64,000 bases of DNA. It comes from an uncultured Candidatus Saccharibacteria bacterium. GTDB taxonomy: Bacteria > Patescibacteriota > Minisyncoccia > Portnoybacterales > UBA2143. The notes under the pieces were generated by a model that worked only from the letters and a program-made list of their open reading frames with translations, was not told where the DNA came from and searched no databases. How positions within the stretch are numbered: the first letter of the stretch is position 1; every line of letters starts with the position of its first letter. Of this stretch, positions 1 to 64,000 are shown one piece after another. Made by a program: the position numbers and the translations under genes. Location: positions 726-64,725 of the forward strand of contig CAYQQO010000002.1 of assembly GCA_964420115.1 (NCBI GenBank), in the 5' to 3' direction.

Positions 1-341
1 TAGCTTTGGGCCTGGTTTTAGCTTCATTGTGTTTTTCTTTGTTGGGGATTATGTTTGCAATGTTTCCGACAGAAAATCCGGGTAATGTTATGATGATGCT
101 GAACTTTATTCGTCTTCCTTTGATGTTTATCAGCGGTATTTTTATTCCGATAGAAACCCTGCCCTCTTGGGGTAAGCTGGTGTCTTTTTTATCGCCTTTA
201 ACCTACGCAAACGACTTGTTTAGATTTGGAATAGAAGGAAAAGCTCAATTGGATTTAGTCGCTAATTTTATAATTTTGCTAATTTTTGCCGGGATATTTC
301 TTTTTATCGGTATCCGGCTAGACAAAAAATTTCGCCAATAA
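1..341 (+). CDS. ABC-2 type transporter permease, C-terminal fragment (5' end outside window)
   Basis: ORF 6..341 translates to several hydrophobic helices with the typical ABC-2 permease C-terminus; the ORF runs off the window start. Confidence 0.5.
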   Translation, partial: ALGLVLASLCFSLLGIMFAMFPTENPGNVMMMLNFIRLPLMFISGIFIPIETLPSWGKLVSFLSPLTYANDLFRFGIEGKAQLDLVANFIILLIFAGIFLFIGIRLDKKFRQ

Positions 342-350
342 ATTTTTAGT

Positions 351-563
351 ATGAATAGTGAAATATTCAAGACAATAAAAATTTTGTGTATTTTGAGTTT
401 TGTGGTGGTCGCTCTTACTTCTGTTCCTTTGTTAGTTGCGTATCTGAAAGGAGGCGCTCTAAAATATTCTTTTATCGTAGATTTGCATGTTTGGACAGGA
501 GTAGTTTTTATTATTTTCGCGGTTTTGAGAATAATAAGAACAAAGTTAAAAAATATTAACTAA
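351..563 (+). CDS. small two-helix membrane protein, hypothetical
   Basis: 70-aa ORF with two hydrophobic segments; no recognisable family. Confidence 0.3.
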   Translation: MNSEIFKTIKILCILSFVVVALTSVPLLVAYLKGGALKYSFIVDLHVWTGVVFIIFAVLRIIRTKLKNIN

Positions 564-575
564 TTTTAAAAAAAT

Positions 576-935
576 ATGAGCAAGCAACAAAAACAAGACC
601 CGAAATTCACTAAATTCCACGGCGTGGATCGGGAAAAAATCCAGTGGAATCCGGTCATTGATGAATCAAAGTGCACCGGTTGCGGGATGTGTGCTGCTAC
701 TTGCGGCCGAGGCGTGTATAAGTTTGATTACGAAAGCAAAAAACCAAAAGTGGTAAATCCTAATAACTGCATGGTGGCTTGCCAGACCTGCTTTAATTTG
801 TGCCCGATGAAAGCAATTTCTTTTGCCGAAAATGACGCTACCAGAGAAAAAGCGCAAAAGATCGTCAAAGATTTTCGGTTGCTTCCAAAAGTTAAAGAGG
901 AATTGGAAAAGAGAAAAGACGAACTAGGTTTTTAA
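576..935 (+). CDS. 2[4Fe-4S] ferredoxin-like protein
   Basis: Two cluster motifs, CTGCGMCAATC (CxxCxxCxxxC) and CMVACQTCFNLCP (CxxxCxxCxxxCP). Confidence 0.75.
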   Translation: MSKQQKQDPKFTKFHGVDREKIQWNPVIDESKCTGCGMCAATCGRGVYKFDYESKKPKVVNPNNCMVACQTCFNLCPMKAISFAENDATREKAQKIVKDFRLLPKVKEELEKRKDELGF

Positions 936-940
936 TTGTT

Positions 941-1582
941 ATGAGGAACAAAATTATTATTCCATTAATTTTAACTATTATCATTGCCGCAGGGTTTTTT
1001 GTCTTTAATTTTAATAGACAAAATAAAGATCAAGTTATTACGGACGAAATGCCGGCTCAAGAAAAAATAAGAATTGCGGCTTGTCCAACCTGCTATGAAT
1101 TAAGCAAGAAGCTGGAGTTGGAAAAATATCAAATTATTAAAACCAACTCTACCGCCCAAAGCATTGCTCTTTTGGAAAGCGGGCAGGCTGATATGATTTT
1201 GGCCGGCCGCACGCTTAAACCAAATGAGCCGCAGATGGACTATCTTTTAGTTGATGAGGGCTATTCTTTTTTAAGCAATCAAGAGGTGACAATTTTTATT
1301 GATCAATTAAATAATTATAATGTTTATACCGATCTAAACGAGGAAGAACTAAAAGAAAAATTTCCTATTGAAAAAATTCAAACAGTGGGCAATGTCTATG
1401 ATTATTTAGATAAGGGAATAATTATTACTTCCTGGGAAAATACCGATTACAATAAAGCAGGAATTGTTCATTTATTAGAAGGGAACAGGGGAAGAGTAAA
1501 ATTGTCCAGACGGCCAACGCTTTATTGTCCAAATGTCTGTGACGAGAAAGCCCAAGAGCTGGTTTTATATTTAAAGAAATAA
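941..1582 (+). CDS. membrane-anchored hypothetical protein with CPTC motif
   Basis: N-terminal TM helix followed by an AACPTCYEL CxxC motif; no confident family. Sits in the redox cluster. Confidence 0.4.
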   Translation: MRNKIIIPLILTIIIAAGFFVFNFNRQNKDQVITDEMPAQEKIRIAACPTCYELSKKLELEKYQIIKTNSTAQSIALLESGQADMILAGRTLKPNEPQMDYLLVDEGYSFLSNQEVTIFIDQLNNYNVYTDLNEEELKEKFPIEKIQTVGNVYDYLDKGIIITSWENTDYNKAGIVHLLEGNRGRVKLSRRPTLYCPNVCDEKAQELVLYLKK

Positions 1583-1587
1583 AAAAT

Positions 1588-1636
1588 TTGACAAGCTAAA
1601 TTAATTTTATAATAATATCAATATCTATTGATATTA
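1588..1636 (+). promoter_or_regulatory. sigma70-like promoter (TTGACA-N17-AATAAT) overlapped by a 24-bp palindrome, putative operator
   Basis: TTGACA at 1588-1593 with a 17-nt spacer and AATAAT. TAATATCAATA-TC-TATTGATATTA (1613-1636) has perfect 11-bp inverted arms at and after the -10 box. It lies 17 nt upstream of the glutaredoxin start. Confidence 0.4.
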
Positions 1637-1652
1637 AAATAATCTAAAATAT

Positions 1653-1898
1653 ATGACAAAATCTAACAAAAAAATAGTGGTCTATTCCACTCCCGATTGC
1701 GCTTATTGCTACACTCTAAAAAGTTATCTTGATAAAAAGGGATTTGAATATCAGGAAATCAATATTTATGAAGATGATAAGGAGCGTGAAAAAATGGAAA
1801 AAATTTCCGGACAAAAAAATGTCCCTGTTACGGTTGTTGATGAACAAGTTGTTGCTGGTTGGGATAAGAAAAAAATAAACGATTTATTGGGGATTTAA
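1653..1898 (+). CDS. glutaredoxin/NrdH-like redoxin
   Basis: 81 aa with VVYSTPDCAYCYTLK CxxC active site and a C-terminal GW motif typical of Grx/NrdH. Confidence 0.75.
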   Translation: MTKSNKKIVVYSTPDCAYCYTLKSYLDKKGFEYQEINIYEDDKEREKMEKISGQKNVPVTVVDEQVVAGWDKKKINDLLGI

Positions 1899-1900
1899 TT

Positions 1901-2812
1901 GTGAAGGATTTGGTTATTATTGGCGGCGGAGCGGCTGGGATTACGGCCAGTATTTACGCGGCCAGAAAATTTATTGATACATTATTAATCACTACTGATT
2001 TTATGGGTCAAGTCGGTGTTTCGGCTTGGATTGAAAATTATCCCGGATTTAAGAAAATTTCCGGCTTGGATTTAATTAAAAATTTTAAAGAACATCTGGA
2101 AATGTTTAAAATTGACAAAAAAACTTTTGAGACGGTTGAAAAAATAAAAAGAATAAAAGGCGGTTTTGAAATTATTACTGACGATGCTAATTGTAGGGCT
2201 AAATCAATAATAATTGCCAGTGGTAGCATACCAAAAAAATTAAAAGTTAAAAATGAAGATAAATTCTTAGGCAAAGGAATCTCTTATTGTGTTACTTGTG
2301 ATGAAACGGCTTTTAAAAATAAAATTGTAGCAGTGATTGGCGGCGGCAATGCCGGCATAGAGGGTGCAATTGAACTTAGCAGGTTTTGTGGGAAAATTTA
2401 TGTTTTGGAATGTTTGGATAAATTAGGAGCTGATAAAATACTGCGTGAAGAAGCTAAAAAAATAAGTAAAATAGAAATTATTACTTCTGCCGAAATAAAA
2501 TCATTTGAGGGTGATTTTGGCTTAGAAAAAATTATTTACATAGACAAAAAAACGAATAAGGAAAAAGAATTGGGAATTGACGGTTGTTTTATTGAGATCG
2601 GTGTGATGCCAAATACCAATTTTGTAAAAGAACTTTTATCTTTGAATAAAAAAGGAGAAATAATTGTTGATCCATATACATTAGAGACGAGCATTAAAGG
2701 AATATTTGCCGCCGGTGATGTTAATGATTTGCAGAGCAAGCAAATAGTTATTGCCTGCGGTCAAGGCGCTTCGGCCTTATTGTCCGCTTACAATCATTTA
2801 TTTAAAAATTAA
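1901..2812 (+). CDS. trxB: thioredoxin-disulfide reductase
   Basis: GTG start. FAD motif GGGAAG, redox-active CVTCD, NAD(P) motif GGGNAG and C-terminal AAGDV. Confidence 0.85.
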   Translation: MKDLVIIGGGAAGITASIYAARKFIDTLLITTDFMGQVGVSAWIENYPGFKKISGLDLIKNFKEHLEMFKIDKKTFETVEKIKRIKGGFEIITDDANCRAKSIIIASGSIPKKLKVKNEDKFLGKGISYCVTCDETAFKNKIVAVIGGGNAGIEGAIELSRFCGKIYVLECLDKLGADKILREEAKKISKIEIITSAEIKSFEGDFGLEKIIYIDKKTNKEKELGIDGCFIEIGVMPNTNFVKELLSLNKKGEIIVDPYTLETSIKGIFAAGDVNDLQSKQIVIACGQGASALLSAYNHLFKN

Positions 2813-2825
2813 AAAATATAAATAT

Positions 2826-4058
2826 ATGACTATGATTAAAAGAATATTATTTATTTTGCTATTTATCGCTTTACTTGTTCCCGCAAGTAGTGTTTTTGCT
2901 CAAGAAAAAACAAAGGATATTAATATCTATTTTTTCTGGGGCGAGGGGTGTCCTCATTGTGCCAAAGAAAAACCCTTTTTAGAAAAGCTGGAAAACAAAT
3001 ATCCGCAGGTTAATGTTCAATCTTACGAAGTTTGGGGAAATAAAGATAATCAGAAGCTATTAATTGATTTTGGTAAAAAATTAAATGCCAATATTTCGGG
3101 CGTGCCTTTCACGGTTGTCGGCGAAAAATATTTTATTGGCTGGTATGACGAGCAAAGCACCGGCAAGGCGATTGAAGATGCTGTTAAATGCGCTGAGCAA
3201 AACAGTTGTCGGGATATTGGCCACGAGATTTCAGCATTATCTGTCGAAAAAGATTTAAGCGAAAAAAATGAAGAAGACTGCGACTGCGAAGAAGAACAAT
3301 CACCTCTGTCGCAAAAAATAAAAGTTCCTCTTTTGGGAGAAATTGAAACCAAAAATTTTTCCCTGCCATTATTAACCATAGTTTTAGGCGCTCTGGACGG
3401 TTTTAATCCATGCGCTATGTGGACGCTGTTGTTTTTGATCAGTTTGCTTTTAGGTATGAAAAACAGAAAAAGAATGTGGATATTGGGAACGGCTTTTATT
3501 GTCGCTTCGGCTTCAGTTTATTTCGTATTTATGTCGGCTTGGCTTAACTTGATTTTGTTTATTGGGGTGGTTGTTTGGGTTAGAATTATTATCGGACTTA
3601 TTGCTCTTTTGGGTGGCGGTTACAATTTGAAGGAATATTTTACCAGCCCGAAAGCCGGATGCAAAGTAACAGGCACAGAAAAAAGGCAGAAAGTTTTTGA
3701 AAAATTAAAAAATATCACTCATCAAAAAAGTTTTTATTTGGCCCTAGGCGGAATAATTTTATTGGCTTTTGCGGTTAATCTGGTTGAGTTGATTTGCTCG
3801 GCCGGTTTGCCCGCGGTTTACACCCAAGTTTTGGCTTTGAGTAATTTAGCCAAGTGGCAGTATTATCTCTATATTCTGCTCTATGTCTTTATTTTCATGC
3901 TGGATGATTTGTTTGTATTTTTTGTCGCTATGACGACTTTGCGAATGACTGGCATAACCACAAAATATGCTCGCTGGTCGCGCTTAATCGGGGGGATACT
4001 GATGCTGATTATCGGTTTACTGCTGATATTCAAGCCCGGCTGGTTGATGTTTGGCTAA
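2826..4058 (+). CDS. secreted thioredoxin-fold domain fused to a CcdA/DsbD-like polytopic membrane domain
   Basis: Signal-like N-terminus, then a Trx fold (WGEGCPHC), an acidic Cys linker (EEDCDCEEEQ), and a membrane domain with GALDGFNPCAMW (CcdA-like TM1 SPC/NPC cysteine), a loop Cys and CSAGLPAVYT. The true start is probably ATG 2826 inside ORF 2751..4058. Confidence 0.55.
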   Translation: MTMIKRILFILLFIALLVPASSVFAQEKTKDINIYFFWGEGCPHCAKEKPFLEKLENKYPQVNVQSYEVWGNKDNQKLLIDFGKKLNANISGVPFTVVGEKYFIGWYDEQSTGKAIEDAVKCAEQNSCRDIGHEISALSVEKDLSEKNEEDCDCEEEQSPLSQKIKVPLLGEIETKNFSLPLLTIVLGALDGFNPCAMWTLLFLISLLLGMKNRKRMWILGTAFIVASASVYFVFMSAWLNLILFIGVVVWVRIIIGLIALLGGGYNLKEYFTSPKAGCKVTGTEKRQKVFEKLKNITHQKSFYLALGGIILLAFAVNLVELICSAGLPAVYTQVLALSNLAKWQYYLYILLYVFIFMLDDLFVFFVAMTTLRMTGITTKYARWSRLIGGILMLIIGLLLIFKPGWLMFG

Positions 4059-4348
4059 ATATTTAATTATTCTTTTCTAGATCGTTCAAGTCCTTTCAAT
4101 TTCGTTTTGGGGGTGTTAATCTCTTGTCTCCTCTCAATCGCTTACCGCAAGGGTAAACACGGGGTTAAAATGGGGCAACAAATTGTTTATGAGACCAGTA
4201 TATAACTTGGATAAAGTTAAATATGTCATAGATCAGCCGACTTTTAAAAAAGCAGTGGCGTTAGGGGAGTTCAGAAATTATACAGATAATATCTTATTTA
4301 TTAACGAGATGTTTTGAATCTAAAACAGCGCGTTATATTAAGTGGCAA

Positions 4349-4377
4349 AAACAACCGTTTTTTACGGTTGTTTTTTG
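4349..4377 (+). terminator. rho-independent terminator
   Basis: Hairpin AACAACCGT-tttt-TACGGTTGTT followed by a T-run. Confidence 0.7.
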
Positions 4378-4424
4378 CGTGTGGAGACATAGACGATAGC
4401 GGGGTTAAGTGATATGATGGCGGT

Positions 4425-5003
4425 ATGGCTGGTTTTTTTAAGAAATACAAATATGATTTGGTTATTTTATTTATAATCATTTTATTTATTATTTTAGCTT
4501 TTTATAGCGACCAAAAATTTGGTTTTTTCTCTTCGCGGGAAGATTTTCAAAACTATGTGATGTCTTTCGGCCCTTTGGCGCCCATTGCTTTAATATTAAT
4601 TATTATTGTAGAAGTAATTGTTGCTCCTTTGCCTGGTTTTATCCCCGCTATTTCCGCCGGCTTTGTTTTTGGCTCTGTTTGGGGATCTGTCTATGCTTAT
4701 ATCGGCAATCTAATCGGGGGCTTAATTGTTTTCTTTTTGGCCAGAAAACTCGGCAGGCCCATTATTGGTAAGTTATTCAACCAAGAAAGGGTGGATAAGT
4801 ACAGCCGGGCTATTGGCAGACATGAAAATTACCTTCTTATTTTTTGCTTTATTCCAGTAGTGCCGACAGATATAATTGTTGCCGCTTTTGGTCTTTCAGA
4901 GATTAAAATAGGAAAATTTGTTTCTGTTTTAGCTGTTGGTTATATTTTTTATGTTGCAGTTATGAATATTTTCGGCGATTATTTAGCCAGCTTATATTTT
5001 TAA
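4425..5003 (+). CDS. DedA/TVP38 family membrane protein
   Basis: GRPIIGKLF...FIPVVPTDIIVAAFGLSEI pattern typical of SNARE-associated/DedA proteins. Confidence 0.75.
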   Translation: MAGFFKKYKYDLVILFIIILFIILAFYSDQKFGFFSSREDFQNYVMSFGPLAPIALILIIIVEVIVAPLPGFIPAISAGFVFGSVWGSVYAYIGNLIGGLIVFFLARKLGRPIIGKLFNQERVDKYSRAIGRHENYLLIFCFIPVVPTDIIVAAFGLSEIKIGKFVSVLAVGYIFYVAVMNIFGDYLASLYF

Positions 5004-5383
5004 CAAAATGAAAGTTAACTTTTTGCCAAAAACTCAATTAAGTAAATGGTCGGTTATATTGATTATCGCCACGCCAATATTTTTTATATTGGCATGTCCT
5101 TTATGGATTTTTACGAATTTATTCTAGCTGGGAGTACAATACTACATGATATTATAGATAGGCCCGGGATAGCCTTGCTAATGCTGATTGCTTTTTTTGC
5201 GGGATAGCGGCCTTTTTTACCGGTATTATTGGTATTATTGAAAGAAAGGATTATTCTGTTCTCGTCTTTTTATCTATTATGTTAGGATCGCTTGTCTTAT
5301 TGTGGTGTTTAGCTGAAATTCTTTTTCCTCATTAAAGCAAAGGGGTTTATCTTTTCGTTGTTTGTTTATAAATATAATTTTGT

Positions 5384-6646
5384 ATGACTATGAATAAAAA
5401 CAAAAAAGAAACAACAAATTATATTATTTTTGCTTTTGTTATTATCATTATTATAGCTTTTGGCTTTTTTTGGTATTTTGACCAAATCCAGCAAAAAGAA
5501 GAACAAGAGCAAGAAGAATTAGAAGTGCCTATTGTAGCGCGTTTTGGTTCAAAAATTGTCTATACCACAAATACTAACACTTCAACAGCTTCTTTTATTG
5601 CTCACTGTCAAAGTATCGGGGGCGCCTTTAACGAGTGCGGGGGTCCTTGCGCTCCTGATGCTGAAAGTTGTGTCAGTGTTTGCGCTTATACCTGCGAACA
5701 AATCTCTGTTGACAATAGAGATAAAGATGGAAAAGATAATATAGCCCAGTGGCAGGAATTTAGTGATAATCAGTTTAATTTTAGTTTGAAATATCCGTCG
5801 GATAATTGGGATATGTATAAAGATATATCTCTTGATGTTGAGCCCAAATTTAATTTTTATATTAAACCAGATATCGGCGCTTCTCTTGACCTACCTCTTG
5901 ATCACTTCGCTAATATTAGTCATGTTTCAGTCTATCCCAGGGGGGTACCAACAGAAGGTGTTTTTGGCCGAACGAAAGATCTTAATTTTGATGTTGGCTT
6001 TGAGACGGCAAATGATTCAAAGGTTTATCTTTTAGAAGACGGCACTGCCTTTGCCGCTTATATAAGGCCGCTTAATCCGCCGCAATCATGGAGTATGTCC
6101 GGCTTTATATGGATGCGCCTTAAGATTAATAATTTGAATACTAAGTGTTTGAGAGATGGGCAAGAGATAAATTTTGCCCAATGCGATCCAGTCGTTAAAA
6201 ACGATCAAATTATTAGAAATGGTTCAGTTGATAAAACTGCTTGGGAAAGGCAAGAAAATATTGTAAAAACAATGAAATTTGAGAAGGGGAGTAAAGCAAG
6301 CGATTTAATTTTTTTTAACAATCCTGTTTCAGGAGATATTATTGAAAGCCCCTTGGAGATTAAAGGAGAAGCGCGCGGGACTTGGTATTTTGAGGCGAAT
6401 TTTCCTATTATTCTTACTGACTGGGATGGTAGAATTATTGCCGAAACATACGCTCAAGCTCAAGGCGGCTGGATGACTGAAGATTTTGTCCCTTTCACTG
6501 CCATGGTTAAATTTGAAAGTCCATACAAAGAGGGAGATCCTGATTTTATGGGGAATGGCTTTCTGATTTTACAAAAGGCTAATCCGTCAGGTCTTTCTAA
6601 AAATGATGATGTCTTGGAAATTATGGTAAGGTTTAAACGGGGATAA
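5384..6646 (+). CDS. membrane-anchored Cys-rich extracytoplasmic protein, hypothetical
   Basis: N-terminal TM helix, then a Cys cluster (CQSIGGAFNECGGPCAPDAESCVSVCAYTCEQ); 420 aa with no known family. Confidence 0.45.
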   Translation: MTMNKNKKETTNYIIFAFVIIIIIAFGFFWYFDQIQQKEEQEQEELEVPIVARFGSKIVYTTNTNTSTASFIAHCQSIGGAFNECGGPCAPDAESCVSVCAYTCEQISVDNRDKDGKDNIAQWQEFSDNQFNFSLKYPSDNWDMYKDISLDVEPKFNFYIKPDIGASLDLPLDHFANISHVSVYPRGVPTEGVFGRTKDLNFDVGFETANDSKVYLLEDGTAFAAYIRPLNPPQSWSMSGFIWMRLKINNLNTKCLRDGQEINFAQCDPVVKNDQIIRNGSVDKTAWERQENIVKTMKFEKGSKASDLIFFNNPVSGDIIESPLEIKGEARGTWYFEANFPIILTDWDGRIIAETYAQAQGGWMTEDFVPFTAMVKFESPYKEGDPDFMGNGFLILQKANPSGLSKNDDVLEIMVRFKRG

Positions 6647-6760
6647 TTTTATAAAGTTAATTTCACTTAAAAAAATGTGATTTAGGAAAAATTGTAAAAA
6701 GGTGCTTTAAATTGTAAAAAAAACAAAGGCGGGTATTAGTTTGCCGGGTATATAATGGCA

Positions 6761-6788
6761 AGAAGGTGAAGGTGAAGGTGAAGGTGAA
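6761..6788. repeat. (GAAGGT)n hexanucleotide tandem repeat, about 4.7 units
   Basis: gaaggtgaaggtgaaggtgaaggtgaag read directly in the non-coding stretch 6647-7084. Confidence 0.7.
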
Positions 6789-7032
6789 GAATGTGTTAAT
6801 GTTATAGGTTAAATTACTATAAATTAATAACTTTTTAAAAGAATATATCTAAATCTAAAACAGTAGTTACAATTATTATTCTTATGGCTATTATTGGGAG
6901 TGGTTATTTGCTATGCTAAACTTTTTTGTGGGATAAAATAAGCGGACAAGAGGGTAATTTTTATGTCTGCCAATAGCTCAGCTGTATTTATCTGTTCTTT
7001 CTTGGTTGGATAATAAGGCGATAACTGAAGAT

Positions 7033-7078
7033 AAAAAAACGCCCGCTTCTTATTGGATAAGCGAGCGCTGAGGCGGGA
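7033..7078 (-). terminator. rho-independent terminator of the minus-strand HTH gene
   Basis: On the minus strand: CCCGCC...CGCTT-loop-AAGCG...GGCGGG stem followed by TTTTTTT (plus-strand A-run 7033-7039), directly 3' of the gene ending at 7085. Confidence 0.55.
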
Positions 7079-7084
7079 AAAGGT

Positions 7085-7267
7085 TCAAGCTTTGGCTTGT
7101 CGCCTTTTTTTATACCTAGTAATGTCTGCTTTTCTAAATTCCCAGAATTTGCCCACTTTTTGGGCGCGGAGCTTGCCTTTTCTTGCAAGCGTGATGACAT
7201 CGTCTGGTGAGATATCCAGTATATGGGCCACAGCTTTTGATCTTAGGGAAATTCCTTTTTCTTTCAT
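7085..7267 (-). CDS. excisionase-family helix-turn-helix DNA-binding protein (Xis/AlpA-like)
   Basis: 60-aa MKEKGISLRSKAVAHILDISPDDVITLARKGKLRAQKVGKFWEFRKADI matches the excisionase-type HTH pattern. An AGGAG RBS lies 6 nt upstream on the minus strand. Confidence 0.6.
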   Translation of the reverse strand: MKEKGISLRSKAVAHILDISPDDVITLARKGKLRAQKVGKFWEFRKADITRYKKRRQAKA

Positions 7268-7400
7268 TTTTAACTCCTTTCTTTTGTGGTTGTAAGAACT
7301 ATTTTTATATTACTAAATATCTTTTATTGGGTCAACACATTCTATCTATGTGCATATATCAATAGATTTTATTCTTTTTCAGTGGTAGAATTTAAACATT

Positions 7401-8009
7401 ATGGAAAACAAAGGATTTGGCTTAATAGGGCTTTTAATTACTGTTATAATTGTTTTCGCATTGTTTGCGGGCATTATACATAGTCTTAATATTTCTGTTT
7501 TTTCTAATAAAAAAGAAGGCAACGATGGCTTGATCAGCCCTATTGACAAGGCAGAAGAGGTGAGGAAAAAACTTAATGATAGACAATTGGATTCTCTTTT
7601 GCAGATTATTGCTAAAAAAAAGAAAGACGAAGTTTGTTATAAGAAGCATTGTTTTGAAGTTGAATTAGCTAGAACTCACCAAGAAAGAAGTACGGGATTA
7701 ATGGGCAGGGAGAGCTTAGACAAAGATGAAGGAATGCTTTTTTTCTTTGATAAAGAAGGCAGGCATTCTTTTTGGATGAAAAACACCTTGACCCCCTTGG
7801 ATATAATTTGGATTGACAGCAATAAAGAAGTAATTTTTATAAGCAAAAATACTCAACCTTGTAAAACAGATTTTTGTCCAACAATTACGCCAGACAAAAA
7901 AGCAAAATATGTTTTGGAAATAAATGGTGGAACGGCTGATGAAATTGGTTTGGCGGTTGGCAGTCAATTATCTTTTTTGGGTTTGCCTAAATGGCTTTCA
8001 CAATTTTGA
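7401..8009 (+). CDS. DUF192 (COG1430) domain protein with N-terminal membrane anchor
   Basis: MLFFFDKEGRHSFWMKNTLTPLDIIWID...YVLEINGG matches the DUF192 core. The N-terminus is hydrophobic. Confidence 0.65.
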   Translation: MENKGFGLIGLLITVIIVFALFAGIIHSLNISVFSNKKEGNDGLISPIDKAEEVRKKLNDRQLDSLLQIIAKKKKDEVCYKKHCFEVELARTHQERSTGLMGRESLDKDEGMLFFFDKEGRHSFWMKNTLTPLDIIWIDSNKEVIFISKNTQPCKTDFCPTITPDKKAKYVLEINGGTADEIGLAVGSQLSFLGLPKWLSQF

Positions 8010-8154
8010 TTTTGTTATATACACATATAAAAGGGTAAAATTACCAAAAGAAAAGTTAATTGGAACAAATTGCCTAGATTAGGGAGAAACAGAGTGGCTG
8101 CTGATTATTAAATCTTGTAAAGCTGTAAAAGATGTGTTAATTTTTTAAATAGAT

Positions 8155-8481
8155 ATGCAACCGGAAAAATGGAACAATTTAATAGGCGACATTAAAGATA
8201 AGTTTAAGGTGGAAGAAGACGGCAAGGAGCATTTAGATGAAGGCGGCGGGACAGATATTGAATATATTGTCTTTAAAAGCCCTTTGGGCAGGATTAAGCT
8301 GGAGTTTGTCGTCAAGCCGCTTGTTTTGGATAAAAAAACAACTTATTCTAAAAGAATCGGTTCAGAAACAACTGTTGAATATGTTTATAGTCCAAATGAA
8401 AAAACTTGCAAATTAACAGCTTATAAGTGGGACGAGAGAAAGAATGAATGGATGGAAGTTGACGCTGACACCTTTAATTGA
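8155..8481 (+). CDS. hypothetical protein
   Basis: 108-aa ORF with no recognisable motif. Confidence 0.35.
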   Translation: MQPEKWNNLIGDIKDKFKVEEDGKEHLDEGGGTDIEYIVFKSPLGRIKLEFVVKPLVLDKKTTYSKRIGSETTVEYVYSPNEKTCKLTAYKWDERKNEWMEVDADTFN

Positions 8482-8502
8482 GAGCATAAAGGTTTAGAAA
8501 AC

Positions 8503-8530
8503 AAAAAACCCGCTAGAAGCGGGTTTTTTG
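8503..8530. terminator. bidirectional rho-independent terminator
   Basis: AAAAAACCCGC-taga-AGCGGGTTTTTTG lies between convergent genes 8155..8481(+) and 8544..8735(-). Confidence 0.8.
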
Positions 8531-8543
8531 TTTTCTAACTGAA

Positions 8544-8735
8544 TTAGCGCTGCGGCCTCTGATCTCTTCGTTTTGACCAGCAATCTCGGCAGTAAATTGG
8601 CCGATCTGGAGCTGGTTCAAAAGGAAGTTCAGTAATTTCTTTAGCGCAGTCACTGCATGTCCAGTTACCTTTGACCATTTCCCTAGGAGGAAAATTTCCT
8701 CGAGATTGGTCGTTTCTTGGTTTTTTGTCGAACAC
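8544..8735 (-). CDS. C4 zinc-ribbon small protein (YacG-like pattern)
   Basis: CSDC...(17)...RPIYCRDCW: two CxxC pairs with an RP-x-x-C context reminiscent of YacG-type zinc ribbons. Confidence 0.45.
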   Translation of the reverse strand: MFDKKPRNDQSRGNFPPREMVKGNWTCSDCAKEITELPFEPAPDRPIYCRDCWSKRRDQRPQR

Positions 8736-9058
8736 GATAGTAAATGAGAATTAATTAATAAAGCGACCTTTATGACTTCTAAGCCGCTCTACTAATTTTT
8801 TGCTTTTAAATAAAATTAAAAGCTCAACAAACGTATCTCGACTTATTTAGTCTACTTTATTATATGCACATATTTTAGAGAAAGTCAAATATTTCTTTGT
8901 TAATATATGCATAATATAGACATCTTTTTTTATGTAGATTATAATTATTATAAAAAAGTAAAGCTGTTATTAGGTCAGTTTAAGGTTATTTGTAATAATA
9001 GTTTTTTATTTCTTCTGAAATAGAATATAACAGCGATGAAGCGGGAGATGAATCGGAC

Positions 9059-9421
9059 TTGTCTAATATTGCCAGCGGGACAATATCGGCTTTGGATGGT
9101 TCCGAGGAGCCGAAATTATCTGCTGATATTATAGCCGAGGTTAATTTTGCTCCTCAAAGCTTTAATCCGAAAAGCCAAGGTCGTTGGATAAGCGCTCATC
9201 TTTTCTTTCCCTCCGGTTATAATTCTAATAATCTTAATATTCCCACTGTTAAGCTCAATGACAACATTTCGGCTGATGCTGGTTATAAAGGGGCCAACTA
9301 CTTTAAAAAAACAGAAACTATGAAAATAAATAAAGGGAATTTGCCATTAATAGGGTTTTTGCAATCATTGGGAGTAGTTGTTTATTGTTCTCTGGTAGCT
9401 ATTTTTTTTCTGGTCTTTTGA
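9059..9421 (+). CDS. hypothetical protein (TTG start)
   Basis: ORF in an AT-rich region with a hydrophobic C-terminus; weak support. Confidence 0.25.
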   Translation: MSNIASGTISALDGSEEPKLSADIIAEVNFAPQSFNPKSQGRWISAHLFFPSGYNSNNLNIPTVKLNDNISADAGYKGANYFKKTETMKINKGNLPLIGFLQSLGVVVYCSLVAIFFLVF

Positions 9422-9428
9422 TAATTTT

Positions 9429-9659
9429 TTGCCAACTCCGCCCGGTTTTTTGGGCTTTGTTCTGATTTTGGTAATATTTGTTTTTTCAGCGGCGGTGACC
9501 GGCTCTATTGTTTTTGGTTTTCCGGCTTATTTGGCAGTTCATAATAAAATTAAAGAGTCACTTTTAATAATTGCTTATACTCTTCTTTATTCTTTACTTT
9601 TGATTGAATTAATTACGGTTGCTGTTTTTACCTATAAAACAAGTTTAATTTTTATTTAA
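9429..9659 (+). CDS. small membrane protein, hypothetical
   Basis: 76 aa, two hydrophobic helices. Confidence 0.3.
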   Translation: MPTPPGFLGFVLILVIFVFSAAVTGSIVFGFPAYLAVHNKIKESLLIIAYTLLYSLLLIELITVAVFTYKTSLIFI

Positions 9660-9706
9660 ATAAAAAAACAGCAAGCCATATGTTTTGATACTGGAATATA
9701 GCCGCC

Positions 9707-10546
9707 TTGCTTTATATGACGAAGGAGGCGGTTTTTGTTAAAATATTAATTATGTTAGAGCCAATAGTTTTAGGGATTATCCAGGGGATTGCCGAATGGC
9801 TGCCAGTCAGCTCCGAGGGTCTTTTAGTTTTAACTAAAATCAATATTTTTGGCAGTCAGGACGGGATAGAATCAATTATTAAAGAAGCTCTTTTTTTGCA
9901 CTTGGGGACATTTTCAGCCGCCCTTATTTATCTTCGCAAAGATGTTGTTTCTCTTTTAAGGAGCTTTGTTAATTACCGCTCAACTGACGAAATTACTAAA
10001 AAAACATTAAACTTTTTAATTATAGCCACTCTTGTTAGCGGTTTGTTGGGTTTTTTGATTATTAATATTTTCATCAATTTAGAAAGCGGCACAAGTAGTG
10101 CCGGAAAAATTATTACCTTAATTGTTGGCATTTTGTTAATAATCACAGGAATTTTACAAATTAAAACACCGCGGGATGGATATAAAAGATATAAGGATTT
10201 GAATATTAAAGACGGGCTTTTATTAGGCGTTGCCCAGGGATTTAGCGCTTTGCCCGGCTTGTCTCGTTCCGGCTTTACTGTTTCTGCTCTTCTTTTGAGA
10301 AAATATGGCAATTACTACGCTTTAAAATTAAGTTTTTTAATGAGTCTGCCGATTGTTTTAGGAGGAAATATTATTTTAAATCTTAACAACATTGCTTTTT
10401 CAGTTAGGGGGCTTATCGGCCTTCTTTTTTCTTTTCTTGCCGGCTTGTTGACTATTGATCTTTTGTTAAAAGTGGCCAGAAAAATCAACTTTGGATATTT
10501 TGTTTTAATTTTTGGGCTACTGACTATTATTGCTGTTTTTATTTAA
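9707..10546 (+). CDS. uppP: undecaprenyl-diphosphate phosphatase
   Basis: GIIQGIAEWLPVSSEGLLVL matches the UppP/BacA motif and the protein has about 8 TM helices. The true start may be ATG 9716 or 9752. Confidence 0.8.
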   Translation: MLYMTKEAVFVKILIMLEPIVLGIIQGIAEWLPVSSEGLLVLTKINIFGSQDGIESIIKEALFLHLGTFSAALIYLRKDVVSLLRSFVNYRSTDEITKKTLNFLIIATLVSGLLGFLIINIFINLESGTSSAGKIITLIVGILLIITGILQIKTPRDGYKRYKDLNIKDGLLLGVAQGFSALPGLSRSGFTVSALLLRKYGNYYALKLSFLMSLPIVLGGNIILNLNNIAFSVRGLIGLLFSFLAGLLTIDLLLKVARKINFGYFVLIFGLLTIIAVFI

Positions 10547-10567
10547 TTCCCTTTATTTTATTATAAA

Positions 10568-10596
10568 AAAAGCAAACTTGCTTCTTTTTTTGTTTT
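10568..10596 (+). terminator. putative rho-independent terminator
   Basis: AAGCA-aact-TGCTT hairpin followed by CTTTTTTTGTTTT, after uppP. Confidence 0.45.
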
Positions 10597-10682
10597 GAGT
10601 TAGAATTTAGAAACATAAGTAAAAATATATTTTATCCTAACCACCCTAAGGAGATAAAAGGGGTGGCTTTTGTGGCCTTATT

Positions 10683-12515
10683 ATGCCAATTTTTAATCTT
10701 AAATCAAAATATAGAGCCTCTGGCGACCAGCCTCAAGCAATTGAAAAATTAGTTGAAGGGACTAAAAAGAATCATCGTTATCAGACGCTTTTGGGGGTAA
10801 CAGGCAGCGGTAAGACATTTACCATGGCTTCTGTTCTTTCGCATTTTAACATGCCTGTTTTAATTATTGCCCCCAATAAAGCCTTGGCGGCCCAGCTTTA
10901 CCGGGAATACAAAAATTTTTTTCCTGATAATTCTGTCAACTATTTTGTTTCTTATTACGACTATTACCAGCCGGAAGCGTATATGCCGACAACAGATACA
11001 TATATAGACAAAGAGGCAATGATTAACGAGGAAATTGATCGTTTGCGCCATCAGGCGACAAGCGCGCTTATGGCAAGGAAAGATGTTATTATTGTCGCTT
11101 CTGTTTCCTGTATATATAATCTGGGGGTTCCTTGGAACTATCAGGAAGCATCAGTTCATTTAGAAATTAAAAAACCCATTACCAGAGGCGATTTGATAAG
11201 GCAGTTGGTAAGAATTCAGTTTGAGAGAAGCGGGGGGGTTTTAAAAAGAGGGCAATTTAGAGCCAGAGGAGATATTTTTGAAATAATGCCAGCCGGAGAA
11301 AATATCTATTACAGAATTGAACTGGACGAGCAAAAAATTAAAGAAATAGCTGTGGTTGATCCGACAACAAGAAAAATAGAAAATGTTTTAAAGGAGATTG
11401 TTATTTTCCCGCCCAAGCACTTTATCAGCAACCAGCCGAAAATAAGGGCTGCGATAAAAGAAATTAAAAAAGAATTAAACGAAAGAATTAGGCATTTTAA
11501 AAAGGAAAAACTTTATTTGGAAATTGAACGGCTTTCAAGAAGAACAAAATATGATATGGAAATGCTGGCCAATGTCGGTTTCTGCCACGGAGTAGAGAAT
11601 TACTCGCGTCATTTAACGGGCAAGCTGGCCGGTGAACCGACGGAAACGCTTCTTTCATATTTTCCTTACAAAAATAAAAAGGCGCAGTTTTTAACCATTA
11701 TTGATGAATCTCATATTGCCCTTCCTCAAATTAGAGGAATGTATGAAGGAGACAGAAGCAGAAAAAAGACATTAGTCCAGTACGGCTGGCGTCTGCCTTC
11801 TGCTTTGGATAACCGCCCATTGAGATTTGATGAATTTGAAAAAAGAATTGGCCGGGTAATTTTTACTTCGGCTACTCCCGGGCCATGGGAAAGAGGTAAA
11901 TCTTCTCAAATTGTTGAACAGATAATCAGGCCGACAGGGCTGATTGACCCGCCTGTTGATGTTAGGCCTGTCTATCAAAGAAAAGAAAACAAAAGCCAAA
12001 TTGATGATTTGATAAAAGAACTAAAAATTATTGGCCAAAAAAGAGAGAGGGCGATTGTTAACACCCTAACAAAGAAAATGGCCGAAGATTTATACAGCTT
12101 TCTTTTAAAAGAGGGTTTTAAAGCGAATTACCTCCATTCAGATATCAAAACTCTCCAAAGAGCAGAAACTTTGATTGATTTTAGAAGAGGCAAATTTAAT
12201 ATTTTAGTCGGAGTAAACCTTCTGCGGGAAGGTCTTGATTTGCCGGAAGTAACGCTGGTGGCAATACTTGACGCGGACAGAGAAGGATTTTTAAGGAGCG
12301 AATCATCTTTAATTCAGACAATGGGCAGGGCGGCAAGAAATGTTTCCGGTAAAGTTATTTTATATGCTGACAATGTAACCGATTCAATGAAAAGAGCGAT
12401 AAGGGAAGTTGAACGCCGCCGGGAAAAGCAAAAAGAATACAACAAAAAACACAATATTGAACCAAAAAGCATTGTGAAGGATATAGAAAGCTTTATTGAG
12501 TTGGGGAAAAAATAA
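10683..12515 (+). CDS. uvrB: excinuclease ABC subunit B (lacks the C-terminal UVR domain)
   Basis: The N-terminus aligns residue-for-residue with UvrB (SGDQPQAI, GVTGSGKTF, YVSYYDYYQPEAY, the helicase motifs). It ends at ...SFIELGKK, where E. coli UvrB continues with the UVR coiled-coil. Confidence 0.9.
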   Translation: MPIFNLKSKYRASGDQPQAIEKLVEGTKKNHRYQTLLGVTGSGKTFTMASVLSHFNMPVLIIAPNKALAAQLYREYKNFFPDNSVNYFVSYYDYYQPEAYMPTTDTYIDKEAMINEEIDRLRHQATSALMARKDVIIVASVSCIYNLGVPWNYQEASVHLEIKKPITRGDLIRQLVRIQFERSGGVLKRGQFRARGDIFEIMPAGENIYYRIELDEQKIKEIAVVDPTTRKIENVLKEIVIFPPKHFISNQPKIRAAIKEIKKELNERIRHFKKEKLYLEIERLSRRTKYDMEMLANVGFCHGVENYSRHLTGKLAGEPTETLLSYFPYKNKKAQFLTIIDESHIALPQIRGMYEGDRSRKKTLVQYGWRLPSALDNRPLRFDEFEKRIGRVIFTSATPGPWERGKSSQIVEQIIRPTGLIDPPVDVRPVYQRKENKSQIDDLIKELKIIGQKRERAIVNTLTKKMAEDLYSFLLKEGFKANYLHSDIKTLQRAETLIDFRRGKFNILVGVNLLREGLDLPEVTLVAILDADREGFLRSESSLIQTMGRAARNVSGKVILYADNVTDSMKRAIREVERRREKQKEYNKKHNIEPKSIVKDIESFIELGKK

Positions 12516-12520
12516 AAAAA

Positions 12521-15037
12521 ATGGAAAACAAAATAACCATTAAAGGGGCAAGGGTTCATAATCTAAAAAACATAGATTTGGAACTGCCCAAGAATAAGAT
12601 AATTGTTTTTACCGGTGTTTCGGGGAGCGGCAAGTCTTCTCTGGCTTTTGATACTATTTTTGCTGAAGGCCAACGCAGATATATTGAATCGCTTTCTCCT
12701 TATGCTCGTCAGTTTTTAGGCGAAATGGAAAGGGCTGATGTGGATGAGATAACCGGCCTTTCTCCAGCCATTGCTATCGGCCAGAAGGCGCTTTCGCGAA
12801 ATCCTCGTTCAACTGTCGGCACATTAACGGAAGTTTATGATTATTTGCGAGTGCTGTTTGCTCGTTTAGGAGAGGTTTATTGCCCTGAGTGCGGTTTAAG
12901 GATTGAAAAATTATCTTTGGAAGAAATGGTTGATATTATTGTAAATGAAGCTAAAAAATCAAAAATAAAAGAAAAGGGGGGAACTATTACTATTTTATCG
13001 CCGGTTGTCCATGGAAGAAAAGGCGAATATTACCAGCTTTTATACGACTATCTTTCTTTGGGTTATTCGCAGGCAAGAATTGACGGGCAAGTTCGTTCTC
13101 TTCATGAAAAGGTTGTTCTTCCCCGCTACAAAGCCCATAATATTGATATTATTATTGATCGGGTGATGGTTGCTGATGAAAGCAGATTATTTGAAGCGGT
13201 GGAAAACGCTTTAAATTACAGTAAGGGATTGGTAGGCGTTATTTTAAATGAAGAAACAAAAAGCCCGCAGGAGTTTGTTTTATCTTCTAAGTGGACATGC
13301 CCCAAGGATAACTTTACTTTTCCCGAAGTAGAGCCGCGCCTTTTTTCTTTTAACAGTCCTTATGGCGCTTGTTCTTCTTGTTCGGGCTTGGGCAGGGATG
13401 ATTTGTTTTTAAAAAATATTTGTCCTAGTTGTCATGGCAAGCGTCTGAAAAAAGAGACCTTGTCTGTCAAAATTAACAAGCACAATATTTATCAATTAAC
13501 CGCTTTATCAATTGATAAGCTGTTTATTTTTTTTAAAGATTATCAGAAAAGACTAACTAAAAGGCAGAAAACAATAGGCCAAAATGTTTTAAAAGAAATA
13601 TTGGATCGTTTGCAATTTTTGCTGGAAGTGGGCCTTGATTATTTGTCTTTAGAAAGAGAAGCAGAAACATTGTCTGGCGGAGAAGCGCAAAGAATCCGTC
13701 TGGCTTCCCAGGTCGGTTCTCATTTATCAAACGCCTTGTATGTTTTAGACGAGCCGACCATTGGTCTTCATGAGAGAGATACAGACAGATTAATCAAGAC
13801 AATTAAATCACTCAAAGAAAGAAACAACACCATTATTATAGTAGAGCACGATGAAAAAACTATTTCTTCTTCTGATTTTTTGGTTGATTTAGGGCCGATG
13901 GCTGGGAGAGAGGGCGGGAAGGTGGTTGTCAGTGGAGATGTTAGAAAATTATTATCTGAAGCATCACGACAGCGTTCTTTAACTTTAGATTATTTAAATA
14001 GCAAAAAGAAAGTTGTTCTGCCGGAAAATCGCCGCAAAAAAATTAGGGAAAAATTGACTATTGTTGGCGCTCGATCTAACAACCTTCAAAACATCAATGT
14101 TGATATCCCGCTTAGAAAGTTTGTTTGTTTGACCGGTGTTTCTGGTAGCGGTAAATCATCTCTTTTGTATGATGTTCTGTATAAAAATTTAACAAGAATT
14201 AAATCAAGAATTGAAAGACCTTTGGAAAATGCCAATAAAATTTTAGGAGCTGAATATATTGATAAGATTATCGCCACGGATCAGTCGCCGATTGGCAGAA
14301 CGCCGCGTTCCAATCCGGCCACATATACGGGGATTTTCACGCCCGTTAGAATTTTTTTCGCTTCTTTGGAAGAATCGCGCCAAAGAGCTTATACTCCTTC
14401 CTATTTTTCTTTCAATGTCGCTGGCGGCAGATGCGAGGCCTGCTCCGGCGCCGGTTTTAACTTGATTGAAATGCATTTTTTGCCTCCTGTTTTAGTCCAA
14501 TGCGAAGTTTGCCGCGGGAAAAGATTTAACAGAGAAATACTGCAGATAAAATACAAAGGTAAAAATATCAGTGAAATTTTAGATATGACCATTGATGAAG
14601 CGTCGGAATTTTTCAAAAACATTTATTTAATTGCTGATAAACTGAAAGTTTTGCAAAGCGTTGGTTTGGGCTATTTGCAATTAGGCCAAAGCGCGACAAC
14701 TCTCTCTGGCGGAGAAGCGCAAAGAATTAAACTGGCTAGAGAACTAACCCAGACATTGGGCAAAAGAACCCTTTATTTATTGGATGAGCCGACAGTTGGT
14801 CTTCATTACTACGATATAGAGATGCTTTTGAATGTTTTGGATAAATTAGTAGAGAAGGGAAATACAGTCGCTGTTATTGAGCATAATATGCATATGATAA
14901 AATCAGCTGACTATGTTATTGATTTAGGGCCTGAAGGCGGAGAAAAAGGAGGGCGCTTAGTTGCCAAGGGCTTGCCCGAAGAGATAGCTAAAAACAGCAA
15001 AAGTTTAACAGGCAAGTATTTGAAAAAATATATATGA
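12521..15037 (+). CDS. uvrA: excinuclease ABC subunit A (insertion domain absent)
   Basis: Two ABC ATPase modules (GVSGSGKSSL twice, LSGGEAQR twice) and zinc-finger CxxC pairs. Only about 12 aa separate CSSCSGLG from CPSCHGKR, where E. coli has an insertion domain of about 110 aa. Confidence 0.9.
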   Translation: MENKITIKGARVHNLKNIDLELPKNKIIVFTGVSGSGKSSLAFDTIFAEGQRRYIESLSPYARQFLGEMERADVDEITGLSPAIAIGQKALSRNPRSTVGTLTEVYDYLRVLFARLGEVYCPECGLRIEKLSLEEMVDIIVNEAKKSKIKEKGGTITILSPVVHGRKGEYYQLLYDYLSLGYSQARIDGQVRSLHEKVVLPRYKAHNIDIIIDRVMVADESRLFEAVENALNYSKGLVGVILNEETKSPQEFVLSSKWTCPKDNFTFPEVEPRLFSFNSPYGACSSCSGLGRDDLFLKNICPSCHGKRLKKETLSVKINKHNIYQLTALSIDKLFIFFKDYQKRLTKRQKTIGQNVLKEILDRLQFLLEVGLDYLSLEREAETLSGGEAQRIRLASQVGSHLSNALYVLDEPTIGLHERDTDRLIKTIKSLKERNNTIIIVEHDEKTISSSDFLVDLGPMAGREGGKVVVSGDVRKLLSEASRQRSLTLDYLNSKKKVVLPENRRKKIREKLTIVGARSNNLQNINVDIPLRKFVCLTGVSGSGKSSLLYDVLYKNLTRIKSRIERPLENANKILGAEYIDKIIATDQSPIGRTPRSNPATYTGIFTPVRIFFASLEESRQRAYTPSYFSFNVAGGRCEACSGAGFNLIEMHFLPPVLVQCEVCRGKRFNREILQIKYKGKNISEILDMTIDEASEFFKNIYLIADKLKVLQSVGLGYLQLGQSATTLSGGEAQRIKLARELTQTLGKRTLYLLDEPTVGLHYYDIEMLLNVLDKLVEKGNTVAVIEHNMHMIKSADYVIDLGPEGGEKGGRLVAKGLPEEIAKNSKSLTGKYLKKYI

Positions 15038-16188
15038 CAACATTGCAAAGCCAAGCTAAAAAATTGCCCGATAATCCGGGGGTCTATCTCTTTTTAGATA
15101 AAAAAGGAGCTGTTTTGTATGTAGGACGGGCTGTCTCTTTAAAAAAAAGGGCGGCTAACTATTTTCAGAAAAACTTAGACCCGAGAATATCAGAAATGAT
15201 CAGCCTGGCTTTTAGGATTAAACACTATAAAACAGAATCAATTTTAGAGGCCGTTATTTTAGAAGCAAATTTAATAAAAAAGCACTGGCCAAAGTATAAT
15301 ATTAAAGACAGAGATAACCGTTCTTTTTTATATTTGGTTATTCCCAAAAATGATTACCCGCGGCCGATAATTGTCAGGCGAAGGGAATTAGAAAAGTTTC
15401 TGTCCAATGCTCATATTTTCGGGCCTTTTCAGAGTTTGTCTTTGCTTTATGGGGCTTTAAAAATTATCCGCCGCATTTTTCCTTACAGCATCTGCCAGCC
15501 AAATTCCGGCAAGCCTTGTTTTGATTATCAAATTGGCCTTTGTCCGGGATTATGCTTGGGACAAATTTCCCAAAAAGATTATCAAAAGAATATCAGAAAC
15601 ATTATCCTTCTTTTTTCCGGGCAGAAAAATCGGCTATTAAGGAAACTGGCTAAAGAAAACCCCGACAAAGCCAAAGCTTTGGGGCATATCCAAGATGTTT
15701 CTTTGATAAAAAAAGATGATTCTTTTTTTTCTAAAATTAGCAGAATAGAAGGATATGATATTTCCCATTTAACCGGCAGGGAGACATTTGGGGCAATGGT
15801 TGTTTTTTCCGGCGATCAGCCGGACAAAAGCCAATATCGTTTGTTTAAAATAAGGGGAGCGGGGAGGCGCGATGATCTGCGCGCTTTGGGGGAAACAGTT
15901 GTCAGAAGATTTAACCACAGAGAATGGCCTTTTCCTGATTTAATTTTAATTGACGGGGGCAAGCCGCAGGTTAATTTTATTGTCAAAACGCTAAAAGAAA
16001 ACTTTATTAATATCCCCTTAGTCGGCATTTCTAAGTTTGGCGGGGATAAACTGGTTTTCCCTCCTAAAGCAAAAAAATCATTAAAAGAATTAACCCAAAA
16101 TATCAAAGAAACTCTTTTAAGGGTTAGAGACGAAGCGCACCGCTTTTCTTTAAAATCCAGCCGAAGAAGCAGAAGAATTAAAAAATAG
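15034..16188 (+). CDS. uvrC: excinuclease ABC subunit C, short form (GIY-YIG plus RNase H-like endonuclease domain)
   Basis: GIY-YIG N-terminus (GVYLFLDKKGAVLYVGRA), a Cys-rich segment and the endonuclease motif RDEAHRF near the C-terminus. At 384 aa it has no HhH tail, and the UvrB-interacting region is shortened. It overlaps the uvrA stop (ATGA). Confidence 0.8.
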   Translation: MTTLQSQAKKLPDNPGVYLFLDKKGAVLYVGRAVSLKKRAANYFQKNLDPRISEMISLAFRIKHYKTESILEAVILEANLIKKHWPKYNIKDRDNRSFLYLVIPKNDYPRPIIVRRRELEKFLSNAHIFGPFQSLSLLYGALKIIRRIFPYSICQPNSGKPCFDYQIGLCPGLCLGQISQKDYQKNIRNIILLFSGQKNRLLRKLAKENPDKAKALGHIQDVSLIKKDDSFFSKISRIEGYDISHLTGRETFGAMVVFSGDQPDKSQYRLFKIRGAGRRDDLRALGETVVRRFNHREWPFPDLILIDGGKPQVNFIVKTLKENFINIPLVGISKFGGDKLVFPPKAKKSLKELTQNIKETLLRVRDEAHRFSLKSSRRSRRIKK

Positions 16189-16245
16189 TTTATCTATAGG
16201 TATTTATTTGCAAATAATATTTATTTAGTATAAAATGGAAATATT

Positions 16246-16680
16246 ATGGAACATTATCCCTTAATAAGAACAATTTATTTATATTTATTCGCTTTAGTCG
16301 GGCTGGCGCTGATAATTATTGGCAGCGTTAAATTTGTTGATATGGGGCTTAAGGCCTTTATTTTTACTCAAGCTGAACAGGAAGAAAAAATTTACAATGC
16401 CCAGCCGCCAATGCCTCGTTCTATTGAAAAAATAGAGAAAATTGGCGAAGAGGGCGAGCAAGCGGCAGTGGAATTTAGCGAGGAAGAAAGAATTCTTATC
16501 TCCGAATGGCTGAATGACTACAAAAACTGGAAAGAAAGAAGCGAAGGGGTTAATTTTGTTACTGCTAGGCGTCATCGCCAGGCCTCTTCAAATTTGGCAA
16601 TGATATTAATTGGCCTGCCTCTATTTCTTTATCACTGGGGGATTATCAGAAGAGAAACGAGGAAAAATAGAGAGAAATAA
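16246..16680 (+). CDS. hypothetical two-TM membrane protein
   Basis: 144 aa with hydrophobic helices at both ends. Confidence 0.35.
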   Translation: MEHYPLIRTIYLYLFALVGLALIIIGSVKFVDMGLKAFIFTQAEQEEKIYNAQPPMPRSIEKIEKIGEEGEQAAVEFSEEERILISEWLNDYKNWKERSEGVNFVTARRHRQASSNLAMILIGLPLFLYHWGIIRRETRKNREK

Positions 16681-16703
16681 TAATTAGAGAGATAAAAGAC
16701 GCT

Positions 16704-16726
16704 AAAAAACCCTTAAGGGTTTTTTA
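16704..16726. terminator. rho-independent terminator
   Basis: AAAAAACCC-ttaa-GGGTTTTTT. Confidence 0.8.
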
Positions 16727-16796
16727 GTTTGAGATTGTTTGTTTTAATATGCTTTTGTGGTATCATTAAAACTACAGAAAGGGGGTGAAATAGGGG

Positions 16797-17006
16797 ATGA
16801 AAGATATTAATTATGACTTATTAAAAATACTTTACGCTAAAACTGATACTGTTTGGTGGCTGGAAAAGCATTGTATTAAAGACGCGGAAGAAGCTAAATG
16901 CCACAGCTTGCCGCTTTTAAAGAAAATTTTAGAGCAGGAGAAAGAAAACATTAAGGCGCTCAAAGAGGAAATAAAAATGAGAATGGATGCTGGTATTTTT
17001 GATTAA
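16797..17006 (+). CDS. hypothetical small protein
   Basis: 69 aa with an AGGGGGTG RBS 8 nt upstream. Confidence 0.35.
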   Translation: MKDINYDLLKILYAKTDTVWWLEKHCIKDAEEAKCHSLPLLKKILEQEKENIKALKEEIKMRMDAGIFD

Positions 17007-17289
17007 TCTTGTTGGATAATTTTTTAATTAAGCTTTGAGCGCAAATTTTGTTTAACAGGAGGAGGTGATGAAATATTTAACTATTTTAGGTTTGATAGTT
17101 TTTTTCGCTTGGCGCCTTGGTTTTGATTGGTTTTGTGATTTTTAAGTTTTTCCAAGCCAGCGATATGTCGTTAGTTGTTAGATGGGGGTTATTGGTTTAA
17201 CTTTAGGAACGCTGATTATTATAACTTCTTTTATAATTGAAAGAGCGCAGAACTTTTGGTTTATAGGACGGCGGTTAAGTTGGAGGAAT

Positions 17290-17339
17290 AAAAAAAAACA
17301 GCTAAAAGCTTAGAGGCATAGCGCAAGTCAGCTGTTTTT
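17290..17339. terminator. bidirectional terminator-like hairpin
   Basis: AACAGCT...(26-nt loop)...AGCTGTT flanked by an A-run 5' and a T-run 3'. It lies at the 3' end of the minus-strand glycosyltransferase gene. Confidence 0.45.
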
Positions 17340-17346
17340 AGAATAT

Positions 17347-18630
17347 TTATTGACGGAGGGTTTGGTTGTATATTTTTAAATGGTCTAAAACTAATCTTGA
17401 AAAAAGGAATTTATTTTTGACTGTTTGCTGGGCTCTTTGGCCCAGTTTTTTTTGTAGCGGTTTGTTTTTAAGGAGTTTGACTAGGTATTGGGCGGCTTGT
17501 TCCGGGCTATTCACCAAAAAGCCGTTTTCGTTATCTTTTATTTGCAGGGCTATGCCTGTTGTCTGGCCGCCGATAACCGGTTTTCCTTTCCACATTGCTT
17601 CGGTGATAGTCAAGCCGAAACCTTCTTTAATTGATTTTTGGATTATTACATCGCTGGCTGTATAAACAGCGTTGATAAATATATCATTAGAAGTCCCCTT
17701 TAAATGGGACGGGTCGGCGAAAAGAAATACATCTGGATCTTCTTTAGCTTGCTTTTTCACTTTTTTAAATACTTCTATTGCCTGGGGATCGTCATAAGCC
17801 TGAAATATGCCAGCCATAATTAATTGCAAATTAGGGATTTTATTTTTTGCCAGATAATATGCTTTTAAAGCGCCTAACGGATCTTTGAAGGGGTCAAAGC
17901 GTGAGACTTGGCTGACAATTGGCTGGTTGGTGCAAATTCCATAGAGATTAAGAATTTTTTTTGCTTCTTCTTTTCCCATTTCTTTGTTTTTGTCGGTAAA
18001 AGGGTTGATAGCCGGCATGACTATTTTTGTTTTCTTTTCTTTCAGCCATTGGGGCTTGTATTGAGAGTGGCTTAAAATAGTTAACTTGTATTTTTCTATC
18101 AATGGCTGGAGGAATTTTAAAATACTCGGGTTGGGGGAGGAAAGATCAATATGCAGCCGCAGAAGAGGAATAATGTTTTTTGGCGTATAATCAATTAGGG
18201 GTAGTGGTTGGGGGTCGTGGATAAGGATAATATCGGGTTTTTCTTTTTTTAGTAGATTTTCAAAAGAAGGGGCAATTTTATCATAAAGCCATTTTAAATA
18301 AAAATACCTTTCGTCGTCTCCTAATCTTTCTGGCTCTCCTTGCAGGAGGTTGTGTATTTTTTTAGTAATTTTAAAAAAACGTATTGGCGCTTTAATAATA
18401 TACCATTGGGAATTAATGCCGAGAGATTGTTCTAAGGGAATTTGGCTGTGGAGCAGTTCTGAAACTCCGCCGCCAAGCTGGGTGGAATTAATCTGAATAA
18501 TTTTTTTACCCTTAAGATTTTTGGAGAGGTTGGCGGCTTGTTTGAATATTTTCGGCGTTATTTCACTGTAATTATCAAAATTTCTCTGTTTTGTTTTGAT
18601 TTTTTCTAAAGAATGCATACTTATTGTCAT
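17347..18630 (-). CDS. GT4-family glycosyltransferase, TreT-like (putative trehalose synthase)
   Basis: INSTQLGGGVSELLHSQIPL...WYIIKAP...FFKITKKIHNLLQG resembles the TreT N-terminal signature. The C-terminus has EGFGLTITEAMWKGKPVI, the GT1/GT4 motif. Confidence 0.55.
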   Translation of the reverse strand: MTISMHSLEKIKTKQRNFDNYSEITPKIFKQAANLSKNLKGKKIIQINSTQLGGGVSELLHSQIPLEQSLGINSQWYIIKAPIRFFKITKKIHNLLQGEPERLGDDERYFYLKWLYDKIAPSFENLLKKEKPDIILIHDPQPLPLIDYTPKNIIPLLRLHIDLSSPNPSILKFLQPLIEKYKLTILSHSQYKPQWLKEKKTKIVMPAINPFTDKNKEMGKEEAKKILNLYGICTNQPIVSQVSRFDPFKDPLGALKAYYLAKNKIPNLQLIMAGIFQAYDDPQAIEVFKKVKKQAKEDPDVFLFADPSHLKGTSNDIFINAVYTASDVIIQKSIKEGFGLTITEAMWKGKPVIGGQTTGIALQIKDNENGFLVNSPEQAAQYLVKLLKNKPLQKKLGQRAQQTVKNKFLFSRLVLDHLKIYNQTLRQ

Positions 18631-18729
18631 TATTGCAAAATAAAGATTATCTGTCCATGATGTTTTGTGGGGTATTTTTTAATTATAAAAAGTTGTTTTA
18701 ATGGCTAAATTCTTTAAGGTAAAAAAAAT

Positions 18730-19500
18730 ATGAAGAAAATAATTATTATCACCAGTATTATTATTTTAATAATCGGTGTTTATTTATGCATTAAGGCTTT
18801 CCCGGGAGAAAAAAAAGATTATACTGTTATCCCGGTAGTTAAAGGCGAGATTTCTCAAAATGTTTCAGTTGCCGGAACGGTTATTCCTTCCAAGGGAATA
18901 GATTTGCAATTTGAGCGTTCAGGCAGAATTAACAGCGTTGATATTGGAGTGGGAGACCATGTGGCAGCTGGCCAGCTCTTAATAGCATTAGATGCAGCTG
19001 AATTAAATGTTTAGCTTAAGGCTTATCAGGCCGCTTTGGATGTGGCTCAAGCTTCTTTAAATAAAACATTGACTGGCGCCAGAGAAGAGGATATCCAGAT
19101 TTATAGGACCAGAGTCGCTGACGCTGAAGTTGGTTTAGCTGTAAAAAAGCAAGGTTTAGTTGATACAAAAGAAGACGCTGATAATAATTTAGCGCAGGAC
19201 CATAAGGACATGGTTGGTGTTTTAGACGAAGCAGTGATAAAAACTGATGATGCCTTAAACAAGCAAATTGACCAGTTATTTGATGACGATAGTATTAATC
19301 CTGATTTGGCGTTTAATGTTTCTAATTCGCAGATAGAAATTGATGTTGAACGTGATAGATTGGTTTGCGCCAGCAGGTTGGAGCAAATGGAAGACGAAAT
19401 TAACTTATTGTTTGCCGCCGATTATAATGTCGTTGATACAGTTGCTGTTAATGCCCAGTCAGATTTAATCTTTATAAGAAATTTCTTTAATATTTTTTAG
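18730..19500 (+). pseudogene. HlyD-like periplasmic adaptor fragment interrupted by an in-frame TAG at 19012-19014
   Basis: ORFs 18730..19014 and 19036..19500 share a frame. Read-through gives ...LDAAELNV*LKAYQAALDVAQASLNKT..., a continuous HlyD-type coiled coil. The C-terminal beta-barrel expected of full-length adaptors is missing. Confidence 0.45.
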
Positions 19501-19642
19501 TAAACGCTTATTGGGCAGCTGTTGTTTTTTTATAAACTGTGAAAGCTGTTTTTTAATTATAAAAAATGGACAAATTTAAAAAAATGTGTAAAATAAAAAG
19601 AAAAAGTAAACACACACTAAATTTTTTTAAAAAAAATGGTGT

Positions 19643-21706
19643 GTGTGGGTAAATAATTTTCAGACAAGCAGGCGAAGCGGGCATTTTGAGAAAAGAAGGG
19701 GATTCTCAACCCGGTTTGTTTTGCTTAGTTTATCTATGTCGCTACCAGTTTATTTTTCTCTTACTGCGCCAGTAATTGCTCTTCTTTTTGCTGCTTTTTT
19801 AGCATGGCAGATAAAAAAGCAGGTTGTTGTTTCATCTAAGGTGGCTCATATTGGCCAGATAATTAAAGAAGGGGCAATGACTTTTTTAAATAGAGAATAC
19901 AGAATTCTTTTTATTTTTGTTTTAGTTATCACTGGCCTTTTATATTATTTCCTTAACGCGCAGACAGGACTGGCTTTTATAACTGGCGCTGTTTTAAGCG
20001 CTTTAGCCGGGCAAATTGGCATGAGAGTAGCTACTTTGGCAAATGTCAGAACTGCTGAAAAATTAAACAGAGACTTAAAATCAGGATTATTAGTCGCTTT
20101 TAACAGCGGTAGTGTTATGGCCTTGAGTGTGGTCGGATTAGGGCTTTTAGGTATTGTTAGTCTTTATTTAATTTTTAAAGAGCCGGTTATTATTTATGGT
20201 TTTGGCTTTGGCGCTTCAAGCGTTGCTTTGTTTGCCCGGGTAGGCGGCGGTATTTACACTAAAGCCGCTGATGTGGGCGCTGATTTGGTCGGCAAGGTTG
20301 AAAAGGGGATTCCTGAAGATGACCCCCGCAATCCGGCGACTATCGCTGATAATGTTGGTGATAATGTCGGTGATGTGGCTGGAATGGGGGCAGATCTTTT
20401 TGAAAGTTATGTAGATAGCATTATTGCCGCTATGGTTATTGGTTCTGTTGTGGCTATTGGCGACAAGGGGATTCTCCTGCCTATTGTTCTGGCCGCTGGC
20501 GGAATTATTGTTAGTTTAGTCAGTAATTTGTTTGTTAAAATGGGATCGGCTGGAGTAGAAAAAGGATCTGCCCATAACGTTTTAAACAGGGGGATTTGGT
20601 CGGCAACAATTCTAATGGCTCTTACTTCTTACGGTTTGATAAAATATTTGGGGTTTGGGATTGGTGTTTTTTATGCTTTTTTAACCGGTCTTTTATCCGG
20701 CTTGGTTATTGGTTTAGTGACAGAATATTTCACTTCGCATAAATATCGTTTTACAAGGCAGATCGCTAATTCCGCCCAAACAGGAGCTGGAACAAATATT
20801 ATTTCCGGCCTAGCTTTAGGTATGGCCAGCACAGTTGTCCCTGTTTTAGTAATCGGTACTGCTGTATTTCTTGCTTACCAATGGAGTCAGCTTTTTGGTA
20901 TTTCCATAGCCGCCGTCGGTATGCTTTCCACTTTAGGTATAACCTTAGCAACAGACACCTTTGGCCCGGTGGCGGATAATGCGGCTGGTATCGCTGAAAT
21001 GGCTGAAATGGGCAAAGAAACAAGAGAACGAGCAGAGGACTTGGACGCGGTTGGGAATACTACAGCGGCAATTGGCAAAGGGTTTGCTATTGGCGCGGCG
21101 GCTCTAACAGCCTTGGTTTTAATGGTTAGTTATGGCCAAGCAGTTAAATTACCTTTTGTTGATTTATTTAGTTATAGAGTGATAATTGGTCTGTTTTTAG
21201 GCGGACTGATGCCTTTTATTTTTTCTTCTTTTGCTCTTAAGGCGGTCGGCCGGGCGGCAATGGCTATGGTGGAAGAAGTGCGCCGCCAGTTTAAAACAAT
21301 TAAAGGTATTATGGAAGGGGAAAGACAGCCGGATTATGCCAGATGTGTTGATATCAGCACTAAGGCGGCTTTAAGAGAAATGATTTTACCAGGCGTTTTA
21401 AGTATTTTGGCTCCTGTTTTGGTTGGTTTTCTTTTAGGCCCCGATGCTTTGGCTGGTCTTTTGGCTGGCTCAATCGTTTCCGGCTTTTTACTGGCTGTGA
21501 CAATGGCCAATGCCGGAGGGGCTTGGGATAATGCTAAAAAATTTATTGAAACAGGACAGTTGGGGGGTAAGGGGTCAGAAGCGCATAAAGCGGCAGTGGT
21601 AGGTGATACTGTTGGTGATCCTTTAAAAGATACTGCCGGTCCATCGCTTAATATTTTATTAAAACTGATGGCTATTGTTGCTCTTATTATCGCCCCTTTG
21701 CTTTAA
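19643..21706 (+). CDS. hppA: membrane-bound pyrophosphate-energized ion pump (H+/Na+-PPase)
   Basis: [21 protein letters not shown] and [21 protein letters not shown] motifs; about 16 TM helices. The likely true start is ATG 19736 (MSLPVYF...). Confidence 0.9.
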
Positions 21707-21712
21707 AGCTTA

Positions 21713-22453
21713 ATGAATATTTTTTTCTGGATTTTCCTGTCTACTTTTTTAATTAGTTTAATCTCTTTTTCAGGGGCGCTTGTTTTATTTTTAAGGGAAA
21801 AATTACTTGAAACAACTCTTCTGTGTTTGGTCGCTTTTTCAGCCGGCGCTTTAATGGGGACGGCTTTTCTGCATCTCTTGCCGGAAGCGGTTGAGGAAAC
21901 AGGCGGCAGTTTAACTGTTTTTCTCTATTTGATTATTGGCTTTACTCTTTTTTTTATTTTAGAACAATTTATTGGCTGGCATCATCATGATCAGCGTCAT
22001 CAACGGGCAAAATCCTTTTCCTATCTAATTTTAGTCAGCGACGCTCTTCATAATTTTATTGATGGATTGATTATTGCCGCTTCTTTTGTGATAGCTGTCC
22101 CTGTCGGCATTGCTACTGCTGTTGCGGTGGCTTTGCATGAAATACCGCAGGAAATAGGGGATTTTGGTATTTTAGTTTACGGAGGAATAGAAAAGATAAA
22201 AGCGCTTTTTCTTAATTTTTTCACTGCCATTACAGTGGTTTTTGGCGGCTTGGTTGGTTTTTTGCTGGCTGGAAAAATAGGCCAGTCAATTGTTTTTCTT
22301 CTTCCCTTTGCCGCCGGCAGTTTTGTCTATATTGCTTCATCTGATTTAATCCCGGAAATAAAACACAGAGGAGGCTCAAAAATGTCTATTATCCATTTTC
22401 TTTTCTTTGCAACTGGTTTAGTTTTGATGTTGGTTTTAAAGTTGTATGAATAA
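21713..22453 (+). CDS. zupT: ZIP family metal transporter
   Basis: HNFIDGLIIAASF and ALHEIPQEIGDFGIL ZIP signature motifs, plus a His-rich loop HHHDQRHQR. Confidence 0.8.
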   Translation: MNIFFWIFLSTFLISLISFSGALVLFLREKLLETTLLCLVAFSAGALMGTAFLHLLPEAVEETGGSLTVFLYLIIGFTLFFILEQFIGWHHHDQRHQRAKSFSYLILVSDALHNFIDGLIIAASFVIAVPVGIATAVAVALHEIPQEIGDFGILVYGGIEKIKALFLNFFTAITVVFGGLVGFLLAGKIGQSIVFLLPFAAGSFVYIASSDLIPEIKHRGGSKMSIIHFLFFATGLVLMLVLKLYE

Positions 22454-23078
22454 AAGAGACAAAGCGCTCAAAGAAATAAAGGAAGAGGTAATTAAATGCC
22501 GGAAATGCCTTCTTTATAAATCAAGGGCTTTGCCGGTGATAGGCGAAGGCAACCATCGGGCAAAAATAGTTTTAATTGGCGAGGCGCCGGGGGCAGAAGA
22601 ATCCAAAGCCGGCCGTCCTTTTTGCGGGCAAGCAGGCAGGGTTTTAGATGGTTTATTAGAATCAGCTGGTGTAAAAAGAAGAGATGTCTATATTGCCAAT
22701 ATTTTAAAAGATAGACCGCCGCAGAATCGCAACCCCCTGCCTAGTGAAATTACTGCTTGTACCCCATATCTTTTAAGGCAGATTAATATAATTAAGCCGA
22801 AGGTAATTGCTGCTTTGGGTAATTTTTCAACCTCTTTTATTATGAAAGAATACGGCTTAGAAGAAAAAATAGAAGGGATTAGCAAAATTCATGGGAGGTT
22901 TTTTGAAGTTGGAGCTCCTTTTGGCAAGATAAAAATAGTCCCTCTTTATCATCCGGCGGTAGCGGTATACAATAATTTAATGAGAGATGTCCTTGTAAAT
23001 GATTTTAAAATTTTAAGTAAATTAAATGGTCAAAAAAAATATTCCAAAAGTAGTCGTCGGATTGTCAGGCGGAGTTGA
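22446..23078 (+). CDS. uracil-DNA glycosylase, family 4
   Basis: CRKCLLYKSRALPVIGEG...IVLIGEAPGAEESKAGRPFCGQAG motif set of family-4 UDG. Confidence 0.85.
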   Translation: MNKRDKALKEIKEEVIKCRKCLLYKSRALPVIGEGNHRAKIVLIGEAPGAEESKAGRPFCGQAGRVLDGLLESAGVKRRDVYIANILKDRPPQNRNPLPSEITACTPYLLRQINIIKPKVIAALGNFSTSFIMKEYGLEEKIEGISKIHGRFFEVGAPFGKIKIVPLYHPAVAVYNNLMRDVLVNDFKILSKLNGQKKYSKSSRRIVRRS

Positions 23079-24123
23079 TTCTTCTGTTTCTTTGTTGTTG
23101 CTTAAAAAACAAGGATATCAGCCAATTGGAGTTTCTTTAAAATATTCTGCTTGGCAGAGTAAAAAAAATAAAATTCAGGAAAATAGCTGCTGTTCTAAGG
23201 AATCTTTTTCTATTGCAAAAAAAGTGTGCCAAAAATTAAAAGTTCCTTATCATATTGTTGACTGCCGTGTTGATTTTAAGGAAAAAGTTATTGGTTATTT
23301 TATAAAACTTTTAAAAAAGAAAAAGACACCCAGTCCCTGCCTTATCTGCAATCGTTTAGTTAAGTTTAAGGAGCTGTTTACTTTTGCTAAAATGAGAGGC
23401 GCTGATTATGTGGCAACAGGCCATTACGCAAGAGTGAAAAGAAACAAGGGAGGCGCATACGAGCTTTTAAGAGCAAAAGACAAAACCAAAGACCAAAGCT
23501 ATTTTCTTTGTCTTTTAACCCAAAAACATCTTTCAAAAACAATTTTTCCTTTGGGTGGTTATACCAAAGAAGAGGTTTATCAGATTGCTAAAAAAGAAGG
23601 TTTTAAATTTTTTGAAAAAAAGAAACAAAGCCAGGATTTATGTTTTGTCTCTCGGCAATCAATGCCACATTTTTTAGAAGAAAAAATAGGTTTTCAGCTG
23701 GGAGAAATTATTGATAAAAAAGGAAATATTTTAGGCCGGCATCAGGGACTTCATTTCTACACCATAGGGCAGAGAAAAAAAATTTCTTTAGTTGGCGGAC
23801 CATGGTGGGTAATTGGCTATAATAAAAAGAAAAATCAGTTAATTGTCACCAATAACCAAAATGACCCAGCTCTTTCAGGTAAAAGTGTTATTCTCTCTAA
23901 TTGTCATTTTGTTTCCGGCTTTCCTCCTAAAAAATCAATTAATGTCAAAGCTAAGACAAGAGTTGGTCAAAAATTGGCAGAGGCAAAATTATACCCTCTT
24001 CAAAAAAAGAAAATTAAATTAGTTTTTGAGTCTTCCCAAAAAGCAATTACTCCGGGCCAATGGGCTGTTTTTTATAAGGATAATGTCTGTTTGGGGGGAG
24101 GGTTAATTGAAAAATCTTTTTAA
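23026..24123 (+). CDS. mnmA: tRNA-specific 2-thiouridylase
   Basis: PP-loop VVVGLSGGVDSS; conserved cysteines and length fit MnmA. Confidence 0.85.
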   Translation: MVKKNIPKVVVGLSGGVDSSVSLLLLKKQGYQPIGVSLKYSAWQSKKNKIQENSCCSKESFSIAKKVCQKLKVPYHIVDCRVDFKEKVIGYFIKLLKKKKTPSPCLICNRLVKFKELFTFAKMRGADYVATGHYARVKRNKGGAYELLRAKDKTKDQSYFLCLLTQKHLSKTIFPLGGYTKEEVYQIAKKEGFKFFEKKKQSQDLCFVSRQSMPHFLEEKIGFQLGEIIDKKGNILGRHQGLHFYTIGQRKKISLVGGPWWVIGYNKKKNQLIVTNNQNDPALSGKSVILSNCHFVSGFPPKKSINVKAKTRVGQKLAEAKLYPLQKKKIKLVFESSQKAITPGQWAVFYKDNVCLGGGLIEKSF

Positions 24124-25376
24124 GTGACCATAAAAAAAATTATTATTTTTCTTTTAATAGCCGCTTTTTTTCTTAATTTAGCTGATTTTGCTTTGGCCCA
24201 AGAAAGGCCGGTTCAAGAAAAGGAAGTTAATTTACACTTTTTTTACGGGAGCACCTGTCCTCATTGTAAAAAAGCAGAGGCATTTTTAGAGAAAATAGAA
24301 GCTAAATATCCCTTACTTGAAATAGAAAGATACGAGGTTTATGCCAATAAAGAAAATGCTCAGCTTCTTTCTGATATTTTTGAGTCCTGTCAGGAGCCCG
24401 GTCCGCCAAGAGTGCCAGCTATTTTTATCGGCGGCGAAGTGATTGTCGGTTATTTGGGCGACCAGACAACAGGTAGACAGATTGAAGAAGCTGTTAAAGA
24501 TTGTTTGGCAAATGAATGTCTTGACCCTTTGGCTAATATTAATGAGTGCGCTTTGTGCCAGTGCCAAGAAGGAGAAGAATGTCCTTGTCAGGAATGTGAT
24601 TGTCAGCCAAAAGAGATGGGAGACCAAATCATTGACTATCCAATAATAGGGGAAATTAACCTTTCTGAATTATCTCTGCCTGCTTTGACTGTTGTTTTAG
24701 CCAGCTTGGACGGCTTTAACCCTGCGCTATGTGGGTTCCCTTATTTTTAATCGCCCTTTTGATTAATGTAGGTTCACGCAGAAAAATATGGCTTATCGGC
24801 GGAACATTTATTCTTGTTTCTAGTATTGTTTACTACTTGCTTTTAACCGCTTGGCTTAATTTATTTTTAGCTATTAGTTATGTCACCGCTACCAGAATTA
24901 TTATTGGCACAGCTGCTTTATTAGCCGGTTTTTGGCAAATAAGAAAGTTTTTAAAATACAAACTAGGCGTTTGCGAGGTAACGCCTATTGGCACAAAGCG
25001 GCATGAGCGTTTAGTCCAAAAAATAAAAGAGGTGGTTAGTTCAAGAGCATTGCCAGCTAGCTTTTTGGGAGTAGTTGCTTTAGCTTTTGGCGTTAATATA
25101 ATTGAATTTTTTTGTTCAGCCGGTCTGCCTGCTGTTTACACCCGCATATTAAGTTTGAGCGATTTGGGCGCTTTAACTTATTATTTATATCTTTTGCTCT
25201 ACACTTTTGTTTTTATGCTTGATGATTTAATAATTTTTGGCATCGCCATAATAACGTTGCGGCAAATTGGTTTTACAGAAAAATATCAGAAGTGGAATAT
25301 GTTAATTGGCGGTCTTGTTATTCTTTTTCTCGGGCTGGTGCTTCTTTTCAAGCCGGACTTTTTAGTTTTTGGATAA
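24124..25376 (+). pseudogene. paralog of the thioredoxin::CcdA-like fusion, split by a -1 frameshift near 24721
   Basis: ORFs 24124..24750 and 24729..25376 align colinearly with the 2826..4058 protein: Trx CPHC, a Cys-rich linker CALCQCQEGEECPCQECDCQ, LDGFNP|CAMW and CSAGLPAVYT. Relative to the paralog, one nt is missing in AACCCTGCG (a C-tract), which breaks the frame exactly at the NPC motif. Confidence 0.5.
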
Positions 25377-25407
25377 AAGAGCAAAAGAAATTTTGCTCAA
25401 TTCGTTT

Positions 25408-25468
25408 AGCCCTGATCAAGGTTTTGCCTGCCCAGAAAAACGGCGAACCTTGGTCAGGGCTTTTTTTA
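25408..25468 (+). terminator. long-stem rho-independent terminator
   Basis: AGCCCTGATCAAGG...CCTTGGTCAGGGCT (14-bp stem) followed by TTTTTTT. Confidence 0.7.
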
Positions 25469-25524
25469 TTTTTATAATTTAAAAGTGGATTTTCAATAAA
25501 GTATTTTTTTGGTAGAATAAAAAT

Positions 25525-26871
25525 ATGTCTATAGATAGAAGTATTTTTAGAGCTTATGATATTCGGGGTAAATATCCCGACCAGATAAACGAAGAAACCG
25601 TTTATAAAATTGGCCGTGTTTTTGTTGGGTTTTTAAAAACAGACGAGGTGATTGTCGGCCGCGACGTCAGAGAATCCGCCCCGGCTCTTTTTGAATCTTT
25701 AGTTAGGGGGATTATTGAAGCTGGCGCTAATGTTATTGATATCGGGCAAGTCAGCATTGGCGCTTTGTATTTTGCTTCGGGTAAATTGGACAAACCGGCT
25801 ATTATGATAACCGGTTCTCATTTAGGGAAAGAGTATAATGGTTTAAAATTATGCCGCAACGGGGCAGAGCCGATTGGCCGGGGGGGGGAGCTGGAAGAGA
25901 TTTGCAAAATAGCTTATAAATATGAATCATTAGAAAAAAAAGAATCAGTTCAAGGGAGAGTTATTGAAGAAAATATTTTAAAGGATTATATTCCTCATGT
26001 TCTAAGTTTTGTTGATAAAAATTCTTTAAAGCCATTTAATGTGTCTATTGATGCTGGCAATGGTGTAGCCGGCAAAATAGTTCCTTTGGTTTTTAATGAT
26101 TTACCTTTTAAAATCGCCCCTTTGTATTTTGAACTGGATGGATCTTTTCCTCATCATTTACCTAACCCAAAAGAGCTGGCTAATTTGGCTGATTTACAAA
26201 AAACAGTTTTATCAGAAAAATCTGATTTAGGTATGGCTTTTGATGGCGATGGAGACAGAGTCTTTTTTGTGGATGAGAAGGGGAAAGCGATAAGAAGTTC
26301 TTTAATTATATCTCTTTTAGTTGAGGAAATTCTTAAGAGAAGTCCGGCAGTGAAGATAGTCTATAATGTTTCCTGCGGCAGAATTGTCAAAGAAACAATT
26401 GAAAAAAATGGGGGAGACCCAATTATAGAAAAAGTAGGACATTCTTTTATTAAGGCAAAAATGAAAGAATGCGGAGCTGTTTTCGGCGGCGAAGCGTCAG
26501 GCCATTATTATTTTAAAGAAAACTTTAGGGCGGAAAGCGGGGCAATCGTCGCTTTAATGGTTTTAGAAATTCTTTCTAAAAAAGAAAAGTCATTTTCAGA
26601 AATTTTAAAACCTTTTGATAAATATTTTGCTATTGAGGAGCATAATTTTAAGACGGAGGATAAGGATGGAGTTATTAGGAGGCTTGAGAAAAATTACGCC
26701 AACGCCGTAATTTCTCATTTAGACGGCTTGAGCGTTGAATGCCCCGACTGGTGGTTTAATATTAGGCCTTCCAATACCGAACCACTTTTGCGTCTTAATT
26801 TAGAGGCGAAGAATAAAAAAATATTGGACGATAAATTCGCCGAGATAAATTGGTTAGTAAGGAAGAAATGA
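25525..26871 (+). CDS. phosphomannomutase/phosphoglucomutase (alpha-D-phosphohexomutase family)
   Basis: Active-site loop ITGSHLGKEYNGLK, metal loop FDGDGDRVFF and sugar-binding GEASGHYYF. An extended -10 (TGgTAGAAT) lies upstream. Confidence 0.8.
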   Translation: MSIDRSIFRAYDIRGKYPDQINEETVYKIGRVFVGFLKTDEVIVGRDVRESAPALFESLVRGIIEAGANVIDIGQVSIGALYFASGKLDKPAIMITGSHLGKEYNGLKLCRNGAEPIGRGGELEEICKIAYKYESLEKKESVQGRVIEENILKDYIPHVLSFVDKNSLKPFNVSIDAGNGVAGKIVPLVFNDLPFKIAPLYFELDGSFPHHLPNPKELANLADLQKTVLSEKSDLGMAFDGDGDRVFFVDEKGKAIRSSLIISLLVEEILKRSPAVKIVYNVSCGRIVKETIEKNGGDPIIEKVGHSFIKAKMKECGAVFGGEASGHYYFKENFRAESGAIVALMVLEILSKKEKSFSEILKPFDKYFAIEEHNFKTEDKDGVIRRLEKNYANAVISHLDGLSVECPDWWFNIRPSNTEPLLRLNLEAKNKKILDDKFAEINWLVRKK

Positions 26872-26872
26872 C

Positions 26873-26899
26873 AAAACCGCTCAAAATGAGCGGTTTTTT
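26873..26899. terminator. bidirectional rho-independent terminator
   Basis: AAAACCGCTC-aaaat-GAGCGGTTTTTT between convergent genes. Confidence 0.8.
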
Positions 26900-26921
26900 A
26901 TTGTGACGGTTTTTACGGGGT

Positions 26922-27917
26922 CTATATCAGTCCCATTTTTTGTTTTACTTCCTTTATTGTTTTTTGGGCAATAGGCCTTGCTTTTTTAGCGCCGTTTTCT
27001 AATATTTTCTTAATTTTATCAGGGTTCTTTTCCAGTATTTTTTTCTTTTCCTGGAATGGTTTTAATTTCTTGATTATTATCTCAGCCAAATCATTTTTAA
27101 AGTCGCCATATCCCTTGTTTTTGTATTTTTTTTCAATCCTATCGTATGAAAGTCCAGAAAAAGACGAATAAATAGAGATTAAATTGGAAATAGCTGGTTT
27201 TTTAGGGCCGTGTTTGATTTCGCTCCCTGAATCTGTTACTGCTTTTTTAACTTTTTCTCTTATTACAGAAGGAGAGTCAGTTAGAAAAAGGCATCCTTGG
27301 GGAATGCTTTTAGACATTTTCTGGCTTGGTTCTGCCAAGGACATTATTCTGGCGAGTGTTTTATGGATGTCAGCTTCAGGAACAACAAATATTTTGCCAT
27401 GTTGATTATTGAATTTTCTGGCAATAGTCCTTGTTAGTTCTATGTGCTGTTTTTGGTCTTCGCCGACAGGGACTAAATTAGTTTTGTAAAGTAATATATC
27501 AGCGGCCATTAAAACAGGATAATTAAAAAGGCCCATATTAATATTTTTTTTGAATTGCTTTGCCTTGTCTTTAAGTTGGGTCATTCTTTCCAATTCAGCA
27601 ATAGGAGTGATTGTATTTAAAAGCCAAGTTAATTCTGTGTGTTCGGGAATATGTGATTGGACAAAAAGAATGCATTTTTTAGGGCTAAGCCCGACTGCTA
27701 AATAGGTGGTTGCCAGATCAAAAATATTTTTCTGCATATTTGGTGATGAATCAGGATTGGTTAAGGCGTGCAGGTCAACAATGCAAAAAATTGAATCATA
27801 TTTATTCTGAAGGGCAACCCAGTTTTTAATAGCCCCTAAGTAGTTGCCAATATGGATAGAGCCGGTTGGCTGAATGCCGCTAAATATTCTTTTTTTCATT
27901 TTTTTCTTTTTTGGCAA
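26922..27917 (-). CDS. trpS: tryptophan--tRNA ligase
   Basis: HIGH-type motif TGSIHIGN and KMSKS; class I TrpS size and architecture. Confidence 0.9.
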   Translation of the reverse strand: MPKKKKMKKRIFSGIQPTGSIHIGNYLGAIKNWVALQNKYDSIFCIVDLHALTNPDSSPNMQKNIFDLATTYLAVGLSPKKCILFVQSHIPEHTELTWLLNTITPIAELERMTQLKDKAKQFKKNINMGLFNYPVLMAADILLYKTNLVPVGEDQKQHIELTRTIARKFNNQHGKIFVVPEADIHKTLARIMSLAEPSQKMSKSIPQGCLFLTDSPSVIREKVKKAVTDSGSEIKHGPKKPAISNLISIYSSFSGLSYDRIEKKYKNKGYGDFKNDLAEIIIKKLKPFQEKKKILEKNPDKIKKILENGAKKARPIAQKTIKEVKQKMGLI

Positions 27918-28623
27918 ATGCCTTAATGATCGGTTTTAAATCGCCGTCAATAATTTTGTCCAATTGATGCCACGATTTATTAATTCTGTGGTCGGTGATT
28001 CTGTTCTGGGGGAAATTATATGTCCTTATCTTTTCCGCGCGCATAGAAGAACCGATTTGCTGGCGTCTTTGGTCTCCCAAGCGAGCCATTTCTTCAGCTT
28101 TTTTTTTTGCCAATAATCGCGCCCTTAACACTTTCATTGCTCTTTCTTTGTTGGCTTGTTGTGTTCTTTCTTCCTGACAGAAAACCATTATGCCTGTTGG
28201 TCTATGGGTAATTCTGACAGCTGATTCGCGGCGGTTGACATATTGGCCGCCTGGCCCCGAAGCGCGCAAAACATCAATTTTAATATCGTTCGGGTTAATT
28301 TTTATTTCCGTCTCGCTTGCTTCCGGTAGAACTACCACTGAAGCAGTGGAGGTATGGGTGCGTCCTGATTTTTCAGTTGTCGGGATGCGTTGGACGCGAT
28401 GGACGCCGGCCTCCTGCTTTAGTTTTTCATAAGCATTATCTCCCTTTATTTCAAAAACTATTTCCCTATAACCATTCAGGGCTGATTGATGGCTTTCCAG
28501 TTTTGTTGTTTCCCAGTTGTTTTTTTCGGCAAAACGGGAATACATCCTGAAAAGATTAGCGGCAAAAAGAGCAGCTTCTTCACCGCCTGTCCCAGCCCTT
28601 ATTTCTATAATAGTCCCCTTCAT
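27880..28623 (-). CDS. prfA: peptide chain release factor 1 lacking N-terminal domain 1
   Basis: PTT tripeptide in the ...[17 protein letters not shown] context (RF1 PxT rather than RF2 SPF) and a GGQ motif. The protein starts at the region equivalent to E. coli RF1 residue ~100. The start overlaps the rpmE stop. Confidence 0.8.
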
Positions 28624-28859
28624 TTTTGTTTCTTTGGTTTAAGGCCCAGTTTGCCACTGCGCTTGGCTAATCTTTTTCTGAATTTTTCTACCTGGCCTGT
28701 TTCAATAATTTTTTCTTTGCCAGTGTAAAAAGGATGGCAGGCAGAGCAAATTTCTACGCTCATCTCCGGCTGGTGGGTAGAGCCAATTTTAAAAACAGCC
28801 CCGCAGGCGCACTTAATTTTAGCGTCGTTATAATATTTGGGATGAATATCTTTTTTCAT
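28620..28859 (-). CDS. rpmE: 50S ribosomal protein L31
   Basis: [10 protein letters not shown]...CACGAVF...[10 protein letters not shown]: classical zinc-ribbon L31. Confidence 0.9.
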
Positions 28860-28908
28860 TGTTTTTTATCATAGCAGATTAGGATTAAATAGGCAAGTAT
28901 AAAAGGCG

Positions 28909-28937
28909 TTGACAAAAGAGCGCGAGCAAAGTATATT
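28909..28937 (+). promoter_or_regulatory. sigma70-like promoter TTGACA-N17-TATATT
   Basis: Read directly; oriented toward the small ORF at 29014. Confidence 0.45.
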
Positions 28938-29013
28938 ATTAAAGGTTCTTAAAACAAGATGTAATAGATGAGTAAGATAGCAGGTAAATAACAACGAAAA
29001 AAGGAGGAGGAGA

Positions 29014-29175
29014 ATGGGGCTTGCGACTGCAAAGAAGAAAAAGAGAACAGCGAGAAAAAAGAAAACAAAAGAGGTTAAAACAGGAACTAGGACGGGGACA
29101 AAAAAGATAAAACAGACAAGGGTAAATTTGCGCTGTGAGCCAGTCATTTGTTTGGCTGGCTCTTTTCTTAACTAA
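29014..29175 (+). CDS. candidate small, highly basic protein (53 aa)
   Basis: GGAGGAGGAGA precedes ATG 29014. Translation: MGLATAKKKKRTARKKKTKEVKTGTRTGTKKIKQTRVNLRCEPVICLAGSFLN. Flanked by its own promoter and terminator. Confidence 0.3.
   Translation: MGLATAKKKKRTARKKKTKEVKTGTRTGTKKIKQTRVNLRCEPVICLAGSFLN
29137..29169 (+). terminator. rho-independent terminator
   Basis: GAGCCAG-(12-nt loop)-CTGGCTC followed by TTTTCTT. Confidence 0.55.
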
Positions 29176-29180
29176 AAATA

Positions 29181-29208
29181 TTGCCATAATTTTGGAATGT
29201 GCTATACT
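29181..29208 (+). promoter_or_regulatory. sigma70-like promoter TTGCCA-N16-TATACT (rpsB promoter)
   Basis: Read directly, 15 nt upstream of the probable rpsB start. Confidence 0.5.
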
Positions 29209-29222
29209 GTTTTTACAATAAA

Positions 29223-29987
29223 ATGATAAAAAAACTCATTAAGAAAGAGAAAACTAAAAAAGAAAACAAACCCGCCTCTGGCGGTTCTGCTTCTGGCGGG
29301 AAGGCAGAGGACATAGAAAAGCTTATACCCAGCCTGGAAGAAATGCTAAAAGCAGGGGCTCATTTTGGGCATCGGACCACCAAATGGCATCCTAATATGG
29401 AAGAGTATATTTTCACCCAAAGGGAAAATGTCCATGTGATTGATTTAGAAAAGAGCAGGGAGCAGATGGCTGATGCCTTAAAGTTTCTTAGAAAGATTAA
29501 AGCACAAAAAGGTGTGATTCTTTTTATTGGAACAAAGACAGTGGCCAAAGAAATTATCAGCCAGTCAGCAAAAGAATGTAAAATGCCTTATGTCGCAGAA
29601 AAGTGGGTTGGCGGCACATTAACAAATTTCAAAGTGATCTCTGACCGGTTGGAATATTTTAGAAACTTGAAAAACAAGGAGAAGACAGGGGAATTGAAAA
29701 AATATACTAAAAAAGAACAGCACGATTTTAGAGTAGAATTGGATAAACTTGAAAAACAATTTGGCGGAATTAAAAATTTAACTAAATTGCCTGATGCTAT
29801 GATGGTTGTCGATATTCATAAAGAAAAATTGGCTGTCAAAGAAGCAGGGATGATGGGGATACCGGTAGTCGGACTATGTGATACAGACGCAGATCCTTCT
29901 TCTATTGACTATCCTGTCCCGGTCAATGATGATGCGATTACTTCTTTAACGTTAATATTTAAGATGATCGTTGATGCGTTAAAGTGA
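29223..29987 (+). CDS. rpsB: 30S ribosomal protein S2 with a K/E-rich N-terminal extension
   Basis: MLKAGAHFGHRTTKWHPNMEEYIF... is the S2 core. The ORF track starts at 29199, but ATG 29223 is the more likely start. Confidence 0.9.
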   Translation: MIKKLIKKEKTKKENKPASGGSASGGKAEDIEKLIPSLEEMLKAGAHFGHRTTKWHPNMEEYIFTQRENVHVIDLEKSREQMADALKFLRKIKAQKGVILFIGTKTVAKEIISQSAKECKMPYVAEKWVGGTLTNFKVISDRLEYFRNLKNKEKTGELKKYTKKEQHDFRVELDKLEKQFGGIKNLTKLPDAMMVVDIHKEKLAVKEAGMMGIPVVGLCDTDADPSSIDYPVPVNDDAITSLTLIFKMIVDALK

Positions 29988-29996
29988 TTAAAATAT

Positions 29997-30446
29997 ATGA
30001 TTTCAGCCCAACAAATTAAAAATCTTCGTCAAAAAACAGGCCTTTCAGTAATGGATTGTAAAAATGCCCTGGAAGAAGCAGAAGGCAATGAAGAAAAGGC
30101 AGTAAAGATTTTAGAAAAAAAAGGCAAGTCAGACGCGATTAAGAAAGCTCAGCGGGAAGCTAAAGAAGGGTTAATTGAGGCCTATGTTCATAGCACTGGT
30201 AAAGTTGGAGTAATTCTGGAATTGAATTGCGAGACCGACTTTGTGGCAAAAAATAATGATTTTAAGGAATTGGCCCATGATATTGCTATGCACATTGCGG
30301 CAATGGCTCCCGAAGACGAAGGAGAACTTTTATCACAGCCATTTATTAAAGACGAACAGAAAAGTATTAAGGATTTGATAGAAGAAACTATTGCTAAATT
30401 AGGGGAAAATATTAAGATAAAGAAGTTTGTTCGTCTGGAAATATGA
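29997..30446 (+). CDS. tsf: elongation factor Ts (short form, 149 aa)
   Basis: N-terminal IKNLRQKTGLSVMDCKNALEEAEGNEEKA UBA-like motif of EF-Ts, followed by a single core domain. Confidence 0.8.
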   Translation: MISAQQIKNLRQKTGLSVMDCKNALEEAEGNEEKAVKILEKKGKSDAIKKAQREAKEGLIEAYVHSTGKVGVILELNCETDFVAKNNDFKELAHDIAMHIAAMAPEDEGELLSQPFIKDEQKSIKDLIEETIAKLGENIKIKKFVRLEI

Positions 30447-31126
30447 CTCTTAATCTTATCCTCTATATTATTATTGCTGTCAGTATAGTTGGCTTGGGTA
30501 TTATTGTTTTCCGCAAAATGCCTGTTTTGTCTCGTTTATCAGATGAAGAAATTATTATTCTTAGCAGGAAAAAGGGATTAATTCAGCGGATAAAAGAACT
30601 TGACTACAAACAGCATTGGCTTAATTTTATCATCGGGCTTGAGAAATTTCTCAGAAGAGGGAAAATAATATCTTTAAAAACAGAAAATTTATTAGGCCGT
30701 TGGAGTGATAGCTTAAGGAGAAAATCGCAGTTAATGGCTCAAAAGTCAAAAGAGTGGATTAAGCATAAAGAAGCGAAAAGACGAGAAGTTAAAGAAAGTC
30801 CAGCCAGTGAGACAAAGCATGAAATTTCTGTTAAGATAGACAAGGAAGAAGAAAGCATTAAGCCGATTATTATAGACGATGAAGAAGCCGATGATTTGCC
30901 TATTAGTGAACTGAAAAAGCCGATTGAAGAAGAGCAGAAGTGGATAAATTTGATTGTTGAAAATCCTCAAAACATTACTGCTTATAAACTTTTGGGTCTG
31001 CTTTATTGGAAACAGCATAATTATACTGATGCTAAAGCATCATTGGGAATGGCGGTTCGCTTGGGTTCACGCGACAAAAAAGTTTCTGAGGTATTAGAAG
31101 AATTAAAGAAAATGGGGGTAAAATAG
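30443..31126 (+). CDS. hypothetical membrane protein with C-terminal TPR-like helix pair
   Basis: N-terminal TM helix, a charged middle, and a C-terminal AYKLLGLLYWKQHNYTDAKASLGMAVRLG TPR-like repeat. Confidence 0.35.
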   Translation: MTLNLILYIIIAVSIVGLGIIVFRKMPVLSRLSDEEIIILSRKKGLIQRIKELDYKQHWLNFIIGLEKFLRRGKIISLKTENLLGRWSDSLRRKSQLMAQKSKEWIKHKEAKRREVKESPASETKHEISVKIDKEEESIKPIIIDDEEADDLPISELKKPIEEEQKWINLIVENPQNITAYKLLGLLYWKQHNYTDAKASLGMAVRLGSRDKKVSEVLEELKKMGVK

Positions 31127-31131
31127 CCTTG

Positions 31132-31206
31132 GCCAGCGTAGCTCAGGGGTAGAGCAGCGGTTTTGTAAACCGTCGGTCGGGGGTTCAAATCCCTCCGCTG
31201 GCTCCA
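31132..31206 (+). tRNA. tRNA-Thr (anticodon TGT), CCA encoded
   Basis: Cloverleaf folded by hand: acceptor GCCAGCG/CGCTGGC, D-arm GCTC-AGGGGTA-GAGC, anticodon stem GCGGT/ACCGT with loop TTTGTAA, T-loop GGTTCAAATCC. Confidence 0.8.
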
Positions 31207-31207
31207 G

Positions 31208-31291
31208 GGGCAGGTGGCAGAGCGGCCAAATGCACCAGACTGTAAATCTGGCGTCCTCGTGACTACGGGGGTTCGAATCCCTCCCTGCCCA
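31208..31291 (+). tRNA. tRNA-Tyr (anticodon GTA), type II long variable arm
   Basis: Anticodon arm CAGACTGTAAATCTG is identical to bacterial tRNA-Tyr. Acceptor GGGCAGG/CCTGCCC and T-loop GGTTCGAATCC. Confidence 0.8.
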
Positions 31292-31316
31292 CACCACAAA
31301 AAAATAATAGAATAAG

Positions 31317-31389
31317 GCCGACGTAGCTCAGCTGGTAGAGCACCTCCATGGTAAGGAGTAGGTCGTGAGTTCAAGTCTCACCGTCGGCT
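31317..31389 (+). tRNA. tRNA-Thr (anticodon GGT)
   Basis: Acceptor GCCGACG/CGTCGGC, D-arm GCTC-AGCTGGTA-GAGC, anticodon loop ATGGTAA, T-loop AGTTCAAGTCT. Confidence 0.8.
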
Positions 31390-31397
31390 CAAAATCT

Positions 31398-31556
31398 ATG
31401 TCGCAAGATAATTTAATAAAATTCCAATGCAGCCAGTGTAAAAGAATTAATTACTGGTCTAGTAAAAACAAAAAAAAGATTCAGAAGAAATTAGAGCTGA
31501 AAAAATTTTGCAAGTGGTGCCGCCAGCATACGGCGCACAAAGAGGTGAAGAAGTAG
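31398..31556 (+). CDS. rpmG: 50S ribosomal protein L33 (zinc-ribbon form)
   Basis: MSQDNLIKFQCSQCKRINYWSSKNKKK...KLELKKFCKWCRQHTAHKEVKK has the L33 KLELKK..KH..KE.K C-terminus with CxxC...CxxC. The upstream part of ORF 31365.. overlaps the tRNA and is not coding. Confidence 0.8.
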   Translation: MSQDNLIKFQCSQCKRINYWSSKNKKKIQKKLELKKFCKWCRQHTAHKEVKK

Positions 31557-31557
31557 T

Positions 31558-31896
31558 ATGGATATAAAAGAATATCAAAAACTTTGCGAAAGAAGCGCTA
31601 AAAAATACAGAGATAAGGAGAAAGAAATAATGAGTTGGGGGCTGGGCATTTCCGGAGAAGCTGGTGATGTTTCTGGTTGTATTAAAAAAACATATAGCCA
31701 CAAGGATAACCAGAAAAGCGGGATAAGGGAGAATTTGGGTGATACTATGTGGTATATTGCTATGATTTGTAACTTTTACGGATGGAGCTTAGAAGAGGTA
31801 ATGGAAGAAAATATTAAAAAGTTAAAAAGAAGACATCCAAAAGGGTTTTCGCATCAGGGATGCCGTAATGACAAAAGAAGGGATTGGAACAAATAA
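31558..31896 (+). CDS. MazG-like nucleotide pyrophosphohydrolase (small all-alpha NTP-PPase)
   Basis: EYQKLCERSAKK...WGLGISGEAGDV...ENLGDTMWYIAMICNFYGWSLEEVMEENIKKL matches the MazG/YpjD-type EExxE/D motif arrangement. Confidence 0.7.
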   Translation: MDIKEYQKLCERSAKKYRDKEKEIMSWGLGISGEAGDVSGCIKKTYSHKDNQKSGIRENLGDTMWYIAMICNFYGWSLEEVMEENIKKLKRRHPKGFSHQGCRNDKRRDWNK

Positions 31897-31909
31897 ATAA
31901 TATATTTAC

Positions 31910-31981
31910 GGGCGCGTCCGTTAATTGGCAAACGGTCGGCCTCCAAAGCCGATCCTGGGGGTTCGAGTCCCTCCGCGCCTG
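31910..31981 (+). tRNA. tRNA-Trp (anticodon CCA)
   Basis: Anticodon arm TCGGC-CTCCAAA-GCCGA is identical in loop to E. coli tRNA-Trp. Acceptor GGGCGCG/CGCGCCT and T-loop GGTTCGAGTCC. Confidence 0.75.
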
Positions 31982-32048
31982 CTGTTTTTTAAATATAAGG
32001 GGGAAATTGTTCTTTTAACTCTAATATCTGATAAAGGAGGAAGGGGAA

Positions 32049-32642
32049 ATGTCAGACAGAAATACTGGAAGAGAATTAATTGGGATGATAAAAAACAACC
32101 AGTTGAGCGCTTTTGATGCTCTTTATCAAAAGTACCATTATCGGTTAGAAGGTGATATTGCCAAGATTTGCCGTAGTTGGGATAAGGTTGATGATATCGC
32201 GCAGTTAGCTTGGATAAAGGCGTTTGAAGGAATAGACACTTTTGCAGAAAGGTCAGGTTTTTATACTTGGCTTTACAGGATAGCGGTCAACGAATATCTA
32301 AGCGTTCTGCGCCGGTCGCGGCGCAGAGCGAACGATATCCGTCTTATTGACTGCAGAGAAGATATTTTAGACAAGCAGGAGGACAAACGTTTGAATCCTG
32401 AAGAGAGACTGATTGCTAAGGATTTGTTGCTGGAGCTTTGCGCTTTAGTTCTGAAGATGGGGAAAATACAAAGAGATGTCTTTGTCTGTCGTTTTTTGCG
32501 CGAGCTGTCTTTAGAGGAAACGGGCAAGACGCTTGGCATAGCAGAGAGGACTGTCAATACTCGTACCCACCGGCTTAGGAAAATACTGGCTAAATTGCAT
32601 GCAGACAAATTGCTTTCAACAGAAGACAAAATAACTCTATAA
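32049..32642 (+). CDS. RNA polymerase sigma factor, sigma-70 family (ECF-like, regions 2 and 4 only)
   Basis: Region 2 reads LAWIKAFEGIDTFAERSGFYTWLYRIAVNEYL. Region 4 HTH reads LSLEETGKTLGIAERTVNTRTHRLRKIL. Confidence 0.8.
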   Translation: MSDRNTGRELIGMIKNNQLSAFDALYQKYHYRLEGDIAKICRSWDKVDDIAQLAWIKAFEGIDTFAERSGFYTWLYRIAVNEYLSVLRRSRRRANDIRLIDCREDILDKQEDKRLNPEERLIAKDLLLELCALVLKMGKIQRDVFVCRFLRELSLEETGKTLGIAERTVNTRTHRLRKILAKLHADKLLSTEDKITL

Positions 32643-32688
32643 GCTAAAGCAGGGAAGAATGCTGTGGTTGTAAATTATGCTTCTTTGC

Positions 32689-32721
32689 GCAAGCTCTGAT
32701 TTCCATCAGAGCTTGCTTTTT
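32689..32721 (+). terminator. rho-independent terminator after the sigma factor gene
   Basis: GCAAGCTCTGA-tttcca-TCAGAGCTTGC followed by TTTTT. Confidence 0.8.
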
Positions 32722-32728
32722 GTTTTAG

Positions 32729-32757
32729 TTGACAGCTGTGTTTACTTATGGTATATT
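32729..32757 (+). promoter_or_regulatory. sigma70-like promoter TTGACA-N17-TATATT
   Basis: Read directly. An AAGGAGG RBS follows before ATG 32812. Confidence 0.5.
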
Positions 32758-32811
32758 TACACTCGGTTCTTATCGTAGTTTTTTACAAACAAAATACCAA
32801 GGAGGCGAGAT

Positions 32812-33396
32812 ATGTCTAGTAATGTTATGATTATTGCCGGATATGATGTTTTGGCTGATAAAAATCCTTTTCACAGAGATTATATTAAGATGTGTATAAG
32901 ACAGACTGAAAGAGAATATATAGATATAATTGTGCTTACAGGAGGAGCGACAAATCCTAATTATCCGCATTTAACAGAAGCAGAGGCAAACTACAGAATT
33001 ATAAAAGATAGCTTCTATCAAAAAATGGGAAAGACGGGAAAGGAAGTAGTGGTTCTCCCTTTTGGCAACACGGCGATGGAGAGCTTGTCAGCTGTTAAGT
33101 TGTATTTTGAGAGGCGAGGCAAAAAAAACTCCATTAACAAACTTGTTCTGTGCGCTGAACAGTCACGGATAGCTTCTTTTATGTTTGATGCTCTGGGAAT
33201 GGGACTGCTTGATTTATCTCGAGAAATTGCGGCTTACGGCCATTATTTTCCTGAATCAAAAGACAATTTTGATGCCGAAAGAAAAAAAATGCTTTTAAGG
33301 GTTCTTTCTTATCGGAGCAGGATTTTCTTGCGAATCAGGAATTTCTATCAAAAGATACATCAAAAGAAAATGACTCGTTTGAAAGAAAAAGAATAA
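32812..33396 (+). CDS. DUF218/YdcF-like (ElyC/SanA family) protein
   Basis: IIAGYDVL...IIVLTGGATNPNYPHLTEAEANYRI matches the YdcF-like core. Confidence 0.55.
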   Translation: MSSNVMIIAGYDVLADKNPFHRDYIKMCIRQTEREYIDIIVLTGGATNPNYPHLTEAEANYRIIKDSFYQKMGKTGKEVVVLPFGNTAMESLSAVKLYFERRGKKNSINKLVLCAEQSRIASFMFDALGMGLLDLSREIAAYGHYFPESKDNFDAERKKMLLRVLSYRSRIFLRIRNFYQKIHQKKMTRLKEKE

Positions 33397-33416
33397 ATAA
33401 AAAAGGAGGGCGCGTC

Positions 33417-33836
33417 ATGGAAAGATTGGGGATTGTAATCGTAGTCGGTCTTTTTTTGCTGATTCTTATCAATATTTCCTGCGGTGATACCGTCAGGCAA
33501 GAGGGCTACGAGGATTGTTATTGGGAGACACTAAATGATACCTGTGGGTCCGGTTGCCAAGGCCAAGCCAGTGATGGATATATTAAAGGAAGGCAGAAGT
33601 ACTTGGATGGCCTGGATGAGTCTCAACAAGCATTTGCTTCGCAGTCTCACTACGACGATTATGACGATGAATATAATCGGGGCTGCCGCGAAGGACGCCG
33701 AGACGGCAGAAGAGACGGAGAAAGGATGCTAGACGACTGCTTTAACCGCGGAGTAAACTTGGGAGAAACACATCCCTTTCTTTCGCCGGAAGAACTTAAT
33801 CAGGAATTAAAGGAAATCCGCGATCAGGTCTGTTAG
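33417..33836 (+). CDS. small secreted Cys-containing protein with RRDGRRDG repeats, hypothetical
   Basis: N-terminal signal/TM, 8 Cys, and an acidic DDYDDEYNRGCREGRRDGRRDGER segment. Confidence 0.4.
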   Translation: MERLGIVIVVGLFLLILINISCGDTVRQEGYEDCYWETLNDTCGSGCQGQASDGYIKGRQKYLDGLDESQQAFASQSHYDDYDDEYNRGCREGRRDGRRDGERMLDDCFNRGVNLGETHPFLSPEELNQELKEIRDQVC

Positions 33837-33874
33837 TTCTTTTCTGTATTTTAGGAGCGGTTTCCAGCATTCGG

Positions 33875-33916
33875 GCGCTTGTCAGCCAATAAGGCGGCAG
33901 GCGCTTTTCTTTTTTT
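33875..33916 (+). terminator. rho-independent terminator
   Basis: GCGCTTG...CAGGCGC stem followed by TTTTCTTTTTTT. Confidence 0.55.
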
Positions 33917-34010
33917 AATTGTGGATTTTTTTCTTGTCATAATTAAATTATTTGTGATAGAATAAATTTATTGACATTTTCTCTTTTTTAATTATTATTT
34001 AAAAACATAA

Positions 34011-34748
34011 ATGGGCTTGTTAGGGTCATCTGATAAAAAAAATATACCTCAGCATATAGCGATTATCCCTGATGGTAATCGCCGTTGGGCAAAAAAAAGG
34101 GGACTGCCTGTTTGGCGAGGGCATTTAGCCGGCGCTAAAATGAGCAAAGAGTGGCTGAAAAGCGCGCTGGATTTAGATATTAAATACGTTTCTTTATGGG
34201 GCGGCTCTTTTGAAAATTTAACCAAACGGCCTAAAATAGAAGTTAATGTTTTAGTTAGAATATATGAGCAGTATTGCCGTAAAATGATAAAGGCCAAGGA
34301 AATTCACAAGAACCAAGTCAGGGTTAATGTTTTTGGCCGCTGGCAGGAAGTTCTGCCTAAAAAAACTTCTCAAACGTTTAGGCATTTAATAGGGGCTACT
34401 AAAAAATATAATCAACGTTTTCTCAATTTCTACATTGCCTATAATGGAACTGATGAAATGATTGAGGGGGTGAAAAGCATTGTCCAAAAAGCGCGCCGCA
34501 AAACTAATTTGAAAATAACAGGAGAAACTATTAAAGAAAGTCTCTGGACAAAAGATTTACCGCCGATTGATTTTATAATTAGAACAGGTAGCAACAACGA
34601 CCCCCACAACAGTGTTGGCTTTATGATGTGGCATACCGCTAACAGCCAGCTGTATTTCTGCAAGGAATTTTATCCTGATTTTGGCAAAAAAGCATTTTCG
34701 TCAGCTATTAAAGATTACCAGAAAAGGGAGAGGAGATTAGGGAAATGA
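34011..34748 (+). CDS. uppS: undecaprenyl diphosphate synthase (cis-prenyltransferase)
   Basis: HIAIIPDGNRRWAKKRGL signature, with downstream RTGS..DP and FxxW motifs. Confidence 0.85.
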   Translation: MGLLGSSDKKNIPQHIAIIPDGNRRWAKKRGLPVWRGHLAGAKMSKEWLKSALDLDIKYVSLWGGSFENLTKRPKIEVNVLVRIYEQYCRKMIKAKEIHKNQVRVNVFGRWQEVLPKKTSQTFRHLIGATKKYNQRFLNFYIAYNGTDEMIEGVKSIVQKARRKTNLKITGETIKESLWTKDLPPIDFIIRTGSNNDPHNSVGFMMWHTANSQLYFCKEFYPDFGKKAFSSAIKDYQKRERRLGK

Positions 34749-35377
34749 ACGGCTCTCTGATAAACAAACTTATCCAACAAAAGTATCTCAAAAGTCCGCT
34801 GACTATAGAAGCGTTTAGAAAAATCAAGCGGGCTGATTTTGCGCCTAAAGAGGTGATTAAAAATCAGGGAGAAGATTTTGTCGCTGAATACAACGCCCCC
34901 ATATCTATTGGTTATAACCAGACAATATCACAGCCACAGACAGTCGCTTTTATGTTGGAGCTTTTAAAGCCGCAAAGGGGCGATAGGGTATTAGATATTG
35001 GCTCTGGTTCTGGCTGGCAGACGGCGATGCTTTGTGATATTGTCGGTCAGAATGGCTTTGTCTATGCTGTTGAAATAGTTCAGCAATTAAAAGAATTCGG
35101 AGAAAAAAATGTCGCCAAGTATAATTTTAGAAATGTAGAGTTTATTTGCGGCGACGCTTCAGGCGGCTTGATTGATAAAGCCCCTTTTGGTAAAATTATT
35201 GCTGCGGCTGCCTCTGATCATGTTATCCCTTCTTGGAGAAAACAGCTCAAAATTGACGGAAGATTAGTTGTCCCTATTTTAAACAGTATTTGGTTAATAA
35301 TTAAAAAAGGTGAAGATGAGTTTGAAGAAAAAGAATATCCGGGATTTGCTTTTGTTCCTTTGATAGGGGGGAAATAA
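34745..35377 (+). CDS. pcm: protein-L-isoaspartate O-methyltransferase
   Basis: ISQPQTVAFMLELL...VLDIGSGSGWQTAML SAM-binding and PCMT signature. Confidence 0.8.
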   Translation: MNGSLINKLIQQKYLKSPLTIEAFRKIKRADFAPKEVIKNQGEDFVAEYNAPISIGYNQTISQPQTVAFMLELLKPQRGDRVLDIGSGSGWQTAMLCDIVGQNGFVYAVEIVQQLKEFGEKNVAKYNFRNVEFICGDASGGLIDKAPFGKIIAAAASDHVIPSWRKQLKIDGRLVVPILNSIWLIIKKGEDEFEEKEYPGFAFVPLIGGK

Positions 35378-35419
35378 CAAAGAAAAACCACGAGACATGT
35401 TTTCGTAGCGCCAATAATT

Positions 35420-36394
35420 ATGAAGGTAGTTAATAAAACAAAATTTATTCTCTTTATTATTTTTGTTATTCTGTTAATTTTAGCGGTGGCGGTTGTTTTG
35501 TTTTATCGGCATCAATTAACAGTTCCCCTAAAGACCGTAGCAACCGAAATGGTTTTTAACATTAAAAAAGGGGAGGGCGTGAAAGAAATTGCTCTTCATT
35601 TAGAAAGAGAAGGGTTGATAAGAAATAAAACCGTATTTGAATACTATATCTTTTTTAAAGATTGGGGAGGGAATCTTCAGGCCGGAGAATATTTATTAAG
35701 TCCAACTTTAAATATACCTCAAATCACCAAAATATTAGTCGGCGGCGAAGCTCTTTCAAATGAAATCCAAATTACAATCCCGGAAGGTTTTACTTTAGCC
35801 CAAATTGACGCCCGTTTGGCAAATGTGGGTTTAATTAAAGAAGGGGTTCTTAAAAATCGTCCTCATTTGGAAGGTTATTTATTCCCTGATACATATAGGT
35901 TTAACAAAGATATGACCTTAGACGAAATTACTGCTAAAATGAGAAATAATTTTGACGATAAGTTAAATCAAGAGAGGTTGCGCCAAGAAATACAAAGACA
36001 GGGCAAAACCATTCCTGAAGTAATTACTATGGCGTCTATTGTCCAGAACGAAGCTGTTTCTGATAAAGAAATGCCTATTTTAGCCGGGGTATTTTATAAT
36101 CGCTTAGAGCTTGATATGCTTTTGCAATCTGACGCGACAGTCAACTATATCACAAAAGAAAACAGAAGGCAGGCAACACTGGAAGACATTAAAATAGATT
36201 CTCCTTACAATACATATATATATTTCGGTCTCCCACCGGGGCCGATTTCCAACCCGGGCTTGTCTGCTATTAAGGCCGCTCTCTTTCCTGAAGAAACAGA
36301 CTACCTTTATTTTCTTCATCCCTTAGACAGTGAGGCGATTTTCAGCAAAACCCTTGAGGAGCACAATGGGAACAAGGATGAATATTTGCCTTAG
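35420..36394 (+). CDS. mltG: endolytic murein transglycosylase MltG (YceG family)
   Basis: N-terminal TM, then IPEGFTLAQIDARL, YLFPDTYRF and QSDATVNY motifs of YceG/MltG. Confidence 0.8.
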   Translation: MKVVNKTKFILFIIFVILLILAVAVVLFYRHQLTVPLKTVATEMVFNIKKGEGVKEIALHLEREGLIRNKTVFEYYIFFKDWGGNLQAGEYLLSPTLNIPQITKILVGGEALSNEIQITIPEGFTLAQIDARLANVGLIKEGVLKNRPHLEGYLFPDTYRFNKDMTLDEITAKMRNNFDDKLNQERLRQEIQRQGKTIPEVITMASIVQNEAVSDKEMPILAGVFYNRLELDMLLQSDATVNYITKENRRQATLEDIKIDSPYNTYIYFGLPPGPISNPGLSAIKAALFPEETDYLYFLHPLDSEAIFSKTLEEHNGNKDEYLP

Positions 36395-36419
36395 AAATAA
36401 GGAGAATTATAATCATAAT

Positions 36420-36974
36420 ATGGAACAGCAAAACAATCTGGATAAAAAAGTAGTTATGGTGGTGGCTTTTAATGAATTTAAGGATGAAGAATATTTTATA
36501 CCAAAGAAAATATTAGAGGAAGCAGGGTTTGAAATTATCACAGCCAGTAATAATCTGGGCTTTGCCCGAAGCACAGAAGGCGGGAAAATCAATGTTGATA
36601 TTTTGGTCAATGAAATGAAAATTGATAACTGCCGAGCTATTATATTTATCGGCGGACCGGGTTGTTTGGAAAATTTAGATAATAGTATTTCTTACGAAAT
36701 TTTAAAAGAGGGATTTACTAAAAACAAAGTGCTGGCGGCCATTTGCATTGCTCCTGTTATTTTTGCCAAGGCCGATATTTTGCGGGGGAGAAAGGCGACC
36801 GTCTGGTCAAGCATGAATGACCAAGAGGCGCTTAAAATTATTGGGGAGAATGGAGGCGTTTACCAACCAGAGCCGGTAGTTGTTGACGGCCGGGTGATAA
36901 CAGCCAACGGGCCAGAAGCGGCGGAGATGTTTGCTCGGGCGATTGTTCGGGTATTGACTGGAATTTGGGGATAA
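36420..36974 (+). CDS. DJ-1/PfpI family protein
   Basis: VVMVVAFNEFKDEEYFIP...AIIFIGGPG...LAAICIAPVIF matches the DJ-1 fold pattern with the Cys elbow. The start was taken at ATG 36420 inside ORF 36330... Confidence 0.7.
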   Translation: MEQQNNLDKKVVMVVAFNEFKDEEYFIPKKILEEAGFEIITASNNLGFARSTEGGKINVDILVNEMKIDNCRAIIFIGGPGCLENLDNSISYEILKEGFTKNKVLAAICIAPVIFAKADILRGRKATVWSSMNDQEALKIIGENGGVYQPEPVVVDGRVITANGPEAAEMFARAIVRVLTGIWG

Positions 36975-37118
36975 GGTAGGTTAGTTATAGGTAAAATTTA
37001 ATTGAATCTTTTATTTTGCTATAGACAATAGGCGGCCGTAAGGTAGAAGTCCTATCGAGGCGTATTTTTTAAAAGGCGCTTTTTGTCTGTCTGCGGCAAG
37101 AGATGCCTTTTTTAAATT

Positions 37119-37649
37119 ATGATGGTTTTAAAAAAAGAAAAAAAACAAGAAATTATTAACGATTTAACAGATAAATTTTCCCGCCAAAAAATAGTTATTT
37201 TTGTTGACTATACTGGTTTGAAAGTGGGGCAGCTTGAAAATTTAAGAGAAAAATTGAGAGAAAAAGGGATAGATTGTCAGGTGGCTAAAAAAACACTAAT
37301 TGACTTGGCCTTAGATAAAGCTAAGTTAAAAAATATTGCTGTCAGAAGTCTGCCTGGTCAAATTGGGGTGGTTATCGGCTACCAAGACGAAGTGACTGCT
37401 TCTAAGATTTTGTATGATTTTTCCAAAGAAAATAAAGAGATTAAAATTCTTTCCGGTTTAGTTGGCGGGGAAGTAAACGACAGCGGTATGATTGTCGCTT
37501 TGGCGAAGCTTCCTTCCAAAGAAGAGCTTATGGCTCAATTTGTTGCCCTTGTTTCTTATCCGCTTTCGGGATTGGTTAATGTTTGGGAAGGAGGGATTAA
37601 TAATTTAGTTAATGTGTTAGAAGCCGTTAAAGGCAGTAAAGAGGTTTAG
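37119..37649 (+). CDS. rplJ: 50S ribosomal protein L10
   Basis: KEKKQEIINDLTDKFSRQKIVIFVDYTGLKVGQLENLREKLRE: canonical L10 N-terminus. Confidence 0.85.
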   Translation: MMVLKKEKKQEIINDLTDKFSRQKIVIFVDYTGLKVGQLENLREKLREKGIDCQVAKKTLIDLALDKAKLKNIAVRSLPGQIGVVIGYQDEVTASKILYDFSKENKEIKILSGLVGGEVNDSGMIVALAKLPSKEELMAQFVALVSYPLSGLVNVWEGGINNLVNVLEAVKGSKEV

Positions 37650-37716
37650 AATCTTGAATTTAGTCAATTTATTATGTAAAATTAAACTAAGTTTTAGGTT
37701 TTAAATTATTTAAAAT

Positions 37717-38166
37717 ATGACTAACGAAAAAAAGCTCGAAGAGGGCGAATCTAAGGAGGAGAAAAAAGAAGAAAAAAAGGAAGTGCCGGCTAAATTTAAA
37801 GATTTGGTTGAGCAGGTTGAAAAGCTTTCCGTGGCTGATTTAGCTGAATTGATCCAAGCCCTAAAAGACAGGTTTGGCGTCAGCGCTATGCCGGTTGCCG
37901 CGCCAGCGGCAGAGGGAGCGCAGGCCGGAGAAGAGAGTGGAGCAACTGAAGAAAAAACCTCTTTTGATGTGGAGTTGACCGGAACAGGCGATCAAAAAAT
38001 CGCTGTTATTAAAGTTGTTAAGGAAATTACTGGCCAAGGTCTTAAAGAAGCCAAAGATTTAGTTGACGGCGCTCCTAATGTGGTTAAATCAGGAGTTAAA
38101 AAAGAAGAGGCAGAGGAGATTAAAAAGAAACTGGAAGAAGCTGGAGCGGCAGTAGAGCTTAAGTAA
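37717..38166 (+). CDS. rplL: 50S ribosomal protein L7/L12
   Basis: Ala-rich hinge and the C-terminal domain [13 protein letters not shown]...[10 protein letters not shown]. Confidence 0.9.
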
Positions 38167-38204
38167 AAGCTGGAGGGGGTGAAAATTAATGGAGGGGGAC
38201 AATT

Positions 38205-38780
38205 ATGGTCAAAGAAATATTAGAACAGCTCTTTGACTCGCCAGTCAAAGTTCGCTTACTCAAGCTTTTTTTACGTAATCCTGACCAGTCATTCAACTTA
38301 GGGGAAGCAAGTAAAAAAACAAATACAGACACTATCTCATGCCGTCGGCAGATAAGTAAATTAGAAAGCATTAAGTTGATTGATAGCAGGATTAAGGGGG
38401 GTAAGAAGCATTATAGAATTAATCCAGCATTTGACTTCTATAGCGAACTGCGGACACTTGTTCTTAAATCCAGTCCGGCTTCAAAACAAAAAATATTTAA
38501 ACGCCTTAAATCTTTAGGCAGAATTAAGCTGGCAATACTTTCTGGTATTTTTGTAAATGCTGATAACACACGGGTAGATTTTTTAATTGTTGGCGACGGC
38601 ATCAAAAAGAACCAACTGTCAAAATTCCTAAAAGATTTAGAAGCGGAAGCAGGCAAAGAAATCGATTATGTTGTTATGCCAACCAAGGATTTTGCTTACC
38701 GATACGACATGTTTGACAGATTTATAAGAGATGTTTTGGAAAAGCCGCACGAAAAACTTATTAATAAATTAAAGGTCTAA
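38205..38780 (+). CDS. hypothetical protein with N-terminal winged-helix-like region
   Basis: VKVRLLKLFLRNPDQSFNLGEASKKTNTDTISCRRQISKLESIKLI resembles an ArsR/wHTH fold; the C-terminal half is unassigned. Confidence 0.35.
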   Translation: MVKEILEQLFDSPVKVRLLKLFLRNPDQSFNLGEASKKTNTDTISCRRQISKLESIKLIDSRIKGGKKHYRINPAFDFYSELRTLVLKSSPASKQKIFKRLKSLGRIKLAILSGIFVNADNTRVDFLIVGDGIKKNQLSKFLKDLEAEAGKEIDYVVMPTKDFAYRYDMFDRFIRDVLEKPHEKLINKLKV

Positions 38781-38781
38781 T

Positions 38782-38854
38782 GGGCGCATAGCTCAGGGGT
38801 TAGAGCACTATCTTCACACGATAGGGGTCTCTGGTTCGAATCCAGATGCGCCCA
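38782..38854 (+). tRNA. tRNA-Val (anticodon CAC)
   Basis: Acceptor GGGCGCA/TGCGCCC, D-arm GCTC-AGGGGTTA-GAGC, anticodon stem CTATC/GATAG with loop TTCACAC, T-loop GGTTCGAATCC. Starts 2 nt after the upstream stop codon. Confidence 0.8.
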
Positions 38855-38867
38855 TTGATGTCTTTTT

Positions 38868-39308
38868 ATGATTGCATCTACTCACATGCTGGTTGGTGCG
38901 GCGATAGGCACCCAAACGCCGCATGCTTGGCTGGCTTTTATTTTCGGGATAATCAGTCATTATTTTTTTGATTTAATGCCTCATTGGGATTATCTCTCGG
39001 AAAAAAGGTCAATAGGAACCAATGATTATGTTAAAATGCTTGTTGATTTAAGTTTGGGGTCAACAATGGTTATAATGCTGGCTCGGTCTCATCCAGCTAG
39101 TTTTTTTGTTATGTTAATCGGCGCCTTTGGAGCGATACTGCCTGATTGTTTGGAGCTGGCTCGTCGTGTTTTTAAAATTAAATGGCTTTTGCCTTTTTGG
39201 TATTTCCATAGATATATTCATCATTTCAAGGATCTTTCTTTTAAAAGAGGGATTCCTGCAACAATCGTTTCTTCAGCAGCGGCTTTAATAGTTCTTCTAT
39301 TGTTATGA
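38868..39308 (+). CDS. membrane-bound metal-dependent hydrolase, DUF457/YdjM-like
   Basis: MIASTHMLVGAAIG...HYFFDLMPHWDY: His-rich N-terminal pattern of the YdjM family. Confidence 0.5.
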   Translation: MIASTHMLVGAAIGTQTPHAWLAFIFGIISHYFFDLMPHWDYLSEKRSIGTNDYVKMLVDLSLGSTMVIMLARSHPASFFVMLIGAFGAILPDCLELARRVFKIKWLLPFWYFHRYIHHFKDLSFKRGIPATIVSSAAALIVLLLL

Positions 39309-40366
39309 AAATAAAGAAGTCTTTTTTGGTCCTTTTCTTTTCACTTCTTGGAATTCTAATTTTTATTTTTGTTATTAAGCAGGTTGGTTGGAGAAGCGTA
39401 TGGGGCGCTCTGTCGCTTTTATCATTTTGGGAATTAATAACCGTTTTAGTTGTCGGCTTAGCCGGCTTTTTGTTTTCTGTTTTACGCTGGAGAGAAATAC
39501 TGGAAAGTCAGTATAACAAAAAAGTTCCTTTCAGTTTGCTTTTTAGGGCTCACACAGTCGGGTTTTCTTTAGGTTATTTAACTCCTTCTGCTTATTTCGG
39601 CGGAGAGCCGCTTAAAGCAATAATATTAAAAGAAGAAACTGATATTGATTGGGAAAGAAATATTTTTTCTGTTATTGTGGATAGAGTTTTAGAATTGATT
39701 ATCAATGCTTTAGTGGTTCTTGTCGGTATTGTTTATCTTTTTGTTTTTTTTGATTTTTCTTTTTGGATAAGCTTAACCCTAATAGCCATACTTGTTTTTG
39801 TTATTTTTCTAATCGGCTTTTTTTTGTATCGCTCTATTGATTTCAAAGAAAAACCAAGTCATGGGTTCTTTACTGTTTTTATTAAATCTTTCTGGCCGAA
39901 AAAAGTCAAAAGAATTGGCGGGGTAGTTGAAAATATTGAAAAAATAGACAGCCGTATTATTTATTTCTTTTCTCATCAGGTAAAATATTTAACAATATCT
40001 ATCGTCTATGGCTTGATTAGTAGGGGGCTGTCTATTTTTTCATCCTGGCTTATTATTTTTTTTATAGGAGTCCATATTACCATACTTCAGCTTTTTGGCT
40101 TTATAGCTTTAACCGCTGTTGTTTATTTTCTTCCTATCCCGGGGGGTTTGGGCGCTCATGAGGCGTCACAGGCAGTAATTTTTAGCGCCTTTGGCTTGGG
40201 GGATTATATGGGCATTGCTTTCAGCTTGGTTTTAAGAGTTATATTTTTATTAGCTTCAGCCATCGGCTTGATTATCTTGCTTTATACTCAAATAAAAAGA
40301 TGGGGTAGAAAATTAGTTAATTTTTCAGAAAAATGGCCTAATAAACTAAATAACCGGCTAAATTAA
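39305..40366 (+). CDS. flippase-like (UPF0104/lysylphosphatidylglycerol-synthase TM region-like) membrane protein
   Basis: About 8 TM helices. N-terminal KQVGWRSVWGALSLLSFWELI..RWREIL is characteristic of the UPF0104 family. Confidence 0.5.
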   Translation: MKIKKSFLVLFFSLLGILIFIFVIKQVGWRSVWGALSLLSFWELITVLVVGLAGFLFSVLRWREILESQYNKKVPFSLLFRAHTVGFSLGYLTPSAYFGGEPLKAIILKEETDIDWERNIFSVIVDRVLELIINALVVLVGIVYLFVFFDFSFWISLTLIAILVFVIFLIGFFLYRSIDFKEKPSHGFFTVFIKSFWPKKVKRIGGVVENIEKIDSRIIYFFSHQVKYLTISIVYGLISRGLSIFSSWLIIFFIGVHITILQLFGFIALTAVVYFLPIPGGLGAHEASQAVIFSAFGLGDYMGIAFSLVLRVIFLLASAIGLIILLYTQIKRWGRKLVNFSEKWPNKLNNRLN

Positions 40367-40476
40367 CTTATGTGGGGATAATTTGTGGAAAGCTGATTAT
40401 TGTTCTTTCTGATAAATGGCTTAAACAAGCCATTTTTTAATTTGTAGATTATTTTAATCAGGTAATTTTAGAGTGT

Positions 40477-40560
40477 TTGACAGGGGGTCTTTGGTGGAAT
40501 ATAATAGAGGCGAAGTAGATAAATGTGGATAAATGTGGGGATAAATATTCAAATCTGTGG
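40477..40560 (+). promoter_or_regulatory. mraZ promoter (TTGACA-N17-TATAAT) plus downstream AAATGTGG direct repeats (putative MraZ operator; DnaA-box-like)
   Basis: TTGACA 40477-40482, a 17-nt spacer, TATAAT 40500-40505. GTGG repeats at 40525, 40535 (10-bp spacing) and 40557. TGTGGATAA at 40524-40532 equals the reverse complement of the DnaA-box consensus. Confidence 0.5.
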
Positions 40561-40571
40561 AAAACTAAATT

Positions 40572-41003
40572 ATGTTTATCGGTGAATATTTTCATACTAT
40601 AGACGCTAAAAAAAGATTAGCTATTCCGGTTAAGTTTCGTAAGGACTTGGGCAAGAAAGCTGTTTTAACCAGAGGGCTGGATAACTGCCTCTATCTTTAC
40701 CCGATGGATGAATGGGAGAAGCTGGCTCAAAAATTAGCCCGATTGCCAATAAGCCGTTCTGATAGCCGTGCTTTTTCTAGATTAATGTTGGCTGGCGCCA
40801 TGGATGTTTCTTTGGATAGTTTAGGAAGAGTTTTGGTGCCTGATTATTTAAAAGAATATGCCGCTTTGAATAAAAAGATAGTTGTTGCCGGGTTGTATAA
40901 CCGGATAGAAATTTGGGATGAAAACAAATGGCAGGTATATAAAAAGCAAACAAGCAGCAAGGTGGAAGATATTGCCGAGAAGATGAATGAATTGGGAATT
41001 TAA
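40572..41003 (+). CDS. mraZ: transcriptional regulator MraZ
   Basis: MFIGEYFHTIDAKKRLAIPVKFRK... with duplicated SpoVT/AbrB-like halves; it is the first gene of the dcw cluster. Confidence 0.9.
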   Translation: MFIGEYFHTIDAKKRLAIPVKFRKDLGKKAVLTRGLDNCLYLYPMDEWEKLAQKLARLPISRSDSRAFSRLMLAGAMDVSLDSLGRVLVPDYLKEYAALNKKIVVAGLYNRIEIWDENKWQVYKKQTSSKVEDIAEKMNELGI

Positions 41004-41004
41004 A

Positions 41005-41892
41005 ATGGTCCACCAGCCAGTTCTTATAAAAGAAGTTTTAAAATATTTAGAGCCAAAAACAGGAGAAAAATATATTGATTGCACAGCTGGACTTGGCGGG
41101 CACACTATAGCCATCGCTCAAAAAATTGTTCCTGACGGGAAAATACTGGGCATTGAAAAAGACAGCCAAGCTTTTGAAAAATTAAAATCTCAAGTTTCTG
41201 CCTCTGGTTTTGGGGAAAATATTGTTTTGGCAGAGGGGAGCTTTACTAATTTAAAAGAATTAGCCGAGAAAAATAATTTTAACGAGGTTAGCGGAATCCT
41301 TTTTGATTTAGGCATTTCTTCATGGCAGATAGAAAAAAGCGGACGCGGCTTTTCTTTTTTAAGGGACGAACCGCTTGATATGCGTTTTTCTGGGGAAGGA
41401 ATAAAAGCTGAAGATATTGTCAATAAATGGCCTCAAGAAGAATTGGCTAGAATCTTTAAAGGATATGGAGAGGAAAGATATGCCGTTAAAGTTGCCAGAG
41501 CGATATGTCGAGAAAGAAAGCAAGCGGGCATTAAGAAAACAAACCAGTTGGTTGAGATTATTAGAAAAGCGGTGCCGGGAGAATATCGCCATCGGCGGAT
41601 ACATTTTGCGACAAAAACATTTCAGGCCTTGCGCATGGCTGTAAACAACGAATTAGCCATTATCAAAAAAGCTCTGCCTCAAACTTTAAAAATATTAAAG
41701 CCGAAAGGCAAAGTAGTAATAATTTCCTTTCATTCATTGGAAGACAGGATAGCTAAAAATTTTATCCGCCAGAATAAAAATGAAGGGCAATTAGAAATAA
41801 TAACCAAAAAACCGATTAGGCCGGCTGAAGAGGAGATTTTCTTAAATTTCCGCAGTCGCAGCGCCAAACTGAGAGTCGGTAAAAAGATATGA
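41005..41892 (+). CDS. rsmH: 16S rRNA (cytosine1402-N4)-methyltransferase
   Basis: HQPVLIKEVLKYL...YIDCTAGLGGHT SAM motif. Start taken at ATG 41005 (the ORF track begins 40987, inside mraZ). Confidence 0.85.
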   Translation: MVHQPVLIKEVLKYLEPKTGEKYIDCTAGLGGHTIAIAQKIVPDGKILGIEKDSQAFEKLKSQVSASGFGENIVLAEGSFTNLKELAEKNNFNEVSGILFDLGISSWQIEKSGRGFSFLRDEPLDMRFSGEGIKAEDIVNKWPQEELARIFKGYGEERYAVKVARAICRERKQAGIKKTNQLVEIIRKAVPGEYRHRRIHFATKTFQALRMAVNNELAIIKKALPQTLKILKPKGKVVIISFHSLEDRIAKNFIRQNKNEGQLEIITKKPIRPAEEEIFLNFRSRSAKLRVGKKI

Positions 41893-42218
41893 CCAGTTAT
41901 ATAAAATCAAAGAAACCAGACAGAATGAGCCATAGCCGCGGCTTGGCCATTTTAAGCATTTTGATTGTTTTTTCTGTTGTTTTGGTCTTTTTTCTCTATT
42001 TAATTCAGGCAAATTCATTGGTTGGAGCCCGTTATAAAATTAGTGAAAAGCAAGAGCGCTTAGATGAATTAAAGGGAATAAACAGGCAAATGGAAATGAA
42101 TATAGCCAAGTGGCGTTCGCCGGGCAATTTAGAAGGGTTAGTAGAACCGTTGGGGATGGTAGAAGTTGATAAAATAACTTATCTGGAAGAAGATAAAGCT
42201 ATGGTAGCAAAGAAATAA
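41889..42218 (+). CDS. ftsL: cell division protein FtsL-like (small bitopic coiled-coil protein)
   Basis: 109 aa with a single TM helix then a coiled coil; position between rsmH and ftsI. Confidence 0.5.
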   Translation: MTSYIKSKKPDRMSHSRGLAILSILIVFSVVLVFFLYLIQANSLVGARYKISEKQERLDELKGINRQMEMNIAKWRSPGNLEGLVEPLGMVEVDKITYLEEDKAMVAKK

Positions 42219-42224
42219 CCCCCT

Positions 42225-43946
42225 ATGACTGGTTGGCGTATTCAAGCAGTAATAATAGTTATCTTTTTAATAGGAAGCGGGATTTTAGCCCGCTTATTTT
42301 CTATCCAAATTTTACAATATGACTATTATTATGCTTTTGCCCAGGACCAGCATCAGCTTTATGAAAAACTTTTTCCAAAAAGAGGGGAAATATATATCCA
42401 TGATTTATCAGCTAATACCAGAACAGAAGAAAACCCTTATTCTCCCTTAGCGGTTAACAGGGAATTTTATCAGGTCTATCTTGTGCCGCGCGATATTAAG
42501 CAAGAGGATAAAAGTGGATTAGCTGATAGGCTGTCTTCTCTTTTAGAGGTAAAAAAAGAAATAATTTTAGAAAGGATGGATAAGTCCGATGATCCGTATG
42601 AGCCGCTTAAACATAAAATTAGCGACGAGACAGCTAACGAGATAAGAAAAATAGACATAAAGGGAGTAGGTCTGGCTCCGGAAACATGGCGATATTATCC
42701 CCATGAAGAATTGGGCTGTCATTTGACGGGCTTTGTCGGCATAACGGAAAATGGCAAAATGGGCCAGTATGGCCTGGAGGGCTATTATGAGGAGACATTA
42801 AAAGGGGAATCTGGCTTTTTATCGGGGCAGAAAGATACAAGCGGCAATTGGATACCTTCGCTTATTCAAAAAATAGATTCGGCTGAAGACGGCTCTGATC
42901 TTGTTTTAACCATTGACCAAAATATCCAATTCAGAGCAGAAAAAGAACTAAAAAGTTTAGTGGAAAAGTGGCAGCCGGAAAACGGAACAATAATTATAAT
43001 GGAGCCGAAAACCGGAGCTGTCAGGGCAATGGCTAATTATCCTTGTTTTAACCCCAATGAATACAACAAGGTAGAAGATATTGATGTTTTTCTAAATCCA
43101 GCCATTCATAAAGTTTATGAGCCCGGCTCTGTTTTCAAGCCAATCACCATAGCCGCCGGACTGGACAGCAATAAAATTTCTTCCCAGACAACGTATAATG
43201 ACAGCGGTCAGACAGTGATAAGGGAGACAATAATAAGGAATTCTGATAATAATACTTACGGTGAGCAGACAATGACTGAAGTGTTGGAAAAATCTATTAA
43301 TACCGGAGCTGTTTTTGTCCAGCAAACAATTGGTCAGAAAATTTTTTCCGACTATATTGAAAAATTTTATTTTCATATCCCGACCGGTATAGATTTAGCC
43401 AGCGAAACAGTCGGTGATATTTCCAATCTTTATACTGGCAGAGAAATAAATTTAGCGACTATTTCTTTTGGTCAAGGAGTGACGGTGACTCCTATGGGGA
43501 TGCTTTCGGCCTTGTCAGCCATTGCCAACCAAGGTAGAATGATGCGGCCGTATATAGTTGATAAAATAGTTAAACCAGAGGGAGAAGAAATAAAAACAGA
43601 GCCGCAATTAATAAATCAAGTAATATCAAAAGAATCTTCTGAAGAATTATCTCAAATGTTGGTTAGTGTCACTGAAAATGGTTTTGGCAAACCGGTCCGT
43701 ATAAGTGGTTATTCAATAGCCAGTAAAACAGGGACAGCCCAAATACCTGATTTTGAAAAAGGGGGGTATACAGACCAAACAGCCCAGACCCTTATTGGCT
43801 TTGCTCCGGCCTTTGATCCAAAGTTCGCTATTTTAATTAAATTAGAAAAACCGCAAGGGGTTCGCTTTGCCAGTGTTTCAATTAGCCCTGCCTTCAAAAG
43901 TTTAACAGAGTATTTATTAAACTATTTTGAAATTCCGCCTCAGTGA
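42225..43946 (+). CDS. ftsI: penicillin-binding protein, peptidoglycan D,D-transpeptidase (FtsI/PBP2 class)
   Basis: N-terminal TM and PBP dimerisation region. Transpeptidase motifs SVFKP (SxxK), SIN (SxN) and KTGTA (KTG). Confidence 0.8.
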   Translation: MTGWRIQAVIIVIFLIGSGILARLFSIQILQYDYYYAFAQDQHQLYEKLFPKRGEIYIHDLSANTRTEENPYSPLAVNREFYQVYLVPRDIKQEDKSGLADRLSSLLEVKKEIILERMDKSDDPYEPLKHKISDETANEIRKIDIKGVGLAPETWRYYPHEELGCHLTGFVGITENGKMGQYGLEGYYEETLKGESGFLSGQKDTSGNWIPSLIQKIDSAEDGSDLVLTIDQNIQFRAEKELKSLVEKWQPENGTIIIMEPKTGAVRAMANYPCFNPNEYNKVEDIDVFLNPAIHKVYEPGSVFKPITIAAGLDSNKISSQTTYNDSGQTVIRETIIRNSDNNTYGEQTMTEVLEKSINTGAVFVQQTIGQKIFSDYIEKFYFHIPTGIDLASETVGDISNLYTGREINLATISFGQGVTVTPMGMLSALSAIANQGRMMRPYIVDKIVKPEGEEIKTEPQLINQVISKESSEELSQMLVSVTENGFGKPVRISGYSIASKTGTAQIPDFEKGGYTDQTAQTLIGFAPAFDPKFAILIKLEKPQGVRFASVSISPAFKSLTEYLLNYFEIPPQ

Positions 43947-45240
43947 TATGAAGATGAGAAAAATACTGCAATACATTTTAAAAATATTAGCCAAACTGGT
44001 TTTATTAAGGCATAAGCCGGTTGTTGTCGCTGTGACAGGCAGTGTTGGCAAAACAACCACCAAGGAAGCTATTTATTACGTCTTAAGAAAACAATTTCTG
44101 GTTCGCAGAAATTTAAAGAATTATAATAATGAAATAGGCGTTCCTTTGACAATTTTAGGGTCATATTCATCACCTGAAACTCTTTTTAGTCATATTTTCA
44201 GCTGGCTTAAAATATTTTTTAAAGCAATACTAACTATTATTAAAGATAAAAAATACCCTGAAATTCTAATTTTAGAGATGGGCGTTTCCAAGCCGGGGGA
44301 TATGGAATACTTACTAAGTTTTGTTCCGGTAAAAGTCGGTATTTTTACAGCTATTGGTCAATTCCCGAGTCATATAGAGTTTTTTCCGGAGAAAGGCAGG
44401 TTAGTTCAGGAAAAAGCCCTTTTAATTAAATTAATTCCTAAAAACGGCTTGGCTGTTTTAAACTACGACGACTTATCAGTCAGGAGCGCAGGCGAAGAGC
44501 TGCCTGAAAAGATTAAAAAGATTTTTTATGGCTTCGGTTCGGGCGCTGATTTGCGGATAATGAATTATGAAATGAAAACAGATGATTTTATGGGCGGTGA
44601 TTTTGGTATTAATTTTAAATTAGACCGCAAAGGCAGCGTCGTACCTGTTTTTTTAAATAAAATTCTGGGCGAGCAATATGCTTTTGCTTCTGCGGCGGCT
44701 GCCTCTGTTGGGCTTTTTTTCGGCCTTAATTTAGTGGAAATATCAACCGCCTTGAGAAAATACCGCGTTTTACCGGGCCGAACAAAAATTATTAAAGGCA
44801 TTAAAGAGACGCGTATTATCGACGATAGCTATAATGCCGCTCCTTCTTCTACTATTGCCGCTATGGGAATTTTAAAAAAACTGCCCCTAAAAGATCCTTC
44901 TAGCAGAAAAATAGCTGCTTTGGGTGATATGCTGGAATTAGGGGAAGACACAGAAGCGGCTCATTGCTTAGTTGGCCAGAAAGCCGCAAAATCTGTTAAT
45001 TTACTTTTTACAGTTGGCGAGAGAGCGCGCTTTATCGCTAACGAAGCAGAAAAGAACGGCTTGCCAAAAAAGAATATTTATAGTTTTTCCACCTCCAAAG
45101 AAGCGGCTTTATCTTTACAGAAAAAGTTAAATAAAGGGGACATTATTTTAGTTAAAGGGTCAAGGGGGATGAAAATGGAAGAGATAACAAGAGAAATTAT
45201 GAGCCGGCCGGAAAAAGCAAAAAAGCTGCTTGTTTCTTAA
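43927..45240 (+). CDS. murF: Mur ligase family protein, probable UDP-MurNAc-tripeptide--D-Ala-D-Ala ligase
   Basis: P-loop VAVTGSVGKTTTKE and a Mur ligase middle/C-terminal domain pattern. dcw-cluster position after ftsI. MurE cannot be excluded. Confidence 0.6.
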   Translation: MKFRLSDMKMRKILQYILKILAKLVLLRHKPVVVAVTGSVGKTTTKEAIYYVLRKQFLVRRNLKNYNNEIGVPLTILGSYSSPETLFSHIFSWLKIFFKAILTIIKDKKYPEILILEMGVSKPGDMEYLLSFVPVKVGIFTAIGQFPSHIEFFPEKGRLVQEKALLIKLIPKNGLAVLNYDDLSVRSAGEELPEKIKKIFYGFGSGADLRIMNYEMKTDDFMGGDFGINFKLDRKGSVVPVFLNKILGEQYAFASAAAASVGLFFGLNLVEISTALRKYRVLPGRTKIIKGIKETRIIDDSYNAAPSSTIAAMGILKKLPLKDPSSRKIAALGDMLELGEDTEAAHCLVGQKAAKSVNLLFTVGERARFIANEAEKNGLPKKNIYSFSTSKEAALSLQKKLNKGDIILVKGSRGMKMEEITREIMSRPEKAKKLLVS

Positions 45241-45281
45241 AATAGACAAATCTGGCCGATTATGGTAAGCTTATTTTAAAC

Positions 45282-45354
45282 GGCCCCATCGTCTAGTGGC
45301 CCAGGACATCGCTTTCTCAAGGCGAAAACCGGGGTTCGATTCCCCGTGGGGCTG
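45282..45354 (+). tRNA. tRNA-Glu (anticodon CTC)
   Basis: D-loop GTCTAGTGGCCCAGGAC is diagnostic of tRNA-Glu. Anticodon stem TCGCT/GGCGA with loop TTCTCAA. Acceptor GGCCCCA/TGGGGCT. Confidence 0.8.
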
Positions 45355-45493
45355 CATAATTATCAGTCTAAATCACTGTCTGCCTTCAAGTAAGCATGAT
45401 TCAGCAACGCGATTATGCCCGCCAAAGGCGGATACTCAAATCTCTGGCTAAATCAAAGATTTAGAAAGATTTGGTGAAAGGGGGTGAGAATCG

Positions 45494-45751
45494 ATGGAAG
45501 AAAAACTAATAGGCAAAATTACTCATTACTTCACTAACATTGGAGTGGCTGTGCTTGAAATTACCCAGGGGGATTTAAAAGTGGGGGATAAAATTCATAT
45601 AAAAGGAGCAACCAGCGACTTTGAACAAAAAATCAATTCAATGCAGATTGAACATGAAAAAATTGATAAGGCAAAAAAGGGGCAGGCGATAGGGCTGAAA
45701 GTGGAACAGCAAGCCAGAGAAGGCGATGAAGTTTATAGGGTTGCTGAATAA
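45494..45751 (+). CDS. hypothetical small beta-rich protein
   Basis: 85-aa ORF with a GGGGTGAGAATCG ATG RBS-like context. Confidence 0.3.
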   Translation: MEEKLIGKITHYFTNIGVAVLEITQGDLKVGDKIHIKGATSDFEQKINSMQIEHEKIDKAKKGQAIGLKVEQQAREGDEVYRVAE

Positions 45752-45820
45752 ATCCTTCTTTGTTAATATATAAAGGTTGATATATAAAATTTAAAAATTA
45801 GGTCATTATCTCGGGCTTGT

Positions 45821-46636
45821 TTGTTCGGGGGAAATATTTTTTATAGCATTATGACAAAAACAATTGTTTTGTCGCTGATTATTGGTTTGCTGATCGGGCT
45901 TTTACCGGCTGTTGCTTTAATGCAGAGTCAAGAGCAGGCAAAGCAAAAGTGGCAAAACGCTCTTCAATCGCGGCAGACAGCCGCTAATAAATATCAGCAG
46001 GACAGAGGGAATTATCTTAGCAACAGATCGCCGGCCAACGAGCAAAAATACATTAATTCTGCCAAAAAAATGTTTTTAGCCGCTTTAGACGAAGCCGAAG
46101 CGTGGTTGGAGTGGAGAAAAACCGCTGACCAAGCCAACTCGGAAATTCCTGATAATATAAAGGAAAGCATTAAGAATGCCGTTGACGCTAATCTGGCTAA
46201 AATTGATCCGCTTAGAGTTGAAGTAAGAGAAGTAACTTCTCAACTGGAGGGACAAGCTGTCTTTTTAAGAATGCTTTCCAGATGGACAGAATTATTGGCT
46301 GATGTAGCCAGAAATACCGGCTATCTTTGGGTTTACCAAGTGGAACAAAGAATAGAAACAACCGAGAGATATGAGTCTCAACTAAGAGAAAAGGTTAAAT
46401 ATTCTCCAAACAAGAGCGATTTGATAAATAAGCTTAATTTGGCAAAAAACGAGATAGCCAGCGCCAAAAACAATGTTAGTTTGGCCAACACCGCTTACAA
46501 TTTAGTCGTAATGGGAGGCATCCCCTTAATACCGATTACAAAATTTGTTGAAGGAAACGATTATTTGCGTCAGGCAAAACTTAATCTGCTTAACGCTCAC
46601 AGCCAGCTAGAATTTGTCTATAATGCAACCTTATAA
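45821..46636 (+). CDS. hypothetical membrane-anchored coiled-coil protein
   Basis: N-terminal TM helix followed by a helical region rich in Q, A and K. Confidence 0.35.
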   Translation: MFGGNIFYSIMTKTIVLSLIIGLLIGLLPAVALMQSQEQAKQKWQNALQSRQTAANKYQQDRGNYLSNRSPANEQKYINSAKKMFLAALDEAEAWLEWRKTADQANSEIPDNIKESIKNAVDANLAKIDPLRVEVREVTSQLEGQAVFLRMLSRWTELLADVARNTGYLWVYQVEQRIETTERYESQLREKVKYSPNKSDLINKLNLAKNEIASAKNNVSLANTAYNLVVMGGIPLIPITKFVEGNDYLRQAKLNLLNAHSQLEFVYNATL

Positions 46637-46670
46637 AATTTCACCAGGCCCGTCCTCGCAATAATAAAAT

Positions 46671-46883
46671 ATGAAAAAAATATTAATAATTATTGGCTTA
46701 ATAATATTGGCGGTAGTTATCGCCGCCTTAGTAAAAAAATACGAACCAACCGAGAGTTTTTTGGACTCCGACAGTTCTAATAGAAAAAAAGAAGAAACAG
46801 AGGAAGTCAGCCAAGAGGGACTCAACCAATTAAAAGCTAATATAGAGGAGTTGGAATTTGAAGATGTTCCTCCCTTAGAATAA
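46671..46883 (+). CDS. small membrane protein, hypothetical
   Basis: 70 aa: signal/TM helix then an acidic tail. Confidence 0.3.
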   Translation: MKKILIIIGLIILAVVIAALVKKYEPTESFLDSDSSNRKKEETEEVSQEGLNQLKANIEELEFEDVPPLE

Positions 46884-47047
46884 GCTTATCCGAAAGACAA
46901 ATTTTTACAAAGAGCTATTTTTTTAAAAAAAATATACGGACAAAAAAAAACCGAAACAACAAACGAAGAAAGCCGTTCCTTAGAAATGCCCTTAATGGGC
47001 AAAAAAGATGTTTTTTTTTTAAGAAGGAAGAGAATCTTGTCAATCTT

Positions 47048-47248
47048 TTGGAAGGGATGGGCATGAATGAATATGTCCGAGTGGAAAAATCATTGGATAA
47101 ACCAGTTCTTTTAAAGCGACTGGAAGAAGATGAAAAATTAATGGACAAAACAGAGGCGACAATAGAACAACATGAATTTTTCTATGTCCAGCCGGCCAAG
47201 GCAAAGTTTGTCAAAAAGGAGGTTGAAGAACTGAAAAAAGTTCTTTAA
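47048..47248 (+). CDS. hypothetical small protein
   Basis: 66-aa charged ORF. Confidence 0.3.
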   Translation: MEGMGMNEYVRVEKSLDKPVLLKRLEEDEKLMDKTEATIEQHEFFYVQPAKAKFVKKEVEELKKVL

Positions 47249-47266
47249 AAAAACAATTGGCAGCTG

Positions 47267-47352
47267 CCCCGCCTTATCAATATTTTTTTTGACTGTCTCT
47301 CGGGGCCGAGATACATCAGAAATTTGTTTGTGTAAGGCGGGGTTTTTCTTTT
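47267..47352 (+). terminator. long structured element: 10-bp perfect inverted repeat (CCCCGCCTTA...TAAGGCGGGG) with T-run; terminator and/or regulatory leader
   Basis: Read directly. An inner hairpin TCTCG-gggc-CGAGA and an adjacent palindrome GGCAGCTGCC. It is followed by a promoter-like TTGTTG...TAGAAT before the ATPase start. Confidence 0.4.
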
Positions 47353-47401
47353 GTTGGTAAATGTTGTAAAATAGAATTAGAATAACTAATTCTGTTTTTT
47401 T

Positions 47402-50077
47402 ATGATTAAAAAGAAAGCGTGGCATAGTTTTTCTATTAAAAAAACGCTTAGGGAAATAGATTCGCGGTCAACCGGCCTGACAGAAAAAGAAGCGAAAGAA
47501 AGATTGAAAAAGTTTGGATTAAACACCCTTCCTCAAGAAAAACCGCCATCCAAATTTAAATTATTTTTCAACCAAATTAAAAGCCCGTTAATTTATATTC
47601 TTCTTATCGCCGGCATAGTTACTCTGGTTTTAGGAGAATATACCGACTCTATCGTCATCTTTGGCGCGGTTTTTTTAAATACTATTGTCGGTTATTTTCA
47701 GGAAAAAAAAGCTAACCAAGCCCTAAGAGAACTAAAGAGAGTATTGCAAACAAAAGTCATTCTTCACCGTAGCGGGAGGCAAAAAGAAGTTTTGCAAAAA
47801 GATGTGGCTCTCGGCGATATAGTTTTTTTAAGAGCCGGCAACAAAGCGCCGGCTGATTGCAGAATTATACAAGCACATAATTTAAAAATAAATGAAGCGG
47901 CGCTGACTGGCGAATGGCTTCCGGCAACCAAAAAAACAGAAGAGATGCCGCCGGATGCAACTTTAGCTGACAGAGATAATATGGCTTTTATGGGGACTGT
48001 TGTTGAAAGCGGCTGGGGCAAGGCGGTAGTTGTTTCAACCGGCATTAAAACAGCTATTGGCGAAGTAGCTAAAATTCTCAAAGAGGAAAAAGAAAAAAGA
48101 ACCCCATATCAAAAAAAGCTATCCCGCTTTAGCAAAGTTCTTGGATTAATTATTGTTGTTATTTCTTTGGCAATTTTTATTGAAGGTATTTTAGCAGGCG
48201 TTCGCTTTGTTGAAATGTTTGCCATATCAGTGGCAGTGGCAGTGGCGGCTATCCCCGAAGGTCTGCCTGTGGCTATGACAGTAATATTGGCCATTGGCAT
48301 GGAGAGGATTTTAAAAAGAAAGGGGTTAGTTAGAAAACTTGCCTCGGCCGAAACACTGGGGAGTACATCAATTATTTTAACCGACAAAACAGGCACTTTA
48401 ACAGAGGCAAAAATGAGGATAGCTGGTATTTTCACCGGGACAAAAGAACTGCTCAATGATGGATATAAATTTGATAAAAAAATTGCCAAAGATAGTAAAG
48501 ATTCTCATATGCAGGCCTTAAGAATAGCCACTTTATGCAACGAATCATTTATTGAAAATTTTGAAGACCCGACAGAAAAATGGATTATCCGCGGGAGGCC
48601 GACAGAAAAAGCGCTCCTTTTGGGGGGGATTCAGGCCGGGCTTTCCAGAAAAGAGCTGTTAAAAGAACAGCCCATTATTGATCATTTACTCTTTGACCCG
48701 GGTTATCAGTACGCTATGAGCCTGCACAAATTAAACAAAGAAAAAAACGCTCTTTATATAGTTGGTTCTCCTGACAAGCTCTTAGAAATGTCTTCTTGTC
48801 TTTATAATGACGGAAAAAAAGAAAAGCTTCTTTTGTCTGATTTTGAAAAATTAAAAGAAAAATATAATCAACTCACCCAAGATGGTTTGCGTGTTTTAGC
48901 CGCTGGCTACCGTGAGACAAAAGATAAAGAAATAAACAGAAAAAAGGAGGAAAAAAACAAATCAATGGTTTTTGTCGGTTTTCTTGCTCTTCATGATCCT
49001 ATCAGAAAAGGGACTAAAGAGGTAATGGAAATATGCCGCAAAGCAGGGATGAAGCCGATTATTCTTACTGGCGACCATAAGTTAACAGCTTTAGCAGTGG
49101 CGAACAAGCTTGGTTTTAAAATTAAGGAGAAGAACGTTTTAGAAGGAAAAGACCTTTATAATATATCAGATAAAAATTTAATAAAGAAAATAAAGGATAT
49201 CCATGTTTTTGCCAGAGTGGAACCAACCCATAAATTAAGGGTTGTCCAGGCCTGGCAGGGAAAAGGCGAGGTTGTTGCCATGACAGGAGACGGCATCAAC
49301 GACGCCCCAGCATTAAAAAGAGCTGATATCGGGTTGGCTCTGGGGTCCGGCACTGATGTGGCGAAAGAATCATCTGATTTAGTTCTTTTGAATGATAATT
49401 TTAGTATTATTGTTGCTGCTGTAGAAGAGGGGAGAGCTATTATTGATAATATTAGGAAAGTAATAACATACTTGCTTTCTGACAGCTTTGCTGAAGTAAC
49501 TTTAATTGGTGTTAGTTTGCTTTTAGGATGGCCCTTGCCGGTTTTAGCTGTACAAATTTTATGGGTTAATTTAATTGAAGACGGGCCAATGGGTATTGCT
49601 TTGGCTTTTGAGCCGAAAGAAAAAGATATAATGAAGCAGAAGCCGAAAAGCTATAGTTTATTTCTTTTAAACAAAGAAATGAAAACATTAATATTTATTA
49701 TTGGCTTTATAACGAACTTTTTGCTTTTAGGGCTCTTTTTCTATTTATTAAAATACAGTAATTATGAAATAGAGCATATTCGTTCTATTGTTTTTGCCGG
49801 CTTAACAATTAGTTCCTTATTCTATATTTTTTCCTGTAAAAGCCTAAGAAGAAATTTGTGGAAAATTAATCTTTTATCTAATAAATTTATGATTTACGCT
49901 TGGTTTTTTGGTATAGTTATGCTTGTTTCGGCCTTTTATCTGCCAATTTTCCAAACACTTTTAAAAACCGTTCCTTTAAATTTATTTGATTGGGGATTAA
50001 TTTTGGGCTTGGGTATTATAAATGCAATCCTTATTGAATTAACTAAATATTATTTTATTGCCAGACGCCAAACATAA
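47402..50077 (+). CDS. calcium-translocating P-type ATPase (type IIA, SERCA/PMCA-like)
   Basis: Phosphorylation site DKTGTLT, TGDHKLTA, hinge MTGDGINDAPALKRADIGLALG and 10 predicted TM helices. Confidence 0.85.
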   Translation: MIKKKAWHSFSIKKTLREIDSRSTGLTEKEAKERLKKFGLNTLPQEKPPSKFKLFFNQIKSPLIYILLIAGIVTLVLGEYTDSIVIFGAVFLNTIVGYFQEKKANQALRELKRVLQTKVILHRSGRQKEVLQKDVALGDIVFLRAGNKAPADCRIIQAHNLKINEAALTGEWLPATKKTEEMPPDATLADRDNMAFMGTVVESGWGKAVVVSTGIKTAIGEVAKILKEEKEKRTPYQKKLSRFSKVLGLIIVVISLAIFIEGILAGVRFVEMFAISVAVAVAAIPEGLPVAMTVILAIGMERILKRKGLVRKLASAETLGSTSIILTDKTGTLTEAKMRIAGIFTGTKELLNDGYKFDKKIAKDSKDSHMQALRIATLCNESFIENFEDPTEKWIIRGRPTEKALLLGGIQAGLSRKELLKEQPIIDHLLFDPGYQYAMSLHKLNKEKNALYIVGSPDKLLEMSSCLYNDGKKEKLLLSDFEKLKEKYNQLTQDGLRVLAAGYRETKDKEINRKKEEKNKSMVFVGFLALHDPIRKGTKEVMEICRKAGMKPIILTGDHKLTALAVANKLGFKIKEKNVLEGKDLYNISDKNLIKKIKDIHVFARVEPTHKLRVVQAWQGKGEVVAMTGDGINDAPALKRADIGLALGSGTDVAKESSDLVLLNDNFSIIVAAVEEGRAIIDNIRKVITYLLSDSFAEVTLIGVSLLLGWPLPVLAVQILWVNLIEDGPMGIALAFEPKEKDIMKQKPKSYSLFLLNKEMKTLIFIIGFITNFLLLGLFFYLLKYSNYEIEHIRSIVFAGLTISSLFYIFSCKSLRRNLWKINLLSNKFMIYAWFFGIVMLVSAFYLPIFQTLLKTVPLNLFDWGLILGLGIINAILIELTKYYFIARRQT

Positions 50078-50080
50078 AAA

Positions 50081-51031
50081 ATGTTTTTTCATCTTTTTAT
50101 TTTCATTCTTTCATTTATTATTCTGGCTCTTTCCAGCGGCTGGTTGGTAAAATCACTTTCTAAAGTGGCTAGCTTTTTAAGCTGGAAAGAATTTGTTGTT
50201 GCTTTTTTTACTATGGCTTTAGCCGGGGCTATTCCTAACTTATCAGTCGGCATTAGTTCTGCTCTCCATAAAATTCCCCATCTTTCTTTCAGCGAAATTT
50301 TAGGCGGCAATATTGTTGATTTAACATTAGCCGTTGCTTTAGCAACATTAGTTTCAAAAAAAGGCCTAACGCTCCCAAGTAAAACAGTCCAAGGAAGCGG
50401 TATTTTTACCCTTATTATTGCCCTTCTGCCTTTAGTTTTAGTTTCTGACGGAAAATTATCCCAGACAGACGGCTTAGCTTTAATTTTAGTTTTTCTCTTA
50501 TATATTTACTGGCTTTTCTATAAAAAAGAAAGATTTTCTAAAGCGTATAATGCAACCAAAGAAAAAGTAACTTTAAAAGGAATATTTAGAAATGTCGGTT
50601 TGATGTTTTTATCTTTGTTTCTGCTTCTTTTAGCCGCAGAAGGGATTGTCCGATCAGCTACTTTTTTTTCCGAGCTTTGGGGATTGCCCTTGGCTTTAAT
50701 CGGTCTTTTGGTAGTTGGTTTAGGCAACGCTTCGCCGGAGATTTTTTTTGCTATTCAGGCGGCTAAAAAGGAGGAAGATTGGCTAACAGCGGGGGATTTA
50801 ATGGGGTCGGTTATTGTCACGGCTAGCTTAGTTTTAGGCATTGTTGCTGTGATTGAGCCGGTTAGTATCGCTAATGTTTCTCCTTTTGTTATAGCTAGAT
50901 TCTTTTTGGTTATTTCAGCTGTCTTTTTTCTTTTATTTATGAGAACAGGCAAGAGTATTACTAAAAAAGAAGCTATTTTTTTATTGTTTATCTATTTATC
51001 CTTTATCGCGGCAGAAGTTTTGTTTAGCTAA
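50081..51031 (+). CDS. Ca2+:cation antiporter (CaCA family, YrbG-like)
   Basis: Two alpha-repeat motifs, GGNIVDLTLAVA and GNASPEIFFAI, in two 5-TM halves. Confidence 0.75.
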   Translation: MFFHLFIFILSFIILALSSGWLVKSLSKVASFLSWKEFVVAFFTMALAGAIPNLSVGISSALHKIPHLSFSEILGGNIVDLTLAVALATLVSKKGLTLPSKTVQGSGIFTLIIALLPLVLVSDGKLSQTDGLALILVFLLYIYWLFYKKERFSKAYNATKEKVTLKGIFRNVGLMFLSLFLLLLAAEGIVRSATFFSELWGLPLALIGLLVVGLGNASPEIFFAIQAAKKEEDWLTAGDLMGSVIVTASLVLGIVAVIEPVSIANVSPFVIARFFLVISAVFFLLFMRTGKSITKKEAIFLLFIYLSFIAAEVLFS

Positions 51032-51177
51032 ATTTATCCCAATCCATATTGACAGAACAGCATACCCTATGCTATTAGGTTCTATATCTGAGCCGCCGAA
51101 GAATTAAAAGGGATAGAAATGGAATCTATCCCTTTTTGATTTGCCTCATTAATGCTTTTTATGCTAAATTATACCTA

Positions 51178-52221
51178 ATGCAGGATGCGCTTATTCCTCT
51201 TTTAATTTTAATTTTTATCGCCTTGGGGGTAATAGTTTTTTTATTACTGCGGAAAAAAGACAATAACGCTGACAACCAGTCAGTTTTAATGCTCCAAGAG
51301 CAGATAAACCAATTAAGCCAAGTTTTAGACAGTAAATTATCTGATTCAACAAAGGCAATTCAGACTCAGTTTAGCCAGAGCGCTAAAATTGTCAGAGATG
51401 TAACAGAGAGATTGACTAAACTTGATGATACCAACAAACAAGTAGTCGGCTTTGCCCAGCAATTGCAATCATTGGAAAATATCTTGAAAAATCCCAAGCA
51501 ACGTGGTATTTTAGGAGAGTATTATTTAGAAACTGCTTTAAAAAATATACTGCCGCCAAACGCTTATCAACTGCAGTATGAATTTGATGACGGCGATATT
51601 GTTGACGCGGTCATTTTTGTTAAAGATAAAATTATTCCTATTGATTCCAAGTTTTCCTTAGAGAACTACAACAGGATTGTTCAAGAGGGGAGTGAATCAG
51701 AAAAACAACAGCTGGAAAAGCAGTTTAAAATAGATTTAAAAAACAGAATTGACGAGACAGCAAAATATATTAAGCCCAGCAAAGGAACGGTTGATTTTGC
51801 CTTAATGTTTATTCCATCAGAGTCCATTTATTATGATTTGCTGATAAGTAAAATAGGGACAATAAAAGTTAATACCAGAGATTTAATAGAATACGCTGTC
51901 AGAGATAAAAGAGTAATGATTGTTTCTCCTAATTCCTTCCACGCTTATTTACAAACAATTTTACAAGGGCTAAAAGCTCTTCAAATTGAAGAATCAGCCA
52001 AAGAAATTAGAAGGGGAGTGGAAATGCTTGACCGCCATTTAAAAAGCTATGGCGATTATTGGAGGAAAGTCGGCAATAATTTATCAACTACGGTTAATAT
52101 GTATAATCAAACTAACAAAGAATGGAGTAAAATTGGAAAAGATGTGACTAAAATAACAGAAAAAGAGGCAGAAATGCTGGAAGGGGAAATGAAGGAAGTA
52201 GATAAACCAAAAATAGAGTAA
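51178..52221 (+). CDS. rmuC: DNA recombination protein RmuC
   Basis: N-terminal TM, a coiled coil, then IIPIDSKFSLENY and DFALMFIPSESIYY RmuC nuclease-like motifs. Start taken at ATG 51178. Confidence 0.75.
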   Translation: MQDALIPLLILIFIALGVIVFLLLRKKDNNADNQSVLMLQEQINQLSQVLDSKLSDSTKAIQTQFSQSAKIVRDVTERLTKLDDTNKQVVGFAQQLQSLENILKNPKQRGILGEYYLETALKNILPPNAYQLQYEFDDGDIVDAVIFVKDKIIPIDSKFSLENYNRIVQEGSESEKQQLEKQFKIDLKNRIDETAKYIKPSKGTVDFALMFIPSESIYYDLLISKIGTIKVNTRDLIEYAVRDKRVMIVSPNSFHAYLQTILQGLKALQIEESAKEIRRGVEMLDRHLKSYGDYWRKVGNNLSTTVNMYNQTNKEWSKIGKDVTKITEKEAEMLEGEMKEVDKPKIE

Positions 52222-52225
52222 AAAT

Positions 52226-52558
52226 ATGTTGGCAGTAATTAAAACAGGCGGAAAACAATATTTAGTTTCGCCAAAAGATAAAATTAAAATAGAAAAACTG
52301 GATGCCGAAGAGGGCAAAGAAATAAACTTTAGCGAGGTTTTGTTAATTTCCAAAGGAAAGACAATAAAAATTGGCTATCCCTTAGTTAAAGGCGCCAAAG
52401 TTAAAGCAAAAGTAATAAAGCAGGACAGAGCTAAAAAAATAATTATTTATAAATACAAAGCTAAAAAACGCTACAAAGTAAAAAAAGGCCATCGCCAGCC
52501 CTTTACCGAAGTAGAAATATTAAATATTTTATCTTCTCCCCAAAAAAGCGCTAGTTAG
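52226..52558 (+). CDS. rplU: 50S ribosomal protein L21
   Basis: MLAVIKTGGKQYLVS...KKGHRQPFTEVEI: canonical L21. Confidence 0.9.
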   Translation: MLAVIKTGGKQYLVSPKDKIKIEKLDAEEGKEINFSEVLLISKGKTIKIGYPLVKGAKVKAKVIKQDRAKKIIIYKYKAKKRYKVKKGHRQPFTEVEILNILSSPQKSAS

Positions 52559-53128
52559 GGTGTTTTCATCAAGGTATTCCAAGTCACTGCCGGTAGATAA
52601 GCCGCGAGCCAAGCGGCTTATTTTTGTCCCCGAGGACTTTAATAAGCGTTCAATATAAAAGGTGGTAGTATCTCCCTCTGTTGTCGGGGAAAGAGCAAAA
52701 ATTATTTCTTTTGTAAGAGGCTGTTTTTTCTCAATGCGGCTGGCCAATTCTTTAATTTTTAAATCATTGGGGCCAATACCGCTTGACGGAGAAATTAACC
52801 CGCCTAAAACATGATAAAGGCCGTTGTATTGTTTTGTTCTTTCAATAGGCGGAATATTTAAAACATTTTCCACCAGACATATTATTGAGTTATCTCTTTT
52901 TTTGTCTTGGCAGACAGAACAAAGCTGATTTTCTTTTTCAGCTATATTAAAACAATTACGGCAAAGTTGGATTTGCCCTTTAATTTCTTTGATTGAGCCA
53001 GCTAAAAGATTTAATTCTTTCTGGTCTTGGTTAAGCAGAAAAAAAACAAGCCGGGCAGCCGCTCTGGGACCGATATCAGGCAGTTTTGATAATTGGTTGA
53101 TTAAGTTTTGGATTGATTGAGGAAACAT
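52529..53128 (-). CDS. recR: recombination protein RecR
   Basis: LSKLPDIGPRAAARL HhH, C4 zinc finger CRNC...CSVC and a Toprim domain. Confidence 0.9.
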   Translation of the reverse strand: MFPQSIQNLINQLSKLPDIGPRAAARLVFFLLNQDQKELNLLAGSIKEIKGQIQLCRNCFNIAEKENQLCSVCQDKKRDNSIICLVENVLNIPPIERTKQYNGLYHVLGGLISPSSGIGPNDLKIKELASRIEKKQPLTKEIIFALSPTTEGDTTTFYIERLLKSSGTKISRLARGLSTGSDLEYLDENTLTSAFLGRR

Positions 53129-54513
53129 TATTCTTCAATATGCCTTTCTAAATTTTTAAAGCTAACTTGGCTCTCATTAAAGTATAGTTCAACTTTGCCA
53201 ATGGGTCCGTTTCTGTGTTTGGCAATAATGACATCGGCAACATTTTTTCTTTCTGTATTAGGCCTGTCTTTGTCTTCTCTATAGATAAACAAGACAACGT
53301 CGCTGTCTTGCTCAATGCTCCCGGAGTCGCGCAAGTCAGAAAGTTTAGGAATAGATGGAGAGCGGGATTCCACTGCTCGGGAAAGCTGGGAAAGAGCCAA
53401 AACAGGAATACTTAATTCGCGGGCCAAGGTTTTCAGGCCGCGGGAAATTTCTGTCACTTGCTGGACAGGAGAATCGCTGGGATTTCTCGGCTGTATCATT
53501 TGCAAATAGTCAATAACAATTAATCCCAAATTATGTTCTGCCTGCAGGCGTCTAGCCATTGCCCTCATATGTAAAACCGTTGCTGAAGGAGTGTCGTCTA
53601 TAAAAAGGGAAGCGGCAGACAGTTCATCCATTGCCTGCTGGATGCGTTGGAAATCATTATCCGGTCCTTCTCCTGACAAACGCCCTGTTCTCATCCGCCA
53701 AGAATCAACTTCTGCTTGAGCGCAAATTAAACGATCAACTAGTTGTTCTTTTGACATTTCCAAACTGAAAAAACCAACTGGAATTTTGCTTTTTAAAGCA
53801 ATATTTCTGGCTAAATCAAGGGCTAGGGTTGTTTTGCCAAGGCTTGGTCGGGCGGCTAAAGTGATTAAGTCAGACGACTGGAACCCGGAAAGAAAATTAT
53901 CTAAATCAATAAAGCCAGTGGGAATACCGCGAGTTGCTTCATCACCTCTGTGAAGTTTGTCTATTCTTTCAAAAGCTTCTTCTAAAGCGTCTTTAATTTG
54001 TAGAAACTTCTTGCTAATTGAATCTTTTGAAATGGAAAATATTTTCTGTTCCGCTGTGTCAACCAGCGTTTCTACATCTTCTGTTTCCTGATAACTTAAT
54101 TCTGTAATTTGATGCGATGTTTCTATTAAATCCCGCAGTGTTTTTTTATGTTTGACAATTTTAGCATAATAGAGAATATGGGCGGCAGTCGGCACTGCGT
54201 TAACTAATTCTGTTAAATATCCACTTCCGCCAATTTCCTCCAAAACGCCCTTATCTTCCAAACGGCTGGTTAAGCTCAATAGATCAATTGGTTCGTTTTT
54301 CTCATAAAGATCTACCATTGCCTGATATATGCTGTTGTGTATCCCGCGGTAAAAATCTCCCGGCCTGATCATATCAATTATTTTAAAAACAGCTTCCTTA
54401 TCAAGCATAAGTGACCCGAGAACGCATTGTTCTGCCTCTATATTCTGCGGCGGCAAACGGCCTTCCGAACTGTCCGTTTTGTTTGTTTTTTTAAGATTTG
54501 GCATATTAAGCAC
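53128..54513 (-). CDS. dnaB: replicative DNA helicase DnaB
   Basis: N-terminal PQNIEAEQCVLGSLMLD, Walker A GARPSLGKTTLALD and RecA-like domain motifs. Confidence 0.9.
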   Translation of the reverse strand: MLNMPNLKKTNKTDSSEGRLPPQNIEAEQCVLGSLMLDKEAVFKIIDMIRPGDFYRGIHNSIYQAMVDLYEKNEPIDLLSLTSRLEDKGVLEEIGGSGYLTELVNAVPTAAHILYYAKIVKHKKTLRDLIETSHQITELSYQETEDVETLVDTAEQKIFSISKDSISKKFLQIKDALEEAFERIDKLHRGDEATRGIPTGFIDLDNFLSGFQSSDLITLAARPSLGKTTLALDLARNIALKSKIPVGFFSLEMSKEQLVDRLICAQAEVDSWRMRTGRLSGEGPDNDFQRIQQAMDELSAASLFIDDTPSATVLHMRAMARRLQAEHNLGLIVIDYLQMIQPRNPSDSPVQQVTEISRGLKTLARELSIPVLALSQLSRAVESRSPSIPKLSDLRDSGSIEQDSDVVLFIYREDKDRPNTERKNVADVIIAKHRNGPIGKVELYFNESQVSFKNLERHIEE

Positions 54514-54520
54514 ATTAAAA

Positions 54521-54544
54521 AGGAGGCGACCCTCCTATATTTTA
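54521..54544 (-). terminator. terminator-like hairpin between cysS and dnaB
   Basis: Minus strand: AGGAGG-gtcg-CCTCCT followed by TTTTTAA. Confidence 0.4.
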
Positions 54545-54582
54545 TCTAAACAAGAATTTACCCGCAAGAAGATATCTTGTGG

Positions 54583-55992
54583 TTATTTTGGGGAAATCTC
54601 CGGCCCTTTTTTAGTATCTTTTATCTTAAATCCTTTTTTAATAATTACTTCTCTAACTCTGTCTGATTCCTGCCAATTTTTGCTTTCTCTGGCTTTTTCT
54701 CTTTGTTGGGCCAGTTTTTTAATTTCTTGGGGAATAATAACTTTTTCTTTTTTTATTTTTTCTAATTTAAGGCCAAGAACTTTATCAAAATCCAGTATTG
54801 TTGCCAGTTTATCCTTATTTTTTATTTTTGATTTTAAAACTTCTTGTAAAACAACCAAGGTCTGCGGAGAATTAAAATCATCAGATATTTTTTCAGTAAA
54901 CTTCTCTTTGTATTCTTTATTGATCCTGCCCTTTTTAGCCCCTAATTGTCTGATTTCACCCCTTATCTTATTCAACCCCCTTTGAGCGGATTCCATAGCT
55001 CCCCATGTAAAATTTTGTTTAGAGCGATAATGGGCCTGCAGGAACAAATAGCGAAGAGAAAGGGAGTTAAATCCTTTTTCTTTTATACCGCTTAAGCTGT
55101 ATGTTGTCCCTTCTGATTTGGACATTTTTTTATTGTTAACCAGTAAATGCTCGTTATGAAGCCAGTAATTGACGAATTTTACTCCATTGGCAGATTCTGA
55201 TTGGGCTATTTCATTGGTGTGATGAACGGGGATATGTTCTATGCCACCCATATGAATATCAATGGTCCCCCCTAAATATTTTTTAGCCATTGTTGAACAT
55301 TCAATATGCCATCCAGGAAAGCCACTGCCCTTTGAAACTAAAGAAGAATTAAAAGGAGAGGGCCAGTACTGCAAAGCGTTTTTATGCTTTCCAGCTTTAA
55401 AGAACCAAAGGGCAAAATCAGCAGGATTTTTTTTGTCAGGATCTAAAACATCTCCCTTGCCCGCCCCTTTTATTTTCTCTTCAATCTTCTGGCCGGAAAG
55501 CTGGCTGTAATTTTTAACTTTGGAAGTGTCAAAGTAAACAGCTAATTGCGTAGTGTAGGCGGAACCTTTTCCCAAAAGAGTTTTAATCATTTTAATCATT
55601 TCATTGATGCATTCGGTAGCTTTTGGCTTGTATGTCGGCTCTAAAAAATTTAATTCCTTAGCGTCTTTTTCAAAAATTCTAATGTATTTTTGAGCAATTT
55701 CCCGTGGAGCCAATCCTTCCTTTCGCGCCGTCTTTTCTATTTTATCCTCTCCTTCATTTTCATCGCTTGTTAAATGTCCAACGTCAGTATAGTTTCTGGC
55801 AGATTTTACTTTGCATCCTAAATACTTTAGCGTTCTTATAATAAAATCGCCGCAAAAAAACCCGCGCATATTCCCGATATGCTGGGTCCAGTAAACCGTC
55901 GGCCCACAATGATAAAAGGTAACCAATCCCTTATCAATAGGGGAAAATTCCTCCTTCTGCCGAGTTAGAGTATTATATACCTTTAAAGCCAT
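54583..55992 (-). CDS. cysS: cysteine--tRNA ligase
   Basis: FYHCGPTVYWTQHIGNMR (HIGH region), KMSKSEG, and a zinc-binding Cys/His set. Confidence 0.9.
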   Translation of the reverse strand: MALKVYNTLTRQKEEFSPIDKGLVTFYHCGPTVYWTQHIGNMRGFFCGDFIIRTLKYLGCKVKSARNYTDVGHLTSDENEGEDKIEKTARKEGLAPREIAQKYIRIFEKDAKELNFLEPTYKPKATECINEMIKMIKTLLGKGSAYTTQLAVYFDTSKVKNYSQLSGQKIEEKIKGAGKGDVLDPDKKNPADFALWFFKAGKHKNALQYWPSPFNSSLVSKGSGFPGWHIECSTMAKKYLGGTIDIHMGGIEHIPVHHTNEIAQSESANGVKFVNYWLHNEHLLVNNKKMSKSEGTTYSLSGIKEKGFNSLSLRYLFLQAHYRSKQNFTWGAMESAQRGLNKIRGEIRQLGAKKGRINKEYKEKFTEKISDDFNSPQTLVVLQEVLKSKIKNKDKLATILDFDKVLGLKLEKIKKEKVIIPQEIKKLAQQREKARESKNWQESDRVREVIIKKGFKIKDTKKGPEISPK

Positions 55993-56897
55993 TTTTTTCT
56001 CTTAAAATAGATAACCATAATTATGGTTACTATTGCCATGGCAATCAGAATTACCAACCAAGTATAGACATTCTCCCTGACAATAGGGATGTTATCAAAG
56101 ATGTTCATCCCAAAAAACCCAACTATAACGCTTAAAGGGAAGGTAATAAAAGAAACAACTGTTAGAATTTTAACAATATCGCTTAATTTATAGGAAAGAA
56201 GAGAATTATTGGTTTGGTCAATGGAATTTATTAATTCTTGATGATTTTCTAAAACGGTTAAAACGCGGCTGTTGGAGCCAACAACTTCTTTAACTAAGGG
56301 TTTTAGTTCTTGGTTAAAAAAACGAGGTGTTTTTTCTTCTAAAATTTCCAGCACTGTTGCTTGCGGCTTAACAGCTTTTCTAAAACCAATTAAATCTTTT
56401 TTAACCAGAGCAATTTGTGAAAGCATTTCTCTTTCTTTACCCTGAAATACTTTTTTTTCAATTTTATCAATCCTTTCTGAAATTTTATCTAAAAGAGGCA
56501 AACGAGCATCAATCAGCCAGTCTAAAAGACCTAAAAGCAAATGCCCATTGCTTTTGAAATGTTGATCGCGGTAATATGTTCTTTTTTTGCAATTATTAAA
56601 AAATTCTTCAAGAGCTGGAATTTTGCCGCTGTGGCTGGTGATTAAGGTGTTAGCAGTAATAATAAAATCTAATTCAACTAATTTTACCCCCTTTTTATCA
56701 GAATTAAGAATAGGGAATTGGAGGACTATAAATAGTTGTCCGGGATACTCTTCAATTTTTGGACGATGAACAGAGGGCAGAAGCTGGCGGATAATAAAAG
56801 GGTGGAGATGAAATCTCTCTTTAATTCCATTAAGATCTCTTTCTTTGGGGTTATTTATATCAATCCAGCTGATCCCATTATCAATAATTGTTTGCAT
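55983..56897 (-). CDS. corA: magnesium/cobalt transporter CorA
   Basis: Cytoplasmic funnel domain plus two C-terminal TM helices with the FFGMNI (GMN) motif. Confidence 0.8.
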   Translation of the reverse strand: MQTIIDNGISWIDINNPKERDLNGIKERFHLHPFIIRQLLPSVHRPKIEEYPGQLFIVLQFPILNSDKKGVKLVELDFIITANTLITSHSGKIPALEEFFNNCKKRTYYRDQHFKSNGHLLLGLLDWLIDARLPLLDKISERIDKIEKKVFQGKEREMLSQIALVKKDLIGFRKAVKPQATVLEILEEKTPRFFNQELKPLVKEVVGSNSRVLTVLENHQELINSIDQTNNSLLSYKLSDIVKILTVVSFITFPLSVIVGFFGMNIFDNIPIVRENVYTWLVILIAMAIVTIIMVIYFKRKKWL

Positions 56898-57029
56898 ATA
56901 TTTTTCTATTTAGGATCGCCTTAAACGAGCTTTTGCCGCTCAAAGCGCCCTCCTTTAATTAAAATAATATTTTACAAATCATTTACATTTTATCATATTT
57001 TGAGGAAAAGAGCCAAGTTTGCTGGAAAA

Positions 57030-57069
57030 ATGAAGAAATAAAAGAGCCCAAGATATTTTCGTCTTGGGC
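57030..57069 (-). terminator. rho-independent terminator of the triple-HTH gene
   Basis: Minus strand: GCCCAAGA-(8-nt loop)-TCTTGGGC followed by a T-rich tract. Confidence 0.45.
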
Positions 57070-57102
57070 CCAATAGGGTGCTTTTGGAGAAAGGGCGGAT
57101 GA

Positions 57103-58011
57103 TTAAAAAGTTTCTTCATGCGGAGAAACTCTTTTGAATCTCATGAGCCTTAATATTCGTCTCCGAGCGCCCACTGCCTCGCGAGAAATACCCAATTCTC
57201 CGGCCAGCTGACGGTCATTCATTTTTTGCCAGTTTGACTTAAGAAACTCCAGTTTATCGCTCGGCCAATAAGGCGATTGCCGGGAAAGCCATTTGCCGTG
57301 GCAGGACCGACGGCAGAAAAAATACTTCTGCGAAGGCTTGATAAACGACTTGCGCCGCTCAAATGGCTCGCCGCAGCCAGAACATATTTTTTGAACAACT
57401 TCTGGACGGGAGTAAACCAACGCACTATCAATGCCAAGCCGTTCAGCTTGATCCTTAATAGTATAGACAGAAATTTTCATTTTCTGCGAAAGAGGAGAAG
57501 CGCCGTTCTCTTTTTTTAGAGCCGCTTCCAACCACTCTTTATCTGCCAACTCTGGCCTACTATGCCTGTTAGCATACCAAAGAGGACTTTTTTCTTTTGC
57601 TCCTCCCAAGTCATTGACCAACTGAGAAACCCGCTCTCTGCTAATACCAAACTGACGCGCTACATCTGTTTGGGTGAGGCCGCCGTGGGTAAGAATATTT
57701 TCCAGCCATTTAGGGTTAATTCGCGCTTTTTTTCTTGTTTTTTTCCGTTTGAGCCCCAAGGATAATCTCCTGTACCGCGCTTGGACGCGAGTTAATCCGA
57801 GGTGTTGAGCTATTTCGCCATCTCCCATTTTTTGCCAGTTTTCCTTAATAAAGACATCTTCCTTTTTTCTGGAGACAGAAGAAGTCTTTTTCATCAAGGC
57901 CAGTCCCTTTTTCAGAGCCTGCTCAACTACTTCTTCCGGCGGTAAATCCAGCTTTTCTGAAACAGCTACCGCTTTCTTATAAAGCTTTTCTTTTACCATA
58001 AATCTCGGCAT
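57103..58011 (-). CDS. putative transcription regulator with three sigma-70 region-4-like HTH modules and a C4 zinc ribbon
   Basis: Internal repeats ENWQKMGDGEIAQHLGLTRVQARYRRLSLGL and SNWQKMNDRQLAGELGISREAVGARRRILRLMR, a central GLTQTDVARQFGISRERVSQLVNDLG, and CSGCGEP...CRRSCHGKW. A GGAGGT RBS precedes the ATG. Confidence 0.5.
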   Translation of the reverse strand: MPRFMVKEKLYKKAVAVSEKLDLPPEEVVEQALKKGLALMKKTSSVSRKKEDVFIKENWQKMGDGEIAQHLGLTRVQARYRRLSLGLKRKKTRKKARINPKWLENILTHGGLTQTDVARQFGISRERVSQLVNDLGGAKEKSPLWYANRHSRPELADKEWLEAALKKENGASPLSQKMKISVYTIKDQAERLGIDSALVYSRPEVVQKICSGCGEPFERRKSFIKPSQKYFFCRRSCHGKWLSRQSPYWPSDKLEFLKSNWQKMNDRQLAGELGISREAVGARRRILRLMRFKRVSPHEETF

Positions 58012-58147
58012 TTCTTACCTCCTTTTATATTTTGATGTTAACGAACTTTTAAAAAATTAAGGTATATGCAAACAAAACGGCGCAGAGTATAATTAAAATT
58101 ATAGATGGTGAATTATAAATAGTCAAGTTGAAATGAGAAATAACTGT

Positions 58148-58176
58148 TTGACATTGTTTCTAAAAATGATTAAACT
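58148..58176 (+). promoter_or_regulatory. sigma70-like promoter TTGACA-N17-TAAACT upstream of grpE
   Basis: Read directly. No CIRCE or HAIR inverted repeat is visible in 58012-58184. Confidence 0.45.
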
Positions 58177-58184
58177 ATTTAAAA

Positions 58185-58670
58185 ATGGCTAAAGAAAAGA
58201 TTACTTATCAGACAGAAGGAGAAGGGGATAAGAAAGACCAGATTAAAAAATTAAAAAATAAACTGAAAAGCTGTCAAAAGGAAAAGGAGGAGTATTTAAC
58301 TCTAGCCCAAAGAGCCAGGGCTGATTTGATCAATTACCGTCGAAGGCAGGAAGAAGCAGTAGAAGAGATGAGAAAATATAGTCAAGTAAATTTAATAAGA
58401 GAAATTCTTTCTGTTTTAGACAGCTTGGCAATCGCCGGAAAAGAAAACAAAGATGTTTTAAAAATTAAAGAACAATTGGAAAAAGTTTTGGCAGATACAG
58501 GGGTAAAAGAAATAAAAAGCAGGGGGGAAAAATTTAATCCAGAAATTCACGAAGCGGTTGAACAGGTTAAATCAGAAGAAAAAGAAGGAATGATTGCAGA
58601 AGAAATACAAAAAGGATATTTCTTAAATGGTAAAGTGATAAGGCCGAGCAGAGTTAGAGTGGCCAAGTGA
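58185..58670 (+). CDS. grpE: nucleotide exchange factor GrpE
   Basis: Long N-terminal helix (ARADLINYRRRQEEA) and a C-terminal beta domain (FNPEIHEAVEQV...GYFLNGKVIRPSRVRV). Confidence 0.85.
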   Translation: MAKEKITYQTEGEGDKKDQIKKLKNKLKSCQKEKEEYLTLAQRARADLINYRRRQEEAVEEMRKYSQVNLIREILSVLDSLAIAGKENKDVLKIKEQLEKVLADTGVKEIKSRGEKFNPEIHEAVEQVKSEEKEGMIAEEIQKGYFLNGKVIRPSRVRVAK

Positions 58671-58775
58671 ATTTTTTAAATTTTAATTAAATAAAGAGAT
58701 AAAAAAAACTAACAGTCAAATTACCGAGGGTCGTATAAACGGCCGTAGGAAAATAAGCTGTTAGCAAAATATTTT

Positions 58776-59234
58776 ATGCCTATTAAATGGAAACCATTCA
58801 GGGATTTAGAAAGATCTTTTCCTGCGCCTAATATGCCTGCGCCTGGCGCGCCCGGACAAGAGGAAGATAACTGGGTTCCTTTTGTCCCTCATTCCAGGGC
58901 GGAGGAGCCGGCTGTTGATATTTATCAGGATAAAAAGAACCTTTATGTTGAAGTTTCTTTAGGCGGCATTAAGCCGGAAAATGTTGAAGTTTCCGTTGAA
59001 GATAATACTCTGACCATTCAAGGAAAAAGCCAAGAAAAAAAAGAAGTTAAAGAAAGAGATTATTTGAAAAGAGAAATTGTTAAGGGGAGCTTCCACAGGG
59101 TTATCAGGCTCCCGTCGGAAGTAAAAGAAAGCAAGGCCTCTGCTGAAAGTACAGGCGGAATACTGAAAATCACTATCCCCAAGACAGACAAACCAGCTGC
59201 TGAAACAAAGAAAATCCCTATTAAAATAAAGTAA
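58776..59234 (+). CDS. Hsp20/alpha-crystallin family small heat shock protein
   Basis: ACD core VDIYQDKKNLYVEVSLGGIKPENVEVSVEDNTLTIQGK...GSFHRVIRLP...GILKITIPK. Confidence 0.85.
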   Translation: MPIKWKPFRDLERSFPAPNMPAPGAPGQEEDNWVPFVPHSRAEEPAVDIYQDKKNLYVEVSLGGIKPENVEVSVEDNTLTIQGKSQEKKEVKERDYLKREIVKGSFHRVIRLPSEVKESKASAESTGGILKITIPKTDKPAAETKKIPIKIK

Positions 59235-59301
59235 CGGCGGATAATATATAACAGCAATTTACGAAAGCAATTGTTGTTAGTTATCCGTTGTTTTGTAAAT
59301 T

Positions 59302-61155
59302 ATGAGTAAAATAATTGGCATTGATTTGGGTACTTCTAATTCAGCCGCTTCTGTTGTTGAAGCGGGCAAACCGACAATAATCCCTTCAGCTGAAGGAACG
59401 GTTGTCGGCGGAGGCAAGGCCTTCCCTTCGTATATCGCTTTTGACAAAGAAGGAAATTTGTTAGTTGGCGAGCCGGCCAGAAGACAGGCGGTAACCAACC
59501 CGGAAAATACTATTACCGCCTTTAAGAGAAAAATGGGAACAAAAGAAAAAATTTCTTTAGGCGGCAAGGAATATACCCCTCAACAGCTTTCCGCTTTTGT
59601 TCTGCAAAAAATAAAAAAAGACGCCGAGGCCTATTTAGGCGGAGCGGTCTCCAAGGCGGTTATTACTGTCCCTGCCTATTTTAACGACTCGCAAAGGCAG
59701 GCGACAAAAGACGCCGGCGCTATTGCCGGTCTGGAAGTAGTAAGGATTATTAACGAGCCAACTGCCGCTTCTTTGGCTTACGGCATTGATAGGGCCGGCC
59801 AGGAAGAAAAAATACTTGTTTTTGATTTTGGCGGCGGCACTTTGGATGTGACAATTATGGATTTTGGCGATGGTGTTTTTGAAGTCAAGGCGACTTCCGG
59901 CGACACCCAGCTGGGGGGGACGGATATGGACGAACTTTTAGTTGAATATATTTCTGAAGAATTTAAAAAAGAAAACGGGGTTGACATAAAACAAGACAAA
60001 ACAGCTCTCCAACGCCTGAAAGAGGGAGCTGAAAAAGCAAAAATTGAACTTTCTTCCACTTTAGAAACAGATATAAATCTCCCTTTTATCAGCGCTGATT
60101 CAAGCGGTCCAAAACATTTGGCAATGAAAATTAGCCGGGCCAAGTTGGAAGAACTGGTTAAGCCGATTATTGAAAAATGCAAGGAGCCATTAGAGCAGGC
60201 ACTAAAAGACGCCAAAGCAAGCTCTGATGATATCACCAAAATTATTTTAGTCGGCGGGCCGACAAGAATGCCGACTGTTCAGAGTTTCGTGGAAGAATAC
60301 GCCGGCAAAAAAATTGAAAGAGGCATTGATCCAATGGAGTGTGTGGCGATAGGAGCGGCTATCCAGGGAGCAGTTTTAGGCGGAGAAATGAAAGACGTTC
60401 TTTTGCTTGATGTTACTCCCTTAACATTGGGGATTGAAACTTTAGGCCAAGTTATGACACCCTTAATTGAAAGAAATACAACCATCCCGGCTTCTAAAAA
60501 ACAAATCTTTTCAACAGCCGCTGACAACCAGCCCTCTGTGGAAATTCATATCCTTCAGGGGGAAAGGCCGATGGCCGGAGACAACCGAACGCTCGGCCGC
60601 TTTATGCTAGACGGTATCCCTCCCGCGCCAAGAGGAGTGCCGCAAATTGAAGTGACTTTTGACATTGACGCCAACGGCATTTTAAATGTCAAAGCTAAAG
60701 ATAAAGCGACAAACAAAGAGCAGTCAATTACTATTACTGACTCCTCATCCCTTTCTAAAGAAGATATTGAAAAAATGAAGCGGGAAGCAGAAGCCCATGC
60801 CGAAGAAGACAAAAAGAAAAAAGAATTAATTGAGACGAAAAATCAGGCAGAAACCTTAATTTTTTCAACTGAAAAAGCATTAAAAGAAGCAGGGGATAAG
60901 GTCAAGCCGGAAGATAAAAAGGAAGTAGAAGAAAAATTGGAAGCGCTTAAAAAAACAAAAAACGAAAGCGAAATAGAGCCGCTTAAGAAAGCAACCGAGG
61001 AATTATCGCAGGTGATTCAGAAAATTGGCGCTCAATTATACCAAAAAGTTGAAGAAGAAAAAAAAGAGCAGTCAGAGCCGGAAATAAAAGGAGAAGATAA
61101 GGGTAATAAGGAAAAAACAGTAGAAGGGGAGTACGAAGAGGTAAAGGAGAAATGA
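59302..61155 (+). CDS. dnaK: molecular chaperone DnaK (Hsp70)
   Basis: [26 protein letters not shown] and the rest of the Hsp70 NBD/SBD signature set, with an acidic C-terminus. Confidence 0.95.
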
Positions 61156-61213
61156 CATTAACAAAATCGCGGTATCAGTGATAATCTTAAATGTGAGAAG
61201 CACATAACAATGA

Positions 61214-61246
61214 AACGGTGGCCTTTTTTTAACGGTGGCCTTTTTT
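61214..61246. repeat. tandem direct duplication of AACGGTGGCCTTTTTT (2 units)
   Basis: aacggtggccttttttt aacggtggcctttttt read directly, 59 nt after the dnaK stop. Confidence 0.6.
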
Positions 61247-61721
61247 AAGGGAACTCTAAAGATAACCTCTGATAATATTGCTAACAAATGGCTGTCTGGC
61301 AGGAAACATGCCAGGACATTTTTTGTTGAGAATGCCCTTGGACGTTTCTATCCAAAAAAAACACACTGAAGTGTCATTAATGGTTGACGCAATGATTAAT
61401 ATTTTAGATGACTTATTTGATAAACAAATGAACAAACAAAAAAAGGATGTACATTATAGAATTTTTACGGGCTTTTTCTCTGTGTAACATGCTGTGTAAG
61501 ATGTATAATCCTATCTCAAGGGCGCAAACTTCAATGGCTCACTATTTTGATGAATTAATTTCTTTGGTGGCTGTGGAACAAGTGTACGGCAGTAAAATTG
61601 CTCAAGAAAAAGATAAAAAAGAAACATTAAGGTGGTTGAGGAACCCTTAGAATAGCATTTTTTCCTTAATTTTTTGCTGGTCGATTATTATAAAATTTTG
61701 GATATTCAAAAGTATTTTTAG

Positions 61722-62579
61722 ATGGGAGAAATATTTAGAATAGTTTGGCGAGAATTTATTTACGGTGGCCACTTACAATCATTAGGGGCTGCCAGCATTA
61801 TTTTTGTTTCGGCTATTTTGCTAGAGCTCCCGGTTACTTTAGATTGTTTAATTATTTCTTACTTATTTTTTTACCCCTTATATTTATATAATCGTTTTAA
61901 GGAAATTGATATTGATTTTTTGACCAATCCACACAGATCTAAGCATTTAAGTACTTATCTTAGGTATATCCCCTCAATTCTTTTACTTAATTTAATATTG
62001 GTATTCATTGGTCTTATTTATTTCAGCAATTCAGAAACTTTGCTTTTTGCATTTGTTTTAATTGCTCTTGGTCTGCTTTATACAACCATATTTAAGGGGC
62101 TGACGGAAAAATTATTTCTTTTTAAAAATCTTTATGTTGCTCTTTTTTTTGCGGCTTTGGTTTTTTTCTTTTTAATTTATTATAGATATTATTTAGATAA
62201 TTTTTTGATAGCTAAGGCGGTTATTTTATCGGTTTTTGTGTTCTTTAAAGCTCTAATTATGCAAATTTTCTTTGATTTGAAAGATATAGAGAGTGATAGA
62301 AAAAAGAGATTACGGACTCTGCCTATTATTATGGGGAAAAAATCCACCCTTAAAATTCTTAAAACATCAACTCTTTTAGTTGGCATTCTGATTCCCTTTT
62401 TATCTTCTGTTTATTTTAATATTCTTCCTTTATTTTTCTTAATGCTTATTTTAACAATCCCATTTAATTTTTATTCTTTTTATTTATCTAAGAGAAATAA
62501 ATATAGTGGTTATATTATTGGAAGTGGAGAGTTTGTTTTGTGGTCAATTTTAATTCTAATCGGTAAATTTCTCATATAA
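61722..62579 (+). CDS. UbiA-family prenyltransferase
   Basis: About 8 TM helices. Asp-rich motifs YNRFKEIDIDFLTN and FFDLKDIESDRKKRLRTLP correspond to the two UbiA D-rich motifs. Confidence 0.6.
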   Translation: MGEIFRIVWREFIYGGHLQSLGAASIIFVSAILLELPVTLDCLIISYLFFYPLYLYNRFKEIDIDFLTNPHRSKHLSTYLRYIPSILLLNLILVFIGLIYFSNSETLLFAFVLIALGLLYTTIFKGLTEKLFLFKNLYVALFFAALVFFFLIYYRYYLDNFLIAKAVILSVFVFFKALIMQIFFDLKDIESDRKKRLRTLPIIMGKKSTLKILKTSTLLVGILIPFLSSVYFNILPLFFLMLILTIPFNFYSFYLSKRNKYSGYIIGSGEFVLWSILILIGKFLI

Positions 62580-64000
62580 TGGATTTTTCTTTTTTTAATA
62601 AACTAATTGTATTTTTAATTGACATCATTGCTGTTTGGATCGGTGTTTTAGTTTGTTCTAGCAAGCCCAGAAAAAAAATAAATTGGATATTTATATTGAT
62701 GGTTATTTTGATGCTTTTCTGGGTTAACTTTGCTTTTTTTGCTAGGTTGGTTGGCGCAGCTAACTTTTCTTTATCTTCTTTATTTCTTAAAATCGCTTGG
62801 TTTGTGACGCCTCTCTTCTTTGTTTTTCTATATTTTTTAGTGGTTTATCTCATTGAACAGGAGAAAAAGTACAGGGTTTTAAGTGTTTTTGTTTCGGTGT
62901 TCGGCATTACAGCAACTCTTGTTACGGGATTTAGTAATTTAGTTATTGATGATCTCATATTTATTAATGGTGATTTGACTATAGCATATGGGAAAGGAAT
63001 GTTTCCTTTCTTGGGAATAATTTTCTTTTTAATATGTACGACACTTTATCCTTTAATAAGAACATATTTGAAATCTTCATCAGAAGAAAAGAAGGAAAAG
63101 TTGGAATATTTATTGATAGGAATTTTTATATTTTATCTCGGTAATTTTATATTTAATATTTTCTTTCCGATATTTCTAGGTATATCCCGTTTGTATTATT
63201 TTGGTGACTATTCTGCTATATTTTTAATAGGTCTGACTGGTTATGCGATCACTAAAAAACAACTTTTTGGAATAAGGGTAATTTTGACTCAGCTTTTAGT
63301 CGGAGCGATAGCTATTTTACTTCTTTGGCAGGCTGTTGTTGTAATTCCTAATTGGTTTGAATTTTCGTGGAAGATTATTTTATTTTTACTCTTTTTAGTT
63401 TTTGGCTATCTTTTATTTCGCAGTGTCAGAGAAGAAATTAAGCGCCGCGCCGAACTCCAGCAACTCTATCTTAAGGTAGACAAACTATCCAAAGCTAAAT
63501 CCGACTTTATTTCCATTGCTTCTCATCAGTTAAGAACTCCTGTTTCAGTTATTAAGGGTATTGTTTCTATGATAAAAGAGGGTGATTTTGAAAAGTTAGC
63601 CAAGGAGAAAAAAGAAAGGTTTATTAATAATTTATGGCAAAAAAGTTGTAAATTAGAAGACATTATTAACGACATTCTTAACGCTACTGAAATGACCGCT
63701 GCTAAGTACGACGTTAGTAAGGATCAGGCGCGAATGATTAACTTAGTTAAGCTCATTAAAAATATAATTGACGATTTTGCAGAGGGGGCAGAGGAGCGAG
63801 GTATCAAGATATATCTAAAAGCAGATTCTCAAAAAACACCTAAAATATATGGAGAGATAAAGTATCTCAGAGAAGCGTTTGGCAATATAATAGATAACGC
63901 TATTAAATATACTCCCTCAATTAAAAAGAATCATGAATCAAGAGATGTCCGCGAAGAGAAAGGAATTATTCGCATAAACATTGCAAAACAAGACAACAAT
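62579..64000 (+). CDS. sensor histidine kinase with polytopic N-terminal sensor domain (3' end outside window)
   Basis: Hand translation is open to the window end (ATG 62579 overlaps the UbiA stop as TAATG). About 7 TM helices, then HisKA FISIASHQLRTP and N-box NIIDNAIKYT. Confidence 0.75.
   Translation, partial: MDFSFFNKLIVFLIDIIAVWIGVLVCSSKPRKKINWIFILMVILMLFWVNFAFFARLVGAANFSLSSLFLKIAWFVTPLFFVFLYFLVVYLIEQEKKYRVLSVFVSVFGITATLVTGFSNLVIDDLIFINGDLTIAYGKGMFPFLGIIFFLICTTLYPLIRTYLKSSSEEKKEKLEYLLIGIFIFYLGNFIFNIFFPIFLGISRLYYFGDYSAIFLIGLTGYAITKKQLFGIRVILTQLLVGAIAILLLWQAVVVIPNWFEFSWKIILFLLFLVFGYLLFRSVREEIKRRAELQQLYLKVDKLSKAKSDFISIASHQLRTPVSVIKGIVSMIKEGDFEKLAKEKKERFINNLWQKSCKLEDIINDILNATEMTAAKYDVSKDQARMINLVKLIKNIIDDFAEGAEERGIKIYLKADSQKTPKIYGEIKYLREAFGNIIDNAIKYTPSIKKNHESRDVREEKGIIRINIAKQDNN

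Follow-up and report, generated by a model that had tools for sequence, protein, structure and literature searches.

DsbD, CcdA and ScsB draw electrons from cytoplasmic thioredoxin and hand them to an exported thioredoxin (Trx)-like module (PMC3322552). In DsbD and ScsB, eight transmembrane helices (TMs) are combined with an alpha domain (Ig-like or of the ScsB type) at the N-terminus and a Trx-like gamma domain at the C-terminus (PMC3322552), and the redox cysteines of CcdA lie in TM1 and TM4, each within a PCxxP motif (PMC10319644). The 64,000-nucleotide stretch of DNA analysed here (the window) encodes a fusion protein that resembles DsbD and ScsB in joining a membrane conduit covalently to a periplasmic-type Trx-like domain and in its probable electron source, a cytoplasmic thioredoxin system (PMC3322552), but differs from them in having six TMs, no alpha domain and an N-terminal Trx module. 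It is like CcdA (Pfam PF02683, DsbD_TM, or PF13386, DsbD_2; structure 5VKV from Thermus thermophilus) in having six TMs with the N-terminus outside, one essential-looking mid-membrane cysteine in each of TM1 and TM4, both helices being discontinuous at that point, a cytoplasmic thioredoxin-type donor gene next door and an exported Trx-fold acceptor. In contrast to CcdA, however, it lacks HMM or profile similarity to that family, has ICSAGLP rather than PCxxP in TM4, contains an extra conserved loop cysteine (Cys279) and invariant buried acidic residues, has its Trx partner fused N-terminally, and coexists with genuine CcdA in relatives.

The fusion gene is the last of five consecutive plus-strand redox genes (Table 1), all of which are present as the initial annotation had described them, with intergenic gaps of 5, 70, 2 and 13 nt. 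Its start is an ATG within the 2751 TTG open reading frame, and homologs begin at the same ATG.

Table 1 Coordinates, within the window, of the genes and protein regions discussed in the text.
Feature	Position	Strand	Description
Ferredoxin gene	576..935	+	2[4Fe-4S] ferredoxin-like protein, 119 aa
P2 gene	941..1582	+	N-terminal TM anchor, four invariant Cys
Sigma-70-like promoter match	1588..1616	+	TTGACA-17-AATAAT, 11/12; P2-Grx gap; best such match, by consensus only
Grx-like gene	1653..1898	+	Cytoplasmic glutaredoxin (Grx)-like protein, 81 aa, CAYC, YruB type
TrxR gene	1901..2812	+	Low-Mr thioredoxin reductase (TrxR), 303 aa
Fusion gene	2826..4058	+	Exported Trx domain plus membrane domain, 410 aa
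Sec signal peptide	2826..2900	+	Residues 1-25, ...VFA/QE; K/R n-region, hydrophobic core
Exported compact Trx/Grx-fold domain	2901..3260	+	C42-P-H-C45 (nt 2949-2960); cis-Pro, V93-P94
Acidic linker	3261..3359	+	DCDC (C152, C154), then conserved VPLLGEIETKNFSLP lead-in to TM1
Six-TM membrane domain	3360..4058	+	Cys196 and Cys324 invariant
Second, paralogous fusion-gene copy	24124..25376	+	One nucleotide deleted, leaving two ORFs

The signal peptide, the CPHC motif (residues 42-45) and the DGFNPC motif (residues 191-196) previously read from the sequence are all present, and Ala25, at position -1 of the signal peptide, is invariant in 40 homologs. The Trx fold proposed for the exported half is recovered by structure prediction and structural comparison, with sequence matches falling short of threshold (Pfam Trx-like families below gathering thresholds, E ~1e-3). 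The AF2 model of residues 30-130 (pLDDT ~90, range 89-93) has the order beta-alpha-beta-alpha-beta-beta-alpha, with the CxxC at the start of helix 1 and a loop bearing the cis-Pro, as in Trx-fold oxidoreductases; its Foldseek neighbours include many thioredoxins (E 6e-5 to 1e-3, TMt 0.6-0.7), the best being thioredoxins of ~100 aa (2e0q, E 6e-5, TMt 0.66). Both the CPHC and the V93-P94 positions are conserved across homologs: C42 and C45 occur together in 313 of 320, and among 145 diverse representatives 85 have CPHC and most others CxHC. The best sequence match in the PDB is DsbA (3hz8, E 2e-4), and further profile matches include copper-tolerance proteins of the ScsC type (6nen, 6mhh, 4gxz) and the iron-uptake thioredoxin FetE (8t4c). 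Assignment to the DsbA family (PF01323) was nevertheless rejected, as the AF2 model has no helical insert between beta3 and alpha2; the Pfam DSBA match covers only 28 residues around the CPHC (E 0.0057). The linker that follows does contain the acidic, Cys-rich EEDCDCEEEQ (at about residues 149-158), but its length and sequence vary and its cysteines are not a defining part of the protein because only about half of 320 homologs carry them. At least 97% of homologs keep P168, G171, S179, L180 and P181.

The membrane half carries Cys196 in TM1 (DGFNPCAMW, nt 3411-3413), Cys324 in TM4 (VELICSAGLP, nt 3795-3797) and Cys279 in the cytoplasmic TM3-TM4 loop (GCKVTG, nt 3660-3662). Conservation across 320 close and 145 diverse homologs is 100% for Cys196 and Cys324 and about 91% for Cys279, and the buried residues D191, N194, N318, E321 and D360-D361 are kept in at least 97% of homologs, with D191, E321 and D360-D361 lying within TMs next to the cysteines. 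The helices of the AF2 model agree with six hydrophobic TMs. Over 320 homologs, the median number of Lys and Arg residues is 4, 9 and 3 in loops 1-2, 3-4 and 5-6, and 0, 0 and 0 in the remaining loops and C-terminus of the membrane half, so that the positive-inside rule places the K/R-rich loops inside and predicts that the N-terminus and Trx domain are outside. The Trx module is thus predicted to be extracytoplasmic, as originally proposed, because this pattern is joined by a signal peptide whose Ala at -1 is invariant.

The description of this region as a CcdA/DsbD-like TM domain holds for its architecture, with six TMs and cysteines in TM1 and TM4, the placement of the CcdA redox cysteines (PMC10319644), but not for family or profile similarity. 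The expected HMM match, whose absence had been named at the outset as grounds for refutation, was not found: neither PF02683 nor PF13386 matched the isolated membrane half even at E<=10, and both were absent from the precomputed Pfam matches of 240 homologs. CcdA was likewise not found in a PDB sequence-profile search with the fusion protein, and Foldseek gave no significant match of the membrane half to the PDB. Alignment to a CcdA profile from Patescibacteria (CPR) with hhalign gave P = 0.011-0.056 (Prob <4%), the NPC cysteine pairing with the CcdA SPC cysteine over TM1-3 at only P = 0.011, and hhalign detected no 3+3 internal repeat in the membrane half. In TM1, NPCAMW keeps the Pro-Cys and lacks the trailing Pro; in TM4, ICSAGLP has no Pro before the Cys; and a distant member of the fusion family (L087) carries FPCSAFLP. 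An HMM of the membrane region retrieved only 3,629 of 1.84 billion cluster representatives, and therefore does not draw in the DsbD superfamily. Judged by its sequence, the membrane half is a separate, uncurated family and not a demonstrable member of the DsbD family; in predicted fold, topology and wiring it looks CcdA-like.

Directly upstream lie the genes for the Grx-like protein and TrxR. The Grx-like protein matches Pfam Glutaredoxin (PF00462, 1e-16; 61.3 bits, cutoff 22.9) and, over its full length, YruB (TIGR02196, 7.7e-23; 80.8 bits, cutoff 88.55). The TrxR matches Pyr_redox_2 (1.6e-42), TRX_reduct over its full length (TIGR01292, 1.5e-89; 299.8 bits, cutoff 343.45) and AhpF (4.2e-84), with a classical dithiol (CVTC, residues 130-133) and FAD architecture. 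Matches in the PDB include 4zn0 (1.8e-62) and the C-terminal half of AhpF (1fl2, 1.4e-58). The GGGNAG nucleotide-binding motif is kept, but E170-C-L-D-K-L-G-A-D stands where H-R-R-x-x-x-R is expected, and 'LLEFAPEMKAD' of 1fl2 pairs with 'YVLECLDKLGAD' of the TrxR. Because the ECLDKLG that replaces HRRxxxR resembles the NADH-using AhpF, the protein is a TrxR-type enzyme whose nucleotide preference is probably altered, we infer, toward NADH. A ferredoxin-dependent FFTR was considered and rejected: 6gna (1.3e-27), 6gnc and 6gnd match at 1e-27 to 3e-26 versus 1.8e-62 for classical TrxR, and the enzyme is much closer to classical TrxR and AhpF. Similar pairs of a TrxR-like and a glutaredoxin-like (YruB, TIGR02196) protein are Cp34/Cp9 of Clostridium pasteurianum and the AhpF-type NADH-dependent systems. 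As in the Cp34/Cp9 type, a small CxxC Grx-like gene lies beside a gene for a low-Mr TrxR-like flavoprotein with Glu in place of HRRxxxR; the terminal acceptor of those pairs, however, is a cytoplasmic peroxiredoxin, whereas here the next gene encodes the membrane fusion protein.

Comparison with other genomes indicates that this arrangement is not due to chance, since the order P2-Grx-TrxR-fusion is syntenic in L088 (a relative with 93% identity) and L001, and Grx-TrxR-fusion is also found in L009, L031 and L063, so that the Grx-like gene keeps its place beside TrxR and the fusion gene in all five. Directly upstream of the fusion gene, a Trx-superfamily gene is found far more often than any other. 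In 30 of 82 loci (35 of 85 with duplicates) this neighbour, read in the same direction, encodes a cytoplasmic Trx (89 aa, without signal peptide, WCxGC at residues 10-14). Grx plus TrxR adjoin the fusion gene upstream in five further loci and L088; either arrangement is seen in ~35 of 82 loci. The conserved presence of a cytoplasmic Trx-superfamily protein upstream, with or without TrxR, fits electron export. TrxR, ferredoxin and P2 are absent near most members of the fusion family. Recurring neighbours of fusion homologs are ZIP, CDF, P-type ATPase, ArsR, ArsP_1 and a DUF134/DUF5320 pair. Genuine CcdA is present in the same cluster in relatives, and the two proteins are not simply redundant because they coexist there.

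The first two genes of the cluster encode the ferredoxin and P2. The ferredoxin (Fer4_7, 1.8e-10; motifs CxxCxxCxxxC and Cx3CxxCx3CP) has a copy with 78% identity in L089, where the order is Fdx-CDF-Trx-fusion, but is missing from L088, the closest relative, and from L001, in both of which CcdA stands in its place; it is probably outside the thiol relay. P2, initially listed as a CxxC membrane protein, does have a membrane anchor and a CxxC, but its invariant cysteines number four, in CPTC (residues 48-51) and Cx3C (residues 196-200). It matched no known family in Pfam, NCBIfam or the PDB. Its homologs lie directly 3' of CcdA, with overlapping stop and start codons, in L001, L086 and L088, and in L087 one immediately precedes the distant fusion-family gene; P2 adjoins CcdA or fusion-family genes in five genomes and is a candidate extracytoplasmic partner or substrate.

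Taken together, the Grx-like protein, TrxR and fusion protein may make up a pathway, complete in itself, for the export of reducing equivalents (probability roughly 0.58), in which the fusion protein probably moves reducing power out of the cytoplasm to the surface of the cell. NADH would reduce the FAD/CVTC centre of TrxR, which would in turn reduce the cytoplasmic CAYC Grx-like protein. As the direct donor, the latter would reduce a Cys196-Cys324 disulfide in the middle of the six-helix domain, with Cys279 in the cytoplasmic loop probably serving as an entry or relay thiol. The membrane pair would then reduce the CPHC of its own N-terminal Trx domain, tethered outside by TM1, and this domain could pass electrons to cell-surface targets, for which P2, metal-handling proteins and oxidised cysteines or methionines at the surface are candidates; the direction of flow, the part played by Cys279 and the substrates are those we infer from the locus. 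Of the five-gene relay to the exterior first proposed, the Trx/Grx-TrxR context fits electron export, but the ferredoxin is not conserved in the cluster and probably stands outside the chain. Against electron export stand a TM4 without the Pro-Cys of PCxxP, the missing sequence-profile link to DsbD/CcdA, and the coexistence of genuine CcdA in relatives' clusters.

The flow could also run inward, although this is very unlikely: the CPHC domain would be a DsbA-like oxidase introducing disulfides into exported proteins, and the membrane domain, as a counterpart of DsbB or VKOR that needs no quinone, would re-oxidise it by passing electrons to oxidised Trx or Grx. CPHC is the motif of the oxidase DsbA, with its third-position His kept in most homologs, and together with the DsbA proteins found as best PDB sequence matches would suit an oxidising role; a true CcdA in relatives leaves room for a second, opposite pathway, and VKOR-Trx fusions unite a membrane oxidase and Trx in one protein. 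DsbA-DsbB and VKOR-Trx indeed share with this locus an exported CPHC Trx-fold paired with or fused to a Cys-bearing membrane partner. The fusion protein, however, has a minimal Trx/Grx fold that lacks the helical insert of DsbA, shows no similarity to DsbB, VKOR or a quinone site, and carries its cysteines within TM1 and TM4, not in loops on the periplasmic side or as a CxxC of a four-helix bundle. TrxR sits in the same operon (window, L001, L009, L031, L063 and L088), which points to reduction of the cytoplasmic partner, and electron transfer from a DsbA-like couple to the thioredoxin couple is uphill by established redox potentials. A role in metal handling is distinctly unlikely. On this reading a thiophilic metal (Cu, Zn, Cd or Hg) would bind to the exported CxxC domain, the acidic CxC linker and the cysteines and carboxylates of the membrane half, which would relay it across the membrane much as MerP/MerT do, or else would reduce metal ions at the surface; Trx, Grx and TrxR would be the cytoplasmic acceptor or reductant. 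The conserved buried Asp, Glu and Asn residues and the recurring metal-transporter neighbours would suit such a function, as would the ScsC-type and FetE profile matches, the linker CxC in about half of the family and the ECALCQCQEGEECPCQECDCQ of the paralog. MerP/MerT also combines an outside CxxC module with membrane and cytoplasmic-loop cysteines and a cytoplasmic pyridine-nucleotide disulfide oxidoreductase, but has no sequence or fold match to the fusion protein, whose exported module has a Trx fold, not the ferredoxin-like one of MerP, and whose associated reductase is a plain TrxR, not MerA. Moreover, the linker cysteines are not conserved, no metal-transporter family matches the fusion protein, and single cysteines in TM1 and TM4 with a cis-Pro Trx fold are a signature of thiol-disulfide exchange, not of known metal permeases; the adjoining transporters could equally be clients needing reduced cysteines.

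Rather unlikely, too, is that the cluster is a mosaic, with the ferredoxin (with DUF4405) and P2 serving other functions, TrxR and Grx being a general thiol system of the cell rather than dedicated partners, and the fusion protein acting independently. The best promoter-like site falls between P2 and Grx, and Grx-TrxR-fusion may be a separate transcription unit; the replacement of ferredoxin by CcdA in the 93%-identical relative and the scarcity of TrxR, ferredoxin and P2 near most family members point the same way. The recurrence of Grx-TrxR-fusion in distant genomes, with gaps of 2-13 nt here, nevertheless argues against a mosaic, as do the prevalence of Trx-superfamily genes upstream and the association of P2 with CcdA or fusion-family genes.

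The fusion protein represents a large, strongly conserved, uncharacterised family found mainly in Patescibacteria. Its architecture had been called unusual, which overstates the case, as DsbD and ScsB also bear a fused Trx-like domain (PMC3322552) and the same Trx-membrane arrangement occurs in thousands of genomes. The deletion in the paralog lies within the codons for DGFNPC (aac cc- tgc, about nt 24719-24726); once repaired, this ECALCQCQEGEECPCQECDCQ-bearing copy is 417 aa long, and it has intact homologs of 412 aa with up to 68% identity.

All five plus-strand open reading frames of the initial annotation were recovered at their assigned coordinates (see table), with intergenic gaps of 5, 70, 2 and 13 nt in order and a GC content of ~32-39% across the region versus 37% for the whole window. 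The top promoter-like sequence (consensus match 11/12) lies in the gap between the gene for P2, an anchored four-cysteine protein, and the glutaredoxin-like gene. P2 returned no family match in Pfam or NCBIfam and none in the PDB, and its four cysteines (CPTC and Cx3C) were invariant among the five homologs compared; a first metagenome scan with P2 alone recovered zero loci and a second scan two. No CcdA gene was found within the 64-kb window. The stop codon of a small, two-helix, His-containing DUF4405 protein lies 12 nt upstream of the ferredoxin gene, and this protein could form an electron-transfer pair of its own with the dicluster ferredoxin.

Coordinates of features in the window and in loci of relatives (L numbers)
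Feature	Position	Strand	Match or remark
Gene 1, dicluster ferredoxin	576-935	+	Fer4_7, 1.8e-10
Gene 2, P2, 213 aa, hydrophobic N-terminal anchor	941-1582	+	ORF call
Gene 3, YruB-type glutaredoxin-like protein, CAYC	1653-1898	+	PF00462, 1e-16; TIGR02196, 7.7e-23
Gene 4, low-Mr thioredoxin reductase (TrxR), CVTC	1901-2812	+	TIGR01292, 1.5e-89
Gene 5, thioredoxin-membrane fusion	2826-4058	+	
DUF4405 membrane protein, 70 aa	351-563	+	Pfam, 3.9e-06
Gmad2 Ig-like domain protein, 420 aa, membrane-anchored	5384-6646	+	
H+-translocating pyrophosphatase (687 aa) and ZIP-family metal transporter	19643-22453	+	
Second, paralogous thioredoxin-membrane fusion gene	24124-25376	+	~50% identity in membrane half
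CcdA (DsbD_2) regions in close relatives	L088 213-1570; L001 3377-4796; L086 3695-5055		
Fusion-family member of a distant third subfamily, 376 aa	L087 705-1835		28% identity, E 2e-49
Recurrent DUF5320/DUF134 operon	1-3 kb upstream in L008, L018, L022, L029, L030, L036, L050, L062, L070 and others		

The fusion protein begins with a Sec signal peptide (residues 1-25, Ala25 invariant), followed at residues ~30-130 by a compact beta-alpha-beta-alpha-beta-beta-alpha thioredoxin fold, modelled at pLDDT ~90 in a first, full-length AF2 run with 40 close homologs; the membrane half reached pLDDT 45-75 in that run, which was therefore used for the thioredoxin domain alone. Pfam gave sub-threshold thioredoxin-like matches only. 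The closest solved structures are thioredoxins and glutaredoxins of ~100 aa, not DsbA; the CPHC motif and the top PDB sequence match (3hz8, E 2e-4) are DsbA-like. The acidic linker, initially described as Cys-rich, is variable and peripheral, and was rejected as a functional hallmark because its DCDC cysteines are missing in about half of 320 homologs. Longer family members (P0021, P0059, P0064, P0069, P0071 and P0108; 527-574 aa) have an additional N-terminal glutaredoxin/redoxin domain and so carry a tandem pair of exported Trx-fold modules.

Six hydrophobic helices make up the C-terminal 230 residues. Across the 320 homologs, the median number of Lys and Arg residues is 4, 9 and 3 in loops 1-2, 3-4 and 5-6, and 0, 0 and 0 in loops 2-3, 4-5 and the C-terminus, a pattern that predicts an external thioredoxin domain and an internal TM3-TM4 loop, in agreement with the extracytoplasmic placement proposed earlier. 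Cys196 in TM1 (DGFNPCAMW) and Cys324 in TM4 (VELICSAGLP) are invariant in these 320 close homologs and in 145 diverse (50%-clustered) homologs. Cys279 of the cytoplasmic loop does not vary among the close homologs and is present in 91% of the diverse ones, 12 of which have Ser instead. Conservation among homologs is at least 97% for D191, N194, N318, E321 and D360-D361.

Judged by sequence comparison, this membrane half is not CcdA/DsbD. Pfam and NCBIfam searches with the C-terminal 219 residues returned nothing relevant (Pfam even at E<=10), a precomputed DsbD match was present in 0 of 240 homologs, and a PDB profile search based on an alignment of 40 sequences matched the thioredoxin domain alone and no CcdA. 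Comparison by hhalign with a CcdA profile (123 CPR sequences), run for the membrane profile whole, as its N- and C-terminal halves and in the diverse 145-sequence version, was non-significant (P = 0.011-0.056), with registers inconsistent between runs. At E<=1e-3, a membrane-only HMM retrieved 3,629 of the 1.84 billion cluster representatives and does not reach into the DsbD superfamily, which is far larger. The defining features of CcdA are a TM repeat of the 3+3 type and PCxxP motifs in TM1 and TM4 that hold the redox cysteines (PMC10319644); hhalign of TM1-3 against TM4-6 detected no internal 3+3 repeat here, and the P-C pair is present in TM1 of the fusion protein but absent in TM4. The L087 protein, with DGFNVC in TM1, has a CcdA-like P-C in TM4 (FPCSAFLP). 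Foldseek of the membrane model against the PDB gave no significant match. A second AF2 model, built for the membrane half from 150 sequences of two subfamilies (pLDDT 72.8, pTM 0.66), has TM1 and TM4 broken at residues 193-194 and 326, beside the cysteines. The initial family label found no HMM match, whereas the AF2 model is suggestive of a CcdA/DsbD-like structure. Our main reading is that the membrane half probably works in the manner of CcdA and probably has the same fold, although sequence comparison does not place it in the family.

In DsbD, CcdA and ScsB, electrons of a cytoplasmic thioredoxin reach an exported Trx-like module by way of two membrane cysteines (PMC3322552), and the path proposed for the fusion protein mirrors this. 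In the simplest reading, reducing equivalents would be exported from NADH through TrxR and the glutaredoxin-like protein to the membrane cysteines, and from there through the tethered CPHC domain to surface targets, with electrons probably entering at the thiol of Cys279 on the cytoplasmic side and Cys196/Cys324 acting as the core membrane pair. Alignment of TrxR to solved structures places E-C-L-D-K-L-G where the classical enzyme has its NADPH-phosphate motif HRRxxxR, corresponding to the LLEFAPEMKAD segment of NADH-preferring AhpF, and the NCBIfam score for AhpF nearly equals that for TrxR, suggesting an NADH-type enzyme. Feeding of TrxR by the adjacent ferredoxin was rejected, because ferredoxin-dependent (FFTR) structures score ~35 orders of magnitude worse against gene 4 than classical TrxR, to which, with AhpF, the enzyme is much nearer, and because the nucleotide-binding glycine motif (GGGNAG) is retained.

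Gene neighbourhoods were compared by calling, searching and clustering ORFs in 85 loci of relatives (82 distinct). The most frequent gene immediately upstream of the fusion gene encodes an 89-aa thioredoxin whose WCxGC motif at residues 10-14 leaves no room for a signal peptide, so that the protein is cytoplasmic. It was found in at least 30 of the 82 distinct loci, always directly adjacent and on the same strand, a lower bound since many contigs end at the fusion gene. The Grx-TrxR-fusion order of the window also occurs in L001, L009, L031, L063 and L088. In L088, a 93%-identical relative, the genes run CcdA(DsbD_2)-P2-Grx-TrxR-fusion, with a genuine CcdA in the ferredoxin's place, and in L001, L086 and L088 the CcdA gene and the P2 homolog overlap, stop codon to start codon, suggesting P2 as a partner or substrate of CcdA. 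The ferredoxin recurs in one relative (78% identity, order Fdx-CDF-Trx-fusion) and is otherwise not conserved, making it a peripheral member of the cluster. In other lineages, a DUF5320-like small protein and a putative DUF134 regulator, names that we presume from sequence motifs, lie further upstream, often with YibE/F-like, ZIP, CDF, P-type ATPase or peroxiredoxin genes. The recurrent order in other Patescibacteria, DUF5320-like, DUF134, then YibE/F-like, ZIP, CDF or peroxiredoxin, then the 89-aa thioredoxin and the fusion, may reflect a regulon for metal or redox stress.

The earlier proposal that one operon carries reducing equivalents from NAD(P)H to the cell exterior is partly supported: its pathway logic and predicted topology stand, but the ferredoxin and linker are peripheral and the CcdA/DsbD label fails the HMM test. 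A rival reading of the same five genes is that they form a mosaic cluster. For the fusion protein itself, the CPHC motif would suit an oxidative, DsbA/DsbB-like role; the reductive direction is favoured because the reductase is operon-encoded and on grounds of redox thermodynamics. A role in metal handling would be consistent with the buried carboxylates, the CxC linkers and the metal-transporter neighbours.

Patescibacteria (CPR) make up a large share of bacterial diversity. They live on other cells, to which they attach, and rely on surface and pilus proteins, yet mostly lack respiratory chains and quinones; to our knowledge, how they control extracytoplasmic cysteine chemistry is essentially unstudied. 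It is conceivable, though we consider it unlikely, that the membrane domain represents a class of transmembrane thiol-disulfide transporter not recognised before and the main envelope redox system of Patescibacteria, either derived from DsbD/CcdA with the fold alone left or convergent, with a three-cysteine relay from Cys279 to the TM1/TM4 pair to CPHC. In its boldest version this transporter would be oxidising and would replace DsbA/DsbB without quinones, exporting disulfides made on cytoplasmic Trx or Grx.

More than 7,000 90%-clusters of the family were found, the best 120 of which are 56-93% identical, and at least 593 GTDB species representatives carry a member (46-68% identity); conservation is tight, at 46-93% identity across classes. 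No exact-sequence match of the window's protein was found in public assemblies, and no description of this family in CPR was found in the literature. There are at least three subfamilies, and in nearly all representatives the membrane domain is C-terminal, after ~140-200 residues. The fusion, initially considered unusual, is not exceptional, as DsbD and ScsB are also fusions and the architecture is common in CPR. Members are annotated at source as 'thioredoxin family protein', 'thiol-disulfide isomerase' or 'hypothetical', and the membrane domain, which has an additional conserved cysteine, forms an uncurated family. This family is strongly conserved and has two copies in the 64-kb window alone, and its membrane half is covered by no curated model. 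Should it be the DsbD/CcdA counterpart of CPR, with a thioredoxin built in, it would provide a compact single-polypeptide system for cysteine-based transmembrane electron transfer, an extra relay cysteine to probe mechanistically, and a way into the envelope redox biology and metal tolerance of organisms that cannot yet be cultured on their own. A new family model would also be warranted, under which thousands of 'hypothetical' or 'thioredoxin family' proteins would be correctly annotated.

The family spans the Patescibacteria (Gracilibacteria, Saccharibacteria, Paceibacteria, Microgenomates, WWE3, Peribacteria and others) and some DPANN-labelled MAGs. The distribution is not limited strictly to CPR, as L085 is a 504-kb contig of 55% GC with SucC and DUF455 as neighbours. 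The contigs L012, L016, L053, L085 and L072 are labelled as DPANN archaea (Aenigmatarchaeota, Pacearchaeota) or are of high GC (55-67%) and labelled Proteobacteria, reflecting either horizontal transfer that widens the distribution or mis-binning. The L087 protein is without a long linker, and its gene has a P2 homolog directly upstream and an H+-pyrophosphatase downstream.

The second fusion gene of the window has a very Cys-rich linker (ECALCQCQEGEECPCQECDCQ). A 1-nt deletion in a run of C, exactly at the cysteine codon of DGFNPC, breaks this gene into two ORFs and reflects either pseudogenisation or an error in sequencing; homologs that are intact (412 aa) share up to 68% identity. The pyrophosphatase and ZIP transporter genes lie just upstream of this region; the pyrophosphatase association is shared with L087, and ZIP genes adjoin the fusion gene in seven other loci. 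The Gmad2 protein, encoded 1.3 kb downstream of the five-gene cluster, contains an 8-Cys segment (HCQSIGGAFNECGGPCAPDAESCVSVCAYTCEQ) and is a possible disulfide-containing surface client; L088 and L075 also encode Gmad2 proteins close to their fusion genes.

Follow-up and report, generated by a model that had tools for sequence, protein, structure and literature searches.

Of the steps of bacterial NER, the recruitment and positioning of UvrC on UvrB-bound DNA is understood least, and the UVR:UVR contact is, to our knowledge, the only defined UvrB-UvrC interface, considered necessary for 3' incision. The uvrB, uvrA and uvrC genes described here lie in a 64-kb stretch of DNA (the window, i.e., the whole stretch analysed) and encode proteins in which both halves of this contact are missing. 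They raise the question of whether such a set can be a working repair system and, if so, how UvrC would reach UvrB on DNA. Based on comparison with related loci and solved structures, we consider it likely that the locus is a genuine minimal UvrABC NER system, kept by purifying selection and typical of a very large Patescibacteria (CPR) lineage, in which UvrC would be recruited independently of UVR.

Operon organization

The open reading frames of the window place the three genes in a single tight operon in the order B-A-C (Table 1), with a spacer of 5 nt between uvrB and uvrA, where a homopolymer A-run is present, and an overlap of 4 nt between uvrA and uvrC. A short hairpin followed by a T-run, read by eye, is located 3' of bacA at about 10570-10593; an Rfam scan of the operon matched no element, and a promoter/terminator scan of the operon gave nothing informative. 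The three proteins total 1,832 aa, compared with 2,223 aa in E. coli. Five modules are gone, i.e., UvrB domain 4 (linker and UVR), the UvrC UVR signature, the UvrC RNase H1-like platform, the UvrC (HhH)2 and the UvrA insertion domain. Judged on the residues checked, neither the enzymatic cores nor the UvrA-UvrB interface is disrupted.

Table 1 Features of the uvrBAC operon (positions in the window)
Feature	Position	Strand	Description or basis
bacA-uvrB intergenic region	10547..10682	+	likely operon start; bacA identified upstream
uvrB	10683-12515	+	610 aa; complete helicase core, without C-terminal linker and UVR hairpin
UvrB domain 2 (UvrA-interaction domain, aa 158-247), kept	11154..11423	+	PF17757, E=1.7e-21, profile 1-91/91
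Last conserved UvrB segment and stop codon	12360..12515	+	PF12344, aa 560-601, then nine residues (…IELGKK)
uvrA	12521-15037	+	838 aa; without insertion (DNA-binding) domain
UvrA UvrB-binding domain (aa 151-242), kept	12971..13246	+	PF17760, E=8.1e-24
UvrA Zn2 junction, C284-S-S-C287 … C301-P-S-C304	13370..13444	+	nine residues, RDDLFLKNI, in place of the ~110-aa insertion domain
uvrC	15034-16188	+	384 aa; without UVR signature, RNase H1-like platform (PF22920) and (HhH)2
UvrC GIY-YIG 3'-incision nuclease domain (aa 5-98)	15046..15327	+	1yd6 alignment; TM 0.85-0.89, rmsd 1.1-1.6 Å
UvrC Cys-rich motif C154, C162, C170, C174	15493..15555	+	corresponds to E. coli C154/C166/C174/C178; conserved in clade
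UVR-bearing helical bundle remnant (UvrC aa 198-228)	15625..15717	+	AF2 helices 198-208, 210-217, 222-228
UvrC RNase H-type 5'-incision endonuclease domain (aa 234-384)	15733..16185	+	PF08459, E=6.5e-37; 2nrr/2nrt alignment

UvrB and UvrA

UvrB scores above the cutoffs of the NCBIfam equivalogs TIGR00631/NF003673 (903.7 bits against 743; 890.2 against 750.1). The SF2 helicase core with domains 1a, 1b, 2 and 3 is kept, as is the β-hairpin, with Pfam matches to PF17757, PF00271 and PF04851, and the conserved residues include K44 of Walker A, D341 and the β-hairpin tyrosines Y91, Y92, Y94, Y95 and Y100. The NCBIfam profile is matched over 2-595 of its 653 positions, and residues 3-609 align with residues 4-600 of a solved UvrB of 661 aa (PDB). 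Pfam finds no UVR (PF02151) in the protein; E. coli UvrB has this domain at 634-667, and its F652 and R659 map past the end of the window protein. A custom UVR HMM was likewise negative for the window UvrB and for all adjoining UvrBs of 80 related loci. The end points of the profile and of the structural alignment, together with the missing PF02151 match, bear out the sequence-only reading that the C-terminal UVR domain is absent. That reading had the protein end exactly where the UVR domain would begin; the stop in fact lies somewhat earlier, where the flexible linker to the UVR hairpin starts. There is no space behind uvrB for a UVR tail, since the uvrA start is only 5 nt downstream.

UvrA scores 1216.7 bits against the NCBIfam equivalog TIGR00630/NF001503 (cutoff 1147), in two stretches. 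The alignment with 9gxk_A is interrupted in the same manner: residues 4-292 pair with 25-304 and residues 295-837 with 421-959, and 116 reference residues (305-420) are skipped. The insertion domain PF17755, found at 290-399 in E. coli UvrA, gives no Pfam match, and the spacing from C..C.G.G to C..C.G.[RK] is 9 residues compared with 107-123 in insertion-domain-positive relatives. The insertion domain, ~110 aa in E. coli, is gone as initially read, the spacing having then been put at about 12 residues. Both ABC ATPase modules are present with their Walker A lysines (K38 and K545) conserved. Zn2 and Zn3 have four Cys each; in Zn1, formed by C121, C124 and C260, D263 takes the place of the fourth Cys. 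The UvrB-binding domain separates class I UvrA from class II UvrA2, and its UvrB-contact residues R222 and E228 (R216 and E222 in E. coli) are conserved.

UvrC

UvrC passes TIGR00194 marginally (289.2 bits, cutoff 285.45) and is laid out as a GIY-YIG domain, a Cys-rich module, a short helical bundle and an active RNase H-type endonuclease. In the AF2 model (mean pLDDT 86.8) both nuclease folds match UvrC N- and C-terminal domain structures. The GIY-YIG residues Y18, Y29, R39, Y43, E77 and N89 do not vary among 51 clade members, and the four-Cys motif is one that in D. radiodurans UvrC binds [Fe-S] (PMC10085695). Residues 237-381 match solved RNase H endonuclease fragments (fold TM 0.72 to 2nrr), with D242, D281, D307 and H369 corresponding to E. 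coli D399, D438, D466 and H538. The 220-aa construct 2nrt comprises RNase H and (HhH)2; the window UvrC stops opposite its residue 161, at the point where the (HhH)2 linker would start, and has no HhH match in Pfam or with a custom HMM. The PDB alignments, the conserved residues and this end point agree with the earlier view that UvrC keeps its GIY-YIG, Cys-rich and RNase H modules and is without (HhH)2. The Cho model NF007833 gives 64.8 bits against a cutoff of 367, and the RNase H endonuclease is present.

The middle of UvrC had been described as a shortened UvrB-binding region. A UVR deletion is indeed found; most of the shortening, however, is due to loss of the whole PF22920 domain, the inactive RNase H1-like platform, which occupies 251-368 in E. 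coli UvrC, is absent in the alignment to that protein, gives no Pfam or custom-HMM match in the window UvrC and is never among the precomputed domains of its relatives. Alignment with close UVR-positive relatives shows that a deletion of ~17 aa removes the 'NLEFExAAxLRDQI' UVR signature and keeps the flanking 'HIQDVSLI' helix C-terminal to it; this replaces the 9-aa deletion obtained from an alignment to E. coli only. E. coli L221 and F223 align to a gap in the window protein. Pfam finds no UVR (PF02151) in UvrC, and the custom HMM gave only a split, sub-threshold signal at the helical-bundle remnant (aa 198-228).

Distribution and order of module losses

The B-A-C order is found in 63 of 64 UVR-negative related Patescibacteria loci, which have the same architecture at 55-73% UvrC identity. 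The closest 120 UvrC clusters (90% identity clusters; 58-73% identical) are almost all 373-437 aa long; relatives occur in no fewer than 577 species-level genomes, the best 80 being of the short form without exception. Invariance of catalytic residues was used in place of dN/dS, because synonymous sites would be saturated at the ~70% protein identity of the nearest relatives. Two candidates were discarded: a 1,558-aa UvrB-UvrA fusion (locus L012), whose ORF runs through an N/X scaffold gap, and the tails of +15 to +28 aa in some clade UvrBs, considered as degenerate UVR, which have no motif and are only basic and K/R-rich. No prior description of UVR-less UvrB/UvrC was found in the literature on UvrB/UvrC in Patescibacteria/CPR and on the UVR domain in reduced genomes.

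Across 78 loci the UVR states of the two proteins agree without exception: 65 are negative for both, 13 positive for both and none discordant. This count leaves out the P0243/P0271 and P0318 contexts (L168, L172-L174), which have no uvrB within 10 kb. UVR-positive UvrB tails (+47 to +79 aa) carry the canonical motif; UVR-negative tails (-5 to +28 aa) are basic and without it. Three further doubly negative loci belong to a second lineage (P0194/P0243/L116), in which a UvrB of 600-608 aa without UVR adjoins a UVR-less UvrC, and in which gene order and UvrC lesion differ from those of the window clade. Since this lineage also branches apart from the window clade in the trees of UvrC and of UvrB, its paired loss is taken to be independent; the count of two independent losses is provisional, as these trees were built from divergent sequences by simple neighbour joining. 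These data indicate that the UVR motifs of UvrB and UvrC were lost or kept together in all loci counted, and lost jointly in at least two lineages, a provisional number. The source names of the two UVR-less lineages, each of which comprises >100 protein clusters at 90% identity, overlap ('Falkowbacteria'), and paralogy or gene transfer may lie behind them.

The absence of both partners of the UvrB:UvrC UVR contact, noticed at first in the window proteins, is thereby extended to a strict co-variation. The accompanying idea of a coordinated loss of interaction and accessory domains holds for the UVR pair, but not for the UvrA insertion domain, PF22920 and (HhH)2. An insertion-domain-less UvrA occurs together with UVR-positive UvrB and UvrC in 7 loci, and in the UvrC tree the loss of PF22920 and of (HhH)2 is far wider than that of UVR. 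Read from this distribution, the losses are therefore nested and successive, PF22920 being the most widely lost, followed by (HhH)2, the UvrA insertion domain and finally the UVR pair.

Proposed mechanism and alternatives

In the mechanism that we propose, UvrA2 would load UvrB via the kept UvrB-binding domain and UvrB domain 2. Damage discrimination would probably lean more on the Zn3 hairpin, on verification by UvrB and perhaps on Mfd-coupled repair, because E. coli UvrA without its insertion domain (Δ290-400) retains incision but discriminates less well, with transcription-coupled repair less affected (PMC3025350). Domain 4 of UvrB is autoinhibitory (PMC5053424, PMC7835731), and a UvrB without it would be able to hydrolyse ATP and bind DNA constitutively. 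UvrC would then join the pre-incision complex of UvrB and DNA through a contact that does not involve UVR, for which the candidates are its GIY-YIG/Cys-rich/helical module and its RNase H domain on one side, and the UvrB core and the distorted DNA on the other; in D. radiodurans, the RNase H domain stabilises the UvrB-UvrC complex (PMC10085695). The GIY-YIG domain would make the 3' cut and the RNase H domain the 5' cut, with no help from (HhH)2. The D. radiodurans variant UvrC-Δ(HhH)2 keeps 3' incision and has weaker 5' incision (PMC10085695). As regards the strict UVR co-variation, we propose that loss of one partner made the other useless, so that it was deleted. We infer that NER is mechanistically altered here, as the sequence-only reading had suggested; the alternative UvrB-UvrC contact is hypothetical, since 3' incision in E. 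coli and D. radiodurans is reported to need the UVR-mediated interaction (PMC10085695).

That same requirement of the GIY-YIG 3' incision for UvrB contact in the systems studied weighs against a rewired pathway, in which there would be no UvrB-UvrC contact and UvrC would act as a structure-specific nuclease on a UvrB-opened bubble or a stalled transcription complex, serving mainly Mfd-dependent transcription-coupled repair and not global NER. Such a pathway would fit the absence of both UVR partners, the greater impairment of insertion-domain-less UvrA in global NER than in transcription-coupled repair (PMC3025350), and the observation that D. radiodurans UvrC-C reaches 3'-incised DNA without UvrB contact (PMC10085695). 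The strict uvrBAC operon, however, suggests joint action of the three proteins, and we regard this pathway as unlikely.

The missing UVR, (HhH)2, insertion-domain or platform modules could also be separate small proteins encoded elsewhere and assembling in trans, considering that the genome was examined over 64 kb only and that small proteins of helical or HhH type easily escape detection. The window and the flanks (±10 kb) of 80 related loci, about 1.2 Mb, were translated in six frames and searched with E. coli domain sequences (phmmer) and custom HMMs (UVR, 49 sequences; HhH2, 15; PF22920, 8). Nothing significant was found, the sole sub-threshold UVR signal being the UvrC remnant. Nor did the alignments contain divergent-but-present versions of the segments, so that neither of the two findings that could have overturned the reading of true absence was made within the window and these flanks. 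Moreover, splitting does not predict the joint loss of both UVR partners, and we regard it as improbable.

Reductive decay would leave three eroding relics in a tiny symbiont genome and a dead or partial NER, e.g., UvrAB binding without productive incision. In its favour are the strong reduction of CPR genomes, the five missing modules, a UvrC score barely above its cutoff and the documented erosion of NER genes in other reduced symbionts (PMC5310779). Decay would, however, predict heterogeneous truncations and frameshifts, whereas the deletions seen are clean, domain-exact and identical in dozens of deeply diverged genomes; the ORFs are intact, catalytic and metal-binding residues are invariant wherever checked, and the operon order is kept in nearly all loci. 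We therefore hold decay to be improbable. An artefact of truncated gene calls, frameshifts or misassembly, conceivable in a metagenome-assembled sequence with an A-run at the uvrB/uvrA junction, is effectively refuted because identical boundaries recur in >60 independent assemblies, and the spacer and overlap between the genes leave no space for hidden tails.

Comparison with known systems

The window proteins are orthologous to those of canonical class I UvrABC systems (E. coli, Bacillus, Thermotoga, D. radiodurans), scoring above the equivalog cutoffs and sharing their core domains, but the canonical systems have all five modules that are missing here. In E. coli the three uvr genes are dispersed, in contrast to the single operon of the window. 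UvrB* and domain-4-deleted UvrB, obtained by proteolysis or engineering, likewise have no C-terminal UVR domain, an element described as binding UvrC, mediating dimerisation and autoinhibiting ATPase activity and DNA binding (PMC5053424, PMC7835731); the truncation described here arose naturally, has become fixed in two lineages of large size and goes together with loss of the partner motif from UvrC. Engineered UvrA ΔID proteins (E. coli Δ290-400; B. stearothermophilus ΔID) are class I UvrAs that keep the UvrB-binding domain and support incision, although E. coli Δ290-400 discriminates damage poorly on long DNA (PMC3025350). The CPR form, by comparison, is natural and widespread, and occurs both with and without UVR-bearing UvrB and UvrC. 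D. radiodurans UvrC-Δ(HhH)2 retains dual incision (3' full, 5' weaker) and binds UvrB (PMC10085695); CPR UvrC is additionally without the UVR hairpin and the RNase H1 platform, which has been described as a scaffold for other UvrC domains (PMC10085695).

Cho, a GIY-YIG and Cys-rich nuclease, has no orthodox UvrC-type UvrB-binding domain and yet incises in NER, and is in this respect a precedent for UVR-independent action. It differs in having no RNase H endonuclease, making the 3' cut only and coexisting with UvrC, whereas the window UvrC keeps its 5' nuclease. Cho reportedly binds a different part of UvrB, as described by Moolenaar et al. in 2002.

The paired UVR loss with catalytic elements kept amounts to a natural evolutionary deletion experiment that tests how essential the UVR contact is. 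It predicts a second UvrB-UvrC interface and defines dispensable modules. The chances seem evenly balanced that UvrC binds the UvrB-DNA pre-incision complex through such a UVR-independent interface in both of the large Patescibacteria lineages, one that would probably be ancestral and present in all bacteria. If so, the UVR:UVR contact, the RNase H1 platform, (HhH)2 and the UvrA insertion domain would be accessory enhancers and not part of the core, and the set described here could be the smallest complete NER machine with dual incision that occurs in nature. The window proteins would then also be an attractive target for the still-missing structure of a UvrB-UvrC-DNA complex, none having been found in the literature searched. 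UVR-positive sister operons (e.g., L085 and L088) are available as matched controls. The UVR pair is further an example of interacting motifs co-evolving at the domain level, and it gives a more precise meaning to 'has uvrABC' where CPR repair capacity is inferred from gene presence.

Domain architecture of the UvrB, UvrA and UvrC proteins

The uvrB stop and the uvrA start are separated by 5 nt, and the last 4 nt of uvrA also belong to uvrC (see the table of coordinates). Identity was tested with NCBIfam equivalog models and their curated cutoffs, which all three proteins exceed (UvrB, 903.7 bits with a cutoff of 743; UvrA, 1216.7 with 1147; UvrC, 289.2 with 285.45). The proteins are orthologues of UvrA, UvrB and UvrC, each lacking at least one classical defining domain; the reference domain boundaries are those of E. 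coli K-12 UvrA, UvrB and UvrC.

Coordinates of genes and reference domains (window and loci in nucleotides, E. coli proteins in residues)
Sequence	Feature	Position	Remark
Window	bacA	9707-10546	undecaprenyl-diphosphatase family
Window	uvrB	10683-12515	+; 610-aa ORF
Window	uvrA	12521-15037	+; 838-aa ORF
Window	C260-P-K-D263 of UvrA zinc module 1	13298-13309	aa 260-263
Window	uvrC	15034-16188	+; 384-aa ORF
Window	DUF5671 membrane protein	16246-16680	
Window	trehalose-synthase-like GT1 glycosyltransferase	17347-18630	-
Window	membrane H+-pyrophosphatase	19643-21706	
Window	tRNA cluster Thr(TGT), Tyr(GTA), Thr(GGT), Trp(CCA)	31132-31982	
Window	tRNA Val(CAC)	38781-38855	
Window	tRNA Glu(CTC)	45282-45355	
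Window	gene block	52529-58011	-
Window	dnaB, replicative helicase	53128-54513	-
E. coli UvrB	UVR	634-667	
E. coli UvrA	insertion domain	290-399	
E. coli UvrC	UVR	205-237	
E. coli UvrC	PF22920	251-368	
E. coli UvrC	PF08459	385-542	
E. coli UvrC	HhH	557-608	
L085	Y1-transposase-like gene	9268-9927	PF01797, weak match
L086	Y1-transposase-like gene	3457-4116	PF01797, weak match
L087	Y1-transposase-like gene	2112-2771	PF01797, weak match
L168	4Fe-4S ferredoxin gene	1653-1835	PF00037/PF13370
L172	4Fe-4S ferredoxin gene	9806-9988	PF00037/PF13370
L175	4Fe-4S ferredoxin gene	8529-8702	PF00037/PF13370
L176	4Fe-4S ferredoxin gene	9777-9950	PF00037/PF13370

UvrB spans positions 2-595 of the 653-position profile, aligns to residues 4-600 of a solved UvrB (661 aa) and gave no match to the UVR hairpin (PF02151) in the Pfam search; UvrA aligns to 9gxk_A as two blocks, between which chain residues 305-420 are unmatched, and gave no match to the insertion domain (PF17755) in the same kind of search. 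This is in agreement with the sequence-only reading, in which UvrB ends where its UVR would begin and UvrA lacks the insertion domain. All UvrB residues checked are conserved (Walker A K44, DExH D341, β-hairpin Y91/92/94/95/100), as are, in UvrA, Walker A K38 and K545, the four Zn3 cysteines and the Zn2 cysteines on either side of the absent insertion domain. UvrA R222/E228, equivalent to the E. coli UvrB-contact residues R216/E222, are likewise conserved, and the Pfam matches to the UvrB-binding domain of UvrA and to UvrB domain 2 are full-length; the UvrA-UvrB interface is therefore preserved, whereas the UVR interface between UvrB and UvrC is gone. Asp takes the place of E. coli Cys256 as the fourth ligand of zinc module 1 in UvrA (C260-P-K-D263), and the other three ligand positions are all Cys, one of which is His in E. 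coli.

In UvrC, residues 5-98 align with solved GIY-YIG fragments and 237-381 with solved RNase H fragments, and the chain ends at residue 161 of 2nrt, an RNase H plus (HhH)2 construct of 220 aa, which confirms the proposed absence of (HhH)2. The shortened middle region had been assigned to the UVR. A UVR deletion is indeed present; most of the shortening, however, is due to complete loss of PF22920, as seen in the alignment to E. coli. This inactive RNase H1-like domain is described as the platform for the other UvrC domains (Seck et al., PMC10085695). Compared with UVR-positive close relatives, among them the related UvrC protein P0131, which reads '…AKNLEFEKAAKLRDQIFALRHIQDVALI' in this region, a clean deletion of ~17 residues removes the 'NLEFExAAxLRDQI' signature and retains the 'HIQDVSLI' helix that follows it. 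E. coli L221 and F223 align to the gap, and a UVR HMM built from 49 sequences gave only a sub-threshold, split signal on the window UvrC, at the deletion site.

A confident AlphaFold2 model of UvrC (mean pLDDT 86.8) shows GIY-YIG, a small bundle of short helices (180-228) and a 5-residue disordered linker leading directly to RNase H; Foldseek matched the GIY-YIG part with TM 0.85-0.89 (rmsd 1.1-1.6 Å) and the RNase H part with TM 0.72 to 2nrr. Catalytic and metal-binding positions are kept: C154/C162/C170/C174 and D242/D281/D307/H369 (E. coli D399/D438/D466/H538) are conserved, and the GIY-YIG residues Y18, Y29, R39, Y43, E77 and N89 do not vary across 51 clade members. Searches with E. coli domain sequences and custom HMMs found no significant matches to the missing modules in six-frame translations of the 64-kb window and of about 1.2 Mb flanking related loci.

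Coupled loss of the UVR pair

Custom HMMs for UVR, PF22920 and HhH2 sorted 301 UvrCs into those with UVR only (172), none of the three (92), UVR and HhH2 (22), all three (11), and UVR and PF22920 (4). A metagenome search that used UVR-retaining short UvrCs as seeds, together with one contig look-up, yielded operons whose short UvrC keeps the UVR. Across all loci in which both genes are readable, the UVR is absent from both UvrB and UvrC in 65 and present in both in 13, and there are no discordant cases. UVR-positive UvrB tails measure +47 to +79 aa and contain the canonical L-[DEQ]-F-E-x-A-A-x-L-R-D motif; UVR-negative tails measure -5 to +28 aa, are basic and lack it.

The UvrA insertion domain segregates independently of the UVR pair: 68 loci are negative and 9 positive for both, and seven (L088, L089, L093, L095, L098, L099, L107) combine an insertion-domain-less UvrA with UVR-positive UvrB and UvrC. 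Domain loss follows a nested pattern, with coupling confined to the UVR pair. Of the coordinated loss proposed earlier, the UVR co-loss is real and evolutionarily coupled; the remaining domains were lost separately and earlier.

Lys/Arg-rich tails of 15-28 residues without the UVR motif (e.g., …SKIKKSKVKRI, …PDRPVKRSRKK) occur on the UVR-less UvrBs of L023, L030, L031, L038, L048, L061, L072 and L076, and might be small DNA-binding tails. In UVR-positive sister operons (L085, L086, L087), a Y1-transposase-like gene and a 179-aa ORF separate uvrA from uvrC, which shows that insertions into the B-A-C arrangement are tolerated.

Distribution in Patescibacteria

The 120 closest UvrC clusters are 58-73% identical and almost all 373-437 aa long (one is 355 aa), with names that include Portnoybacteria, Pacebacteria, Nealsonbacteria, Parcubacteria and Patescibacteria. 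A scan with one genome per species found relatives in at least 577 genomes, the best 80 of which comprise Portnoy-, Taga-, Nealson-, Wolfe-, Falkow-, Buchanan-, Komeili- and Magasanikbacteria, with UvrB of about 605-660 aa, UvrA of about 830-870 aa and UvrC of about 380-430 aa; B-A-C order on a single strand is found in 63 of 64 loci. When 1.84 billion representatives were searched exhaustively with HMMER, short UvrC forms predominated among the 150 best-ranking clusters (50% identity), and long forms turned up only further down. The reduced architecture is a lineage-wide trait and no accident.

Many contigs with the short, Patescibacteria-type uvrBAC operon (L021, L022, L023, L028, L033, L061 and others) bear the titles 'uncultured Gammaproteobacteria', 'Planctomycetota' or 'Candidatus Udaeobacter', probably because the taxonomic labels in the public records are placeholders or wrong, or because bins are contaminated. 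An apparent 1,558-aa UvrB-UvrA fusion (L012, 1760-6433) was rejected, as a run of N (X) between the genes marks a scaffold gap.

A second UVR-less lineage

Neighbour-joining places the UVR-less UvrCs in two groups: the window clade, with 89 members, and a small clade (P0194, P0243, L116) that branches apart from it, within UVR-positive UvrCs. This second lineage comprises more than 120 clusters at 57-70% identity, again with Patescibacteria names and with no precomputed UVR matches. Its UvrB is 600-608 aa long and lacks the UVR in L169-171, L175 and L176, and the tail is absent in L116. Three features indicate that the second lineage is separate from the window clade: uvrC and uvrB are convergent with uvrA non-adjacent, its UvrB groups with UVR-positive UvrBs and not with the window clade in the UvrB tree, and its UvrC has a longer unrelated segment in place of the UVR rather than the ~17-aa deletion. 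Its inclusion brings the concordant UVR-less loci to 68 and points to two independent events of paired UVR loss, a provisional count given that the trees are simple distance trees.

The label 'Candidatus Falkowbacteria' is attached both to genomes with window-clade UvrCs (L011, L029, L049, L053, L080) and to second-lineage proteins (P0314, P0317, P0318, P0363, P0392); this reflects either a coarse label or else paralogy or transfer of the two NER gene sets inside the group. In three second-lineage contexts uvrC is preceded, at a distance of 10-50 nt, by a tiny 4Fe-4S ferredoxin gene (57-60 aa); in L175 this gene is about 1.3 kb upstream of uvrC. The proximity is intriguing because the Cys-rich motif of UvrC binds an Fe-S cluster (PMC10085695).

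Proposed mechanism

E. coli UvrA Δ290-400 still supports incision with poorer damaged-DNA discrimination, and harms global NER more than Mfd-coupled repair; on short substrates the corresponding B. stearothermophilus deletion is without defect (PMC3025350). Domain 4 of UvrB mediates dimerisation and UvrC binding and is also autoinhibitory (PMC5053424, PMC7835731). D. radiodurans UvrC-Δ(HhH)2 retains full 3' incision and normal UvrB binding with reduced 5' incision, and removal of its RNase H domain weakens the UvrB-UvrC complex (PMC10085695), which implies contacts beyond the UVR hairpin. Given these precedents, each single deletion would be tolerable, and we therefore propose a UVR-independent sequence of steps: UvrA would load a non-autoinhibited UvrB as normal, the compact UvrC would dock on the UvrB-DNA complex without UVR, and GIY-YIG would make the 3' cut and RNase H the 5' cut, with (HhH)2 dispensable. 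Strict UVR co-variation would arise because an orphan UVR motif, left partnerless, gets lost. Of the minimal, mechanistically altered NER suggested by the sequence-only reading, the UVR co-loss stands; that the mechanism is altered is what we infer.

In the phylogenomic classification of GIY-YIG proteins from 2006, UvrC has the layout C4-UvrBb-EndoV-HhH, and Cho, Cho-like and Mycoplasma variants are listed besides it; unlike the window UvrC, none of the listed forms keeps EndoV with both UvrBb and HhH absent (PMC1564403). We found no description of these domain losses in the literature on UvrC/UvrB in Patescibacteria or CPR. [quoted passage not shown] For NER specialists, this natural minimal system comes with matched controls and offers a test of UvrC recruitment.

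Other features of the window

The operon is flanked by bacA and by genes for a DUF5671 membrane protein, a GT1 glycosyltransferase and a membrane H+-pyrophosphatase. The H+-pyrophosphatase gene coincides with the GC peak of the window (0.426 at 20001-22000; about 0.35-0.39 elsewhere). There are six tRNA genes. A minus-strand block that includes dnaB coincides with the sole negative GC-skew windows (54001-58000); the remainder has nearly all genes on the plus strand and positive GC skew.

Follow-up and report, generated by a model that had tools for sequence, protein, structure and literature searches.

In the window analysed here (the whole 64,000-nt stretch of DNA), two overlapping open reading frames on one strand, 24124..24750 and 24729..25376, are the halves of a single gene. 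We consider it likely that a real 1-nt deletion, carried by the dominant genotype, recently inactivated this gene, the mnmA-linked member of a pair of paralogues, and left an ordinary recent frameshift pseudogene. We infer that the lesion exists in the organism and did not arise in the reads and, from conservation, that function has been lost. In annotation, the two deposited 'hypothetical proteins' would then be halves of one inactivated gene and not separate families. The features discussed are collected in the table below.

The two ORFs overlap by 22 nt, as seen in the ORF listing and on direct reading, and, seen from the upstream one, the downstream one is read in frame -1 (equivalently +2). 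The DNA at their junction, GAC GGC TTT AAC CCT GCG CTA TGT GGG, becomes AAC CCn TGC GCT ATG TGG when one base is inserted after 24722, and a single ORF of 417 aa results. From residue 20 to 417 the repaired protein aligns with the intact 410-aa paralogue (copy 1) at 42% identity (E 2e-104), which bears out the preliminary description in its claim that the two ORFs are colinear with that protein. The hallmarks it had named, CPHC (residues 45-48), the linker, LDGFNP/CAMW and CSAGLPAVYT, are all found in the repaired protein, and the split gene (copy 2) is, as it had proposed, a divergent paralogue of copy 1 broken by a 1-nt deletion within the invariant DGxNPCAMW. Where copy 1 reads AAT CCA TGC GCT, copy 2 reads AAC CC- TGC GCT (over a longer stretch, AATCCATGCGCT and AACCCTGCGCT respectively), and the deleted allele string at 24715-24725 is AACCCTGC, its intact counterpart being AACCCNTGC. 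Restoring one base does give a full-length protein, of 417 aa and not the 416 aa first stated. One nucleotide is indeed missing, but its loss from a C homopolymer was an assumption: the homopolymer now present at the lesion is just CCC (24720-24722), and the Pro codon at this site varies among orthologues (CCC, CCG, CCA or CCT), the nearest of which reads CCT TGT, so that the lost base need not have been C. C from CCCC and T from CCTT are equally possible. Past the lesion, the 5' fragment runs on out of frame as NP-ALCGFPYF to a TAA stop, and the invariant C201 is encoded by neither ORF.

Table. Features of the split gene, of its intact paralogue and of their surroundings in the window.
Feature	Coordinates	Strand	Basis or remark
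TrxB-like pyridine-nucleotide disulfide oxidoreductase, CVTC, directly upstream of copy 1	1901..2812	+	Pyr_redox_2, E 1.6e-42
Intact paralogue (copy 1), 410 aa, same architecture	2826..4058	+	alignment with copy 2
mnmA (tRNA 2-thiouridylase), directly upstream of the split gene	23026..24123	+	neighbour conserved in the paralogue clade of copy 2
5' fragment, 208 aa: signal peptide, Trx/Grx-fold domain, Cys-rich linker, first half of TM1	24124..24750	+	ORF reading
Predicted signal peptide, residues 1-25 (...FALA/QE)	24124..24198	+	sequence and alignment reading
CPHC active site (C45, C48) of the Trx-fold domain	24256..24267	+	Cys pair in 127 of 129 homologues (2 gaps)
Cys-rich acidic linker CALCQCQEGEECPCQECDCQ, residues 141-160	24544..24603	+	Cys columns filled in 28-39 of 129 homologues; pLDDT 53-58
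Frameshift site AAC CC^TGC	24718..24725	+	Pro200 codon without its third position, compared with eight intact homologous sequences
3' fragment, 215 aa: second half of TM1 and TM2-TM6, starting at conserved Met203 (CAMW)	24729..25376	+	-1 frame; AF2 helices 200-416
L206P, CCC codon	24738..24740	+	sole Pro at this position; Leu in 126 of 129; five codons past the deletion
Invariant C284 codon (GVC), K/R-rich TM3-TM4 loop	24972..24974	+	127 of 129
FFCSAGLP motif in TM4, with invariant C331 at 25113-25115	25107..25130	+	aligns with the CcdA WTPCxGP region
Intrinsic terminator hairpin and U-run, ending the mnmA/fusion-gene unit	25408..25468	+	-33.3 kcal/mol, z -6.0, 0 of 200 shuffles as stable

Searching with the repaired protein returned more than 5000 relatives, the best being 68% identical, and the best 120 of these are nearly all single uninterrupted proteins of ~370-440 aa, mostly from Patescibacteria/Parcubacteria. 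The closest, P0001 (412 aa, 68% identity), is intact and shares with the window the gene order MnmA, fusion gene, ..., TrpRS, short release factor, L31, S2 and EF-Ts, and we therefore take it to be the orthologue. The string AAY CCN TGY GCN ATG TGG is uninterrupted in eight intact homologous sequences (L002-L006, L009/L010 and copy 1), and when the repaired protein was compared by tblastn with all 90 fetched loci, none of the 88 other loci was split at the lesion point. Retrieval of these loci was partly biased, one of its two patterns demanding an intact DGFNPCAM while the second did not; loci obtained from a genome-contig scan and from exact protein look-ups were independent of the intact-motif pattern, and the scan of GTDB genome contigs yielded five Patescibacteria homologue loci, three full-length, two cut by contig ends and none interrupted. 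Copy 1, looked up by exact sequence among the collected contigs, had no record, and literature searches on SRR7048227 and on the family in Patescibacteria returned nothing relevant. The preliminary description had suggested looking for homologues split likewise, as a two-gene design would predict; with none among the 88 other loci and an intact syntenic orthologue, the interruption is a lesion and not a two-gene arrangement. As in a frameshift pseudogene, the frame is broken relative to intact syntenic orthologues, and a one-base repair restores full-length colinearity. Separately, one other member among the 88 loci is frameshifted, L017 (59-1151, on a 1.5-kb metagenome contig), whose frame changes between residues ~324 and ~352.

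The lesion appears to be young. Among 129 sequences (~35-70% identity), DGxNPCAMW, C45/C48, C284, E328, C331-S-x-G-x-P and D367-D368 are invariant or nearly so (DGxNPCAMW, C284, C331 and DD367-368 in 127-128 of the 129), and the window copy keeps them all. At 51 columns conserved to at least 95% it deviates once, at L206P. Within the closest clade it deviates five times, the second highest count of 38, most members having 0-3 deviations; such counts were used in place of dN/dS, which was dropped because the nearest orthologue is 68% identical in protein and synonymous sites are saturated. No stop interrupts the 215 codons downstream of the lesion. Since the frame is almost undecayed apart from the unique L206P, these comparisons indicate that the gene was inactivated very recently and that constraint has at most begun to relax, although an open, nearly undecayed 3' frame would equally fit an error or continued expression. 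Of the three alternatives offered earlier (sequencing error, recent pseudogenisation and phase variation), recent pseudogenisation fits best.

The strongest competitor is a sequencing or consensus error, in which the organism has an intact gene and the reads or their assembly lack one base of it. We hold this to be unlikely, though it deserves more weight than any of the other alternatives. It would account for the retention of all invariant family residues and for the 215 open codons, and the sequence is known from one population or sample only: clustered at 90% identity, each half stands alone, with no records besides those in NCBI and Logan, and the frameshift region, sought as an exact pattern with 0-3 additional bases in JGI metagenome contigs, was not matched. 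Against it, window 23948..30376 recurs at 100% identity over its 6429 nt, with the gene split alike, on a Logan contig from SRA run SRR7048227 that also encodes the 215-aa product. The Logan assembly was made independently with a different assembler, but both assemblies may derive from one read set, so that the reads may share a systematic error, or an intact allele may exist as a minority. The site itself is a run of only 3 nt, whereas A and T runs of at least 6 nt, up to 10 nt, number in the hundreds across the window, which also has a G9, and the listed A, T and G runs of 8-10 nt lie by their coordinates inside long ORFs (mnmA, a phosphoglucomutase (PGM)-like gene, a release factor); a homopolymer sequencing error is therefore unlikely. 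The adjacent or overlapping ORF pairs that were tested proved to be distinct, complete genes, none other being broken, and with the long runs falling within long ORFs this argues that the assembly is not indel-prone. Nor does an indel error explain the unique L206P 15 nt downstream. The second assembly with the same string and the long runs inside ORFs thus weaken the sequencing error proposed earlier. As a separate observation, the G9 at 25880-25888, within the phosphoglucomutase-like ORF 25525-26871, is the longest G/C run of the window, and slippage would be more plausible there than at the CCC of the split gene.

That the split is functional seems improbable. The two ORFs would be expressed separately, giving an exported thioredoxin that is anchored in the membrane and receives its electrons in trans from the intact paralogue, and a membrane remnant translated from the ATG at 24729. 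This ATG (Met203) lies 19 nt upstream of the stop of the 5' ORF, so that coupled re-initiation is conceivable, the 5' product retains a complete Trx domain and a hydrophobic tail, the genome has an intact paralogous membrane domain, and some DsbD-type systems are known to have their domains encoded by separate genes (PMC3322552). However, no homologue is split at the lesion point, the arrangement is unique to one genome, no obvious Shine-Dalgarno sequence precedes 24729, and the invariant C201 is absent from both products.

Still less credible is leaky or programmed -1 ribosomal frameshifting, whereby some full-length protein is made after peptidyl-tRNA(Pro) has moved back from CCU onto the CCC that overlaps it. 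After AAC CCU such a slip would bring TGC GCT ATG TGG into frame and rebuild the invariant FNP-CAMW with no residue changed, and the downstream frame is intact; but the marks of a programmed -1 site, a heptamer, downstream structure and conservation, are all absent. There is no X XXY YYZ heptamer in GGC UUU AAC CCU GCG, shuffled versions of the 126 nt around and downstream of the site fold more stably than the real sequence (z +1.56), and the arrangement is shared by none of the 88 other loci. The idea of 'hungry codon' slippage was rejected, since GCG, the codon in the A-site, is used 9.6 times per 1000 and is not rare. Were the deletion real and the gene still in use through such a slip in the P-site, a very doubtful combination, frameshift efficiency would set the amount of the redox transporter, and a Patescibacterium would here recode in -1 at a single codon, with no structure to assist. 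Least probable is phase variation, raised earlier, in which slipped-strand mispairing in a C-tract toggles the gene on and off: the lesion does lie in a short homopolymer (CCC, or CC and T beside T), but where runs of about 7 or more drive slipped-strand switching at contingency loci, the run here is only 3 nt, no long simple-sequence repeat occurs at the switch point, the window has a single C run of at least 6 nt, the third base of the Pro codon differs among orthologues so that no tract is conserved, and the lost base need not have been a C.

In the 79 loci in which the immediate upstream gene was considered, it encodes a signal-less WCxGC thioredoxin in 21, MnmA in 11-12 and a DUF134 protein in 7. 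The thioredoxin, of 89 aa (MKVLKFGAVWCSGCLVM...) and without signal peptide, is conserved upstream in L024, L034, L038, L054, L060-L067, L074, L077, L080, L085, L089 and L090, and is likely a dedicated cytoplasmic electron donor; no gene for an 89-aa WCxGC thioredoxin was found within the 64-kb window. The small DUF134 protein, predicted to bind DNA and found upstream of the fusion gene at seven of the 79 loci (including L037, L039, L046, L070, L072 and L073), may be a dedicated regulator of it. Downstream, no conserved partner was found among the neighbours of the family. Other features of the region may be recorded here. A DedA/VTT-domain membrane protein (4425-5003, +) is encoded downstream of copy 1, and the terminator that follows the split gene has a 13-nt loop and was missed by a simple terminator scan. 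The release factor of the window (27880-28623, minus strand) and those of L009 (4321-5049) and L010 (3992-4720) have only 242-247 aa, the PCRF profile being matched from position 102 on, with the N-terminal ~100 residues missing and an L31 gene abutting upstream; since the orthologue of a related genome is equally short, this looks like a lineage trait and not a truncation artefact.

The N-terminal part of the repaired protein has the makings of an exported redox domain. The AF2 model has a helix at residues 2-19 followed by a low-confidence stretch (20-31), and with the predicted signal peptide the Trx domain is predicted to lie outside the cytoplasm. Pfam Glutaredoxin matches residues 43-107 (E 2.8e-7), and in the AF2 model the order beta-alpha-beta-alpha-beta-beta-alpha, with the CxxC at the N-terminus of helix 1, is that of a Trx/Grx fold. 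The middle dipeptide of the CxxC is variable in the family (PH, PY, PN, SN, PV, SH or PR). The Cys-rich linkers had been said to look like metal-binding segments, which is not supported as a family property: the Cys cluster occurs in about 28-39 of the 129 homologues, the linker is modelled with low confidence, and the pattern CxCxC...CPCxxCxC is limited to the clade closest to copy 2, other members having short Cys-free linkers or a second Trx domain in its place. The linker, which does not belong to the family core, may act as an accessory arm in redox chemistry or metal binding. In L045 (3001-4581) and P0118 (537 aa), a second Trx/Grx domain replaces the Cys-rich acidic linker.

The membrane domain is harder to place. 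In full-length searches of Pfam and NCBIfam the membrane region had no match at E<=0.1, and Pfam DsbD_TM (PF02683) and DsbD_2 (PF13386) matched none of 18 membrane-domain members at E<=10; no PDB sequence matched it, fold searches returned Trx matches only and none to a solved CcdA structure, and an AlphaFold model of the domain alone reached a pLDDT of 53, too low to be of use. When the 129-sequence family profile was aligned by hhalign with a 105-sequence CcdA profile, the probability was 92% (E 6.7e-7, 165 columns, TM2-TM6), compared with 0.2-0.3% for reversed-profile controls and 50% with shallow alignments. Aligning TM1 only puts the NPC of the family on the SPC of CcdA, with an E of 0.31 that is not significant alone, and hhalign of TM1-3 against TM4-6 gave no signal of an internal 3+3 repeat (probability 0.5%). 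Of the conserved cysteines, C201 (NPC, TM1) and C331 (FFCSAGLP, TM4) are invariant in 127-128 of the 129 and lie within predicted helices 200-215 and 310-331, and by the positive-inside rule the TM3-TM4 loop is predicted to be cytoplasmic. To regard the membrane domain as a remote CcdA homologue is justified on these profile alignments, and the term 'CcdA-like' used earlier can stand for remote homology, but no Pfam or NCBIfam model detects it. Since the 240-residue membrane domain has no such model, the family is poorly annotated, its thousands of Patescibacteria members being labelled merely 'glutaredoxin', 'thioredoxin family' or 'hypothetical'; the link now drawn joins this domain, with its three invariant cysteines and a small cytoplasmic thioredoxin that recurs as partner, to the CcdA/DsbD electron transporters. 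It is this under-annotated gene family that is modestly interesting, and not the frameshift itself.

For the intact protein we propose that the signal peptide would direct the Trx/Grx-fold CxxC domain to the outside of the cell, where it would stay tethered to the six helices of a membrane domain distantly related to CcdA/DsbD. If the analogy with CcdA/DsbD holds, electrons would pass from NADPH to TrxB, a small Trx, the membrane Cys pair, the tethered external CxxC and finally envelope substrates, the membrane pair being presumably C201 (TM1) and C331 (TM4), perhaps with C284 of the cytoplasmic loop. The direction of electron flow and the role of each Cys are extrapolated from known systems, and this scheme draws on one remote profile match together with analogies of motif and context. 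The deletion would remove C201 from both products and separate the exported Trx domain, ending in a truncated TM1 (..LDGFNP-ALCGFPYF), from a remnant of 5.5 helices; since these are parted, no single polypeptide could carry the relay. Transcription of mnmA and the fusion gene up to the terminator would still take place. The intact, 42%-identical paralogue beside the TrxB-like gene probably makes the loss tolerable. Patescibacteria generally lack cytochromes c; an envelope-reducing pathway in them might serve, for example, the repair of oxidised surface proteins or the support of pili and adhesins of episymbiosis.

Comparison with known systems begins with DsbA, since the active-site motif of the E. 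coli protein, CPHC, is also the tetrapeptide of copy 2, and both proteins are exported (predicted, for copy 2). The likeness goes little further: the modelled fold is a plain Trx/Grx unit of ~100 aa (residues 35-130) without the inserted helical domain, the XX dipeptide is not conserved in the family, and the family's partners point to a reductive and not an oxidative pathway. Against Pfam DSBA the score was 13-14 bits, under the 25.6-bit cutoff, and membership of the DsbA family is not indicated.

With CcdA/DsbD the family shares six predicted TM helices, a TM1 Cys that follows Pro (NPC as against SPC in CcdA) and a TM4 Cys followed by Gly and Pro (CSAGLP as against CxGP). An extramembrane Trx-fold partner is common to both, and genes for cytoplasmic thioredoxin or TrxB are neighbours in the window family, which agrees with the description of CcdA/DsbD in PMC3322552. 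It differs in its third invariant Cys, in the TM3-TM4 loop, and in invariant motifs of its own, DGxNPCAMW, AWLN and MLDD. Canonical CcdA proteins with an N-terminal exported Redoxin exist, and the fusion architecture is therefore of a known kind. These natural Trx-fold::CcdA fusions (P0301, P0335 and P0345, ~430 aa) have the same order, an exported Trx-fold domain and then a CcdA-type membrane domain, but combine a TlpA/ResA-type Redoxin (AhpC-TSA/TlpA-like) with a canonical, Pfam-recognised DsbD_TM, whereas the protein of the window would combine a minimal Grx-like fold with a divergent membrane domain. In E. coli DsbD, a periplasmic redox domain is tethered to a membrane domain with a Cys pair that is fed by cytoplasmic thioredoxin (PMC3322552). 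The protein of the window resembles it in having a tethered, predicted extracytoplasmic redox domain and a putative membrane Cys pair; but the membrane part of DsbD (alpha-beta-gamma) counts eight TM helices where six are predicted here, and its two further domains, alpha (immunoglobulin-like) and gamma (Trx, C-terminal), contrast with one Trx domain, at the N-terminus, in the protein of the window.
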